Notes under the pieces: model-generated
Told to the model about the DNA's origin: nothing
Seen by the model: the letters and a program-made list of their open reading frames with translations, nothing else
The model's database searches: none
Shown: piece by piece, positions 1 to 64,000 of the stretch
How the letters are laid out: each line of letters begins with the position of its first letter
How positions within the stretch are numbered: the first letter of the stretch is position 1
From: Eledone cirrhosa
Taxonomy: Eukaryota
NCBI GenBank assembly: GCA_964016885.1
Contig: OZ024743.1
Location: 274,226,001-274,290,000, forward strand
DNA length: 64,000 nt
Reading direction: 5' to 3'
Program-made: the position numbers and the translations under genes

Positions 1-52
1 CTAGTAAGATTGATAATTTTTATTACTATCGGTTTCTCCTCCCTGTCTTGTG

Positions 53-1363
53 TTATTTTGTTTGCCTGTATCTGTGTGCTGTGTCTAAAAAATGGTTGGG
101 GTAGAGGGGTTGTCTGCTGATGTTAAGTGGTCTCCTGTGTTTGTTATATTCCTTGTTGTTGTAAAATGTGGTTCGGGTTGGTGGTTGTAGATTGAATGGG
201 GTGTTCCTGTACTGCGAGTATGGGTGTGTGTTTCTATGTGCCATGTTGTATTGTGGTGTTATAAGTGGCCTACGTTGTTGGTTGTATCGTGTGGTGTGGG
301 TTTGTTGTGTATTGTGGAAGTGAGAGTTGAGAAAATGGTAATTACCTTGCTGTCCCCTTGAGGCGGGGAAGTTGTTGCATCTATCATGGCGGTGGTATCT
401 TTTCCCTATGTTTGACGATGAGGAATCCGCGTAGTAGTTGAGTGATTTGGTATGGTGTCTCCTTGAAGGGGGAAAGTTGTAAATGTCATTCTGGCGGAGA
501 TGATTTCTTGGGTTTTTGTTCCTTCTTATGGTAGCGAGGTTGGGAAGTTCATCTTCGGTGTGGTGCTTCCTTCTTCGTTTGTTTGAGGCTTGGGGGTTTG
601 AGAAGTTGTTGTGCGGTTCAGTTATGGGTTTTCCTATTTTTATGAACGGGTTATTGGAGGTGTAATCCGTTTGAAAAGTCGATTCATAGTGTAGGAACCA
701 AGCGGCACTTTTTTCCCAGCGTTGAAGGGATTTCAGTTCTTCTCTGTTGCAGTCCCCTTTCCATAATTTGGAGATCTTCTCTACCTTGGGGCCTTCAGTT
801 TTGTTGTTGATTTCCAGGAGGATCTCTTCATCGATGGTTTTGATTTTTTCCTCATTTGTCTGGGCCCTCAGTTTAAGAAGTTCAATTTCTGTCTTCATTT
901 TTTCCAATGCCATTCTTTCCCTAAGGTGTCTTTGAGGTTCGGGTTCATTTGGAATGGACTTTATTTGTAGTTTACGGGGGAGAGTTAGAGGGGTTGAGTT
1001 AAGCCATTTTTCATATATCTCTGCTTTGTTGTGATTTTGTATCATCTTCCAGAATGAGAACTTTCTGTCTCTGAGGGATTTGTTCCATTTTGGAATTGTT
1101 CGAATTTTCATTTTGTGTGAATCAATCTCACATGGTTCTTCGTTGGTTTTTCCTGGGTTGGTAGTAGTGAACATAGTTTGGATAGTATCGCAAAGGTTTT
1201 GGAGTTTGTCGCCGATTTCGGAGGGTTTGTATCCGGTGGCGGTTTCCTTATTTGTGGAGTCAAGTTTGTCGACCAGCAAAGATAGGTTGGTGTTGATTTT
1301 CTTGAGTTCCTGTAGGATCTCTTCATTTGAGTTGATGAGGGTTGTATCCGTTTTTGTTGGCAT
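53..1363 (-). CDS. Retroelement ORF1-like protein (coiled-coil N-terminal half; basic, N/H/R/Y-rich low-complexity C-terminal half), 436 aa from the first ATG
   Basis: The longest ORF in the window and the only long uninterrupted non-microsatellite one. ATG at 1363 (MPTKTDTT...). Heptad-like segments EEILQELKKINTNLSLLVDKL and ALEKMKTEIELLKLRAQTNEEKIKTIDEEI. A/C-rich coding strand typical of retroelements. Confidence 0.7.
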   Translation of the reverse strand: MPTKTDTTLINSNEEILQELKKINTNLSLLVDKLDSTNKETATGYKPSEIGDKLQNLCDTIQTMFTTTNPGKTNEEPCEIDSHKMKIRTIPKWNKSLRDRKFSFWKMIQNHNKAEIYEKWLNSTPLTLPRKLQIKSIPNEPEPQRHLRERMALEKMKTEIELLKLRAQTNEEKIKTIDEEILLEINNKTEGPKVEKISKLWKGDCNREELKSLQRWEKSAAWFLHYESTFQTDYTSNNPFIKIGKPITEPHNNFSNPQASNKRRRKHHTEDELPNLATIRRNKNPRNHLRQNDIYNFPPSRRHHTKSLNYYADSSSSNIGKRYHRHDRCNNFPASRGQQGNYHFLNSHFHNTQQTHTTRYNQQRRPLITPQYNMAHRNTHPYSQYRNTPFNLQPPTRTTFYNNKEYNKHRRPLNISRQPLYPNHFLDTAHRYRQTK

Positions 1364-1552
1364 TTTCTGTATCTCGTGTGAGGATATGATAGTTAAAAGA
1401 ATAGAGGTGTAACACACAAGTTATTATATATTGGTAAACGGAATAGAAAATGCTGACAAATTGTTCACAGTTGAAAAATGGTTTAATTAGGAATAAAAGA
1501 GTATTAGTGATTGTATGGGTTAGTATTCAGTTGTGGTTTTAAGTTTTTAAGT

Positions 1553-1589
1553 TTTTACCGGTTGCGCATTTCTAAATGCTTTTCAAAAA
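1553..1589 (-). ncRNA. Hammerhead-like motif (U3-A8 core, GCAA in place of GAAA) in the PLE 5' leader
   Basis: Minus strand reads TTT-TTGAAAA-GCATTT ag AAATGC-GCAA-CCGG-TA-AAA: stem II, palindromic stem III ACCGGT, GUA triplet. Stem I is only 3 bp. Confidence 0.45.
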
Positions 1590-1681
1590 TAATTTTGAGA
1601 TAGAGTGTCCGTGCTGTTTGCTCTGATCTGATTAGTTTTGGGAATTCTACCTGTTTTTATGTTAAAAAAATGGCTCCAGCG

Positions 1682-1734
1682 TTATTTATATATATATATA
1701 TATATATATACATACATATATATATATATATATG

Positions 1735-1777
<43 letters not shown>

Positions 1778-1800
1778 ATAAATATATATATATATGTATG

Positions 1801-1864
<64 letters not shown>

Positions 1865-1942
1865 AATATATATATATATATGTATGTATATAAATATATA
1901 TATATATATGTATGTATATAAATATATATATATAAATGTATG

Positions 1943-2001
<59 letters not shown>

Positions 2002-2040
2002 GTATATAAATATATATATATATATTTATATATATATAAG
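1682..2040. repeat. (TA)n / (TATG)n compound microsatellite
   Basis: Direct inspection. Confidence 0.98.
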
Positions 2041-2700
2041 TATGTACACATACATACATATATGTATACAGACGTACAGTAGTATGTATATATATATACA
2101 TACACGCACACATATATATATGTACGTATGGATTCACCGAACATTTATTATAATGCTCAGTGTGTTTGTAAACAAACACCCCGTATTAAGCCGCAGTGTC
2201 CAGCAACCACCGTTGCTCGTTTGTTCAACACTGACAAGGGAACGCTGTACTAGTTTCAAGCTTATTAGCTATCGTCAGCAACGTATACCTTCCTGCCAGA
2301 ATGTTGAACGTATATACTTACCTCATGCATATTAACGGCTGAGTAGCCCAATTTGCATATCGAGTGGGTTAATCGGCCGGGTGCACCGAAAACGATAAAC
2401 GGAAAAAATGAAACGAAATTTCATTTCCCACTCTTAGTACGGCTGTTACTTAAATATAACTATGTACACGTACATACATATATGTATACAGACGTACAGT
2501 AGTATGTATATATATATACATACACGCACACATATATATATGTACGTATGGATTCACCTAACATTTATTATAATGCTCGGTGTGTTTGTAAACAAACATC
2601 CCGTATTAAGCCATAGTGTCGAGCAACCATCGTTGCTCGTTTGTTCAACACTGACAAAGGAACGCTGTACTAGTTTAAAGTTTATTAGCTATCGTTGCTG
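2041..2700 (-). mobile_element. Family A HHR-bearing repeat, about 1.6 head-to-tail units, 420-nt period (retrozyme or PLE pseudo-LTR-like)
   Basis: 2041 tatgtacacatacatacatatatgtatacagacgtacag recurs at 2461. Homologous to 15355-15772, 48657-49897 and 62808-63425. Confidence 0.85.
2243..2283 (-). ncRNA. Minimal type I hammerhead ribozyme (family A)
   Basis: Minus strand: CGTTG-CTGACGA-tAGCT aata AGCTt-GAAA-CTAG-TA-CAGCG. Canonical core, palindromic stem III ACTAGT, GUA cleavage triplet. Confidence 0.85.
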
Positions 2701-2759
2701 ATCTCCCTATTTATTAACTATTATATATATATATTTTTTTTATATTTTTGTTTATTTAC

Positions 2760-3270
2760 TTCCATCAAGATTTTAACTAGCAGGGCGTTTCTGGCAGGGC
2801 GACTAGCAGTAAACTATAACCGTGTCATATTACAACCTGGATGGGGGTGATTGTTTCGTTGGGGTGTGAGGGGACCTGCCTAGGCAAGTTTCGTAGAGTT
2901 TTGAGGTAGTAGATGGTCAGCTTCCTTCGGTCTTGCGTCTGCGCAAACCAGTGGGGGTGAATTGGGACTCACAAAGGAACAGGTGAAAGATTCAAGAACA
3001 CCCGCATTTTCCGTTCCCTTGTCGATTCAATTTGGATTGCCTCGGTAACATAACCTTATTATGTAAGAAGCTGTCTGATGATGTCACAGCACTTTGTACA
3101 CCGAACCGTGTCGCCACTGTCGTCATTGAAATATGTATCACAGCATTATCATTAAAGGACTTTAACATCTGAAACTACTTTACATTTTCCTATTCTAAAT
3201 ATACTCCGTCACTCCTGTGTGGAAAATTTACGTTGAGTGCTTGATTTGAATTGCATCAATATTTACCTTA
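2760..3270 (+). mobile_element. Probable PLE pseudo-LTR fragment carrying an HHR
   Basis: GC-richer island ending in (TA)n at about 3273, containing the HHR at 3070-3144. Confidence 0.5.
3070..3144 (+). ncRNA. Type I hammerhead ribozyme with long stem/loop II
   Basis: GCTGT-CTGATGA-tgtcacag...ctgtcgtcatt-GAAA-TATGTA-TC-ACAGC. Stem I GCTGT/ACAGC, near-palindromic stem III, AUC triplet. Confidence 0.7.
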
Positions 3271-3271
3271 A

Positions 3272-3332
<61 letters not shown>

Positions 3333-3335
<3 letters not shown>

Positions 3336-3620
3336 GGTGTGGGATGCTTAAAGCGTCCGTAAGCAGTATGTCGTTTGAGCACTCGATTCTCTTACAGAGC
3401 AGAGTATAATATCACATAAGAAACGGAGAATCAGTGGTGCGACGAATAAAATGTATTAGGCATATTACAATCGTTTCTGTGGCGACCAGCTCGAGGCACG
3501 ATCGATGCAATGATCAAACATGACTCTGAAATCGTAATATCCTCAGATATGTCTCGATTCTTAGAACAGAGTTTGGAAACTCTGCTTCATAGAATCGTGA
3601 CATATCTGATGATCTTGTAT
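3333..3620 (-). mobile_element. Family E repeat (PLE pseudo-LTR-like, degenerate HHR-like motif)
   Basis: Shares gagcactc...ttacagagcag...atcagtg...gtttc...ctcgag blocks with 14571-14935, 19010-19322, 32140-32310, 47425-47870 and 61636-61800. Confidence 0.6.
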
Positions 3621-3649
3621 ATATATAAGATCGTGTATATATATATATA

Positions 3650-3797
3650 AGAAAATGAGTTGTTGTTTTTTTAAATTAAATAAAAACGAGATGTCCTACA
3701 GGAGTGAAAGTATAAGGAAAAAAGATACTGGTTTCACAGTTCTTTTGCTTTTCAAAAGTAGAGTTGAGATGGAGGGTTTGGGGTTTTTCTCGCATCT
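3650..3797 (-). repeat. Family J repeat fragment
   Basis: aaggaaaaaagat...actggtttcacagttctt-tgcttttcaaaa matches 26212-26505. Confidence 0.65.
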
Positions 3798-3821
3798 GTA
3801 TATATATATATATATATATAC

Positions 3822-3926
<105 letters not shown>

Positions 3927-4752
3927 GGAAGGGTGTGTGTGCGTTGGCGTAGAGTAACATATACATTCACGCATACATGTGTATGTGTATATATATATAT
4001 ATATATATATGCGTGAATGTATATGTTACTCTACGGCAACGGACACACACCCTTCCTCACGTACACATGCACAAACATATTTTTGTGTGCGTGCATGTCA
4101 ATACATACATACATAATACATACACACATAGTTCCATAGATGTACATTATGTGTGTGCGTGTGTGTGTGCGCATAAACTACTAGGAGAACCCCGGATCGC
4201 TTAGCTTGTTACAATGGAAGTCGTATCTAATATATGTATTGTGTTAATCTATCAGTAAATACAAAGTATTCTGATTTCCCGCTGAGTGAGGTATTCATTT
4301 AATAATTATAATTATCAAGGTGTTGTTGATGTAGCAAAGACTTGACAGAAACATAGCTACAGATCTCTGTATTGCTGAGGTATTTCAGTTTCTCTTCTAA
4401 GGTCCTGCTTTAATATCACGCTGTGTATTGACTTTGCCTATTATTCCCCCAAGCTCGATAAACTTACCATAAAGACTATGTTGGGATGTAATCAACCGAC
4501 AGCGGTGATCTAACTAATTGCCTGGACGTGTTCAGTTTCGCTCCTCGGCTTAAGAAAAACGTATGTATACCTAATATAGAAGCAAGATGACGGAACGACA
4601 GAAACAGAAAACTATTGTTCTAAATGTTGTTGCTTCTGTTTTTTCTGCTTTATCCACTGAATAAACTTTGTTCTTCATAATTTAAAAATAAAATTCTCAC
4701 CATATATGTTGTCTGTTTTATTTAGTTTGAATTTTCTTTTATTTTCTTACAG

Positions 4753-4843
4753 ATGTCTCTCAAAAATATACGGCATGACAGCTTTCAAAGAACTGTGTCC
4801 ATTTGCCAAGGAATTACATTCGCAGATTGTGACAGCCATAAAG
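4753..4843 (+). CDS. Candidate internal exon of an unidentified host gene (CLSKIYGMTAFKELCPFAKELHSQIVTAIK)
   Basis: Strong acceptor ttttattttcttacAG at 4751-52, donor AAG/GTAACA at 4844, open frame, non-repetitive sequence. Family not recognised. Confidence 0.45.
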
Positions 4844-6787
4844 GTAACAATGATTATTTTTTTACTATTTTCACAACTACTATATTTAGCGTATTTCTTT
4901 TTCTTTTAAACACGTCACTGATTCAGTGAAATATGTTGTCAAGTTATATTAGATTAACACTATTTACACTATTGAATCAAGTCTGTATCCAAATTACACT
5001 TAACCATTTTCCGTTGAGTAGAATTCCTCATATGCCATTCGATTCGATATTTCTTAACTAGACTCAGAAATGCGACTGACACAATGTTTAGCGTTATTTT
5101 ATTACATCAGTAACGATAGGTGTCAAAATTATTCCGCGTTCAACTTTGCCTTTCATACGATCTCGATCAATTAAGTGCGAGGTCTTAATTTGATTTGACT
5201 GCTATCTTTGCCAGTCACCCTCATCCACAGAATGCGTGATTTTGTGCCTATGTTAGAAAGCGGCATTACGAGAATTTAGAATATTTGTCCGACTAATAAA
5301 AAGCGCTAAAGTAAATTCCTTCCCAAATACATTTTGTCAGTTCTCTACGAGTTCAAACTTCACTTGCGCCGACATTACATTTCAGTATTCCCGGTTAATC
5401 AAAGCTCCAAAGTAAATAACATACTCAATAGATTTGCTTTCTATAATATGCATTCAAATCCCGCGTGTGTTTATTTAGCATTTAATCGACTCCTGGTCAA
5501 TAAAATAAAATCATGAATAAGTTTTATTCTATATAACTTTCGTCAAATTTCTATCTGTCTAAATTGAAGGAAAGCTCACTGGGTTTTTCAATATATGGCG
5601 TGTAATTTGTTTCTCGTTATTTTTCTGTACCATTCTAACGGGAAGATGTTTTAGGGAGATACATTTGGCAGTCTGAATCCGGAAGCTTGAAGCCGGAAGT
5701 AATGTAAATTTATGGGAGAGGGTCGTGTTTGCGACTCGTTCAATCCAACGCCAGTGTAATCTTCGTCTGACTCTAAAGAGTAATTAGAATATGCTGATAG
5801 AGTACGCTATTTAATTCGAACAGTAATCAGTTAACCAAACATTTGGTGCAGTGATGAGAAATTAGCTGGTTCATAAACAGGACACCAAAATATACTTAAT
5901 GTATTCGTTTCTATCCCAGTACCTTCTGATTTTCCCAGCAGCTCGGGAAAAACACTTATTTCAAATGAGAGTGGGGACGACGAGTGATTTAATCAGCCTG
6001 GTCATAATGTCCATAGAAAACCTAATCAAATATAAACATTTGCGATTGTCTTCGAACACACAAACATACAAAGATATCCTGTACGTCTTTCACAGTTTAT
6101 TTACTTTTCATCCACCCACGAAGAGACCTTATAAAAACTGTTCATCTGTTGGTGTTTCAGAAGTGCTAGTTAATAGCACATTGCATCTGTCTTCTAGACT
6201 ATTGGCTCTATTTCTCTGTCAAGCTTTATGACTTCAACAAAGTTACTGTTTAAGTATATAAATTCTGCGGCTTACTCAAGCAGCTGTTAAGTGGTATGCC
6301 CTACTGAGATTGCATCTGTTTTCCTCTGCTCATCAATTTTTCATAATTTTAAAAACTTCTATTTAGACTGATTGTACGTCTTCTTCTAAAAATTAAAACA
6401 AAATTGGAAATATATGAATAGAGATGATTTTTACTTTCATTTGCATCTATTGAGTAAGAGACACACTTTTTCTCACTCACATATAAAAATGCATTATTTC
6501 ATTCTTTTGATGATTTCAATTATTGGAGTGCTGGGGCATGGCCTTGATTTAGTATATATCTATCTATTTACGTGTGTATGTATATATATATATGTGTGTG
6601 TGTGTGTGCTGTGTGTGTGTGTGTATGTGTGTGTACGTGTGTGTGTGTATGTGTGTGTGTGTGTGTGTATGCGTGCACAGCACACTATTTTAAATCATAA
6701 GACTTAATATTAAAACAGAAACGTTGTAAATATATTTTATTCTCTTTGTACACAGAAAATTACACATATTACCTTTACTTGTTTCAG

Positions 6788-6847
6788 AGATCTTTAGCCG
6801 TTCGTCAGAAGAGAGTGTATATCAAATACAGTCAAGAATTTGACTGA
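6788..6847 (+). CDS. Candidate terminal coding exon (RSLAVRQKRVYIKYSQEFD*)
   Basis: Acceptor tttacttgtttcAG, phase-compatible with the 4753-4843 exon. AATAAA follows at about 6967. Confidence 0.3.
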   Translation, partial: RSLAVRQKRVYIKYSQEFD

Positions 6848-7210
6848 AATAACGACTCTAGATTGCTTGACGTGCATTTGATGGTGATGTGATTAACTAA
6901 AACATAAAAATTTAAGCACAACACAACGTATACTACAGAATGTATACAGAACTTGTTTGGGTTTGAAATAAACTTTCTTCGTAGGTAGATGAACATTCAA
7001 TATTTTGTAAAAGGCAGGAAGAAAATCATTGTATTTTTATGTATGCATATCCAATAGCAATAATTTATATTTGATTGCGTTTTCCCACACATATATGTAC
7101 GTATGTTACTTTAGAAATGTGTGTGTGAAGCGCCGAATGAATGGGTGGGATAGGCTGGCATAATGGTGTATGTTCTAGATTTTTGTTTAATAAAATATTT
7201 CTTCCGCAAA

Positions 7211-7301
<91 letters not shown>

Positions 7302-8039
7302 CATACATATAATCTGCTGGTCAGCTGCCATTATTAATCGATTTATTCACAAATGCGATCTTATTTCCTCGTTCATAAACTGAATCATATTTCGCAGTAT
7401 CTTTTTGATATGCTCTACGGTTGCGTCCGGTCTTTAACTCCTAATAGATCTTAGAATAGCATCTCTGCTGCCATTATTATTGTTGCTATTATTATAAAAA
7501 TTGGAAGAAATCCTCGAGTTATAACAATGATTGCTTTCATATTAATTGAAGCATGATCCAGTGTAGTCCACAGAAATAACTCTTCAGTAATTATCGTCCA
7601 CGCCATGACAACTTTTTTCTCATGTGTATATACTAAAGTTGATAGTTCATCTTTCAATTGTACAAAAAAGTAAAACAACAAAACCTATGCACGTGTTAAA
7701 TAGTGAATTCTTCAGGTTTTTCTCTGCATAACATTATCAATTATGTGTCCATAACTGCTAACATCAAAGTCTGGAATCCACTTTGGTTGGTGAATATCAA
7801 ATTTTCTCGGTTTCTCTTCCTTTTATCAACTGATATCTAATGGCTTTGTTATTATTAAGGGTGGTGAGATGCCAGAATCGTTAGAGAGTAAAAGAAATTC
7901 CCTTGTTGTATTTAGCCACTGCTCTTTACAATTATTTATTTTTTATTCATCTTTTTTTTATAAATTAAATTAACTACCAGTCGAAAAAAAGCTCTCTCAT
8001 GATTTGACTTTGTACTTATGTAAATATAAAGGGAGGCAA

Positions 8040-8260
8040 AGAGCGATGGATTCATAAAACCTTAGCATGGAGGACAAAATATTTACAGTATCTAGCTACG
8101 GTATTTTACATTCTGAGTTCATATCTCGCCAAGTTCAACTCTTCTTTTCATGTTTCTTGGGTCGATAAGATAAAGTACTGTTCATGTTCTCGAGTTTCCC
8201 TCCTTTTAGATTGTTAACCTTTTGTCTAAATTAGAAATCAATAGTAAAGGAGACAAGTTG
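8040..8260 (+). mobile_element. tRNA-derived SINE with Meta-type central domain (degenerate)
   Basis: ttctgagttca (B-box-like) ... ttttcat ... gggtcgataa-ataaagtac, matching the other SINE copies. Confidence 0.65.
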
Positions 8261-8889
8261 GTAGACAGGTTTAGTGAATTGCAGTAGTATAATCGACTAA
8301 GCACCTCCATCAAAATATGCTTTTCTTCCAATTTTGTAATTGTGGCCTAGCAACTAACGTGTTCTACTTACAATCTTAAGGTTATAAATTTGATTCCTGG
8401 CAATGCATTGGATCATAGAGCAAGACACTTTATTTCGCGTACTCCAGTCCACTAGGCTAGCAAAAAGAGGTGCGATTTATATATCAAAGGGTCAACCTTG
8501 TCATATATTGTGGCGAGCTGTATCTCCCGGAGAACTGAATTAAGGTTTCGTGTATCCGGCGAATGCTCATTTGCACATTGAAGAGAATATGTGTACTTGA
8601 GCTGGTCGTTCCGTTGAACGCTCATCGTGGGAAACGAGCAAGTCCAACAACAACAAATCAAGATTTTAAATATTGTTTCTGTAAATTGAATCCTGCCCTC
8701 CAATGTTATAGCATAGTGCAAGGTGCGATCTCTCTCGATTGTTGTAGTCGAAATAATGGCGATTATATGCCAGAGTGGTTTCAAGATAAACTTGAAAACA
8801 TAAGCATGTGGCTCATATGTTAATGAAGTTGTCGTGTAGATGTTGAAAAATACAACTGTAACATTCAACAGGGTATGCAACGAAGAGTT

Positions 8890-9200
8890 TAGAAATTGGC
8901 TATGCAATCATAAAGTCCTGGGTTTGATCCCACTGTATTGTATCTTGAGCAAGAGTCATTAAACATTGCCTCCGGATGACGCGAGCTTTCTGGGTGAAAT
9001 TGAGTATTTGGAAGCCCAATGGATGGGCTGTACTTCTAATGCAAAAGGCCAGCTTTATCCCAATGTGTCATACTGAAATTCTTTGAGATTTACGTCAAGA
9101 GTCGTGTCTGGAATAATCAGCTGCTTCTACGTTAAGTTCAAGAATAGGTTATGTTATTCTTCAAATAACTTAATCACTAATCGTTGAAACTGACAGAGTT
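8890..9200 (+). mobile_element. Second SINE family (cephalopod OR/OK-like, degenerate)
   Basis: gtcctgggtttgatcccactgt...cttgagcaagagtc head, similar to 39200-39480. Confidence 0.45.
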
Positions 9201-11067
9201 CTATTCCATAATTTCTATAGATTTAGTTGAACCCATTGTCATCAATCGCTGTCGCGAGGCAGTAGCCTTTGTTGCTCGACTCCAAATCAAATCTGAGTGA
9301 GCAGACCTTTGGGAACCTAAAGCCAGCCATGACCAATCCATCATATCTAGTGCTACATTATTCAATGTGTATTTTCCGTTTTTAATTTAACATAGTAAGG
9401 GGAAATTTAAACGAAAGTTTGCCGCAATGTCTCGCAAATAATGTCACCACATAGATATTTCATTGTTTGTTCCAGTCATATATTTACTTGTGTTTATATT
9501 CTGAATTATTAATTCGGTGTTGCAGATTTGTCGTTAGAAATGACAAATCTGCCACGACATTATGAATTTATTACATCCATATTAGAATTTATAAGATAGA
9601 CACATATTTTGGTTGTTTTCTACTATAACGCCTTACTGAAACAAAAGTAAAACTTTAAGAAGTGAAGTGAGAAGCTGAAATGGCGGAATGCACTTTGTAT
9701 CTGTATATGTGCCGATATCAAAATATGTTTATATATTATGTATTAAAGTTTTACCTAATAATTGATAATAGGAGAACGAAGTTTCAAATAATTAAAGTAT
9801 AAACAAAGTTTCATACACTTAAAATGTATATGCTATCAATGGTTTCGGGGTCCAGTCATGGCCACCTCTGTATAATGGAGGGGGCACTTTAAAGCTGGCC
9901 CTTTATTCAGGTGCGTGAACAAAAATATGAAAAAAGGAAGTTGTTGTCCCTAGACTACATCTCCATGAGAATTGTGGAGACGTATATTTGAAACAAGGGA
10001 TGCAAATCTGCCCCGAAATTTGTCTGTATTCGAATTTATCAAAACTTTCTAGAGCTATTCTGTCCAGTGGGTAAAGGGAAGCGACTGATAAATTGATAAG
10101 GTACTTTGTAAATAGTTATGTAAACGGACACATGTACACGCCCACACGCGCGCACACACACATACACACACGGACACAGATGACGAATAATTAAGATTTA
10201 AAAATGCAATAGATATGCATTTGCGCTCATACATGTATAGATTTACACTCAACTGTTCGGGTAACTATATATGCATACATACACAAATGTACATACCCAA
10301 ATACATGCATATATATATATTTACATTCGCAAACATGCATATTCACTCAAAATTTGTGTTTTTATGAGGGCTTCACTAATTTTAAGATCAGACGTTGGCA
10401 TTGATTCAAATTGAAAAAATTACAATGGCAGAAGCACTCTACCACAGTGATTTCATATAGAAAACAAAGGCAAGGTAGCAAACAATTAATAAATCGAAAT
10501 AGAATTTAAAAAAGTGAGGAGGTTCAACTTACAATTTAAATGCAGTCGCCTGGGAGTTAAAATAATTATGGCATGAGGCTTATCGAACAGACTGGAAACG
10601 GCTTCGGTCGTGTCCTCACTCACTCAATACTCTAATTAAGTCCGTATTATTAAAATGTGAACCCAACCGATTAGAGTATACACATATGTTAATCAGTGAG
10701 TACAACGACTACGTGTGAGTAGGAAAATTGAGATACCCAGACCGATGCATTGGTTTCTATGATTCTGATCTGCAAGCGGTGGTCCGCGTGAAACCACCAT
10801 GTGCAGAAATAAGGTAGTGTTAGTATGCATATACATTTAAGATGCCAGAATGGAATTTTTAAAATCATTTCTTTTACACATGGTTCAATACAATATACTT
10901 AATATTGATGTTATGTCCAAATTAATAAAAAGAGGAGAAATATAGCGGATAAAAAACCATTATCAAATAATGTTTATCATCAGAAGTACTATAAATGATC
11001 ACTAAATTTACCTGAATTCGGCAACCTTAGAAAATATGATATACCATTTTTCGGCAACTCGATTTGA

Positions 11068-11210
11068 ACTCAGAAATCCCGCCGAGGTTATCTTTGCCTT
11101 TTATCCTTATGGGGTCGATAAAATAAAGTACCAGTAATGCACTGAGGTCGATTTCATTGACTTCCCCCTCCCCTCAAATTGTTGGTCTTGTGCCTAAATC
11201 AGAAATCATT
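11068..11210 (+). mobile_element. Meta-domain SINE copy
   Basis: aaatcccgccgaggttatctttgcctttt-atccttatggggtcgataaaataaagtaccagtaatgcactg. Confidence 0.8.
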
Positions 11211-12942
11211 ATTAATAGTGTATTAATCCAATAGTCGTATATATCGTTGAAAAACGGAAATAATTTTGATTCCAAACATGCCTTGATTTGTGTCTACGTT
11301 TCTCGTCTATTATAATGATATAGCCAATAATTAATGATCTTCTTGATGAAGGCGGCTCTGCTGATATCTTACAATGTTCAACCATATGCATTCTAATCAA
11401 AAATGGAAGGCCAAACTACTCTGGAGACTTAATTACAACAAGAATAGATTACGGAGATTGTCAATAAAAGGCGAACTGAATTGGAAAAGTGGAAAAGGAA
11501 TAACCCAGAATTAGATGGATTGATAAGATCAAGAATTGGACAGATATAATATACAGTAAAGATATAAGTATCTTATTAGAAAGACTGAGATGTCAATCTA
11601 TATTATTCAACCTGTTGGATATGGATGATACGTGCTGATGATAACATTTACTCTATTTTAACTCTTGTTTTAAGTGTAAGATATATAGTGTCATTTTGAC
11701 GACATATTTTTACTTGATAAGACATGAAACATCCTTGAGGAGATGATTAAAATATCAAATTTCTGAGATATGAATACGTAATTAGTGATTGTTTTGCCTT
11801 TCAGGTTGATTTTAAAAGAGCAAGAGAAATAAAAAAACAATTGCCATCATAGCTGTGTCACTGATTTGTTTAGCCAGAGAGTTTGTCTTTCATTCTAAAT
11901 CATTCTGTGTGTAAGGTTTGCCTGAACTAACGCGAAAATTAAGAGAGGATTATTTAGACGTTGGCCATTTGTTTCCTAACGAAAATATTGCACAAGAGTT
12001 CTTTATGTAGATAATTGTATTTCAAACCCTTATCAGGTTTTACACGACTACGTATCATCTGAATAGCTTTGCTGAAAGCTTTCTAAGTCTCTGATTTGTA
12101 TGTATGTTTTTCACTGCTCTTATTAGTTTCTAATGCCTGGGAAAGAGCTTTTGATACTGCCCATTCGCCATTGATGAGATCATTAAAATAAATCATGAAC
12201 AACAGCGCAGAGGTAGCACAGTATCTTCTTATACACACATGCATAGGGAGGAGGCACTTTCGCTCTGATGTGACGCATACTTTTTGAAATGCTTTGTAAA
12301 AGTACAGCATTACATTTTCTTCATTACATCAAACGAGTTCCCATTCGGTTGATTGAATAGAAGAAAAGAACAAAACCAAGCCCAACACCCGAGTGGAAAT
12401 GTGTAACCCGCTCATTGATCCTCTCTCTGTTAATTAGTAGCCGCAAACATATTTAACGAGTTTTTTTTTATGAATATATTCATGCATAAATATATATATG
12501 TATGTTTTTAAAATATTGCTTGATATTCGTGGGAGTTGGTAGCTCGTTTTGAAGAGTAGATTCTTTGAAAGAATTTACAATTGCCCCCAAGAAATAAGCG
12601 GCATGTCATTATATTGCAGGAAGAATCATTTCAGACATAAGTTGATTCGGTTGCACCAATTTTAAATCGATTAATTTAGTCTGCCTATGTTACAGAAATT
12701 CATTTCTAAAAAAAAAAAAAAAATCATGATCGAAATTTTCTGTATTTGTTATTCTTTTTTTTTTCATTTACATTGTGAAGGGGGATGATTGATAGTTTCT
12801 TATTTTTCTGTCTTTCTGTATTCCTCTTCTCCCAACCAGCCTCCTTCTTATTCTTTTTCATTTCTTTTTTTTTTTCGTTGAAACATTTTTCTTCATTCTG
12901 TCTTTTACCTTCTTTCTTCAATATTTTCTTTCATCTTCATTT

Positions 12943-13008
12943 TCTTCTTCTTCTTCTTCTTCTTCTTCTTCTTCTTCTTCTTCTTCTTCTTCTTCTTCTT
13001 CTTCTTCT
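12943..13008. repeat. (CTT)n microsatellite
   Basis: Direct inspection. Confidence 0.97.
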
Positions 13009-13369
13009 ACGTATGATTGGTATTATTATTATTATTATTAGCAGCAGTAGCCTCGTTATACTATTTCTTCTTCTATTTTCATTCTTCTTCTCCTTCTATA
13101 ATTTTCAACGTTAAAATATTTATAGTATAATCCAACATTTTCAAGATGAAATATACCTATTGATTTTTCTAGTTTCTTTACAATTTTAATCTTTCTATTC
13201 AAAAGCAAAAGGCGTCAGTCGGAGAAAATTGAGAAAAACTTTAAAATAGGAAATTTTAAGTTTATATACTCAATAAACATAGTGAAAGAATATATATATA
13301 TGGGGCGGTGCTCCAGCATGGTTTGAGTCGAATGGCTGTAACAGGTAAAAGAGTAAAAGAGTATATAGA

Positions 13370-13418
<49 letters not shown>

Positions 13419-13494
13419 AATAATAAACTTTAATCTGTTATTTTAATATATATATATATATATATATATAAATATGTATATATCTGTCTCCACT

Positions 13495-13920
13495 ATTGGA
13501 CCCTTATTGATGAAAATGGCAATCACCAGGACAATGCCAAAACCATGGGTGAGATACTGCAGAAACAATACTGCTCTGTTTTCATCAATCCTGATATGGC
13601 TGATCTGGCTGTATCAGTGATGTTAATCCCCAATATACTATATCGGACATAATGTTTGGCGCCCCTGATATCTTGGTGGCAATAAACGGAATTAAACACA
13701 ACTAAGCAGTAGGCGCCGATAGGTTTCCTACAAGTGTCCACGAGGGTTGTCGACACCCACTTGCATCTCCTCTAGCTAATCTGTGGAGGAATTCACTGGA
13801 TGCTGGCTATATACTTAAACACTTTCTGTCCTAGTTTTCAAAAAGAGAAACAAGTCCCTTGTAGGAAATTACCGTCCCGACTCACTCACCTCTGATTTCA
13901 TTAAGGTATTTGAGAGGGTG
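13495..13920 (+). pseudogene. CR1-clade LINE reverse transcriptase relic
   Basis: Frameshifted translation gives EILQKQYCSVF ... SPLANLWRNSLDAGYI ... VFKKRNKSLVGNYRPDSLTSDFIKVFERV, matching the NYRPISLTS RT motif. Confidence 0.8.
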
Positions 13921-14497
13921 TATTTAAGCAGTGTTTCTCTGAAGCCAGTTGTGAGAGTATATTCTACTTTTCCGGATTACATAGCCGGCAAGGTTTCGTC
14001 CTATTAACAGGCTTCAGAGGAACACTGCGAAAATACACACCATCACTTCTCCAGTCACTGTGGAGACGGAGCGAATTTCATTCTGCGAAATTGGTATAGA
14101 CCAAACTAACTAATTTGAATTTCAGGGAATTTGATTTCTTTGAATTACTTAATTAGCATAAGTTCCCCGCATTTGATATATTTTTTATATGATTTTTTTT
14201 TATAGTTATCTTACTTTAACCTATCTAATATTTTTGGTTTATTTATAGCTAATTTTGAAATTGCCTGGTTTGAATAACCCTCGTATTTTTTCTAAAAATC
14301 TCCAATAAATCGTGGGAGTAGCCATCTTATTTTATATAATAGGTTGAAAGTGTTAGGGTGTATAAGCCAACGAAAATTACAGTACCTGTATATGTCACTG
14401 TTGTAACTAATTATATATAACTCGTCCTCTGGACTCAGTGGCTGTACCATTAGATATTTCTACCAAACTTATTCTACAGTATAGAAAGAGAGGGGTG

Positions 14498-14570
<73 letters not shown>

Positions 14571-14571
<1 letters not shown>

Positions 14572-14935
14572 TGATGTCAGCTAAGGTGCTTCCATAGGTG
14601 GTATGCCGGTTGAGCACTCTATGCTGTTACAGAGCAGATTATGATATAATATAAAACGAAAAATCAGTGATACATCTGAACTCAATTTATTGTGTGTTAC
14701 AATTGTTTCGCCGGCGGACAGCTCAAGACACGATCATTGTGTGGGTCTGTCTGATTCTGGATCTGCAGGTTCGACGGACACGTCTAATGATTTCGGAACA
14801 AATTCCTTCACTGCAGATCCAGAATCAGACAGATCCACACAATGATCGTGTCTCGAGCTGTCCGTCGACGAAACAATTGTAACACACAATAAATTTATTT
14901 CAGATGCATCACTGATTTTTAGTTTTATATTATAT
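14571..14935. mobile_element. Family E asymmetric foldback (inverted pseudo-LTR-like)
   Basis: Arm about 14650-14768 (aatcagtgatacatctgaa...ctggatctgcag) is inverted at about 14812-14930. Flanked by (GT)n and (TA)n. Confidence 0.8.
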
Positions 14936-14967
14936 ATATATATATAGTATATATATATGTGTGTTTG

Positions 14968-15318
<351 letters not shown>

Positions 15319-15319
15319 G

Positions 15320-15354
<35 letters not shown>

Positions 15355-15355
<1 letters not shown>

Positions 15356-15772
15356 AGTATGTATATGTACATACATATATGTATACAGACGTACAGTAGT
15401 ATGTATATATATATATACATACATGTACGTATGTGTTTACCGAACATTTATTATAATGTTCGGTTTGTTTGTAAACAAACAGCCCGAATTAAGCCGTACA
15501 GTGTTCGGCAACCATTGTCGCCCTTTTGTTCAACACTGACAAAGGAACGATGAACTAGTTTCAAGCTTATTAGCTATCGTCAACATCGTATACCTTCCTG
15601 TCAGATTATTGAACGTTTGAAAGTATATACTTTCCTTATGCATATTAACGGCTGGGCAACCTAATTTGAATATCGAGTACGTTAGTCGGCCGGGCGTACC
15701 GAGAACGATAAATGAAATAGAATGAAATGAAATTTCATTTCTCACTTTTAGTACGGCTGATACTTAAATATA
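15355..15772 (-). mobile_element. Family A single unit; HHR at 15548-15588 with a C3U lesion
   Basis: Homologous to 2041-2460. HHR reads CGATG-TTGACGA-...-GAAA-CTAG-TT-CATCG. Confidence 0.85.
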
Positions 15773-16095
15773 TAGTATTTTACATTAGAGCAAAACTAGT
15801 TTAGTTTATTTTATTAAAAGTTGTAAGTCTAAATTTAAACCTCCAAATAATTCTAAATTTATGAAAATTTCACGAGAGTTTACAAAAGAATAACCACTTA
15901 GTTATATTATAAAAACAGTAAGGAGGTGTAAAGGAAGTTAGAAGTGATATATGTTATAAAGTTAAAAAGTTTTAAAAAAAATTATTTTAAGAATATAATT
16001 AAAACATGATCCATATGCTATTTTATACGAAGTCATAAATTTACTTGCTATAAAGTTAAAACATTAACATTGAAATTAAAACATTAAAGGATACA

Positions 16096-16440
16096 TTAAA
16101 AGGAACATTTATGGTTATTAAAACGAGATTTGAAGTCTGTGGAAGTAGAGCCGGCATAGTTTTCATTTGTTTTGACATTACAATTGTATACTATATTTTT
16201 AACTAAACAATTATTATTTAGAGGACAGTTAGATTTATTTCTACAATTACATTTATCTAAATTTATATTATTGGGAGCCGTAACATTATATTGGATATTG
16301 CTAGGGGTATTAATGCTATTCTGGTTAGGTTTTAAGTTTCTATTATTAATTCTATTAATATTCTGCGCTAAATTCATAGTGGTGGAATATGAGAGTTTAA
16401 TAGTATGTCTATTAAAGATTGGTAATACCTCTGTGTCTTA
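16096..16440 (-). pseudogene. PLE linker plus GIY-YIG endonuclease relic
   Basis: IKLSYSTTMNLAQNI ... KCNCRNKSNCPLNNNCLVKNIVYNCNV ... YAGSTSTDFKSRFNNHKCSF, homologous to 42072-42701. Confidence 0.85.
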
Positions 16441-17682
16441 GGAAAGCACCTATCTAGAGCTTTAAAGAATAATTTAGCAATAGGAGTTTTAATACTTAAT
16501 GACATTTTTTTCTTGAAAAACTTACGGAAAGTTTTAGGAAAAATCTTTTGAAAATTCCTTTGAAAGATATAGAAAAACCATTATTTTCATACCTTCCAAT
16601 ACTTTTATATTTTTATATTTTTATATATTTTTATATCTCCAAACGTTTTTAATATATATATCCTAATGTTTATACATATGTGGAAAAACATGATTTTTAT
16701 ATATAGGTTTTTTATATATATGTGGAATAACCTATGGTTTATGCTTTAAATATATTCTTAAGATAAATTTTTTTTAATGTTTTAATTTTAATGTTAATGT
16801 TTTAACTTTATAGCAAGTAAATTTATGACTTTGTATAAAATAATATATGGTTCATGTTTTAATTATATTCTTAAGACAAAAAATGTTTTAACTTTATAAC
16901 ATTTAATACTTAGAGTCATCTGAGTTCTTAAAAAAATCACTTCTAACTTCCTTTACACCTCCTTACTGTTTTTTATAATATAACTAAGTGGTTATTCATT
17001 TGTAAACTCTCGTAAATTTTTCATAAATTTAGAATTATTTGGAGGTTTAAATTTTGACTTACAACTTTTAATAAAATAAACTATACTAGTTTTGCTCTAA
17101 TGTAAAATACTATATATTTATTTAAATAATTTGTAATCCTTAACATTTAAACTAATTATTAATATTAAATTATTAAATTAAATTTTAATATTAAGGTAAA
17201 TTTTAATCTTTAATTTTGATTTCTAATTTTTAATTTTAATTTAATTTTAATCTAATTTTTCAACCTATCATTATAAGTATTATAATCAAAACGTAATGAA
17301 TCCTTATAAATATTATTCTTCCACGCTATTCTCATTTCTTCTCTCACTTAGATATACTTACGCTGTCTATATTTATCTCTTCATGCGCTCTATTTTCACT
17401 ATCAATATATATAATCGTTCTTTCTTTCCTCTTCTATCTTTCTCCTTTCTTTTTTTTTTTCTTTTTTTTTTTTTTTCTCTCTCCCTTACATATCATCTTC
17501 TTCCAACAGTTTAATTTAAGTAAACCGTTATCTTTTCAACCTTTCGGACACTCATTTGCATACTCACTCATAATTGTGTATCACCCTCAATAAATGTACT
17601 ATCTCCACTATCCTGGAAGCTCCAACCGTTATGGTTGTCTTTTTTTCCGGGTATGTCAATATTTATTTATAAAACAAATCTG

Positions 17683-17748
17683 TATTTTATCTGATGAAAG
17701 CGCACCATACTTTGCCTTGGTTGCCCTTGAAATACGTATAATAAAATA
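17683..17748 (+). ncRNA. Type I hammerhead ribozyme in PLE pseudo-LTR
   Basis: TATTTTAT-CTGATGA-AAG...CTT-GAAA-TACGTA-TA-ATAAAATA. 8-bp stem I, palindromic stem III ATACGTAT. Confidence 0.85.
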
Positions 17749-17999
17749 AATATGGTTTTATAAATATAGTTTCCATTTATTAATATATTGTATATTTACT
17801 CCACTAAACTGTTGAGTGCTTTATATAAGTTATAAACATTTTAAAATTAAATATAACCTCTGCATATCTATATATATATATATATATATACATACATAAA
17901 CAGAATATACACACAAAGTCATATAAAGATACACAATGGGTCGTACATGAAAGGATGCATCTTGTTATAAACATGTACACATATAAAAAATACATACAT

Positions 18000-18082
<83 letters not shown>

Positions 18083-18146
18083 CATATACGTATATACATA
18101 TATATATAAAAATATATAAATATGATATATATTAAAACTATACATA

Positions 18147-18335
18147 TAACTGTTTCTACTTTAGGCACAAGGCCAGCAAATACCCAGTGCATTACTGGTA
18201 CTTTATTTTATCGACCCCGTAAGGATGAAAGGCAAAGTCAACCTCGGCGGGATTTGAACTCAGACCGTAAAGGGACGTAACTATGCTGGCAAGCATGGTG
18301 TCTGACCCTCTACCGATACTGCCAATCCACCGCAA
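18147..18335 (-). mobile_element. Meta-domain SINE, near full length
   Basis: Reverse complement of ...ctgagttcaaatcccgccgaggttgactttgcctttcatccttacggggtcgataaaataaagtaccagt.... Confidence 0.85.
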
Positions 18336-18610
18336 AAATATACATATAACGGCACATAGAGATACACAGTGTGCTATACATGAAAGGGTGCGCCCAGTTG
18401 TATGTGTCTACAGAGATGTTGTTACGTTGCGAACATGGAGCAATCCACGTATGGAATCTTCACGCAAAGCCACATAATGGGGGTTCATGGTATTACAGTA
18501 TATAGTATGCGCAGACCGTACAAAGAAAGTGCGTGCAGAATATATATAAAAAAAAAGAAGGAACGTGTATGCATATGAGATAGTACACAAGAGAAGTATG
18601 TGTACTTGTT

Positions 18611-18646
<36 letters not shown>

Positions 18647-19009
18647 TGTTTGCGAGCAAGTGTGTATCTGTGCGTGTATATATGGGTACGTGTGTGTATG
18701 CGTGTGTGCGTGGCTTGTCTATGTATATCTCTGTACGTGTTTGTGTGTATGTGTATACATACGCGTATGCATGTGTATGAGCATGTGTGTGTGCGTATTG
18801 ACGTATATAGGCTTGTGGGCGTGTGTCTGTGTATCTACGTGCCTTGGATGAATGTATGTGTATGTTTATATGTTTATATGTTTTCCCTAATGTGTTGATA
18901 TAGCGGGAGTCTATGCGTACGACTGTCGCTATCTATGTGATTGTGTATGTATGGGGCTTGTGTGTGTGTGAGTACGCGCGTGGATGTTTGAACTACCAAA
19001 CACAGCAGT

Positions 19010-19322
19010 AATTCATTGAAGTGTAGCAGACATGAGACAACGGACTGGTACCTGTGGTCAGAAGTATGATGACGTAGACAACCAGCGGCCAATCACTTGA
19101 CGCGCGAAGGGATGAAGTTTTTGACGGTACTGGCCCAGAGGGTCAGATACCCCAATGACAGAATATGCTCCGAAATCATTAGACGTGTCCGTCGAACCTG
19201 CAGATCCAGAATCAGATAGATCCACACAATGATCGTGTCTCGAGCTGTCCGTCGGCGAAACAATCGTAACACACAATAAATTGAGTTCAGATGCATCACT
19301 GATTTTTCTTTTTATATTATAT
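19010..19322 (+). mobile_element. Family E repeat copy
   Basis: Near-identical to the reverse complement of 14650-14797. Confidence 0.8.
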
Positions 19323-19383
19323 ATAAGATCCCGTTAAGGGTGAAAGCGGCGATTCTTTGTTTAAACTTTAATATGTTATTTTA

Positions 19384-19420
<37 letters not shown>

Positions 19421-19542
19421 GTGTGTGTGTGTGTGTGTGTGTGCAGCGTCAGAAACGTTAAACCCTCTTCCTGCAACATCAAGCGTTAACCTAATATATC
19501 CCTTCCATATACTGTACCGATTGTGTTGTTAATTTTGTTTAT

Positions 19543-19594
<52 letters not shown>

Positions 19595-19596
19595 AC

Positions 19597-19975
19597 ACTT
19601 GGGGAGGGTCATATTTTTGTAATATTGCCAGAAATAATAACAGAACACACTCACTGTTTAGTTGGTTTTCGCTTCTGTATCTTTTATATCTCCATAGTTA
19701 ATTTATTTGGCGTAGACATACAATACAGTACAATACAACAAGAGAGAACTTAATAGTACCACTGATGATGTTACAGATGTGCAACGAAAGAACTTTGATA
19801 GACTATATATATAAATTTTTAACCGCTGGTCATTCAATGATAAATATTGATTGCCAAATAAATTAACTATGGAGATATAAAAGATACAGAAGCGAAAACC
19901 AACCAAACTGTGAGTGTGTTCTGTTATTATTTCTGGCAATATTACCACAATATGACCCTCCCCAAATCTAACAAT
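19597..19975. mobile_element. Family I foldback with internal degenerate HHR (19757-19800, plus strand)
   Basis: Arms about 19598-19711 and about 19852-19966 are inverted. The spacer contains TACCA-CTGATGA-tGTTaca gatg tgcAAC-GAAA-GAAC-TT-TGATA. Confidence 0.7.
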
Positions 19976-21789
19976 GTATATATATATAAAGATAGAGCGG
20001 GGGGATAGAGACATACATCCCTCTATATACTATATATATATAATTTTTGTCGATATATATCTATGTTTATTTTTATAACCACATAGAATGTATTCATTCA
20101 TTAGGATGTTTACAGACGTAGAGTTGTTTTTGAAATTTTATATTTTTTAGCAATGAAATTTGATTAAACAGATTTGAAGTCGTCTCTGTTTTGGCCTGAA
20201 GTGTTTATTATATCATTTAATTTTGATAGCAGCTGCCTCCACTGGAATATAACCGAATCACTATAGCGCAATTACGTAATTGACAATAACATTTCTTTCT
20301 ACATTCACTTATCTATTGGTAATGTTCTATTTTTAATTATAATTCTGCCATTAAATATTCATACCTGTATACTCATTCGATAATCTTAATATTAATGGAC
20401 CATTCTGTCGCCTTCTGTTCTTTTATTTATCATTCAGAAATACCTAATTAACCACCCCCTATGCTTATTGAAGGAAGATATTATTGTAAGCATTAGAATA
20501 TGCTAATATATTCGTTTCTTTCACAAAGCAAGTGAGAAAAAAATCCTCTATTGATTGAATAAGAAAGCACTGTGAGACGTTCCTACATCTTTCCGCAAGG
20601 CAGTAGTTGTATAAGTAAGCAGATCTGGTTTCAACTCACAATCTAAACTGATTAGAAGCCTCGTCTTATATGAATTTATCCCTGTCCTTAGGCATCTGAT
20701 ATTGGAATGTACTTAAACGAATGTACTAACAGCCTTTCTTTTTTTTTTTGGTTTCGTTCGTTTGTTTGTTTGTTTTTTTCTCTGGTGGAAAACTCACACT
20801 TCGAAAAACAGGGTTTATCAAATTAATCGCTTTCAATATATTGCTACAATTAAATCTGTTTCTTGATAGGAATAAAAGGTAAAATCGGTCACTGTTCGGT
20901 ATCAGTATATTCCACGGGGCATTTAATCGGATGATTTCTCTTTTCCTACAAATTCAAATCACTTGATTGCATTATTCTATTATTACTAGGTTAGGTGATT
21001 GCATTAGAAAAAATCCTCTAAACGAAAGTCTTGATTCGTTTACAGCGACACGCAGTTTGCAAATGTTATCTTCTTTAACTTATATGGATATCGAAAGAGA
21101 GGCAGTAATACACAAAGTATCTAACGTCTATAAACAACAGAATTAAATGAAAATTAAACTAACTGATCTCATAGCTGGATTTGTAGATGATGATCTTTTA
21201 TTTCTTATCTTTAAAATCTCAATTCAAAGTCGGTATTTTCTTTACCTTATGAGTTGTCCATATTTATGCTACTGGTGAGAAATATACATTTCTATTTGTT
21301 TAATCCGTGTGGGTGTCAGTCGTGGTGTCACTTTTTTTTTAGTTTTTGTTGTTGTTGTTGTCATTGTTGTTTTTATTGCCGTTGTAACTTAACATTTCAC
21401 TAAGTATCAACAGCACTATTTATCTTTCATATGTTGCCGACAAAGCTATACCTCAAACTCTGTTCTAATTTAACGTTAACACGTATATTGCACCTCCCAC
21501 TCTAAACTAATTAGTCCTCACGCGAACATTATTGGTTTTGAACTGCTGCCATGCTTTTCTTTTATATAAAATTCGGGTAATTATTTTGATTGAAAACTTA
21601 GAACACTTAGTAAATTTCTTTACATTTGTGTTGTTTAAATACTAGGACAGGGAAAAGTGCACATGAACTGAAAAAAAATTAAAACGTCTCAAATCGCTGG
21701 GGCTTCCCCTCTGGAAGTCAATAATATCGGTTTCTGATTTAGGCATAAGGTTCACAATATTCGGGGTGGCGTATGTCATCCTTTGCGAT

Positions 21790-22430
21790 ATGATTTCAGA
21801 CGTGTTGATGCTCTGGCTCGGCTGGCACCGTTTGGCATGTCTCCGCTCGGCCTCGCAGCCCCGCAATGGTGCCTGCGTCGACGCAGTTCCATCACTTGCA
21901 TCTGGGACTCAGCTGGACAATTAACGCTTGCATATCAGAGTTTTCCCGAGGTTTGGCCACAGCGTCTGCGTCTTACAAATGCCGCTGCAGTACCATTGTG
22001 GGTCGTTTAGAATTCTCCGCACTGTCATACCGTTACAGTGTTAGCCACCTCCCACGCCATACTACTCTCAACGAGATCATAAAGCATGGCCTGGATGGTG
22101 CAGACTTCTCTTTTCAGCTCGAGCCAGTGGGGCTGGACCGAATGGACAGCAAAAGGCCAGACGGCATCATAATCTTCCCATCCTGTGGCTGTAGGCCCCT
22201 CACCTGTGATGACACCTATTCTAGTGGCAACCTGCTGCATTCGGCAGCCAGCCCAATCTCTGCTGCCGGCGAAGTGGAGAATTCCGTCGTACATGGCACA
22301 CAAACCATATCTCTACTCATTGCTATCGGAGCGGAGTTGGCCGCGCACAAGTGCAAGCCACGTGAGGTGGAGTAACTCTTCCAGCGCGGCTCCCTCGAAA
22401 TCCTCCGGAACAATGTATTCTCCATCCTGT
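21790..22430 (+). pseudogene. CRE-like (restriction-like endonuclease) non-LTR retrotransposon 3' relic
   Basis: RHTTLNEIIKHGL...LEPVGLDRMDSKRPDGIIIFP, the RH..LN / EP / KRPDG motifs of the RLE domain. Frameshifted. Confidence 0.8.
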
Positions 22431-22690
22431 AAGTTAGTTGGAGAATAATCGCTCAGACATCACTTCCTCGCTATTTCTTTAAGATTATAACTATGATTTG
22501 TTATGTATATAAATTGTTGACTTGGTGAGTTTTGTTGAAACACAAAGATTCTCAATAAAGATAAATGGCGATGGAACAATCCAGCTTGTAATGTTTATAT
22601 ATATATGTGTGTGTATGCGTGTGTGTTTGTGTAGATATGCGTGTATATATGTGTATATATAGAGAGAGATATGTGTGTGTGTACGTACAC

Positions 22691-22721
<31 letters not shown>

Positions 22722-23029
22722 TATATGTAGGCGTGACCCTCTAACCACTAAGCCATGCGCCTCTACATCTATATATATTTGTGTGTGTGTGTGCGTGTGT
22801 ATGTATAAAATCAAAGCTATGAGAACAGCTTAGGATGTTACAACATTTATATATATAAAATAACGGAGCATCGGTTTGTTTTGAAATTCATAGAAAATGG
22901 CAGATGTTGTTATTAGAGGTCATTTAGCTCACTAGCTAGAGTGCTCAACCGGAATTTGGGGAATACGATGTTCAAGTTTGCGTAGTAACTGCTGTCTTCT
23001 TTTCTGTACCCGTTGTTCTAAACTATTAT

Positions 23030-23220
23030 TTATAGGATTGGCAGTATCGGTAGAGGGTTGGACGCCATGCTTTGACTCATTGAGTTACGGCCCTTGCCAT
23101 TCTGAGTTCAAATCCCGCCGAGGTTAACTTTGCCTTTCATCCTTACGGAGGCGATAAAATAAAGTACCAGTAATGCACTGGGATAATTGCTGACCTTATG
23201 CCAAAAGTAGAAACAATTAT
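23030..23220 (+). mobile_element. Meta-domain SINE, near full length
   Basis: A-box-like ttggcagtatcggtagag, B-box gagttcaaatcc, central gcctttcatcctt...gataaaataaagtaccag. Confidence 0.85.
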
Positions 23221-24306
23221 TTATAGAAATTAGCTCCATTTACAATTATATTCTGCGTTTGGTTTACTACATTTTCAATGCTTATACATATATTCAAATC
23301 TATCTATCTAATATATATGTGTATTTGTGTGTGTATGTGTGTCGAATATGGTAATTTATGTCGTGGGACATCTTGATTTTTCAGTGATTATTCACCTCGT
23401 CCAGTTTATTCTTTACCTGATTTTTTTCGGTCTGGTGATTTCGTCAAAAAGAAACCAAAATTTGACATGACGTCATTCTTTTTTTTTTTTTTCTCTCTTT
23501 CCTTTCCGTTATATGTATTTCATTTCTAAAAATACAATAATCTTCATTAGAAAAAGATATAAAAATATCGATAGTTATCTTTTTTTTAAACAAATCATTT
23601 TAGTTAAATGCAGAGACCTAGCCAATAATTCAGCAAGAATAGAAAGAAAAAGTATACTTTTTTATGCTTTTATAAAAATATTTTACCGGTTCATTACGTT
23701 GTGAATTCTTGTTTTAAATTTAGACAGTTTGCACAGCATTTCCAAAACCGAAGCAAGGAATATACAGATATAGAAATATGTGAACATTGCTAGAGAACGG
23801 TCGATACATAAATTTTCTGAGAATGCTTCGTGTTTGATTTACTGGTGTCTGACATTTTGTGCATATATTACATAAATATGTTGAAAAAGCAAACAGATAG
23901 AGGAGATTATTATAGGAAAGAATGAATGAATTTAGATAAAAAAAGAGGGTAAGAGATATGTCTTGAGAAAGGTAAACGGTCGGGTGGGTGGGTAAGTATT
24001 GTAGGCTGGAAGTAGTTAAGTAAAATAGATAGGCACGTAGATCGGACAGGAATTTAAATTGAAACTCAAAGATAATAGATATTATAGAGAGGATATCTAT
24101 GGTGGCAGGAAAATAGAAATATGCTAAGTCATTGAGAGTACAGAGCTTTAGTGAGGGTGGGGGTTGAGTGAAGTGTAACAACAGAAGGTTGCATTCATTT
24201 ACAGAACGAATTGGTTTCCTGGGACATTAATTTCTCGCAATAAATTCAGATTGATTAAACTGACTGTAATTCTGAAGTACAAGTTTAGTATTTTATCTCA
24301 TCAAAA

Positions 24307-24500
24307 TAGGTGGGTAGGTAATTAGTTAGGTAGATAGGTAGGTAATTAATTAGGTAGGTAGGTAATTAGGTAGGTAGATAGGTAGGTAGGTAGGTAGGTA
24401 GGTAGGTAGGTAGGTAGGTAGGTAGGTAGGTAGGTAGGTAGGTAGGTAGGTAGGTAGGTGGGTAGGTGAGAAGGTAGATAGGTAGGGAGAGAGGAGGTAA
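24307..24500. repeat. (TAGG)n microsatellite
   Basis: Direct inspection. Confidence 0.95.
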
Positions 24501-24922
24501 GTAGGTAGGTTGGTTGTTGGTTGGTGTAGATAGATATATAAAAATATATGTACATAGATAGATATAGATAGTTAGATAGACAAAACGACAGATAAACCAC
24601 CAGATATATCGATAGGGGTACGTAGAAAGAAAATAGAGGCAGATGTGTTTACTTTACTGGATTCTCTGACCTTTATTTATCTAGATTTGTGAAAACACCT
24701 ATCATGTAATGGCACCACTTATAATATTGTGATCACGTAGTACATCTGTTGTTGTTAAAAATAGATGGTTGCTCTATCCACGATATACATAAATTCCACA
24801 AGATGGACGTGACAATTTCAAAGTTAATAAACATAGCTATAGACACGAGACAATGACGTGGGGAGTATACAGACCACCAACCATGAAAACATCTGTATCT
24901 TCATATCAATGAAAACGAGTTC

Positions 24923-24977
<55 letters not shown>

Positions 24978-24980
24978 TGT

Positions 24981-25101
<121 letters not shown>

Positions 25102-25475
25102 TTTATAATATATATGTACTCTGTATGACGAAAAACTCACATATATATCTGTCTATCTAAGATGGCTGGCAAGTAGATAAACGAAGTTTCGTCCCATCTT
25201 TTTTTCTGTTAGCAGTTTTTCTCAGTTAGATTTTTCTTTCTCCCATCTCTTCCTTCTTCTTATATCCTAAAAGAAACCTATATTCTCTCTTTCTCCCTCT
25301 CTACATACATATATATATATGAAATATATGGAGAATAGGATTGACTGTGTAGTTGCTAGTACGGAGCTTAACAATGGAATGAGAATAAGAAGAAAGCAAG
25401 AACGGGGGTTGGTTCCTCATCAGTTGTCTACTGGGAGTCTCAGATATTTCAAACAATATATCTAACTACAGACCG

Positions 25476-25563
<88 letters not shown>

Positions 25564-25573
25564 ATCGAATATA

Positions 25574-25607
<34 letters not shown>

Positions 25608-25614
25608 GATAAGG

Positions 25615-25773
25615 ATCGGACGCCATGCTTTGACATATAGAGTTACGGCCCTTGCCATTCTGAGTTCAAATCCCGCCGAGGTTAACTTTGCCTTTCATCC
25701 TTATGGGGTTGATAAAATAAAGTACCAGTAATACACTGGTTATTTGCTGGCCTTGTGCTAAAACTAGAAACAG

Positions 25774-25775
<2 letters not shown>
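25615..25775 (+). mobile_element. Meta-domain SINE, 5'-truncated
   Basis: Same consensus as 23030-23220. Confidence 0.85.
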
Positions 25776-25818
<43 letters not shown>

Positions 25819-25823
<5 letters not shown>

Positions 25824-26194
25824 TAAAATAACAGATTAAAGTTTAAGCAAAGAATCGCTGCTTTCACCCTTAACGGGATCTTCTGAAACTAACAAAGTCA
25901 ATCTGTAAACGCAGAACTGGATATTTCAAAAAACGTTGCAATCGGAGGAAGACAGGAAGACGATACTTTGGTTCGTGGTAACGTTCGCTGGCAAAGAACG
26001 GGAAAAAACGAATAATACGTCATTAATAGGAGCGGTGAAAAACAATTACGCGCAATTACAAAACCACGTTTATGGTATAAAAGAGGTCGTAGACTAATGT
26101 TCTCTTAGGTGGTGCATAGAGACGTTCTCTGGCAATGAACGAAAAAACGAAGATAATAAGTCATATGTGGAACGTGGAGAACAATAGCACGCAA
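25819..26194 (-). mobile_element. Family D repeat with U4A-variant HHR fold (25841-25889)
   Basis: Inverted near-copy of 27392-27770. Confidence 0.8.
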
Positions 26195-26211
26195 ATATAT
26201 ATATATATATG

Positions 26212-26505
26212 TATAAGGAAAAAAGATGAAATCGAAAATGCAACTGGTGTCTTTTTTTTTTATATATTTATTTGGTTCCTTTACTGGTTTCACAGTTCTT
26301 GTGCTTTTCAAAACCACAAACCCCTCCATCTAAAATCTACTTTTGAAAAGCACAAGAACTGGGAAACCGGTAAAGGAATGAACTAATTTTTTTTTTTTTT
26401 TAAAAGACTCAAGTTGCATTTTCGATTTCATCTTTTTTCCTTATAATTTCACTCGTGTAGGAAACATCGGTTTTTTTTTCATTTTGTAAAAAAACCTTAC
26501 TTTCT
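26212..26505. mobile_element. Family J foldback with candidate U3-A8 HHR (26340-26375, plus strand)
   Basis: Arms about 26212-26312 and about 26341-26445. Motif CTT-TTGAAAA-GCAcaagaacTG(T/G)-GAAA-CCGG-TA-AAG. Confidence 0.65.
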
Positions 26506-26582
26506 AATATATATATATATATATATGGGTTGAAATAAAATGAAAACTAAATTTCATTTCTCACTCTTAGTATGGCACTTAC

Positions 26583-28261
<1,679 letters not shown>

Positions 28262-28306
28262 TAAAATAACAGACACACACATATATATATATATACAATC
28301 GTATTA

Positions 28307-28414
<108 letters not shown>

Positions 28415-28425
28415 TAATACGATTG

Positions 28426-28487
<62 letters not shown>

Positions 28488-28751
28488 CATTGTCTGAAAC
28501 TGCTGGCTTTTGATTGCTTTGGTGAGATTATAATGAGGATTTATTATTAAATAACTGGTTTTGAAAAATCTCAGAAAGGGAATGAGACTTTCGTAAATGA
28601 GCGTTTAATGTATTAATTGTAGTTGGTGTCTGCTTTCATGAATAATTTGCTGTTACTGTAATTGTTATTTGTAGCACAATAGGATGTTGTATACATGCCT
28701 TTTTGGGAAAATGGCATCAAAGGGGTGTGATACATAGCCTTTTGTACTGCT

Positions 28752-28916
<165 letters not shown>

Positions 28917-28919
28917 ATT

Positions 28920-29018
<99 letters not shown>

Positions 29019-29021
29019 ATT

Positions 29022-29098
<77 letters not shown>

Positions 29099-29319
29099 AA
29101 TTAAGTTAAAAGTGTACATCCACATATGTATACTGAAATACTAGTATGCATATAAATACACACACGTATACATATGTACATGTACCGAGTTTTTCACTGG
29201 ACACTTTACTGTGAGTGTCCAGCTAGTCTGTATGTAACCAAACAGACAAACCGGTTTTTAGTGTCATACGGGTTTTCAAGGAAACACCTTTCCTCTATTC
29301 TCCAGAGAGCCAGACAGGA

Positions 29320-29362
29320 ATATTGGACTAGTTTCGATGTTATTACATCTCATCAGCAATAT
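29320..29362 (-). ncRNA. Minimal type I hammerhead ribozyme (family B)
   Basis: ATATTG-CTGATGA-GATGT aata ACATC-GAAA-CTAG-TC-CAATAT. All stems perfect, GUC triplet. Confidence 0.92.
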
Positions 29363-29699
29363 ATACCCATCTTCCGGCTTCTCTAGAGAATCGTAAAAGC
29401 ATATATCGTTATATGCTTTTTCTATGAAAATTAGTAGTGGGCAGACTAATTTGCATAGAACGTGAGTACGCACCGGTTCAGCGGAAACGATAAAAACAAA
29501 TAACGAAACGAAATTAAATTTCGTTTCGTTTGTAACTCACTTTTGTATGACTGACGCTTAAACAATTAAGTTAAAAGTGTACATCCACATATGTATCACG
29601 TTCTATGCAAATTAGTCTGCCCACTACTAATTTTCATAGAAAAAAGCATATAACGATATATGCTTTTACGATTCTCTAGAGAAGCCGGAAGATGGGTGT

Positions 29700-29742
29700 A
29701 TATTGCTGATGAGATGTAATAACATCGAAACTAGTCCAATAT
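29700..29742 (+). ncRNA. Minimal type I hammerhead ribozyme (family B, inverted copy)
   Basis: atattgctgatgagatgtaataacatcgaaactagtccaatat, read directly on the plus strand. Confidence 0.92.
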
Positions 29743-30030
29743 TCCTGTCTGGCTCTCTGGAGAATAGAGGAAAGGTGTTTCCTTGAAAACCCGTATGACT
29801 CTAAAAACCGGTTTGTCTGTTTGGTTACATACAGACTAGCTGGACACTCACAGTAAAGTGTCCAGTGAAAAACTCGGTACATGTACATATGTATACGTGT
29901 GTGTATTTATATGCATACTAGTATTTCAGTATACATATGTGGATGTACACTTTTAACTTAATTGTTTCAGCGTCAGTCATACAAAAGTGAGTTACAAACG
30001 AAACGAAATTTAATTTCGTTTCGTTATTTG

Positions 30031-30118
<88 letters not shown>

Positions 30119-30169
30119 ATATTTATTTATATATATATATATTTATATATATTTATATATATATATATT

Positions 30170-30200
<31 letters not shown>

Positions 30201-30233
30201 ATATATTTATATATATTTATATATATATATATT

Positions 30234-30287
<54 letters not shown>

Positions 30288-30301
30288 TATATATATATAT
30301 T

Positions 30302-30341
<40 letters not shown>

Positions 30342-30381
30342 TATATATATATATATTTATATGTTAATATATATATATATT

Positions 30382-30448
<67 letters not shown>

Positions 30449-30451
<3 letters not shown>

Positions 30452-31169
30452 AGAGTATTGAAGTTTGCTTGAACCATTGTGGAACAATAAGTAAATATTT
30501 ATAAGTCGTTTGGAAGCCTCGACAATGCAAATGGGTAAATCTCCGGGTAACAAGGTCCGGTGGTGGAGAGAGAGATATGTAAGTGGGTGTACGTTGAGAT
30601 GCGTGGTGTGTATAAGATGTGTGAGATGTGTAGAATGAAGGGAAGAGTAAAAGAGTAAAAATAATAATAACAACACAAGAGAGAGAGTTACCTTGGGAGA
30701 GATTTAATAGTCCCTATATATTTCGGATTCACATCCATCAACTGGGGGTTTTTTCCGGGGTGGGGGAAAAGTTTGTCTGTCGGACAACTCGGAACGCGTC
30801 TTTCGCTGTTTGTTGATTTGAATATCAGATATTCAATATCAGATATTCAAATCAACAAACAGCGAAAGACGCGTTCCGAGCTGTCCGACAGACAACCTTT
30901 TCCCCCACCCCGGAAAAAAACCCCAGTCGATGGATGTGAATCCGAAATATATAGGGACTATTAAATCTCTCCCAAGGTAACTCTCTTTCTTGTGTTGTTA
31001 TTATTATTTTTACCCTTTTACTCTTCCCTTCATTCTACACATCTCACACATCTTATACACACCACGCATCTCAACGTACACCCACTTACATATCTCTCTC
31101 TCCACCACCGGACCGTGTTACCCGGAGATTTACCCATTTGCATTGTCGAGGCTTCCAAACGACTTATAA

Positions 31170-31172
<3 letters not shown>
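30449..31172. mobile_element. Family C near-perfect palindromic element, about 700 bp
   Basis: Arms about 30494-30826 and about 30842-31172 are inverted around the centre aatatcagatattc. Homologous to 46708-47382. Confidence 0.9.
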
Positions 31173-31254
<82 letters not shown>

Positions 31255-31505
31255 CGTCCATCTCACTCTCCGTCGATGAAGGACTAGCACCCGAACGGGT
31301 AAAACACTTGTTCAACTAATATACTATTATTGTAATGCCTTATTCTCTCACAGTATCTTTTTTCTTCAATATTTGACATATTTCCTCTATATGTTAATAC
31401 TTCTATATATCTGTTTGTCCCTATATAAATCAATTTATCTGTGGTTATCTAACTTGTGATCTGTTCATCAATCGATCCGTCACTGTATATATATATATGT
31501 CACTG

Positions 31506-31544
<39 letters not shown>

Positions 31545-31550
<6 letters not shown>

Positions 31551-31780
31551 TCTTCTAAATGTTTTAAATTAAACATACAGTATATTGCTAAATATACTAT
31601 ACATACATTCATGTATACATCGCTATTTCAGAGCACTAATCCTAATACCTAATTTTTGCTGGACCGGCAATCGCTATGTGTAATCAGCTCCTGATTATTA
31701 CTGGAATTCTATAAGAATCCAGCTTCTATGATTTTCGGTGAAAGCAGGGGAGTACGTGGCTCTGATGAACGCCAACCATG
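31545..31780 (+). mobile_element. Family F diverged fragment, truncated inside an HHR with canonical CTGATGA (31762-31768)
   Basis: catcgctatttcagagcac...ctgattattactggaattctataagaat...atgattttc...ggagta aligns with 62450-62600 and 62690-62790. Confidence 0.7.
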
Positions 31781-31788
31781 TATGTATG

Positions 31789-31858
<70 letters not shown>

Positions 31859-32048
31859 CAGTATATATATATATATATGCAGTATATATATATATATATA
31901 TACAGTATATATATATATATATATATACAGTATATATATATATATATATATATACTGTATATATATATATATGTGTGTGTATATATATATACATACTCTT
32001 TTACCCTTTTACCTGTTTCAGCCATCCGGCTGAGGCCATGCTGGGGCA

Positions 32049-32104
<56 letters not shown>

Positions 32105-32744
32105 TATATATATATATATATATACAGTATATATATATATAGTTGTATGGTTGCATGGAAAATGCGTCCCTGGGTGGTATGCCGGTTGAGCACTCGAGAA
32201 GCATATCTGACGACCTTTCGATTACAGAGTCAGGTTCGATCTATAATAGATCTTGCCTCGAGCTGATCGATAGAGAAACATATGCAATGTGTTATTAATG
32301 CATCACTGTTATGATGCAACACTGGATCCTTGTTCCTTATCTAAACTATAATAATGTAAGGAGTGCTGGAGTGTATCCAGAATAATTTTTTTTATTCCGT
32401 TTGTAAAATAAGTTCGATTACTTTAAATAAATAATGAATGAATATTACATAATTCATGTACTAAATTTCGTAACTAAATTTGGTAGTTATAAATAATTTA
32501 AAATTGACTTCTTTTCAAAGTTTCAAATTTCTACGCTTCCGCTATATCGTCGCCACCACCACCACTTCAATTACCATATATATAGAAAGAGAGAGTTTGT
32601 GATGAGAGAGATAGAGAGAGATAAAGTGATTATGACTCTCTACTCGCTGTCGCGTATGATTGTGCACATACATATCTCTCTATGTGTGAGTATATAACTA
32701 TTATGAGTATATAACTATAATCGCGCAAACAAAGTTATAAAAAT

Positions 32745-33460
32745 ACACGTGCACGGACATACATTCAGATAAATACACATACTTTCACACATATACATTT
32801 ACACAATCACACGTTCACACATACATTTATACAAACACACACATACAGTCATGATAGCGTTCGGTGAATTGGAAACGGGAGGGTAAAACAAGTGTAACGT
32901 CTTATTTATTTATTAACAACCCAGTTTAACTCTTTTTTTATTTTGAAACTCATTTGTATAAAAATTTAATATAATGATTACGGAACGAAAACGTAAACAA
33001 ATATAATGTATACAAAGGAAAGGGAAACGAAAAAAAGTAAAAGAAAAAATACTCAAGCACGTAATGCACACATCTTAGACCACATAGGCTGGATAATGTA
33101 GTTAGGTAACAGAACACGGTGGCAAAAGAGTCACTAACTGTGACGTCCCATTCTCACAAATACACATACTTTCACACAAACACATACATACATTCACACA
33201 TATACATTTACACAAACAGTCATACAGTCATGAAAGCATTCGGTGAATTGGAAATGGGAGGGTAAAAGTACAACTTTTTTATTTGTTTATTAACAACACA
33301 GTTTAAATCTTTTTTTTTTAAACTCATTTGTATAAAAATTCAATATGATGATTACAGAACGAAAACACTAACAAATATAGTATATACAAAGGAAAGGGAA
33401 AGGAAAAAAAAAGAGAAAAAATACACAAGCACGTAATGCCCACATCTTAGACCACACAGA
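32745..33460. repeat. Diverged tandem duplication (about 32760-33085 vs about 33155-33455)
   Basis: catacagtcatga..agc.ttcggtgaattggaaa.gggagggtaaaa ... aagcacgtaatgc.cacatcttagaccaca is present twice. Confidence 0.85.
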
Positions 33461-33489
33461 ACAATATGCAGGCGAAAGAATGGGAAAAC

Positions 33490-33990
33490 GAGACGCTACC
33501 AGAACAAAAGATAGCAATATAGCGAGGAGCACTGGGAAACCTCTCTAATAATTTTTGAGGCAAGTCAGCACGCTCGCAGCGTTACCTGGAGGAATGGCAA
33601 GGCTGAGGTGCTGGAACAACCAAGTGTCCTTACGAGCATCACCAGTTACCTGTGTTTGGCGAGCCGCCAGTGAAGGCGCTGTCAGTATCCCGACTCCCCC
33701 AAACGTTTCCAACGCCACAGGCTGGATAATGTAGTTAGCTGACCGAACACGGTATTTTAGGATTTTGTTCCGTTCAGCTGCGGATGCTGTCGCTCTCGCC
33801 CTTGCCGCTGCATCCAGGATGTGGGAAGAAGCAAAAGTGTCACTAAGTGTGACGTCCCAGTTAAGGCACCTGCCTCTTGACCAGGAGCCCAGAGTAAGAC
33901 TGTCAAGTCTTTTCCCATCAATTCTGGACAACCCAGACTTCCAAAATTGAGGGGATGTTTGCCCGGGCCAAAGTTCTTGAGTTGCAATAG
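33490..33990 (-). pseudogene. CRE-like RLE retrotransposon 3' relic
   Basis: RIDGKRLDSLTLGSWSRGRCLNWDVTLSDTFASSH...KILKY...IIQPVALETFGGVG...[17 protein letters not shown], an RLE C-terminus. Confidence 0.88.
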
Positions 33991-34041
33991 GACAGTTTGT
34001 GTATGTGCAGGCACGAGTTTGTCGGTGTTATTAAATTAGAG

Positions 34042-34086
<45 letters not shown>

Positions 34087-34103
34087 TGTGTGTGTGTGGG
34101 TGT

Positions 34104-34194
<91 letters not shown>

Positions 34195-34304
34195 ACTGTT
34201 TTTAAGTTACAGACACATATGTGTGTATCCTTTTTCTTCCTTTTACACACACAAACATTCACACAAACACACATTCACACAAACACACATACACATTGTG
34301 TGAT

Positions 34305-34560
34305 GTAAGGGTGGAGCCGCTACTTCTCCGAATTGAGAGATCACAACTCCGATATTATGAGCATGTGGTTAGAATGTCTCAGCAAAGAATCGCTGGACAC
34401 ATTTTACAGGCAAAACCAACCGTCAAGAGACTTAGAGGTAGACCCTGAGCAAGATAGTTGGATAACTTTGGGATCCAGCTGGATCAGTTAGAGATGTTTG
34501 CTTCTGACAAACTCGCTGGAAAGAGTGTTTGAGAAGAACTCTGCCCCCACAACCTTCTCA
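34305..34560 (+). pseudogene. RTE-clade (Expander/Rex3-like) LINE 3' fragment
   Basis: VEPLLLRIERSQLRYYEHVVRMSQQRIAGHILQAKPTVKRLRGRP. Confidence 0.85.
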
Positions 34561-34710
34561 GAAATAAATGGGCATGGGCGAAGAAGCAAATATTGTTAAT
34601 TTACTTTTCAATTTACATATATACAATTGCGTATAATATCAACGTGCACACGACATATGCTAGCAGAAAACCGACCGAGGGCGGACATTCTGCTGGTCCT
34701 TATAATATAT

Positions 34711-34816
<106 letters not shown>

Positions 34817-34863
34817 TAGCTGTACCTGTTGAGGTATCCCTCCACTTATATATATATAATATA

Positions 34864-35006
34864 GGACACTTGGTTGTTCCAGCACCTCAGCCTTGCCATT
34901 CCTCCAGGTAACGCTGTGAGCGTGCTGACTTGCCTCAAAATTTATTTGAGAGGTTTCCCAGTGCTCCTCGCTATATTGCTATCTTTTGTTCTGGTAGCGT
35001 CTCGTT
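34864..35006 (+). repeat. Inverted copy of the CRE-like 3' end (33488-33629)
   Basis: ggacacttggttgttccagcacctcagccttgccattcctccaggtaacgc...ctggtagcgtctcgtt is the reverse complement of 33488-33629. Confidence 0.9.
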
Positions 35007-35096
35007 ATATATTATGTATACTCCAGTCCTACAAACTGTAGAGTGCTTCTTATCCGATATCTGCATTGCTTTATTGTACTACAATAAAACTCACCT

Positions 35097-35148
<52 letters not shown>

Positions 35149-35150
<2 letters not shown>

Positions 35151-35335
35151 CAAATAAGGCACAGACTTTGCAAAGGGAAGAGTACAGTAAAGTAATTTGA
35201 AATAACGAAACTTCACAAACTTGTCACCTTAGGAGTTATAATCTACCCCTAGGGTTTGATGCTTGTGAAGTTCCTTATTTAAAGTACTTTTCTGCGATCT
35301 TCCCTTTGGCTAGTTTGTGCCTTATTTAAGATATT
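35149..35335. mobile_element. Imperfect foldback of about 185 bp (MITE-like)
   Basis: aaataaggcacagact..aaagggaaga / tcttccctttgg..agtttgtgccttattt, with inner aacttcacaa / ttgtgaagtt. Confidence 0.55.
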
Positions 35336-35999
35336 TCTAAATTATATTCAAACCAATCTTGTTTACTGAAATGTAAAATATATTACTGGGAAATTTGTAT
35401 GTGTATGATATATATATATAGATATATCGTTTCTGAATTTGTTTAGCAAGATTCTTTATCTGAAAACGTGTGTTGAAATATACTTTTGGTGTGTCATGTT
35501 GTCAATAAGAAACACACGTACTACTTGCTTTCACTTCAATTTATTATAAATTTTATGAATTTTATAAATATAAATTTCATAAATTTTATAAATTTCCGAT
35601 TGGTTGGTTGGTTCCACAACCGGACGGTTGTTCATATATTGTCAAAGTTCTTTCGTCACACATTCTCTTCAGTGACTGCGGATTCTTTTCTTTATTTTGT
35701 GCCTCTCGTTTGTTCTGTCCTACGCCATCTTGCTTTTCGAAAGACAAGAAAAACAAGATGGCGTAGGACAGAACAAAGGAGATGTATTCGGCGCCGTGAA
35801 ATACTGTAATTTACTGAAGTCGTATAATTGTAAATTCCTTCCTTGAACTGTTTCTTGAACTCCCCTTTGGATATGCTAATATAGCATTTTTGAGTCGTAT
35901 TAAGGTTTAGATTTATTGAGCTACGTTCTGATTCTTATATGGTAGCTTCTTCATTATAGAAGCTTTTTAGCAGCTTCGTATTTATCTGTTAGTCTTTGA

Positions 36000-36560
36000 A
36001 ACGCTATTATTATCCCAAGTGCCAGATCACCTCAACATTTATATCACAATGATAAGAAGATTCTGTTTTCTCTAAATGACTCCGCCTGTATTTAGATATT
36101 TGACCTCAAAGGTTTCTTTAATATAAGGGCAATGTCATTTGATAGCGTTGGTATATGTGACTTTAGGGGATTATTCATCTTTGAATATTAAAGAGATGAC
36201 AGACAAGCTGTCTCTAAATTGTTCATGGAGACATATTTGCTATATTAAGTAAAGTCCTCATACAAACCTTCAGTACATTTTCAGGCCTGAAAAACATCTG
36301 CAGTGATAAACTTAAACGTAATTAATTTCCTGGATGTGATCCTAAATTTTAATACTAACTCATATAAAACATTTAGAAAACCAAATGAAAAGCTCACTTA
36401 TTTTAACACAATTTTATGCCACCCACGTAATGTCTCTGAACATCGCGCTGACAAAGTAATTAGAAAGATTTTGAAATTGTACTAAAATAAAGAAAGTCTT
36501 TATAGTGCAATTCCTTTGTATAATGGTGCTTTAAGAGAGAATGGTCTTAAAAATAAGATC
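36000..36560 (+). pseudogene. Penelope-like reverse transcriptase relic (RT C-terminal/thumb region)
   Basis: INFLDVILNFNTNSYKTFRKPNEKLTYFNTILCHPRNV, the FLD...(Y/F)RKP...HP PLE motif. Confidence 0.75.
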
Positions 36561-36986
36561 TAGAGTATTGATACTGATCACACTTGTTGCCAATTTGGCG
36601 TCAGGGATCCCTATCGCTAAACATTGATACACGCTGAATAATAAAGTATTATATCAATAAAATCAAGATCTTATATTGTGAATACTGTAAAACCGCAGAA
36701 TGTAATGGATATGAAGTGACGATGGTTGTAGGTGTGTGCTTGTTTTATTAGAAACAGTTGCTCAACCCCACCCTCAAATCGTACCATCCGACTTACATAT
36801 ATATGAATATATTAAATATAATGTTGTAGTTCCCGATATAATGAACACGATGGTAACGAAAAGAAGGCTCATAGATCTTTTTGATGAGAGTTGACCAAGA
36901 ACCAAATGAGACCTACATCAATAATAATTACACGTATTATGTTATTTCCTATATGTGTATGGACAAATACACTCATATATAGATCA

Positions 36987-37076
<90 letters not shown>

Positions 37077-38329
37077 TACCTATGATATGTATATCATATA
37101 CATTACGATAAAACTACATACAAAACGAAGGCGCTTTTTATTAGCGTGATCCTGCGACGTTACTATTAAATTTACCACATTTATTTCTTTTGGTGTTTGC
37201 CAGTTTCTCATTTAAATGCTCTATTTCAGGTTATTTTATATCTTTTTCTTGCTTATCTTGACAAAACTGTTTGATTGATAGAAAGAAAAGGGGGAAGCAA
37301 CTCACTGAGCTAATGGGGTGTTGACAACTTATTTCTATGGAACTTTATGGTACACATATTATAGTTTCATTTTACACGAAAGCAGTAAACTCAACCATTT
37401 GGAAAAAATAATTGGAAGACATGGAAGCTTATGTTACCCACAGATCTAGCCCACTTTGTATTTGATTCTGTCGTAATGATTAAGAAAAAGAAAGACACTT
37501 TCACTTGAACGTGGCAAAAATGACATGAAAGTGTTATATCTTACAATTATGAAGGATAAAAAAAAAGAAACAAGAAGCGACCGATATTTTCCCAAGTAGC
37601 CGAAAAAATACAGTTAAGAAAAGAACAGATTACAAGTAGATTAGTTTTTTTAAAAAATGGAAAAGAATTATAAGCTTGCAGAAACTTGGCCAAGAAACAC
37701 GAAGCTAATTGAAATTACATTTATATTGGCAGTAGAGAAACAAAATAGCATAAAATATACCAATTTTGAGAAGGCAAAAAGCATCCATTACGTTGATTCA
37801 TCGCGTGTTTTACCTACGTTTTGAGGGGTCCGAAAATATTTAATGTTACATATTATATGACTAATTATTATAACATGAAAATTAATACAACCAGAAATAT
37901 AGAAATTAAATGAATAAAGTGTTACATACATAATACACACACACACACACATATATATAACATGGCTGACTGTATACAGAGGTGTCTTTTCTAGAACAAT
38001 GTTTTCCGTTTCTTCCTCTTCTCACTCTCTATCTTTCATATTCTACGTCTCATGTTATATTCTTATGAAGGCATAGTATCCGAAACGGAAAGAAACTTTT
38101 CCTACTATATTAAGCGTTAAACTACTATAATAATTAATTGTACTGTATTGTTTGCTTTATTGTTTCTTTTAACGTTTTCATTATATGTATATATATAATT
38201 ACATAATAAATAACAGAGTATAATTATTCCATTACCGAAGTTTTCAAGGAACTAGACCATTCTTACAGAAACGTCCAGCCCGTTTTTTTTTATCTGGACG
38301 TTACTGTAAGAATCGTCGACGCATCCTAA

Positions 38330-38451
38330 TTTTAACAACCAAAATTTTGAAAAAAAAAATAATAAACAACCTTCGGCCTCCAGGACGCATGGTAGATCTT
38401 TGAGACTTATTTTAGGAAAAATGTAGCGTCTTGGACGCCGGTAAATACGGT
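38330..38451 (-). mobile_element. pogo/Tigger-like DNA transposon terminus
   Basis: Reverse complement begins accgtatttaccggcgtccaagacgc, resembling CCGTA-type TIRs. Confidence 0.5.
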
Positions 38452-38714
38452 GACATTAAAAAGCTGAATGCAATATCTACATTTTCCTCCATCTAGATGT
38501 AATAACATGAGAAAGTATCTACCTCTAGACATATAAAAATATATTGGCATGACTCCAAATACATACTTATATTTAAATCAAAGTCTTTTTGAATGGATTT
38601 CTTATAATTCAACTTATACTACAAATAATATGCACATCTAAGACCAATGTTTTACGAATTACAGTCTAAAGACCTTGTTTATCTATTTGAGTATGGTTCG
38701 ATGATATTGATAAT

Positions 38715-38812
38715 AATTGTTTCTACTTTTTGGCACAAGGCCAGCAATTATCCAATATATTACTGGTACTTTATTTTATCGACCCCGTAAGGATGAAAGG
38801 CAAAGTTAACCT
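38715..38812 (-). mobile_element. Meta-domain SINE 3' fragment
   Basis: actggtactttattttatcgaccccgtaaggatgaaaggcaaagttaacctc. Confidence 0.8.
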
Positions 38813-39199
38813 CATTGATAATAATATAGAAACATCTATCCTGATGTTCCGACATGACCACATTTGTATGATATAAACCAGTAAAATAATTTAGAATCTC
38901 TGAATTCTGTTATTTCTATAATGTCTCTTTTATTAGATAATCTAATACACGCAGTATTACACTATCATACAGTTTATATACAACTTTACCAAACTAGACA
39001 AACTACAGCACGTTACATTACCTCACTGACTACACTGGCTTTTCTACTATCCCAAGTTCACATATTCTATTAAACTACTACATAATTCACATTTTGCTGT
39101 TAAGTTTCATACAGAAAACACACTATCCCCCGCAAATATATATTCTATATCCTAACATCTTATTTTATTCTCAAATCCTTACCACAGAGACAGATATGG

Positions 39200-39480
39200 T
39201 AGGGAATTGTGAGTATAAAATCATCAAGTCCTAATTTCGATCGTACTGCGTGGTCTCTTGGGCTAGTGTCTTTATTACAGCCTCAGGTATGCCAAAGCAT
39301 TGTAAGTGAAGTTAGTTAGACGGAAATTGTGGGAAAGCTGTCGGATGGATTGTACCTATAATTTAAATACCCAGCCTTGTTACACGCCGATTTTATCTGA
39401 GAATTACGTTATGAGTACACGTGTTAAATTGAAAACTGAATTATCATCGACGAAACAAACGGAGGATCCATCAAACAGGC
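39200..39480 (+). mobile_element. Second SINE family copy (OR/OK-like)
   Basis: ttcgatcgtactgcgtggtctcttgggctagtgtct...agcctcagg...ccaaagcattgtaagtgaa...gacggaaattg. Confidence 0.55.
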
Positions 39481-40102
39481 AAAATTCATGTCATTTGTTG
39501 TTATGCAATATTGCTTAAGTCTTGTTACAGCAATACACTGCGAATGAGCCTCTGTACTGTAAATCTACGTGCTGATAATAACAATAGTTATACTACTGTC
39601 TTAAATGTAGTCCACGTTAACCCCAATGAGACGAAATTGTCAAAGCTGGAATACTTTTGATCATAGATCAGCTCGTCAGGACTGGCTGACCTAGGGCTAA
39701 GCAAGTACAACGCACTGTAATACTGTTGCTCACAATCTTAATTCTAAGTAAAACAATGCAATGTTTATATCACAAATTCACCTTTATTCCGACGTCATTT
39801 CAACCAAGCAATTTGTCCGCTTTTTATATGGATCTTCTTTAGAGAAACGACTTTCTGTACATAACCTATTATTATTGTTACTTTACTGCTGCTCCTGAAA
39901 GTGATGTTATTGGTACTATGGTGATGGTGGTGGCGGTGGTGGTGGTGGTGGTGGTGGTGGTAATGCTGCTACGACTACTACTGCTGGTGATATTTTTGTT
40001 GTATGACCGAGCTCAGGTCTGATCAAGCAAAACTATGGTATATATATAGGTAACTGCTAGAATGACCAGGCGTGACTTTTAGATTTATTATCCCAGATAA
40101 CC

Positions 40103-40266
<164 letters not shown>

Positions 40267-40860
40267 GTATGAACAAATATGTATATTCACTTACGGACGC
40301 AAAGAAAATCATGCAATTATACATACACACATATACATATTGATATATACCGACATAGACACACATGCCAAATTATACAGGCTGGTTCATGTCCGCACGG
40401 TTACGAAAGTGTGTCTGTGAGAACATTACGAAGTATATGCTCAAGCACACATTCCAACTACACACATACATACATACATACATACATACACACATACATA
40501 CATACATACATACACCTCAACATGATTATTTGTACACATGAATATTTAGAACGATTCGCACGCAGCCACTCACAGTCATCTACATACACATACGAGCACT
40601 ATCCCTTGCACATATTAGTCTTCATCTGTCTCTTTTATTTTATCTGTCCTACTCTCTAATGCAATTATTTACGATTCTAGGAAATGTTTCTATTCTATAT
40701 ATTCTAGCAACTACTTTCGCATCATCCGTCTTTCCATATACACTTTTATATATATATATATATATATAACGAAGGAAATGTGGTAAGGAACCAGGTGGAC
40801 CATAACGCACCAAAGTACTCAATACTTGAGGTAGTAGAGTGGGTAATAGGAACCAGTAAG

Positions 40861-40953
40861 ACCCGACAGCTGAGCTCAAGCCGTTTCGACGGCTAATTCT
40901 GGACTAAATGAAAATTTATCCTGGTATTTAAATAGCCGATCTTCTCAAGGGGT
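40861..40953 (-). ncRNA. Type I hammerhead ribozyme, U3-A8 core variant
   Basis: aCCCC-TTGAGAA-GAtCGGCTA...TAGCCGTC-GAAA-CGGCT tgagctc AGCTG-TC-GGGT. Extended stems II and III, GUC triplet. Confidence 0.75.
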
Positions 40954-42071
40954 AATTCCATATATGGTCAAAGTGATTGTCAAAAATCAGTAGTAATTCT
41001 GTGGTTGCAAATTAGTAGGGGAGATGGTGGCTAAACCTGCCAGTAGGAGAAGGAGGGGAGGGGTGGAGTAGACCCAATCAAGCGTTGGTAGTGCCAGCTA
41101 CAGCTGGGCATGAGGTCAAAGAAGATACAGGGGAGGGGGAGGGGGAGGAAGTCGGAACGCTAGGTAGAACAATGGGGGGTAGAAATATATAGGAAAGAAA
41201 AAATACTGAGAGTGAAGAAAAGCAAATAAGTGTAAAGAAAAAAGTAAAGTAAATTAAATTCTACGACCTAAGTCTCTAGCTATTGTTAGGCTAGAATGAA
41301 TAAATAAAGAAAGAAAGAAAGAAAGAAGTAAAGAAAGAAATAAAGAAATAACGAAATAAGTAAAAGAACTAGGTGGGACGGATTAGGCAAGGACCCTTTT
41401 AAGAGGTATAAGTACGTAAATGATACGGTGACGGGTCAACAAAAGGGGCCAAAATACTAAAGAGACTACCACAAAATAAACAATAAAGGTTTCCATCCCG
41501 GGCACAATGCCAGCAACCACCCAGTGCAGCAAAGTGAACTTGTACGAGATAATAATTCTGAGTCCCGAGAAAAATATATACTAATGCTAACTCTAAAAGA
41601 TCTAAAACAAGCTACATGAAAGTTCGTACGAAGTAAAGGTAGAATACGGAAAAATAAATTCAGAATCCACCCCGCCCAAAAGAAAAGCGAAGAAAGAAAT
41701 ACTGAAACGAAAAAATAAGGCATAAGTGCCACTAAGAAATATAGAGGGCACAGAGAATAGTGGGAGCGGTCGGAAAAAGGGGACAAGTATCCGGGGTCTA
41801 AACCAACTGCTATAAAGGGTGGAGTCCGCCAAATCTATCATAGACTAGGGGAGGGGGTGGGGGTACTAAGGCTACAAGGGGCCAAAGGGCAGCCTCGGGT
41901 GGGCGAGAAAAGACGCCGACAAAGGAGAAGAGCTGGGGTAGAAGGACTAAGGAGAGAGGGGGGAAGGAAATAAAGGAATCGATAAAAGAATACAAAGAAG
42001 ATCTTACGTCTCCCTTGGCAAGCAGGGGTTACCCATTGCAAAATCGGCAAGTGGGGTGTTATAGCCCTAGT

Positions 42072-42690
42072 CTACCCCCCCCCCCCCGGGTCATTATGGG
42101 GTTTGAGGGCGAGGTAAGTCCTACGCAATCTATGTTTACATGCAGTAACCAGTTCATCTTTCTTGTTTAGGAGTTGGTCCGTCGAAAACAGCATTTGTAA
42201 AGTTTCCTCCGAGCATAAATTGCACGGACGGCGTCCTCCCGTGTAAGAATTGGCTCTGGACAGTAATCTCCAAGTGAGATCATAGGTGATGTTGTTGTCC
42301 TTGAGGTCCCATATGTGGCCCGAAAGTGTAGTGGCGTGACGCCGGGCCGGGTTTCGGAAGGTATGTCTATGTTGGTATAGCCGGGTCTTGAAGTCACATG
42401 CGGTAAGTCCTATATAGGCTTTGTTGGAGGTATCCGTCCTCACGTTGCACTGGTAGATCACATTACGGTCTCTGCATCTATTGTCTAGTGGGCAAATAGA
42501 TCTATCCGGGCAGTTACACCTCCTGGTCGGTTCTCCACTGCTATTTAGGTTATTTCTGCCATCGGGGTTGAGTTTTTTGTTGTTAGAGGAGACGATGTTT
42601 TGTGCGAAGTTTGGTGTAGTGCTGTAAGAGAGTTTGATGGTATTTTTGTTAATTATGTTGTGGTAGCGGTGTTGTAATGGGAAGTGAAAA
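42072..42690 (-). CDS. PLE C-terminal Cys-rich linker plus GIY-YIG endonuclease (5'-truncated, frame intact)
   Basis: TIKLSYSTTPN...CNCPDRSICPLDNRC...VIYQCNV...YIGLTACDFKTRLYQHRHTF...TTLSGHIWDLK...CNLCSEE...LLNKKDELVTACKH. Confidence 0.9.
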
Positions 42691-42860
42691 ACACTTCCCA
42701 TTACAACACCGCTACCACAACATAATTAACAAAAATACCATCAATTATATTGCGTTTATTAGTTGGTGATGCGCGTTTTGCTATTAATAGGCTCATGGTT
42801 CGATCTGTATCGATCTGGCCCAACTCAGCTTGTCGGACCTCGGTTGTAGCAATGACAGAA

Positions 42861-42921
<61 letters not shown>

Positions 42922-43057
42922 GTCGAACATTGGGAGGTAATATCCGTAGTGGTAGAGCATTCATTCCATGGGACAAGTTTGGTGGAAGTAGTAACACAAC
43001 AGTTAGTTCATCATACCAAGAACAATTGTTTCACCTTATGCGGATCTTCATATATAT

Positions 43058-43420
43058 ATCTATATATATAAAACTGAGGTTGTCTGTCTGTCTGTCTACT
43101 AAAACCTTCGGAACACATCTCCTCTTAAACCGTACTTTCAAATTTCGGTGAAATTGCTACACTTATAGATGAAGGTCCGGCGGAGTCATCGGTCAAAACA
43201 ATTTTCAAATCGACCCACGCCAAGTGTAAAAATTGAATTTGTAATTTATTGATTTTTCAGTTCAAATGTATAAATAGAGATGAGAGACGAGTTATTTCCC
43301 TTTTATGGGAAATTATAGCCTCCTGAGAGCAGATCTGCGACTACGGACTGCTAGCTCTTTAAATGTCTTAACATGTCACCATTCTTTTGATGCTACATGG
43401 CATTTGAAAACAATCATAAG
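43058..43420 (+). mobile_element. Helitron/HINE-like non-autonomous 5' fragment
   Basis: aTCtatatatataaaactgaggttgtctgtctgtctgtct..., a start typical of Helitron-derived repeats. Right boundary uncertain. Confidence 0.5.
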
Positions 43421-43760
43421 GTGAGGTGACGAAACATTTGGGCATCAATTCAAAAAGTTACATACGCTTGTACGACACTATGCCACACTCTAAGGATCCC
43501 AAGCTGAATAACACATAATTGTACAAGCTAACGAAAGATGATAACATCTATTTCATCAGCAAATTTTAAATCCGCAAATACAAATTTACGCAGAAGTCAG
43601 TTGAGGTTGGATTTTGAAGTTTTCCTCGGCTTGTATACACATCTAGATAAAATTGTAGTTATTTCTAGACCTTCGTACAATAAATATATTTAGTTATACA
43701 TGCGTATACAGGCTGATGTATATGCATATATACAAACACTTTTACATACATATACGCGTA

Positions 43761-43807
<47 letters not shown>

Positions 43808-43816
43808 GCACAAACA

Positions 43817-43891
<75 letters not shown>

Positions 43892-44609
43892 ATATACGAA
43901 ATTCTTTCTCTTTTGTCTCATAAACATTCTCCTCTTTCTTCACCACCAGCAACAAAACAGAAACAGCATATCTAAGAAGCAATATCACCTACAGAACTTA
44001 ATAAAAACGAAACCATTTATAAACAATACTGAATACTTCTTTCATTCGATATTCTTTATTTTATATTATATATTATTTATTATTACCATTTATTTATTTA
44101 CCATTTGTTATTTATTCCTTTATATTTCACAAAGAAAATGTTAAAAGGAAAACACAAATAGCACAAGAGAATTTATAATTTTATTTATGTGACTTGGCCT
44201 GAAACACTATCCTTATTCTTTCATTACATTTTTTCCATCATCCTCACTCAGTTTTCTATCTCTTCTATAACCCACTATACTCTCTTGCCGTAAGCCTAAA
44301 CTCGTTGTTGCATACATAAATCCACAAAAAACTCTACCTTTCCAATATACGAACGCACGCCAGAAAAAGCATGTTTAACCACTCATATATTATGCTATAC
44401 ATATAGACACACAGACACACCATACATATACATACACAGTTATAAGCATATATTTTCAAATGTTCTTATTTATATTGATCTTATTATTGTTGTCGTTGTT
44501 GTTACGTATACGTCTTAAAATATTGCTACTATCTTATTTCAGTATGTGTTGTTTCTCGCCGTTTCTAATTCTGTTTAGAATAACTTTCTTCGTGTGTATG
44601 CTGTTTATA

Positions 44610-44777
<168 letters not shown>

Positions 44778-45129
44778 TGTGTATGATTATGTTTGTAGAA
44801 ATATAAAAGGAAGAGAAAAATTATAAATTATTTATGATTGTTATCATTATGCTATTTATGTATTATTACGCTATATTTCAAGGCTGATAAAATACACTGT
44901 TCTGTAGATTTAAGGAGTTGCTATAATGTACAAACCTGTTTACAATACTGTATACTAAAGGGCCTATGCAATTCTGTCCTCTGGGATCATGACGTCATAT
45001 TCACGCGAGGGCTTGCACAGAGAAAAAACAGCGCATGAGAGAGTGTGACAACATTTAAATGGGAGATTCGTTTTGGTACCGTTAATCACTGTATCCTTAC
45101 ATACATACATACATAGATACATACATGGT

Positions 45130-45705
45130 GGCTGCCAACTCGTTTTCGAGTACGGCCACTACTTTATATCCATGTAGGAGAATCCCTACCGATGCGCTGA
45201 ACGAGTGTGACTTTTTAGTCCAGCCAGCGACTTGAAAACTCTGGTACAAACACTACACTTGTGATAATTATTGACACATAGTGCTGGGCCCATGGTACCA
45301 TGTGACGACAAGTGCAGAGAGATCTCCAGATATAAAGCAATGCTTGTGCCGTGAAGCTTTTATAGTGAGCAAAGGCACTGCATAAAGCCAGTCCCACTCT
45401 CTTAACCAAGATGATATTTACCAAAAAAGAAGAACAAGTCAACATCATTGGATACCATCAGGGTTGCATGTGTTATATCAGAGTTTTCCTTCTCCTAGAA
45501 TTCCGCCTTGACAAAGGCTAAGGGGTCATCTCTCCCGGTGATTTTGGACGGCCATTGACTCTTAAGAACTCCTTTGCCCTTTGACAGGTTTTGTTTTTAG
45601 TCCTGCAGGATATCCAAAGTCACCCTCCTCACCAAGAAACCTTGGTGGGGTTGCCAGTTTAGTCGCCAACGACCCGACCATGAGACAGTTTGTACTGGGA
45701 TGCAT
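45130..45705 (-). mobile_element. RTE 5'UTR-derived non-autonomous repeat
   Basis: gagttttccttctcctag...aaggctaag block typical of RTE 5' UTRs. Flanked by (TACA)n on both sides. Confidence 0.45.
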
Positions 45706-46657
45706 GTTACATAAATACATACATACATACATACATACATACATACATACATACATACATACATACATACATACATACATACGTACATACATACATACAT
45801 ACTTTTTCAGTATTGACAAGTGTAATGGCGAATTTACGAAGAATTCAAGTTTCAAACTAATCCCAGAGAAGTACACCGTTCATTAATAGCGAAGCTTCAT
45901 AGCAATTCTTTTACAAGTTTAATTAAAATGTATTGCTATACTTTTTCATTAAACTTGTAAAAGATATTTTCAGTGCAACACTATTGCAAAGTGTCACAAA
46001 AATATATAAATGTGTATATCTCTGTGTGCATGACTGTATACATTGTTGTGTATTTATTTATATAACCATATGGGTGGGGGGGTAAAAATACGAAATGAAA
46101 AGCAGTGCTAGAGAACAACGCATTACAGCCGTGTTATATTAGCATAAAGATCGTGAGTAGAAGGAAAAAGACTCAAATTTGATGGCGCTACTCCTTCATA
46201 GAAGATAGAGAAAAGATAAAGGGAACTAATCGTTTGTAGCTGGTCTATATTTATTTACCTATAACTATAAACTGATAAGATTTCGCGATAAAATGCTATT
46301 ACATATTACAGGCAGCCTTTTGAGACAAAACTCTATAACGCGAAGAACAAGAGACCAGCTAACATGCCTCGAACCATTTATTTACTTATGACACTCCATA
46401 TTGTTAAACAGAATAGATACTATAAATCCACTTGTAAATGTATTTCCTATATGCTGGACAGTCTATCCTGCTGGCCTAAGTAATTAATGAATTATCTGAT
46501 GGAGATAAAACAGTAATATTAAGCAGATTTATTGGTATGTAACTTATCAGGACAGAATGGCAGGTGGTCTGTTTTGCGTAATAAGTAACGTAGACAACAA
46601 ATTATTCCATATGTTGACTACTATATTGAAGCATATTGCTCTTTTCTGTCTATCAAC

Positions 46658-46707
<50 letters not shown>

Positions 46708-46710
<3 letters not shown>

Positions 46711-47379
46711 TAAATTTCTTTAAGTCGTTTGGAAGCCTCGACAATGCAAATGGGTAAATCTCCGGGTAACAAGATCCGGTGGTGGAGAGAGAGATGTAAG
46801 TGGGTGTACGTTGAGATGCGTGGCGTGTATAAGACGTGTAGAGGAATGAAGGAAAGAGTATAAAGGATAAAATTAAAATAACAACACGAGAGAGAGTTAC
46901 CTTGGGAGAGATTTAATTGTCCCTATATATTTCGGATTCTAATCCAAAACTGTGGGTTTTTTCCGGGGTGGGGGAAAGGTGCGAAACGCGTCCTCCGCTG
47001 TTCGTTGTTTTGAAGATATTCAAAACAACGAACAGCGGAGGACGCGTTTCGCACCTTTCCGACAGACCTCCTTTCCCCCACCCCGGAAAAAGACCCCAGT
47101 TTTGGATGTGAATCCGAAATATATAGGGACAATTAAATCTCTCCCAAGGTAACTCTCTCTCGTGTTGTTATTTTTATTTTATCCTTTATGCTCTTTCCTT
47201 CATTGCTTTACACGTCTTATACACGCCACGCATCTCAACATACACCCACTTACATCTCTCTCTCCACCACCGGATCTTGTTACCCGGAGATTTACCCATT
47301 TGCATTGTCGAGGCTTCCAAACGACATAAAGAAATTTACCTTATTATTCCACAATGCTTCAAGCAAACTTCAATACTCT

Positions 47380-47382
<3 letters not shown>
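46708..47382. mobile_element. Family C palindromic element, second copy
   Basis: Arms about 46708-47013 and about 47019-47340 are inverted, with a 17-nt indel between arms. Clearly similar to 30449-31172. Confidence 0.9.
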
Positions 47383-47424
<42 letters not shown>

Positions 47425-47870
47425 CTAGTGGTAGCTATGGTGCTTCCGTTGGCGGTATGCCAAAATTAGCACTCGATATTCATCAGAGTAGAGTGTAGAT
47501 ATTATCAAGAAAACGAAAAATCAGTGATGCATCTGGACTTAGTTTATTTCGTATTACATGTTTCGCCGGCATGTACCTCGAGTCATGGTCCTTGTATGGA
47601 TCTGGCTGATTCTAATTCTGCGGGTTTTTTCAGACACGACTATTATGTCCGGAGCAAATTTTATCACTGGGGTGTTGTCATCAAAACAACACCCTCAAAA
47701 AACCTTCTTTCCACTCTTGTCATGCCATTTGCTGTTTTTACTCCACGTTATCACAAGCTCTGGTCAGTATCTGTTGCCACACGGTTCATCAACCATTTTT
47801 CGTCCGACATATTTCAATGGAGTCATGCTGGGTTCAGTACCTCACACGTCTGCTCACACTTCAGAGTAAG
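47425..47870 (-). mobile_element. Family E diverged copy
   Basis: aaaacgaaaaatcagtgatgcatctg...tgtttcgccggc...ctcgag matches 14650-14730. Confidence 0.7.
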
Positions 47871-48028
47871 CACCCACACATACTAGAATAAACACATAGT
47901 AACACACACATATATATATATTCAGACATACACCTATCTATGCATTCACACTCGTACGTCTACATGCTCAGACACCCTTTTTTCTTTTTCTTTTGTGTGT
48001 ATATATCTATATATATGTATACTTATAT

Positions 48029-48117
<89 letters not shown>

Positions 48118-48772
48118 AGGTACGTGTGTAGGCAATGTTTATGTACGTATGTGTTCGTATGTGTGTGTGGACATGAGTGAGTTTACGTTTGTGTATATAT
48201 GTGCGTGTATGGATGTATGTGTGTGTGTATATATATGTATATATATACATATAGTTATGTAATGAACAACATAGGATAATTATTTCATTCACCAGTGGTT
48301 TCTTGAAAGCAAACGATATTTACTTTTATTCATGAGAATGAAAAAATCCTAGGTGTGTATATGTATGTGTGTATGTACATGTGCGTATATATGTATGTAT
48401 CTGAATGTATGTGTGTATGTATATATGCGTGTGTATGATCGTGTGTATGAGCGTGTGTATATATATATATTTAAATGTATAGAAGGTTGGCCGTATATGT
48501 GTGTGCGCGCATGTGTATGTATATATGTGTACGTTTGAATATGACATGCTTACCCAATTGATACAGAACAGCCAGAAGGCTCGTGGCGGCATGTATCAAC
48601 AAGTGTGTGTGACTGGGTCTATGGGAGAGGGGGGAGTGGGTGTGTGAGTATATATATAAGTTGAAATAAAATGAAAAGGAAATTTCATTTCACACACTTA
48701 GTACGGCACTTACTTAAATGTAAGTATGTGTGTATACGTACATACATATATGTATACAGACGTACAGTAGCA

Positions 48773-48898
<126 letters not shown>

Positions 48899-49051
48899 CA
48901 GGTACACATACATATATGCACGTATTAGTTTAGCGGACGCTTATTATAACTCCGCTTTGCTCGTTTGTAAACAAACTGAACAGCCTGAATTTTTATGCCG
49001 TATGGTGTTAAGGCAACCACGTCACCTTTTTGTTCAACACTGACACAGGAA

Positions 49052-49092
49052 CGATGTACTAGTTTCAAGCTTGTTAGCTATCATCAGCACCG
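49052..49092 (-). ncRNA. Minimal type I hammerhead ribozyme (family A')
   Basis: CGGTG-CTGATGA-tAGCT aaca AGCTt-GAAA-CTAG-TA-CATCG. Confidence 0.87.
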
Positions 49093-49329
49093 TATACCCA
49101 TCTGCCAGATAGTTGAACGTTCGAAAGTATATACTTTCCTTATGAAAATTAACGGCTGAGCAGCCTAATTTGCATATCGAGTGAGCTAAGTCGGTCAGAC
49201 ATACCGAAAATGATAAGTTGAAATAAAATGAAAACGAAATTTCATTTCTCACTCTTAGTACGGCACTTACTTAAATGTAAGTATGTGTGTATACGTACAT
49301 ACATATATGTATACAGACGTACAGTAGCA

Positions 49330-49391
<62 letters not shown>

Positions 49392-49392
49392 C

Positions 49393-49475
<83 letters not shown>

Positions 49476-49628
49476 CAGGTACACATACATATATGTACCT
49501 ATCAGTTTAGCGGACGCTTATTATAACGCCGCTTTGTTCGTTTGTAAACAAACTGAACAGCCTGAATTTTTATGCCGTACGGTGTTAAGGCAACCACGTC
49601 ACCTTTTTGTTCAACTCTCACACAGGAA

Positions 49629-49669
49629 CGATGTACTAGTTTCAAGCTTGTTAGCTATCATCAGCACCG
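49629..49669 (-). ncRNA. Minimal type I hammerhead ribozyme (family A', second unit)
   Basis: Identical to 49052-49092, 577 nt away. Confidence 0.87.
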
Positions 49670-50334
49670 TATACCCATCTGCCAGATAGTTGAACGTTCG
49701 AAAGTATATACTTTCCTTATGAAAATTAACGGCTGAGCAGCCTAATTTGCATATCGAGTGAGCTAAGTCGGTCAGGCATACCGAAAACGATAAGTTGAAA
49801 TAAAATGAAAACGAAATTTCATTTCTCACTCTTAGTACGGCACTTACTTAAATGTAAGTATGTGTGTATACGTACATACATATATGTATACAGACGTATA
49901 TATATATATAGACGTATATATATATATATAAGGAAACACGGAAGACACAAAGACAATGTCGTTTCCCGCTCAACGGCTATCTTCTGTGGATCATTATAGT
50001 TTCAAATATATAATGGCTGATTAAAAACCCACGAGCTTTTCTCTTGAAAATTGTATTCCGTTGTTTACTTTTCTTGTCCTCTTCTATCCTGTTTCTTTTA
50101 TTTCCCTATTTGTCATTCAATGAAAGACAAACGTCCGAAACTTTGAGACATTTTTCCTAATATATCAAGCATTAAACTTATACATATCATTATTGCATTG
50201 AATCGATCTCCTCTGTTGTTTTTCCTTGTTGAGTTTTCGCATATATATTTTTTTCCTGTGTGTTTACAGGGTCATACAGCAGAAACTCAACTCCAGAGTA
50301 ACAGGTTTCTGACTCAATTTTAATTAAACCTATA

Positions 50335-50335
50335 A

Positions 50336-50427
<92 letters not shown>
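50335..50427. repeat. (TAGA)n microsatellite
   Basis: Direct inspection. Confidence 0.97.
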
Positions 50428-51263
50428 AGAGTGACGGAGAGAAAGTGAGGGAGTGAGTGAGATTTAACCATCTTAGACGCATTAATTCTAAACGCTGTCA
50501 TCATCGCATCACATTATGTACAATGTTTTTGGTTTTACCAGTACTGTTATAAATATTGAGATACAGAAGCGTTTCAGCTTTTGAGCGTCTTAGATAAATT
50601 TGATTTACTGGCATTCGTTAATTGGAGCTATTGTCGCACTAGACTGGTCGGGACGACGACGAATTTCTTACGTAAATTCCAGTCATGACATGGAAAGTTC
50701 TTCTTGAGCATGTTAGATAAAACTGGGCGAGCTGGTCTTCAGCCGAAGCTAAAGTCATGCTACACTGGTCGGATGACCAAGACCTGCTTACATACACTTC
50801 AATGTTGACATGCTTTCTGTAGCCTGATCTCAACGTCAACTACTTTTCAGACTGTATAGAGTGCAACTTATCGTGACAACAGCAGAACTGTTTCTGTTTC
50901 TAAGACTGGATACTCATTCTAATGCCATTACTATATAGAATGTACAAAATGTAATTCATCAAGATACTGAACTTGTAAAGTTTCGGATGTGAGTAAAGAG
51001 TGTACAAAATTCCATAACGTTTCCTGGCCTATACAACACACTTCATGTATTTTAAAGAAGTTCCAAACCCATCCTTGACACACGCTGGGTCACGCTAATT
51101 TTCCCTGAGAATTGGATTAAGCAAACACATGATTCTGGAATGCTTCACCACTTGCATGTTAATTACACGAGTCGGCTATTCCATTGGTCGAACCACTGGA
51201 ACATTCTTTGTCAGAACCGATGGATGTCCAGCACTGATGCATCCCTCTCTCTATATATATATA

Positions 51264-52979
51264 TCTTATATATAAAGTGAAGTTGGGCGTTGTTTGGTGT
51301 ACCCAACTTGCATGCTACACCGTTCATCCAATTTTCATGAAACCTCACACATATATAAAACTCAACGCGTAGAGTGGAATAGGCTACTTGAAAATTTCGA
51401 AAAATCGATAATCGGGACCCCAGAAGCCAAAAATCGATATTTTCAAAAATCGATGAAACTCGACGCAAGTGTGTATTTTGATCCGGGGATAAACGTGCGC
51501 TACATTAAATTTTCGAAAAATTGATAATTGGATCACCAGAGGCAAAAATCAGGACAACGCTAACTTACTCTCTTTCCCTCTCTTCCACCTCACTGGCGCG
51601 GCCACACCTCCTGCCTGCTGATAAAATACATAGATAGATAAACACACACATATATTGTTATGTATATATGTATGTGTGTGTGAATATATATATATATATA
51701 TGTGTGTGTGTATATATATGTGTGTGTATATATATATATGTGTGTGTGTGTATATATATGTCGTTCCACTGCATCGTTATGCCTCACCATGCCGCATCCA
51801 TGCTCTGTCAGCCACCATGCCCTCCCCTTCCCTCTCCCTTACCCGCACGACTTGGTCCTTCACGAGTGCCATGGTTCACCATGCGGAATCCCTGCAACCG
51901 TCAATCCCGGCCATCTCCCTTCCCTGCACGCCGTCGTCCCACTGCATCGTCATGCATCACCATGCCACATCAATGCTCTGTCAGCCGCCATCCCCTCCTT
52001 GGCCCTTTCTTTTTCCCGTAGTGCTTCTTTAAGACTGCCATGGCTCACCATGCGGCATCCTTGCCACCGTCCATCCATGCCCTCTTCCTTGCCTGCTGGC
52101 CGTCGCCCCACTACATCTTCATGCCTCAGGATGCCGCCTCCATGCACTGTCAGTACCATCCCATCCTCGGCCCTTTCTTTTGCCTGACCGCCGTGCTCCT
52201 TCAAGACTCCCATGGCTATCTATGCCGCATCAATTCCTTGCCACCCGCTTAAACGTCATCAGTATGGCTTATTGTTGCCTCATTTGATCACCGATTTTCG
52301 CAGGCTAAACACAATACCAACGTGCACGATAGTCCATGGTAAATCTTTTTAATTACAAGTTCTTGAGGCTGTTGCAAAGGGCAATAACCCTAGACGCAAT
52401 TTTGTTCAACTTTTTTTCACATATAGAAAATTTACCGGGACAGGTCTTTAGCTACTCAAATCTACTTCAGAGGTCACGCGTTCATGTAGAAAATCAATAA
52501 AACTGAAGCGGGGGTTCGACTTTGCGCAAAAAAAAAGGCAAAGTTGCAGATGGGATAATTTTTTACAGGAACGTCCGATTTTCGTGAAAACTGTCGCAAA
52601 TGAATCGTCCATTATGATGCGATTCACATAAAGTCCCTTTTATTTCTTCTTCTGCACATGTGAGCGCCAAAATTGTAATAAAAAAAAATTTTGGAAAAAA
52701 TCGACTTTTTCAACCTGCTTTAAAAATCAACTGAAAATTCAATTTCAAGTTAATTTGACTTCCGTTAGTCTTGCAAAGAACAATTTCAACGATACACTGT
52801 GAACCTACAATTGATCCATTATTTATGCTCAATTACATACATGCGTATACTAACCTCTGTTTCTTTCCTTGAGGTTCGAAGGTTTTTGCATCTGTGATGC
52901 GCGGGAAGTAACTTTCAAACATTTTAACAACAGACCAAAGGTCGACTTACACCCGGGCAACGCCGGGTACTTCTGCTAG
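51264..52979 (+). mobile_element. Non-autonomous Helitron
   Basis: 5' a/TCttatatataaa and 3' hairpin CCCGGGCAACGCCGGG followed by CTAG/t. Inserted between A and T, with no TSD. Confidence 0.8.
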
Positions 52980-53601
52980 TGTATATATAAATGTGTGTGT
53001 GCGCGTGTGTGTGGGTGTGTGTGTGTATAGAATAACATTAATTATATTAGTTATCCTATAAACATCAAGTTGATAGACAGAAAAGAGCAATGCACTCGAA
53101 TATGGCGCTGAACGTATGTATGGAATTACTTGTCGGTCGACTACGTTACCTATTACACAAACAGACCACCCGCTGTTCTGTCCTGACAAATTAGATACCA
53201 ATAAATCTGCTTAACATTACTGTTTTATCTCCATCAGATAATTCACTAATTACTTAGGCCAGCAGGATAGACTGTACAGCATATAGGAAATACATTTACA
53301 AAATGGATTTAGAGTATCGATTGTTTAACAATATGTAGTGCAAGGGGTAAAATAGGTAGCGTAATAGATACATGGTTTGGGGCACATCACATGGAGTCTT
53401 GCTTTTCATTGTGTGTATTTGAGAATGGTTCCTGTAATGTGTACTAGCAGTTCATAGTGGAAATCCTGAAGGAGTTTGGCCGATCATATCGACCCAAGAT
53501 GTATTTTTAATCTGGTCTTTATCAGTTTCCTCTTTTTCGTACCGCTAATTGCAGGACATGAACAATCAGTAAAGTAAATACACACACACATCATACACAC
53601 A

Positions 53602-53670
<69 letters not shown>

Positions 53671-53881
53671 CTTTTAACCTGATGAGTTCTTTCGTTGTTT
53701 TGGTATTGTATGGTTGGGTTTTGCCTACCGCAATTTTCAATTTGTCAAGCTATTTAAACGTATGTTATTACTCTAAGGACCTACCCTTATTGAGTGCTTT
53801 GCTACTCATTTCTTATTGTAGGTCGACTTTGCTTGGCCACAGCCAAAGCTTCGATTTTACTAAGCTTCCACTTGTATTACA

Positions 53882-56886
<3,005 letters not shown>

Positions 56887-56952
56887 ATTAAGCTCTGTTG
56901 CTTACATAGAGCACTCTTTTTTCCTGGACTTTTCCGACGGAATTACTTCATT

Positions 56953-57000
<48 letters not shown>

Positions 57001-57894
57001 AGTGCGCGTTAGTATTATAATACGTTTAGCTCAGCCTACTGTACTATTTACGCTGTTCCTATGAAAGTAAACTAAAGAATGTTTCAGGAACTGAGGTTTT
57101 CAGGAACTGCTTATAGTTTTTAAAACCCCACCACCTATACCACCATCACCACCACTCTTTATCACGTGTCACATTGCAAAATATCGTTCAGCGGTTTGTA
57201 TGTATGCCTTAGGATATGTCTAACAGTTCTACAAAATATTTTAGCTCCTGAAACCACTGACTGCAAAAGGAAATCTCGTGTGTACGAATCCCAGTTAGTA
57301 TAAGTATATGTAAATGAAACCTACGGTTCGGAGCTCCTAGCATATTTGGCAGAATTTTTTCAATGATTATTTACGTCAGACTTTGTAGATTGTAGTGAGG
57401 GAGAATTAACTCTGAGTATGGTCGTATCTAAAAGCGAACACATGTTGTTCATTATTTCAGTATTTCAGTGTTTACATTTATATCAATTCGTTTTTCTACT
57501 CATGCATTTGCGCAGCTTTAGTCAAATCTTGTATTATTTCTGTAAATTTAATACACACACATATATACACGAACACATGCCCACACACGCACCCACACAC
57601 AGATACACACATTCTGAAAGTCAGTAATGGTTTTCACTCGAAACGCTTTCATAAAGATTAATAAGAAAAATGATAGATAAATATACATTCTACATTCTAC
57701 ATTCTACAATAATAGATAAATATACATTCTACATTCAAACGTTGAATTTGCTGCGTTTGAAGTTCAACTATTAGTTAAATTTACATTACTCTTGTTAATA
57801 CTGAATAATGGACACAATATGTAAAGTACACAACACCTCAATAATATTCCACTGTATATTTTGGCAGTTTTACACAGTATAATGATAATAATAA

Positions 57895-58125
57895 TAATGG
57901 TTTCTTATTTAGGCACAAAACCAGCAATTTGAAGGGTTGAAGGGGAGGGGAATGTCGATTAAATCGACCCCAGTACATTACTGGAGCTTTATTTTATCCA
58001 CCATATAAGGATGAAAGGCAAAGCTAACTTCGGCATGATTTGAATTTAGAACGTAAAGGACTATAACTCTATGTCGCTAAGCATGTTATCCGGCGCTCTA
58101 CCGATTCTGCTAATCCATCGCCCTA
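57895..58125 (-). mobile_element. Meta-domain SINE, full length
   Basis: Same consensus in reverse. Head tagggcgatggattagcagaatcggtagagcgccgg. Confidence 0.85.
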
Positions 58126-58167
58126 ATAATAATAATTATTATTATTATCATTATTATTATTATTATA

Positions 58168-58660
58168 AGTGTCAGAGAATGAATAAGCAACCATTCTCTG
58201 GGATATGCCAATACATCCAGACAGAGAGATCAAAGCCAACCGACTAGATATAATAGTCAAAGAGCACAAAGAAAAAAATGCTTTCCAATAGATGTATCAA
58301 TCCCCACAGACGACTATATATCTTCCAAGGAAATAGAGAATTATCCAAATATAAAGATCTAGGGATAGAAATAACTCGGATGTGGAAAATGAAAACAATA
58401 ACAATACCTATAATAATAGGTGCTCTAGGAATGATAAAAAGAAAAACACAAAGACAAATACATAACCAAAATCCCAGGACTTTCAAATATATACAGCATT
58501 AAAAAGATAGCACTACTAGGCACAGCACACATATTACGAAAAATACTAAAAATATAATAGAAACAACAGCAGCAAAAACTACACCCCTCATACCCAAGGC
58601 ACACAGAGCTGCGTTCGGTAAACCATAATGATGAGCAGTGAGAATGATAATGGAAATAAT
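58168..58660 (+). pseudogene. Dong/R4-clade RLE retrotransposon 3' fragment inserted in (TAA)n
   Basis: LWDMPIHPDREIKANRLDIIVK...IDVSIP...LSKYKDLGIEITRMWKMKTITIPIIIGALGMIK, flanked by TAA/ATT repeats, the known Dong/R4 target type. Confidence 0.85.
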
Positions 58661-58690
58661 AATAATTATAATAATCATATATCGATATAC

Positions 58691-59001
58691 CTTCTGTGCA
58701 CCTGAAAATGTCTCGCGTGCTGAAACTAGTGTTGTTTCCAGGTTAGCACCAACTACCCACCGCGTCGTTGAGCACACTCTGTTCTTAAATACCTTGTGTA
58801 GATGAAATAAATGGTATTGCCAAGGATGATTCTCCTGAACTGTATTTAAGCGGCCCAGTATATATTCCCCCAGCCGAACACTTGATGGTATTTTAAAAAC
58901 TTTTCTTAAACATATATTCCTCGCTGGTGTATAGGGTAACCGCTTCGATACTTTGTCCATTCCTGACCAATTTATAATCCAACCATTCACGATGTCACCA
59001 G
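58691..59001 (-). CDS. Candidate 311-nt exon of an unidentified gene
   Basis: Open for 103 codons of non-repetitive sequence (GDIVNGWIINWSGMDKVSKRLPYTPARNICL...ARETFSGAQK), bounded by aatAG and AAG/GTATAT. The acceptor lacks a pyrimidine tract. Confidence 0.35.
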
Positions 59002-59002
59002 C

Positions 59003-59087
<85 letters not shown>

Positions 59088-59614
59088 GTTGCTAAAGGAG
59101 AAAGTGCTTCCAGTTCAAAAGCGGCTGAAGAAGTGATTAGTTACTGAAGTATTTAGATAGATGTTCCGTGAGGTAACTCATGTTAAATATTCCATATTGT
59201 TTAATATTGTATATTGGAATTTCATTCTTCACGTTTGTTTAGTTCTCGAAGACATAAAGTCATGAATTCGATGTTAAATTTCAGTGATTAAACATCGCTT
59301 AATTCAATTAAAATTATATTTCAAAAGTTTATGTGAATCTATCTGTTACCTTTCTCGTCCACCACCCTCCCTCTCTCTCTCTCTCAGTATATATATATAT
59401 ACATGTGTGTGTGTGTATGTATATATACATATATGTGTGTGTGTGTGTATATATGTATGTATATATATATACACACGCACACATTTACGTTTCAATCTGA
59501 CACTTATTTTATGGATGATCACTATTTGCAGAAGTACTAAGTCACGGATCATAAAGCGATACGAATAGAAACTGCGATGTAAACACAAACACAGACACAA
59601 ACATATCATATTAT

Positions 59615-59661
<47 letters not shown>

Positions 59662-59742
59662 CATATATATATATACATTATTACACATACATATATATAT
59701 ATTATTACATTACATACACACACAGAGATATATATGTATATA

Positions 59743-59844
<102 letters not shown>

Positions 59845-61635
59845 GTATATATATATATAATGTATATATATATATATATATATAATGTATATCTATATGG
59901 AGATCGTCGTCAACTACTTTCCACTAACAAAGTATTCGTCACCCTAAGGCTATAGTAGAAGACATTTTTATAATAAATATATCTGGCATTTAAATCACAA
60001 ACATTTTCTCCGGTCTGTTATCTTATTGAATGAAACCTTTTATGGGATACTCTTTATCATTAAGTACATATAAGTAGAATTTCTGAATGATTGTTTTTAA
60101 GTAGAGTCCTCGGGGTAGACTTGCAATATTATATAAATTACATACATAACTTCAATGCAATGATTTTCAACGTTTCTATTCAGTGTTTATATGTTAGTGT
60201 TGTGTATACAGAAAATATTCAAATAAATAGGAATATTAGTTTCTTGATATAAAAAGCACTATACTCTTGAGGGTTAAATGTAACCAGACAGTATTGTGTT
60301 TCTTGTATATAAGTTAAACACTATTAAACACAGAGATCTAACAGATCCGGGATGTCAACACTACATTCAGTGCATGCATTCAATAGGTGACTGAAAAGGA
60401 AGAACGGATACCATTTGAAGGATTTAAATAGCACTTGGTGGTATTATTCAGCTATGTTATCTCTGATGCCAAGTGCAATTCATCATGTATCAGGAAGAAC
60501 TTCGGGCAATTATCTACAATTTGAAATTAAGTATGCATTGTTTTTCATTAAGATTCGCGTGTGGTGTCAATTATTGAAAAGTCTGTCAGTGATTTCGAAC
60601 AATCTAAATCTCATGAGCTTTGTACCGAATTGCCGTTCTAATTATTCTATTTGTATTGGTTAACAAATATGATGGGAAATTGGAGTACATCTTTTTCTCC
60701 ATGTATTGAAATGAGCAGCTAGGCAGGTACAAGGGGCTTGATTATAGACTCTATAATGAAAATGACTGGAGAAAGTATATTGTATTTTCTCACGCGCTCT
60801 CCAGATATCAATATCATAACTCTCTGTATTTCTCACTATATATATATACAGAGAAATATTAAAACAATGAAATTAAACACATTATTTTACGATCGTTTCT
60901 GTGGGGTAGTTCTCTGTATGTTCATTCAATATTTGATCTATGTAAAACATATTACAAAATATCATAGTGAGAAAAAATACATACGTATTCACTACCCGCC
61001 GTCTTCAGAAATAATCTGTATATATATATATATTTATATATATGTATATATATATATATGTGTGTGTGTGTGTATTATATATATATACATATGTGATGAG
61101 AGTTAGAGAGGGCTATGTTGTTATTAGCAGCAATCGCACGACACTATTTTCTCCAAAGTAACTGACTAAACACATACGTGCTTTTTCTCTGAATTATTCT
61201 TTACTCTTATATTCGTTTTTATTTTTATTTCTTCTTCTATCTCTCATTTTATCTCCTGATTAAGGACTAGTGTGTCCGAAACGTGAAGATTCCTTTCCTA
61301 CTAAAACATGCCATAACCTAACATATTTCTTCATTGTACTGTGTTGTCTGTTTTGTTGTTTCTGTTTAGGTTTCGCAAATATATATATGTGTGTGTACGT
61401 GTGCGTGTGCGTTCGTGTGTGTATTCTAATTCTATTTAAGGCTTTGGCACGATACCATCTGGAATTGAGTCTCATATATTACAGCTCATATATTACAGCC
61501 GTCATTTGCAATTGAGTACGGTCTCTTGGGGTCACAGCTGCAAGGAGTGTGAGTTGCGTCACTACTTGACTATTTCCAACATTATCGATTTCTATAAAGA
61601 TATATTTTATCTCTACATGTTAAAACATGAGACTA

Positions 61636-61800
61636 TATATATCACAGAAAAAAGAGAGTCAGTGTTGCGATGAATGGAGTAAATTCCATTCGTCGCAACA
61701 CTGACTCTCTTTTTTCTGTGATATCATACTCTGCTCTATGAGGGCATCGAGTGCTCAAACGGCCTACTGCAAACGGACGCTTTAGGCATCCAACACCAAT
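61636..61800. mobile_element. Family E end fragment with an 85-bp hairpin
   Basis: atatcacagaaaaaagagagtcagtgttgcga...tcgcaacactgactctcttttttctgtgatat, followed by the reverse complement of 3333-3415. Confidence 0.75.
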
Positions 61801-61815
61801 TATATATATATATAG

Positions 61816-61869
<54 letters not shown>

Positions 61870-61889
61870 CTATATGTATATATATATAG

Positions 61890-61943
<54 letters not shown>

Positions 61944-61984
61944 AGAGAGAGAGAGAGAGAGGGGGGGAGATAACTGAACATATA

Positions 61985-62022
<38 letters not shown>

Positions 62023-62204
62023 GAAATAAACACAGTAAATTCTGTCTCTAAAATTACGGGGTAGAAATACCACATTTGTGTTATATATTTAACCTGAAAC
62101 ATACGTAAGATATAAAATGTTTATATACAGACCGTATCAATAACTATTTCATCTCTCGGACAGATTAGAGATTTGAAAATTGTGTTTGTAACAGATAATC
62201 CGTC

Positions 62205-62795
62205 AATATACTGTGTGCTTAATCAAAAGCATTTCGAAGACCTTACGCTATTGTTTTAGAGTAGTGACAGTCTCACTTACTTTAATTTTCAAGAAACAGG
62301 GGAGATAAAGCTGACAGAGCTCTGTTTCGCACTTGTTGGTGCTTATCAAAGCTAACTACTCCACCTGTTTGCTGAAAATCATGAATGTTTGATTCTTATA
62401 GAATTCTACTAATAATCAGAGCACCAATTCTTATAGAATTCTAGTAATAATCAGAGCACCAATTCTAATTTTCAATTTCTGCTTGACCGGCAAACGTTCT
62501 GTATAATCAGTTCCTGATTATTACTAGAATTCAATAAGAATCAAACGTTCATGATTTTCAGCAAACAGCTGGAGTAGTTAGCTTTGATAAGCACCAACAA
62601 GTGCAAAACAGAGCTCTGTCAGCTTTATCTCCCCTGTTTGCTGAAAATTAAAGTAAGTGAGACTGTCACCACTCTAAAAGAATAGTGTAACGTCTTCGAA
62701 ATGCTTTTGATTAAGCATACAGTGTATTGCAAAATACACTATATATACATTCATATATATATCGCTATTTCAGAGGACCAATTCTAATTTTCAAT
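62205..62795. mobile_element. Family F foldback; 319-nt terminally redundant unit
   Basis: Arms about 62205-62419 and about 62515-62728 are inverted. cagag(c/g)accaattctaattttcaa occurs at 62452 and 62771. Confidence 0.88.
62309..62353 (-). ncRNA. Type I hammerhead ribozyme, U3-A8 core variant (family F)
   Basis: AGCT-TTGATAA-GCAC caacaa GTGC-GAAA-CAGAGCTCTG-TC-AGCT, with a 12-nt palindromic stem III. The inverted copy at 62580-62624 has GAAA changed to AAAA. Confidence 0.8.
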
Positions 62796-62807
62796 ATATA
62801 TATATAT

Positions 62808-63425
62808 GAGCAACGATGGTTACTAGACACTGTACGGCTTAATTCGGGATGTTTGTTTACAAACACACCGAGCATTATAATAAATGTTCGCTGAATCGAT
62901 ATGTACATGTATATATGTGTGCATGTATGTATATATTATATATACATACTACTGTACGTCTGTATACATATATGTATGTACGTATACATACTTATATTTA
63001 AGTAACAGCCGTACTAAGAGTGAGAAAGGAAATTTCGTTTCATTTTTTCCGTTTATCGTTTTCGATACCCCGGCCGATTAACTCACTCGATATGCAAATT
63101 GGGCTGCTCAGCCGTTAATATGCATAAGGAAAGTACATACTTTCAGACGTTCAATCATCTGACAGGAAGGTATACGTTGCTGACGATAGCTAATAAGCCT
63201 GAAATTAGTACAGCGTTCCTTTGTCAGTGTTGAACAAACGAGCAACGATGGTTGCTAGACACTGTACGGTTTAATTCGGGTTGTTTGTTTACAAACACAC
63301 CGAGCATTATATTAAATGTTCGGTAAATCCATACGTACATGTATATATGTGTGCATGTATGTATATATATATATACATACTACTGTACGTCTGTATACAT
63401 ATATGTATGTACGTATACATACTTA
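62808..63425 (+). mobile_element. Family A repeat, about 1.4 units, 432-nt period
   Basis: gagcaacgatggtt.ctagacactgtacgg at 62808 and 63240. Reverse complement of 2041-2460. Confidence 0.88.
63175..63215 (+). ncRNA. Minimal type I hammerhead ribozyme (family A, slightly decayed)
   Basis: CGTTG-CTGACGA-tagct aata agcct-GAAA-TTAG-TA-CAGCG. Confidence 0.75.
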
Positions 63426-63929
63426 TATATATATATATATATACATACATATAAAGAGTGAGAGCGAGCGAGATGAAAAATGTTTAGAAACGGCAGTGTT
63501 CATCACGCATGTTGATTTATACATGCCTATGAACATAATTACGTGTGTGTGTATGTGAGTTTGTATGTTTCTATGCGATCGCATTAACATGGCCATCAAT
63601 ATGGTATTTAACTATGAAACCGGCAGAGCTGTTTCAACGAATATTATCTAAAAGGCAAATTGAAAGGATGTTGGATAAGTTTGTGTAGGACAGAGAAGGA
63701 GGAAATAATTGACTGTAAATGTATATCTCCTTTAGTTCTCACATCAGTAGTAATTAATTTAACTAACGGCAATTAGATTAATTTGCTCTAAACAGCTGTT
63801 CCAAGCTCACATTCACAACACGCTTCAACTTAAATGTTGATGAGAAAAGGATAAATCAGAGAAACCCTATGTCCGCCATTTATACTGATACGTTGTAAAC
63901 GAGGATTCAATTTTCAATAATGATAATAA

Positions 63930-64000
63930 TGTTTTCTACTGTAGGCACAAGGCCAGTAATTTGGAGGGGGGAGTCGATTATATCGACCCCAGTGCATCAC
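63930..64000 (-). mobile_element. Meta-domain SINE 3' end, running off the window
   Basis: tttctactgtaggcacaaggccag...gtcgattatatcgaccccagtgcat. Confidence 0.75.

Follow-up and report, generated by a model that had tools for sequence, protein, structure and literature searches.

How does a retroelement reach its second reading frame when the first one closes shortly before the edge of the DNA at hand, and what would drive the switch between the two? This question is raised by the left end of the window, the 64-kb stretch of DNA analyzed here. On the minus strand, 1682 to 1 would hold the 5' portion of a Penelope-like (PLE) retrotransposon with two ORFs, present in multiple copies, probably of the Neptune type and inserted in (TA)n. 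The original prediction proposed that ORF1 is joined to a probable PLE reverse transcriptase (RT) frame by a programmed -1 frameshift. The features on which the analysis rests are the following:

53..1363, minus strand: ORF1, 436 amino acids, with ATG at 1363 and TAA at 55-53 (frame translation)
86..92, minus strand: T TTT TTA, slippery heptamer phased as X XXY YYZ (reading frame; x-Phe-Leu trace in homologs)
85..87, minus strand: TAG that ends the +1/-2 frame right at the heptamer (frame translation)
52..55, minus strand: ORF1 stop TAA (55-53) with C at +4 (sequence; spacing in homologs)
1..122, minus strand: -1 frame, putative start of ORF2 (PLE RT) (frame translation; identity suggested by the homolog P0175)
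1364..1682, minus strand: leader of about 317 nt, presumed pLTR-like end segment (contig depth and contig ends)
1683..2025, no strand: (TA)n-rich microsatellite, 5' border of the element and probable insertion target (sequence)

The heptamer T TTT TTA is formed on the minus strand by the codons CAT (94-92), TTT (91-89) and TTA (88-86) and is followed by 10 sense codons and the TAA, which places the TAA 11 codons from the TTA. The predicted site, its phase and its distance to the stop were thereby confirmed from the sequence. Translation equally confirmed the -1 frame: after a stop at 125-123 it meets no further stop between 122 and the window edge, and no ATG is present in this visible part. 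Past the shift, 28 codons of the -1 frame are visible, and the open stretch of 40 codons is unremarkable alone. The visible frame ends in an IINLT-type stretch, which we take to resemble a PLE start motif. Throughout the 437 codons scanned, T TTT TTA is the sole phased canonical heptamer of ORF1. Codon shuffling (20,000 rounds) produced a phased T6A with a frequency of 0.00025 in the last 45 codons and of 0.0034 anywhere in ORF1. Any canonical heptamer arose within the last 45 codons of codon shuffles at a rate of 0.25; the class as a whole is therefore not rare, and the evidence lies in the specific T6A site together with its conservation.

The protein encoded by ORF1 displays heptad-like short helices (9-67, namely at residues 9-40 and 48-67), a conserved all-helical core (about 76-240) and a disordered basic tail, which is rich in N, R and H. 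Its structure model is helical throughout to about residue 240 and disordered beyond. Neither a Pfam family nor an Atlas match was obtained for ORF1, its model has no fold match at E 0.001, and a Gag fold or zinc knuckle is absent. Using HMMER, 560 representatives of the family (clusters at 50% identity) were found at E 0.001 or better. The nearest named relative, in Octopus bimaculoides, is 70% identical over 20% of the query, and the other named members among the matches listed come from Pinctada and Mytilus, which supports the mollusc-like host that had been predicted. No description of the family was found in the accessible parts of the literature searched; one may exist in the Terminon paper, the 2006 PLE survey or Repbase. 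The accessible parts of PMC3846280, PMC6431247, PMC5408684, PMC6515669, PMC4700185, PMC11167929, PMC13282606 and bioRxiv 2026.07.22.740005 do not describe it. Judged by its sequence, ORF1 is an unnamed helical protein family that is large and unannotated. It would act as an RNA-binding, oligomeric protein in RNA packaging or as a chaperone.

Conservation of the site was addressed with 76 homologs of at least 320 amino acids, taken from 151 proteins among the matches listed (the best 150 of 560); shorter homologs, mostly fragments, were left out. The median pairwise identity of these 76 proteins is 29%. Phe-Leu is present within the last 45 residues of 61 of them, among the matches listed, and missing there in 15. 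In comparison, upstream windows contain Phe-Leu in 4, 3 and 13 of the 76, and shuffles gave a mean of 6.6 and a maximum of 14. The residue preceding Phe-Leu in the 61 homologs is H, S, R, P, N, Y, D, L or G. Those residues whose codons cannot end in T (K, E, Q, M and W) are found in 0/61, against a background of 22% (nominal p 2.5e-7, the kin not being independent). This is the pattern to be expected, because x-T TTT TTA leaves such an x-Phe-Leu trace in the protein. Furthermore, the residue after Phe-Leu is of a type with a G-starting codon in 46/61 homologs, and the ORF1 end is kept among cluster members from separate assemblies (8/8, 3/3, 14/15 and 14/15).

From the homolog proteins we deduce that the heptamer would be conserved family-wide. 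Outside near-identical copies, the heptamer and the frame offset are read from protein sequence and not from homolog DNA, so that T TTT TTA in the homologs is a deduction. A search for homolog DNA gave nothing in metagenome contigs, viral contigs, plasmids and phages, and the 24 pattern matches in prokaryote genomes include no credible ORF1 relative (best 10 bits). The Phe-Leu of P0001, P0066 and P0085, which lie outside the 320-aa set, was discarded, as it belongs to the core NPF motif of truncated proteins. As a separate observation, the long ORF1 tails of P0042, P0069, P0073, P0100, P0119, P0128 and P0130 end in a common E-T-x-x-K stretch. This is perhaps what remains visible of an ORF2 start motif in the overlap; compared by hand, it agrees with the -1 as well as with the +1 reading. 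Overall, a conserved -1 frameshift at the ORF1 end of the element is likely.

U UUU UUA is the slippery sequence of HIV-1 gag-pol. The element resembles this system in the heptamer itself, in a structural ORF upstream and a polymerase (here a putative one) downstream, and in the G-starting codon that follows Phe-Leu in the 46 homologs mentioned. It differs in that this copy has no downstream stem-loop and that its ORF1 has neither Gag fold nor zinc knuckle. The RNA fold in the 85 nt after the site is not better than that of shuffles (z -0.88), and no stem or pseudoknot is visible there, the longest stems being 4 bp. A 3' stem-loop or pseudoknot 5-9 nt downstream of the heptamer was not found. 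Within 1680-1 the site region has no special pairing partner either, since 19% of the shuffles equalled the best one.

The position of the stop is more conspicuous. In the 61 homologs, among the matches listed, the distance from Phe-Leu to the stop is never below 10 codons; it is exactly 10 in 20 and 11 in 5 of them, whereas it exceeds 11 in 36/61. The later stop rate predicts about 5 homologs at exactly 10 codons. The 10-codon tails share 9.8% identity vs. 7.4% after shuffling. Gly amounts to 0.68 in the first 10 tail residues of short-tail homologs and to 2.0 in those of long-tail homologs.

One explanation of the stimulus is RNA structure. Here, most relatives would rely on a local pseudoknot and this copy on long-range pairing with sequence outside the window, and the stop position would be a by-product. 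This is a serious candidate, although it falls short of being probable. According to the Fig. 1 legend of PMC8557442, a frameshift with a pseudoknot can set ORF1 of a PLE apart; the accessible text names no clade for this. The Gly-rich tails of the long-tail homologs would fit G-rich stems, and the window ends at base 1, so that sequence beyond could pair. What speaks against structure is that no stem above 4 bp lies within the 85 nt, that 1680-1 holds no better-than-shuffle partner and that the constant spacing accompanies unrelated tails.

The other explanation is a collision of ribosomes, in which a ribosome pausing at the ORF1 stop blocks the next one translocating on U UUU UUA; it is possible, but doubtful. 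According to the accessible text of PMC6815119, a ribosome stalled at UGA in E. coli stimulates a -1 shift in the trailing one, with a peak at a 9-codon spacer. For vertebrate pause sites and stops, the available part of bioRxiv 710491 describes queues with a period of 11 codons or 30 nt, as well as a preference of collided stops for C at +4. The odd stop spacing, the missing fold and this published queue periodicity led us to propose the terminating ribosome as the roadblock. In favor of a collision are the floor of 10 codons with its excess of homologs exactly there, a spacing that stays fixed although the tails are nearly unrelated, and the scarcity of Gly in short tails as opposed to long ones. 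Two homologs without the terminal Phe-Leu, P0017 and P0081, end 10 residues after another Phe. The window itself has no stimulatory fold and combines the 11 codons from TTA to TAA with TAA-C.

The collision nevertheless faces several objections. In a quick tree, 20 of the 21 rows with exactly 10 codons (window included) fall in one clade of 26, so that they are not independent and come close to one origin over long branches. The nearest homologs of the window, P0002 and P0004, have 20 and 26 codons, respectively, and more than half of the family, the 36 homologs above 11 codons, departs from the short spacing. P0124 (274 aa, outside the 320-aa set) has its Phe-Leu at 6. Moreover, the spacing could equally be set by an RNA structure that contains the stop or by pairing with sequence outside the window, and an effect of stop position has been attributed elsewhere to pseudoknot refolding, as stated in the accessible part of PMC8168617. 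Distances of 20 codons (P0002, P0003, P0014, P0086 and P0138) and 30 codons (P0098, P0119 and P0128) were seen to recur; these are possibly multiples of one ribosome length, in numbers too small for statistics.

For the clade that holds the window, the collision is tentatively favored; overall it stands close to the structural explanation. Its counterparts are the synthetic collision reporters of E. coli in the accessible text of PMC6815119, which likewise place a slippery site one ribosome length before a stop and do without RNA structure. The case described here would differ from them in being natural, eukaryotic and conserved and in a spacer of 10 instead of 9 codons; its stimulus is a prediction. 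No natural stop-spaced frameshift stimulator was found in the accessible parts of the literature searched.

As far as sequence can tell, a -1 slip of ribosomes at U UUU UUA, with an ORF1-ORF2 fusion as its product, is the most probable course. Most ribosomes would stop at the TAA and yield the 436-aa ORF1 protein, whereas a minority would slip and continue into ORF2. The product would be an ORF1-RT(-endonuclease) fusion made at a lower ratio, as in gag-pol. In the clade with the window, the ribosome terminating 10 codons downstream may be the roadblock for the trailing one.

Could the element do without a programmed frameshift? In that case Phe-Leu would be a protein motif, and ORF2 would be translated from its own downstream start through reinitiation, leaky scanning or splicing. 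In a killifish Neptune element the two ORFs are separate and do not overlap, and the accessible text of PMC12602865 does not mention a frameshift for it; furthermore, the gene model P0175 connects the frames through an intron. However, a protein motif would not limit the preceding residue to T-ending codons, Phe-Leu sits in a disordered tail, and the visible -1 frame has no ATG. We therefore regard this explanation as improbable.

The identity of ORF2 depends mainly on P0175, a gene model from Mytilus galloprovincialis, in which KF and DKG motifs lie in a region joined to the end of an ORF1 homolog. P0175 ends before the RT core, and its joint is a predicted splice, which gives no frame offset. 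The downstream region was grouped with DUF8422 at 0.98 (Atlas), which would correspond to the PLE N-terminus. P0175 has no sequence match in Pfam or PDB, and its single-sequence structure model is poor (pLDDT 36.5). KF and DKG are general PLE motifs according to the accessible part of PMC8557442, and by eye the Neptune rows of that paper are the ones most like the P0175 region, so that a Neptune-type PLE is probable from this visual comparison. P0175 retains DKG and KF, and the DKT of the Hydra clade was not seen; DKG instead of DKT argues against that clade. Hydra-clade elements are described with DKT, a non-conserved GxKF and a single ORF below 3 kb. An assignment to them was rejected, since P0175 keeps DKG and KF and the element is longer and has two ORFs.

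Element size points in the same direction. From 79 contigs listed for homologs, 20 genome scaffolds were dropped, and of the 59 counted, all below 10 kb, 30 measure 3.6-4.4 kb (cluster mates not being independent). This size leaves room for ORF1 and about 800 amino acids. Taken together, the one homolog and the element size suggest that ORF2 is a PLE RT. Within the 64-kb window, no RT domain was found for this element, whose continuation to the left of base 1 lies outside. A word-based search gave no longer ORF1 fusion forms; it recovered 4 relatives vs. 560 by HMMER, and this blank result therefore carries almost no weight.

A frameshift into something other than a PLE RT, i.e., another retroelement class or an unrelated ORF, has little probability. 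It gains from the mere 28 codons that are visible after the shift and from the fact that a single homolog cluster, about 29% identical, provides the PLE link. It is opposed by the PLE motifs in P0175, the mode of contig sizes at 3.6-4.4 kb and the (TA)n borders. The gag-pol-like two-ORF PLE of the original prediction is supported by an ORF1 that ends after the conserved site and by P0175, which continues into a PLE-type N-terminal region.

Endonuclease-bearing (EN+) PLEs are described as RT plus GIY-YIG in the introduction of PMC8557442 and as single-ORF in its abstract. For an EN+ Neptune element, the features considered were GxKF and DKG, a C-terminal GIY-YIG with a CX2-5CxxC linker, a pseudo-LTR or tandem arrangement, a hammerhead ribozyme in the pLTR, (TA)n and a single ORF. 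The last of these is contradicted here, as ORF1 stops at 53 and the homologs stop likewise. With Neptune EN+ PLEs the element has the (TA)n insertion bias and mollusc hosts in common and would share the DKG-type motif, which was seen in P0175; its size fits RT plus endonuclease. It differs from their single-ORF description in an ORF1 that stops on its own, and neither endonuclease nor linker was seen in the part of the element within the window. A GIY-YIG fragment elsewhere in the window (42075-42725) was rejected as the 3' end of the element because it has no DNA similarity and carries Hydra-clade motifs. In itself, this fragment (42050-42744, minus strand) is 5'-truncated, has a CxCX5C linker and no CCHH, and matches the description of the Hydra PLE clade. 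A perfect 53-nt inverted repeat (42634-42686 / 42692-42744) lies at its 5' junction.

A T6A frameshift between a coiled-coil ORF and RT reportedly occurs in the Athena/Terminon elements of rotifers. These elements of bdelloid rotifers resemble the present one in a PLE RT (here a putative one) that follows a helical or coiled-coil ORF1; the likeness of ORF1 is one of helical character. In contrast, the present element is bordered by (TA)n, and no telomeric repeats were seen in 1-3000. Athena/Terminon elements are giant, compared with contigs of about 3.9 kb here, and no pseudoknot was seen here. The element would function in the manner of gag-pol and is a probable PLE and a possible member of Neptune.

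The element is multi-copy and its ORF1 is under selection. Contigs from four runs were aligned to 1-1450, with 682 records from run X1. As a check of other genomic copies, no indel is listed over this region in three runs, and the fourth has one 1-nt gap at 754. A run-X4 contig spans 1-409 gap-free, with its 5 changes all within 299-390. Among the 40 variants listed out of 74, 21 are synonymous, against a random expectation of 0.20. A private indel in a decayed single-ORF element, for which the canonical single-ORF form of PLEs would speak, is largely excluded: homologs throughout the family and cluster members end ORF1 just past the same Phe-Leu, other copies have no indel here, and the Phe-Leu trace across 61/76 distant homologs makes it very unlikely.

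At the 5' end the element is inserted in (TA)n, with its border at 1683. Contig depth in run X1 is far higher at 1373-1450 than over ORF1, and contigs of this run also end near 1389 and 1395, where they are joined to (TA)n; depth and ends together suggest that the leader is a pLTR-like end segment. No hammerhead is among the Rfam matches listed for 1-1700. Part of the leader (1554-1605) has a 52-nt inverted match (79%) to 26324-26374, in a palindromic region near 26270-26385.

Other repeats occur in the window. A dispersed repeat of about 250 nt, partly in tandem, is present at 2026-2275, 2446-2695, about 15150-15770, 28750-29520, 48670-49930 and 62800-63450. Hammerhead-core motifs lie in it at 2278 (-), 29356 (-), 29706 (+), 49087 (-), 49664 (-) and 63180 (+), and Rfam HH9 matches at 29303-29375 with 32.9 bits, below the gathering score. 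From these motifs the repeat appears retrozyme-like or pLTR-like. Decayed frames at 21809-22372 (+) and 33548-34027 (-) presumably resemble the C-terminal restriction-like endonuclease region of CRE-type non-LTR elements.

EN+ PLEs have been described as single-ORF, but the ORF1 homologs, in 560 clusters at 50% identity, point to a large family without annotation whose layout would be gag-pol-like. We tentatively suggest that in this putative two-ORF PLE family of marine invertebrates the frameshift is stimulated by the ORF1 stop itself, which sits one ribosome length past U UUU UUA. If true, a collision of ribosomes, and not an RNA structure, would program the -1 frameshift in a natural and conserved case, and RT output would be tied to ribosome load. 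A stop spacing that acts as the stimulator would provide a natural eukaryotic case of a mechanism that the accessible literature shows only in synthetic bacterial reporters. Frameshift searches that require a downstream RNA fold would then miss such sites.

What the first reader, a model, noticed from the sequence alone, without database searches (positions are those of the whole stretch)
29095..30037. Circularly permuted units imply a circular or concatemeric RNA template
Seen: the 465-nt family B unit reads through its own junction (gacgct(t/g)/aaacaattaag) in both the direct copy (29560) and the inverted copy (about 29960-29975). Family A copies begin and end at different phases of the unit (2041, 48657, 62808). 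Family F is terminally redundant (62452 and 62771), and its 31545 relative spans that junction. Established: non-LTR retrozymes form circRNAs after HHR cleavage and integrate as permuted tandems. Inference: predicted circRNAs of about 420-432 nt (A), 577 nt (A'), 465 nt (B) and 319 nt (F).
Basis: partly seen in the sequence, partly recalled or inferred. Interest (0 to 1): 0.75.

Follow-up and report, generated by a model that had tools for sequence, protein, structure and literature searches.

The report
Ribozyme repeat with Penelope insertion footprint
This is a short non-coding jumping element with a self-cutting RNA motif whose copies were pasted into TA repeats in the way Penelope-type retrotransposons paste themselves; the DNA shows that the RNA template was longer than one unit or circular, but cannot tell which.

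Summary
The permutation is real. 29095-30036 holds two head-to-head arms of a 465-nt unit inside a (TA)n array. Each arm carries a type I hammerhead ribozyme and reads across the unit junction. But the copies are not randomly phased. Read on the ribozyme strand, all 7 3' ends of the related families A, A' and B fall on two sites (4 at +222, 3 at +274-278 from the cut). Only the 5' ends scatter. Two fixed 3' ends, a 'tail' on one arm only, head-to-head inversion, a partial tandem and (TA)n targets are the published footprint of Penelope-like elements (PLEs). Coding Hydra-type PLE fragments in the window share it. Best reading: a non-autonomous, retrozyme-like PLE passenger copied from two internal start sites. 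A more-than-unit or circular template is required, but a circle is not implied: uncut tandem RNA suffices in vitro for a PLE. Only A' has two intact same-strand ribozymes here. Weak hint for a circle: 4 of 8 long arms stop about one turn from their own start (p about 0.06). Known kind, well-preserved example.

The parts
29095..29559 (-). Family B arm 1, one full 465-nt unit (ribozyme sense on minus); 3' end at 29095 = start site 1 (+232 from the cut)
29560..29596 (-). 37-nt partial second unit at the 5' end of arm 1 (mini pseudo-LTR); identical to 29095-29131
   Evidence: 0 differences of 37
29597..30036 (+). Family B arm 2, inverted (head-to-head) copy, about 440 nt; lacks 24 nt of the unit (29466-29489); joined to arm 1 with 1-nt microhomology
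29968..30036 (+). One-sided 'tail' of 67-70 nt between start site 1 and start site 2 (+301 from the cut); contains a hairpin
   Evidence: fold
29303..29375 (-). Type I hammerhead ribozyme, core at 29356, predicted cut after 29326; stem I 6 bp, stem II 5 bp, short palindromic stem III
   Evidence: Rfam HH9 32.9 bits, E 3e-6, below gathering score 52; compensatory changes
29687..29759 (+). Second hammerhead (arm 2), core at 29706, predicted cut after 29736
   Evidence: Rfam HH9 30.3 bits, E 2e-5
28756..29094 (.). (TA)n target array, left
30037..30449 (.). (TA)n target array, right
2036..2695 (-). Family A copy, about 1.6 units of 420 nt; 3' end at site 1; intact ribozyme (cut after 2248); 5' end inside the upstream ribozyme core
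15350..15775 (-). Family A copy, about 1.0 unit; 3' end at site 1; ribozyme core altered; 5' end abuts a coding PLE insertion
62808..63431 (+). Family A copy, 1.44 units of 432 nt; 5' end 62808, 3' end at site 1
48655..49897 (-). Family A' tandem, 2.2 units, two intact same-strand ribozymes (cuts after 49634 and 49057, 577 nt apart); 3' end at site 2
26528..26590 (-). Family A' tail-only fragment (site 2 to about site 1)
62204..62795 (.). Family F two-armed insertion, 319-nt unit; left arm (minus) has an intact U3-A8 variant ribozyme (cut after 62313); right arm has a 66-nt tail, 26-nt terminal redundancy and a G12 change
31549..31780 (+). F relative (77-86% identical) spanning the unit junction; C3-G8 core where F has U3-A8; ends inside the ribozyme (exception to the two-site rule)
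42072..42744 (-). 3' part of a coding Hydra-type PLE (linker CxCx5C plus GIY-YIG-type endonuclease) with a short 5' inversion; candidate class of helper
53924..56957 (.). Two-armed element with a PLE endonuclease C-terminal remnant (54297-54440), ribozyme at 56801 (+) and a 71-nt one-sided tail

Best explanation
Family B, and its relatives A and A' (65% and 82% identical to A), is a non-coding, hammerhead-bearing passenger of a Penelope-like retrotransposon. It works like a non-LTR retrozyme and is inserted by PLE machinery. Shown from sequence: unit structure, ribozyme motif with compensatory changes, two fixed 3' ends, scattered 5' ends, head-to-head arms, (TA)n flanks, and the same architecture around coding PLE remnants. 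Inferred: a PLE RT-endonuclease (probably Hydra clade, which targets (TA)n) binds the RNA near the tail hairpin and nicks both strands of a (TA)n array. Each nick primes reverse transcription at one of two internal start sites 56-70 nt apart, about 220-300 nt downstream of the ribozyme cut. Each cDNA runs 5'-ward across the uncut (or religated) ribozyme and into the preceding unit. The two truncated cDNAs are joined 5'-to-5' by microhomology. Because priming is internal, any copy longer than about 230-300 nt needs a template that is an uncut head-to-tail multimer or a ligated circle. My split, inference only: uncut tandem transcript about 0.5, circle about 0.35, jumping between cleaved monomers about 0.15.
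For: 7 of 7 A/A'/B 3' ends at two sites; random draws matched this in 0 of 200,000 (uniform), 0 of 200,000 (positions with >=2 nt TA microhomology) and 39 of 200,000 (>=3 nt); the 5' ends needed 142-nt windows. One-sided tails of about 40-75 nt in 8 of 10 two-armed elements (B, C1, C2, D14k, D61k, F, E26k, J), the same two ends recurring in independent copies of C and D. Ribozyme scan: 8 hits vs a null mean of 0.3 in 60 shuffles, 7 with palindromic stem III vs 0. 93.6% of 78 cells paired, 5 of 13 pairs with double changes, against 23-46% paired when slid. Coding PLE remnants at four places; homologs carry RWR and DKT motifs and the window protein has CxCx5C, the Hydra marks. One coding remnant has the same two-armed, one-tail form. 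Literature: partial tandem, inverted 5'-truncated copy and one-sided tail (PMC8557442; PMC3846280); two internal RT starts, both strands extended, uncut RNA used (PMC11167929). In B neither arm can be copied from the other without a template switch: arm 1 has 24 nt that arm 2 lacks, and arm 2 runs 67-70 nt past arm 1's end. This favours two primings on RNA.
Against: No sequence similarity between A/B and any coding PLE in the window, so the helper is not identified. Tails are 40-75 nt, longer than the 30-40 nt reported. 2 of 10 two-armed elements (G19k, H) show no clear tail, and 3 further inverted elements examined were undecidable and left out. The F relative at 31550 ends at neither site. 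End positions are uncertain by a few nt because of TA microhomology. Rfam matches are below the gathering score. Pfam gave no match for the window's endonuclease fragment or its homologs, so PLE identity rests on motifs read by eye and on precomputed PF26215 labels. No RNA data, and only one 64-kb window.
Confidence: 0.8

Rival explanations
1. The template is the ligated circular monomer (rolling-circle reverse transcription), primed at the same two fixed sites. It is a sub-case of the best explanation.
For: Units fold as highly self-paired circles (B -157.7 kcal/mol, 70% paired, z -11.5; A -5.5 and -6.7; F -5.5; 30 shuffles each). 4 of 8 arms of at least half a unit end within 0.1 turn of their own start (1.08, 0.95, 1.00, 1.08; binomial p 0.056). 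Repeated stretches group by locus (4 informative columns) and not by position (0), as expected from a homogeneous template. Related animal retrozymes do accumulate as circles (PMC7229834).
Against: The turn test is post hoc, n=8, ignores the bias towards short copies, and one of the four (A15k) ends at another insertion. A homogenised tandem also groups by locus. The fold z-scores are inflated by local hairpins and, in A', a microsatellite. Palindromic stem III needs a dimer to cut well, and 8 of 9 Xenopus dimers tested did not cleave in vitro (bioRxiv 10.64898/2026.07.22.740005). Uncut RNA was the dominant PLE template in vitro (PMC11167929).
Confidence: 0.3
2. The inverted arm arises by self-priming (fold-back), possibly on an antisense template, rather than by two primings on sense RNA.
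For: Proposed for head-to-head PLE inversions with palindromes at the junction (PMC3846280). In F, D14k and J the short arm is contained in the long arm, and C1 and F have small duplications at the centre.
Against: In B neither arm contains the other and there is only 1 nt of microhomology at the junction. It does not by itself explain why the short arm stops at a fixed site.
Confidence: 0.12
3. Plain DNA events (tandem duplication, slippage, inversion at TA arrays) rearranged a fixed-end element after insertion.
For: The locus sits in unstable (TA)n; microsatellite growth inside A' shows that post-insertion change occurs.
Against: It cannot give the same two 3' ends in families only 65% identical, on both strands, at unlinked loci, nor the same one-sided tail in independent C and D copies. 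Arm 2 of B is not a single inversion of arm 1.
Confidence: 0.05
4. The inverted arms are assembly or library fold-back artefacts.
For: PLE tandem/inverted structures are known to trouble assemblies (PMC8557442); flanks are long microsatellites.
Against: B arms differ at 3 substitutions and 1 indel, other pairs are 82-98% identical, and the asymmetry falls at family-specific fixed sites.
Confidence: 0.02

Closest known systems
Metazoan non-LTR retrozymes (PMC7229834; bioRxiv 10.64898/2026.07.22.740005)
   Same: Non-coding unit of a few hundred nt, GC 29-39%, type I hammerhead with short palindromic stem III, strongly self-paired predicted circle, co-occurrence with PLEs; A' is a tandem with two complete ribozymes.
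   Different: B is not a head-to-tail array but a head-to-head pair with a 37-nt partial repeat; expression and circularity untested. The parts of these papers that I read do not describe fixed start sites or tails.
Endonuclease-positive Penelope-like elements: pseudo-LTR, inverted copy and tail (PMC8557442, PMC3846280, PMC11167929)
   Same: 5' truncation, partial tandem, adjacent inverted 5'-truncated copy head-to-head, tail on one arm, two 3' ends downstream of the ribozyme, AT-rich target.
   Different: No RT-endonuclease ORF; tail 40-75 nt rather than 30-40; start sites 220-300 nt after the cut rather than about 85-90 nt as in the anole element.
Hydra-clade PLEs (PMC8557442 section 11)
   Same: (TA)n targeting, canonical ribozymes; a coding remnant with CxCx5C linker lies 12 kb away and its homologs have RWR and DKT motifs.
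   Different: No DNA similarity between B/A and these remnants was found; helper status is inferred.
Paired opposite-strand minimal hammerheads in Schistosoma PLE remnants (PMC4209133)
   Same: Two ribozymes 100-700 bp apart on opposite strands (350 bp in B); the U3-A8 core variant (family F).
   Different: B has a canonical-size stem I and II and a 2-bp stem III rather than the minimal form.

Membership tests
non-LTR retrozyme | Type I hammerhead in the unit | tested here: met
non-LTR retrozyme | Short non-coding unit, GC under 50% | tested here: met
   465 nt, GC 0.36; no frame of 120 aa or more inside the element apart from microsatellite frames at the edges
non-LTR retrozyme | At least two consecutive head-to-tail units with complete ribozymes (criterion for an active locus) | tested here: not met
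   B locus has one ribozyme per strand; met only by relative A' at 48655-49897. B is therefore not filed as an active retrozyme locus, only as a dispersed copy of a family that works like one.
non-LTR retrozyme | Highly self-paired predicted circular monomer | tested here: met
   (z -11.5 for B, 30 shuffles); prediction only
non-LTR retrozyme | Self-cleavage and accumulation as linear and circular monomer RNA | not testable with these tools
   no RNA data or bench assay
non-LTR retrozyme | Target-site duplication longer than 4 bp | tested here: inconclusive
   both flanks are (TA)n
non-LTR retrozyme | No LTR, primer-binding site or polypurine tract | not tested
   not searched for specifically
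PLE-type insertion (non-autonomous) | Fixed 3' ends at two sites giving a one-sided tail | tested here: met
   tail 67-70 nt, longer than the published 30-40 nt
PLE-type insertion (non-autonomous) | Variable 5' truncation with partial tandem (pseudo-LTR) | tested here: met
PLE-type insertion (non-autonomous) | Adjacent inverted 5'-truncated copy, head-to-head | tested here: met
PLE-type insertion (non-autonomous) | Sequence similarity to the pseudo-LTR of an autonomous PLE | tested here: inconclusive
   none within this window; no eukaryotic genome collection on hand
autonomous PLE | RT plus GIY-YIG ORF | tested here: not met
   no ORF or tblastn match in 29095-30036
Hydra-clade PLE (for the remnant at 42072-42744) | C-terminal endonuclease with CxCx5C linker; RWK and DKT motifs | tested here: inconclusive
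   linker present in the window protein; RWR and DKT seen by eye only in full-length homologs at 44% identity; no tree built

The most novel reading that the evidence does not exclude
Each two-armed insertion records a dimeric PLE enzyme priming both target strands at two different fixed sites of a circular ribozyme RNA, each cDNA tending to stall after about one turn. B would then be a genomic footprint showing both that PLE machinery mobilises retrozymes and that the circle is the true template, a point so far proposed but not shown in the papers I read.
Probability: 0.2. Interest if true: 0.65.

Novelty: new member of a known kind. Interest (0 to 1): 0.36.

Why it matters
That PLEs mobilise animal retrozymes is argued in print from shared ribozymes, co-occurrence and pseudo-LTR similarity, with the mechanism left open (PMC7229834; bioRxiv 10.64898/2026.07.22.740005). 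Here non-coding ribozyme units carry the PLE-specific insertion footprint itself: two start sites, a one-sided tail and head-to-head arms. Six answered literature searches showed no paper reporting that footprint for retrozymes, but supplements and subscription papers were not seen. The short unit and dense copies make the open question 'circle or uncut tandem' testable by counting 5' ends genome-wide. The finding as first stated (permutation implies circles) adds little: it is a published hypothesis and these data do not decide it.

Tried and rejected
Rfam at gathering thresholds: 0 matches in the whole window; in E-value mode 47 matches in the B locus, of which only the two HH9 matches are meaningful, the microRNA matches reflecting the inverted repeat. 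A strict ribozyme scan missed family A and F motifs; a relaxed scan found them but still missed the altered A63k, A15k and right-arm F copies. The first pair count used a mis-registered structure and was redone. The inverted-repeat finder was swamped by (TA)n. RNAalifold of the tail region gave weak support: 2 of 18 pairs with double changes, so a conserved tail structure is not established. Single-RNA L1-style twin priming, in which one arm's 5' end abuts the other's priming site, does not fit B (gaps of about 94 or 357 nt on a multimer). A pile-up of 5' ends at the cut site, expected from cleaved linear monomers, was not seen (0 of 7). No ribozyme core was found in the 3' region of the coding PLE at 40740-42120, nor in families C, D, E and H by the scans. 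Pfam: no match for 4 of 5 window frames and one insignificant match for the fifth, none for 3 of 3 homologs. I first took 15765-17120 for a mitochondrial insert; tblastn shows a PLE remnant inside it. In one search the A2k 5' end was entered as 2687 instead of about 2695 (1.55 vs 1.57 units; class unchanged).

Full report
What is there. The window is microsatellite-rich animal-type DNA, mostly 30-40% GC. Between two (TA)n arrays, 29095-30036 holds a 465-nt unit (29095-29559), the first 37 nt of a second unit (29560-29596, identical), and then an inverted copy (29597-30036). Read on the minus strand, the inverted copy covers the last 70 nt of the unit and then its first 371 nt. The arms differ at 3 substitutions and 1 indel.

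Orientation. Each arm has a type I hammerhead: core at 29356 on minus and 29706 on plus, with predicted cuts after 29326 and 29736. Rfam gives HH9 matches at E 3e-6 and 2e-5, below the gathering score; the gathering scan of the whole window found nothing. A relaxed scan found 8 motifs in the window against a null mean of 0.3 in 60 shuffles; 7 have a palindromic stem III against none in the null. Across 6 distinct A/A'/B motifs 93.6% of 78 cells pair, with double changes at 5 of 13 pairs; slid controls pair 23-46% (relatedness inflates the shuffle control). Family F has the U3-A8 core and its 31550 relative the C3-G8 core. With the ribozyme strand as sense, B's arms point outwards: 5' ends joined in the middle, 3' ends in (TA)n.

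Families A, A' and B are one group (A-B 65%, A-A' 82% identical). Mapped onto the A unit from the cut site, the seven 3' ends lie at 222, 222, 222, 222, 274, 278 and 278, and the seven 5' ends at 30, 158, 186, 210, 215, 299 and 405. Random sets of seven fitted two 5-nt windows in 0 of 200,000 draws (uniform, and restricted to positions with 2-nt TA microhomology) and 39 of 200,000 (3-nt). In B, arm 1 ends at site 1 and arm 2 at site 2, so one arm carries a 67-70-nt tail.

This is general in the window. Of 12 inverted elements examined, three were undecidable and dropped; with element J added, one search examined 10. Eight have a tail of about 40-75 nt on one arm only (B, two C copies, two D copies, F, E, J) and two do not (G19k, H). 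The two C copies use the same two ends with the tail on opposite sides. Eight D ends fall into five tailed and three tail-less (read by eye). The one clear exception among ribozyme families is the F relative at 31549-31780, which ends inside the ribozyme.

Candidate helper. A frame at 42072-42725 (minus) is 44% identical to the C-terminal part of unnamed 700-aa proteins (9 hits of 274 candidates). These read as RT plus GIY-YIG proteins with RWR and DKT motifs (by eye), and the window protein has the CxCx5C linker. These are the marks of Hydra-clade PLEs, nearly all of which insert into (TA)n (PMC8557442 section 11). tblastn finds four such remnants in the window. The one at 54297-54440 lies in a two-armed element with a ribozyme and a 71-nt one-sided tail. 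No DNA similarity links A/B to these remnants, and Pfam named none of them.

What is known. PLE insertions are 5'-truncated partial tandems, often with an adjacent inverted copy and a 30-40-bp tail at one end (PMC8557442, passages; PMC3846280, passages; PMC8969392, passages). For the anole PLE, the protein nicks AT-rich DNA on both strands and starts reverse transcription at two internal sites downstream of the ribozyme; the tail is the stretch between them; ribozyme mutants insert normally and uncut RNA is the dominant template (PMC11167929, parts 1-2 of 4 read). Animal retrozymes are tandem type I hammerhead repeats expressed as linear and circular monomers, with rolling-circle insertion by PLEs proposed (PMC7229834, parts 2-4 of 6; PMC4209133, parts 1-2 of 4). 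A 2026 preprint ties them to PLE pseudo-LTRs by phylogeny, leaves the mechanism open and saw cleavage in 1 of 9 dimers (10.64898/2026.07.22.740005, parts 1-3 of 5). I saw no supplements; they may hold insertion-end data that bear on novelty.

Mechanism. Shown: structure, ends, flanks. Inferred: two target-primed events on opposite strands of a (TA)n array, one from each start site, copying 5'-ward across the ribozyme and joined by microhomology. B argues for two primings rather than fold-back, because arm 1 holds 24 nt that arm 2 lacks while arm 2 extends past arm 1's 3' end. Six of seven copies cross an intact cut site and none starts at it, so a cleaved linear monomer is not the usual template.

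Circle or tandem? Not decidable here. For a circle: strong predicted self-pairing; repeats group by locus, 4 columns to 0; 4 of 8 long arms stop within 0.1 turn of their own start, p 0.056, post hoc. Against needing one: the in vitro PLE result; the existence of a genomic 2.2-mer (A') that could supply multimers; a stem III that needs a partner. Only A' could release a monomer (577 nt) from loci in this window, and its second unit is about 20 nt shorter through microsatellite change. Read-through of B itself would give a roughly 440-bp hairpin rather than a circle (inference).

Verdict. Observation partly confirmed, interpretation partly supported. A new member of a known kind: a retrozyme-like non-autonomous PLE passenger. 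Its modest value is that it shows the PLE priming footprint on non-coding ribozyme units and makes the circle question countable. Interest 0.36.

Noticed in passing
window 29449-29456 (-), 29605 (+), 2351, 49168, 49745, 63092; also 30525, 31136, 46744, 47298: The octamer ATGCAAAT (label recalled) lies about 100 nt upstream of the ribozyme in B, A and A' and also occurs in family C. Newt satellite 2 is reported to use an snRNA-type promoter (passage in PMC2220036). Here the motif also sits in a predicted hairpin stem, so a promoter role is only a lead.
   Followed up: partly
window 30450-31176 and 46709-47382: Family C: near-perfect 670-730-bp palindromes in (TA)n with a ~41-nt one-sided tail; no canonical ribozyme core found, though a stem followed by GAAA and a palindromic stretch is present.
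   Followed up: partly
window 3333-3560, 14571-14935, 19149-19326, 32142-32300, 47415-47673, 61635-61800: Family D: eight ends at two sites about 75 nt apart; no ribozyme detected in the truncated copies.
   Followed up: partly
window 19599-19976, 14986-15150, 35640-35680: Family G: ribozyme-like core at 19762 (+) and 35672 (-) with imperfect stems; two-armed at 19.6 kb with little or no tail.
   Followed up: partly
window 25820-26194 and 27394-27771; 19325-19390: Family H: 378-nt inverted pair (96%) with identical outer ends in (TA)n, enclosing other elements; no tail and no ribozyme found.
   Followed up: no
window 15765-17120: AT-rich element with 348-nt inverted ends and a PLE linker/endonuclease remnant at 16099-16502 (-); its left end coincides with the 5' end of the A15k copy near site 1.
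   Followed up: partly
window 36018-36611 (+): Decayed RT-like remnant matching the same PLE proteins.
   Followed up: no
window 53-1420 (-): 455-aa open frame with no Pfam match and three unnamed homologs at 48-60% identity over part of its length; possibly a retroelement ORF1.
   Followed up: partly
window 11074-11217, 18146-18330, 23035-23225, 25612-25787, 38704-38813, 57889-58121: Six copies of a SINE-like repeat with tRNA-like A and B boxes by eye (ARAGORN found no tRNA). From recall only, it and the microsatellite pattern resemble octopus DNA; not tested.
   Followed up: no
window 17683-17750 (+): Isolated type I hammerhead-like motif (stem I 8 bp, palindromic stem III) with no repeat partner found in the window.
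   Followed up: no
window 21809-22375 (+) and 33545-34027 (-): Two frames that look by eye like ends of another retroelement's endonuclease domain (label recalled; no Pfam match); the second is flanked by a 144-nt inverted repeat (33487-33630 / 34863-35006).
   Followed up: no
window 51760-52245: GC-rich tandem of about 169-nt period, 2.6 copies.
   Followed up: no

Follow-up and report, generated by a model that had tools for sequence, protein, structure and literature searches.

The closest described systems are the non-LTR retrozymes of animals (Cervera and de la Pena 2020, PMC7229834; Li, Clavereau and Pollet 2026, 10.64898/2026.07.22.740005). As far as excerpts of these two sources and of PMC7761336 go, the published folds are single-sequence energy folds, the units range from 150 to 450 bp, and the repeats contain no conserved motif that would indicate the mobiliser (PMC7761336). 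No scaffold, covariation or pseudoknot is described for animal retrozymes in the literature as covered here, i.e. mostly titles and the beginnings of abstracts, exclusive of supplements and figures (S2-S7 of PMC7229834 may show similar topologies). The structure described below bears on how these repeats are recognised and copied.

According to excerpts of PMC11167929, PMC8557442 and PMC4209133, the pLTR or 'tail' elements of the Penelope group resemble the present repeats in having tandem as well as inverted copies truncated at the 5' end, (TA)n as target, two alternative 3' ends and a palindromic stem III suited to dimer cleavage. In the anole element Poseidon, the Penelope reverse transcriptase (RT) starts at two internal stem-loop sites and nicks both strands; in the excerpted text, this one in vitro study located the two start sites without a structural model (PMC11167929). 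A further hammerhead tandem repeat, newt satellite 2, has an internal promoter of the snRNA type (PMC2220036, citing Coats 1994, in excerpt).

Unlike the published animal retrozymes (as excerpted), the repeats analysed here appear to share, between families that are 52-70% identical, a long-range helix that covaries, a candidate pseudoknot and two end sites fixed by the structure, while the A' and B units lie at or above the published size range. They differ from the pLTR elements in the same excerpts in lacking a reading frame and in having a canonical rather than a minimal hammerhead, and no autonomous element with the retrozyme repeat as its pLTR was found in the two families examined. Compared with Poseidon as excerpted, the spacing of the sites is 26-74 nt instead of 30-40, and the putative start sites lie on a multi-helix junction instead of one AC-rich stem-loop.

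The insertion and its repeat unit

The window (i.e. the whole stretch of 64,000 nucleotides that was analysed) belongs to a (TA)n-rich animal genome of 3.0 Gb. The hairpins flagged in the original prediction lie within a 943-bp insertion between two (TA)n tracts, which consists of two arms with hammerheads on opposite strands. The insertion and its relatives in the window are:

29095..29596, minus strand: left arm of the family B retrozyme insertion, about 1.07 units; its 3' end is end site 1, joined to (TA)n
29597..30037, plus strand: right arm, about 0.95 unit; its 3' end is end site 2, joined to (TA)n; own hammerhead at 29700-29742
2031..2695, minus strand: family A (A1) copy
15147..15778, minus strand: family A (A3) copy
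48656..49930, minus strand: tandem copies of family A' (A2)
62808..63453, plus strand: family A (A1) copy

All 13 arm pairs quoted in the original prediction are present in the window, those of B at 29197-29222, 29226-29247, 29395-29420 and 29502-29530 (mirrored in the right arm), and the A and A' strings in the copies around 2, 15, 49 and 63 kb, of which the one at 15 kb (subfamily A3) supplies some of the 'A' strings. The unit measures 465-471 nt in B, 422-430 in A and 456-577 in A'. Tandem and mirror-image arrays of the 465-471-nt unit occur throughout the genome, with arrays of at least 30 units on C1. Genome-wide, the octamer-plus-hammerhead pattern (A and B types) has 22,367 matches, B-type cores number 9,583, and the patterns led by the older family C and by the 310-nt family D have 482 and 18,220 matches, respectively; the reversed control gave 0 in each case, and all these figures are counts of motifs rather than of insertions.

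The region 29095-30037 contains no ATG-started frame of 100 amino acids, and the units are arranged head-to-tail without LTR-type organisation. Because it combines a type I hammerhead having a short palindromic stem III with tandem non-coding units, the element is, judged by its sequence, a non-LTR retrozyme. A new, older family C and a reduced, 310-nt family D share the predicted multibranch fold with A, A' and B.

Several other repeats were observed. Family D (L153-L182) forms very young 310-nt hammerhead arrays with head-to-head arms and a reduced scaffold, lacking the octamer. Eight near-identical C-like copies, approximately 45-120 kb apart, lie in G000:C1:143343535-143791155, which suggests a large segmental tandem duplication. 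Another two-armed palindromic (TA)n insertion occurs twice in the window (30409-31241 and 46661-47414), without a canonical hammerhead core.

The hammerhead ribozyme

29320..29362, minus strand: type I hammerhead, comprising stem I, CUGAUGA, stem II with a UAAUAA loop, GAAA, and a 2-bp stem III with palindromic ACUAGU

All canonical type I features are present (the CUGANGA and GAAA core, the NUH site and the short palindromic stem III), and cleavage is predicted after 29326. The match to Rfam HH9 (E 1.3e-6, 32.9 bits) is below the gathering score of 52; nothing in Rfam reached gathering level, and besides the hammerhead there were weak matches only. Stem I had been predicted to covary, which is borne out, and in the alignment of 42 copies stem II does so as well. 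The palindrome of stem III differs by family, being ACUAGU in A and B, ACAUGU in C and ACGCGU in D; for such a short palindromic design, a dimer is required for cutting according to the part of PMC4209133 consulted. No further family came out of a search for other stem III palindromes: matches that differ in the first base of stem III numbered just 61, and the control gave 13. At L123, L126, L129, L140, L141 and L149, hammerhead cores with the ACAUGU palindrome stand isolated in unrelated flanks, and these may be old remnants or candidate domesticated ribozymes.

The predicted fold

The elements predicted around the hammerhead, in window coordinates of the left arm, are:

29297..29391, minus strand: extended stem I (29366-29391 with 29297-29319), predicted to join both ends of the cut monomer
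29545..29552, minus strand: 3' strand of P3, a long-range helix of 8 bp
29262..29269, minus strand: 5' strand of P3, with one terminal mismatch here (the right-arm equivalent, 29793-29800, is intact)
29459..29542, minus strand: P9 domain, formed by strands 29535-29542 and 29459-29467; P10, end site 2 and P11 lie within it
29502..29530, minus strand: P10, hairpin 5 of the original prediction; length differs by family, missing in D
29490..29497, minus strand: end site 2, the U-rich linker 3' of P10; the right arm uses the equivalent at 30037
29557..29570, minus strand: P8, a small hairpin with end site 1; the end of the left arm falls in the following copy of P8, 29095-29107
29469..29483, minus strand: P11 hairpin, the loop of which (29472-29479) is a predicted pseudoknot partner
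29248..29255, minus strand: single-stranded linker in the multiloop of P3, predicted to form a pseudoknot with the P11 loop, to which it is complementary
29422..29458, minus strand: P12, hairpin 4 of the original prediction, with the octamer ATGCAAAT at 29449-29456; conserved in sequence, with zero compensatory double changes
29395..29420, minus strand: P13, hairpin 3
29278..29295, minus strand: P2, a strongly covarying hairpin absent from the original list
29226..29247, minus strand: P5, hairpin 2
29197..29222, minus strand: P6, hairpin 1
29113..29186, minus strand: P7, a long AU-rich hairpin of variable length, with approximate limits; outside the covariation tests

When 12 natural monomers were folded as circles, A1, A' and B had one topology on the hammerhead strand, whereas that of an A3 copy was partly different and that of D was a reduced version, which keeps P2, P3, P9 and P11. 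The order is extended stem I, P2, the P3 multiloop (with the linker, hairpins 2 and 1, P7 and P8), the P9 multiloop (with hairpin 5, the U-rich linker and P11), hairpin 4 and hairpin 3. On the hammerhead strand the flagged stretch has a folding z-score of -10.1, and on the opposite strand one of -7.8, 0 of 100 shuffles being as good on either, and circular folds of A and B have z-scores of -7 to -14 on the hammerhead strand (12 shuffles each).

The shared order of hairpins holds as originally proposed (1-2-hammerhead-3-4-5), except that this order was given on the antisense strand, because the hammerhead at 29320-29362 lies on the minus strand. Of the proposed conserved structured non-coding RNA of about 450 nt, larger than the hammerhead itself, the part that stands, at the level of helices, is structured RNA beyond the hammerhead; as a stand-alone non-coding RNA it does not, being the body of a retrozyme. 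A conserved RNA scaffold (P3 and the overall fold, within a known class of element) is very probably real.

Covariation of the helices

Covariation was assessed on a sequence-only alignment of 42 natural copies, with family consensuses 52-97% identical; 23 of 65 segments stayed unaligned, namely all of those from loci of the search for other palindromes (chosen for mutated cores) and two atypical ones. Copy B1_L002, the upstream part of which is an inversion junction, was included in RNAalifold, whole-structure and fixed-column pseudoknot scoring and excluded from the other tests.

From this alignment, RNAalifold recovers P3 together with hammerhead stems I and II. P3 is Watson-Crick in 8 of 8 pairs in the consensuses of A1b, A3, A2a, A2b, B1, B2/3 and C as well as in D, its arms being AGCCGUAC/GUACGGCU in A1b and A3, UGCCGUAC/GUACGGCA in A2b, UGCCAUAC/GUAUGGCA in A2a, AGUCAUAC/GUAUGACU in B, AGCUGUGC/GCACAGCU in C and AUCGCUAU/AUAGCGAU in D. 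Among A, B and C this amounts to six compensatory double changes and zero broken pairs; A1a has a 2-nt deletion beside P3 and keeps 7-8 of its pairs. There are 190 six-pair registers in the reference, of which two are unbroken in all 8 lineages, and both of these are P3, with four double-changed states each. Shuffles that move whole columns, so that relatedness is retained, reached four double changes in an unbroken register in 0 of 3,000 cases, and in 8 of 3,000 when one broken state was allowed.

Template-switch copying during reverse transcription or replication can perfect inverted repeats, and matched changes might in that case have arisen from quasi-palindromes instead of from selection on an RNA fold. 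The perfect Watson-Crick pairing of P3 and several hairpins fits such an origin, as do P7, P10 and P13, which are A/T-rich palindromes of variable length. The arms of P3 are however approximately 170-225 nt apart in the monomer and its pairs change one at a time, while elsewhere G-U pairs persist or serve as intermediates: in the extended stem I, one pair is G-C in B1, G-U in B2 and A-U in B3, and another stem pair is G-U in A1/A2, A-U in A3 and G-C in C. Since the loop-linker match described below is, moreover, not a nested inverted repeat, we consider template switching a very improbable source of the matched changes, and selection on the RNA fold is the reading followed here.

The hairpins of the original prediction, presented there as a covarying scaffold, fare differently. 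Pairs changed on both sides number 6 of 10 in hairpin 1 and 3 of 6 in hairpin 2, where the claim holds; in hairpins 3 (1 of 6) and 5 (1 of 8) the result is ambiguous owing to variable length and alignment, and hairpin 4 (0 of 14) is conserved rather than covarying. Three helices absent from that list have 5 of 8 (P3), 4 of 6 (P2) and 3 of 7 (P9). For P9, P10, P13 and the outer stem I, A can be aligned with B in more than one way; between the B subfamilies, which are 93-97% identical and unambiguously aligned, P11, P2 and hairpin 1 each have one double change. A B3-like copy (L097), in which P2 and hairpin 1 carry compensatory changes of their own, probably represents a further subfamily.

When the structure of one family was scored in another, outside the hammerhead core (with the extended stem I counted as outside), there were fewer broken pairs than in shuffles in 17 of 19 non-independent comparisons (p<0.02), a measure that partly reflects plain conservation, and double changes exceeded shuffles in 11 of the 19 (p<0.05). 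For the named structure as a whole, 86.9% of cells are paired with a covariation of 0.237, against 81.0% and 0.146 after shuffling and at most 41% and 0.062 after sliding; its count of further pair types was not above that of the shuffles. In a tree-based, R-scape-like test, no pair reached E<0.05, the best being a P3 pair at 0.078 and the best hammerhead pair being at 0.27, while 5 of 82 non-hammerhead pairs exceeded the 99th percentile of the null. This per-pair test lacks power, because the stems of the hammerhead itself also fail in it, there being too few independent lineages. With regard to significant covariation outside the hammerhead, on which the original prediction hinged, no single pair reaches significance (hammerhead pairs included); at the level of the helix, P3 was matched by 0 of the 3,000 shuffles.

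The loop of P11 and the P3 linker

The loop of P11 is complementary to the unpaired linker in the P3 multiloop, a match that was noticed post hoc while reading the alignment. The loop and linker read GCCCG/CGGGC in A3, GCCUG/CAGGC in A', AACCGGU/ACCGGUU in B, GGCC/GGCC or ACGGUC/GACCGU in C, and GGACC/GGUCU in D. The cognate assignment of loops to linkers ranked 1 of 120 on lineage means of five lineages, and over 6,480 choices of representatives it was first in 3,942, with 7th as its lowest rank. One of 806 random couples of segments reached the same bar. With columns fixed, pairing is seen in 77.8% of loop-linker cells, and both partners vary in 4 of the 5 pairs. In A3, A', B2 and D, no other part of the monomer matches the P11 loop better than the linker does (three further trials used mis-picked or mutated loops), whereas in the abundant A1 the pairing extends over only 4-5 bp, and in C the register is shifted. 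A pseudoknot between the P11 loop and the linker is probable.

Strand preference and the octamer

The hairpins could be DNA palindromes of an internal promoter, or reflect mere shared ancestry, with the hammerhead as the sole functional RNA structure. The octamer ATGCAAAT lends itself to this reading: in families that were found without requiring it, it is exact in 12 of 17 copies of C, 31 of 35 of B1 and 8 of 8 of B2, while the strand with which it pairs varies between families. Because it is kept while its partner changes, the octamer reads as a sequence signal. Newt satellite 2 is a hammerhead tandem repeat as well, and its snRNA-type promoter contains an octamer; unlike in that satellite, no proximal sequence element was identified here, the promoter role is putative, and family D is abundant without any octamer. 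A promoter palindrome would, however, account for hairpin 4 only, and family D keeps P2, P3, P9 and P11 without it.

Further signatures of RNA are the long-range helices P3 and P9 and a G-U bias, internal G-U against A-C pairs on the hammerhead strand being 14:3 (p 0.013) in those helices that are predicted on both strands; two cruder tests of strand bias were non-significant (63:54 and 7:5). In monomers of A and B the energy is lower on the hammerhead strand in 9 of 9 cases, and the z-score also in 8 of 9; in family D, 3 of 3 monomers have the lower energy on the antisense strand. We regard it as very improbable that promoter DNA or ancestry explains the hairpins, and a functional RNA fold remains the preferred reading.

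Rare changes in inserted B1 copies (69 on 240 and 41 on 121 sites) affect paired and unpaired sites alike. Inserted copies thus decay regardless of pairing, and therefore the constraint acts on the propagating lineages, not on the inserted DNA.

An excess of A>G over T>C on the hammerhead strand was observed in B3 copies (L082, L093-L101; 16:5, p 0.027), which is possibly due to RNA editing; B1 has no such excess (12:10), and six sets together gave 36:19. Editing scars were set aside as support for the fold, given the B1 ratio and the fact that paired sites were not preferred.

Ends of the copies

The last copies of arrays end at two places, i.e. in P8 just 5' of the P3 3' strand (site 1), and in the U-rich linker that follows hairpin 5, immediately 5' of P11 (site 2). 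Ends at these sites make up 21 of 22 in B1, 1 of 1 in B2, 8 of 8 in B3, 6 of 6 in D, 10 of 12 in A2 (A'), 24 of 36 in A3 and 8 of 19 in C, the remainder being mostly unmapped (many A3 and C) and A1 being left out of the counts; exact ends blur a few bases into (TA)n. Where both arms were mapped, 12 of 13 insertions pair one site-1 end with one site-2 end, as does the 943-bp insertion. The spacing of the two sites is approximately 69-74 nt in B, 59 in A', 51 in A3 and 26 in D, and tracks the size of hairpin 5 (which D lacks), while in every family the sites flank the P3 3' strand and the P9 5' strand. Because the sites bracket the P3/P9 junction while their spacing ranges from 26 to 74 nt, it seems that structure rather than distance places the ends.

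The main alternative is that selection on the fold concerns no more than the folding of the hammerhead, ligation and a stable circle, and that A/U microhomology to the nicked (TA)n target together with accessibility, instead of RT recognition of P3/P9, determines the ends. Both sites indeed have A/U-rich microhomology to (TA)n, ending in short A/U runs that blend into it; for published retrozyme circles of animals, a high degree of self-pairing is predicted (PMC7229834, in excerpt), and no structure shared with the retrozymes was found in the two Penelope-like families examined. On the other hand, P7 and other A/U runs offer more microhomology, and yet the ends of B and D fall almost only at the two sites, which moreover keep their place in the fold while the spacing shifts and are used as a pair in 12 of 13 insertions. 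We therefore find it rather unlikely that microhomology and accessibility set the ends.

On balance we lean towards a role of the fold both in clamping the ends of the cut unit for circularisation and in positioning a Penelope-type RT at two start sites. The fold likely tells such an RT where to start, because the long-range helix and the likely pseudoknot lie between and beside the two end points. The suggestion of RT recognition in the original prediction gains support from the copy ends in this way, and remains a proposal. In cut monomers, both end sites lie 5' of the octamer and the hammerhead core; because the arms contain these two and cross the cut site, the template would be a circle or an uncut multimer.

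In such a cycle, tandem arrays would be transcribed, perhaps from the octamer as a DNA signal, and the hammerheads would cut as dimers, after which the long extended stem I could hold the ends of the monomer together for ligation and the single hammerhead in the monomer circle would stay quiet. The P3 and P9 helices, tied by the predicted loop-linker pseudoknot, would offer a Penelope RT-endonuclease the two A/U-rich start sites, and this enzyme would nick both strands of a (TA)n target, each site priming one arm on a circle or uncut multimer as RT template. Selection would then act on those RNAs that get copied.

More specifically, P3, P9 and the loop-linker knot might constitute a defined, pseudoknotted docking and initiation platform for a Penelope RT that sets both starts of the two-armed insertion, which we put forward as a tentative possibility. 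Penelope RTs are the closest relatives of telomerase RT. If true, the platform would be a minimal natural model of a pseudoknot that places an RT of the telomerase-RT lineage on an internal template. Ready disrupt-and-rescue mutants follow from a fold that is preserved between families of 52-70% identity, has compensatory variants in nature and carries two putative start sites fixed to it; they bear on the features recognised by a Penelope RT and on how the circle is closed.

Penelope-like elements

The hallmarks of mobilisation by Penelope are present, i.e. tandem and inverted insertions, (TA)n targets and two alternative 3' ends. At the left edge of the window, a young Penelope-like element (53-1363, minus strand, continuing in L031:7283-9622, minus strand) was observed in two frames, an N-terminal frame followed by RT and, at the C terminus, GIY-YIG with a Cys-rich linker, and from these features we take it to be Neptune-like. 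Its family has at least 150 copies that are 99-100% identical over the endonuclease part, and two 3' ends approximately 40 nt apart, in (TA)n. The possibility that family A is the pLTR of this element was ruled out, its own terminal repeat being a different sequence.

Both this family and a second one (below) have terminal repeats of their own, and 1.4 kb of 3' sequence from either contains neither the scaffold nor a canonical hammerhead. The likeness of retrozyme end sites to those of Penelope-like families is weak or marginal (best p 0.003 and 0.005 among 32 tests), and Penelope fragments near 210 retrozyme loci have no fixed position.

The second young Penelope-like family (window 42072-42701, minus strand; L243-L272) has an RT approximately 20% identical to the first and two 3' ends approximately 80 nt apart, in (TA)n. 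Family E (CUGAUGA...GAAACAGUUC), a hammerhead family with a different flank, was seen at L031:4760-5010, L010, L014, L065, L099 and L102. Near the 3' end of the second Penelope-like family, GAAA precedes a CUGA-like block, possibly a scrambled hammerhead, and by eye its tail resembles the 3' part of family E.
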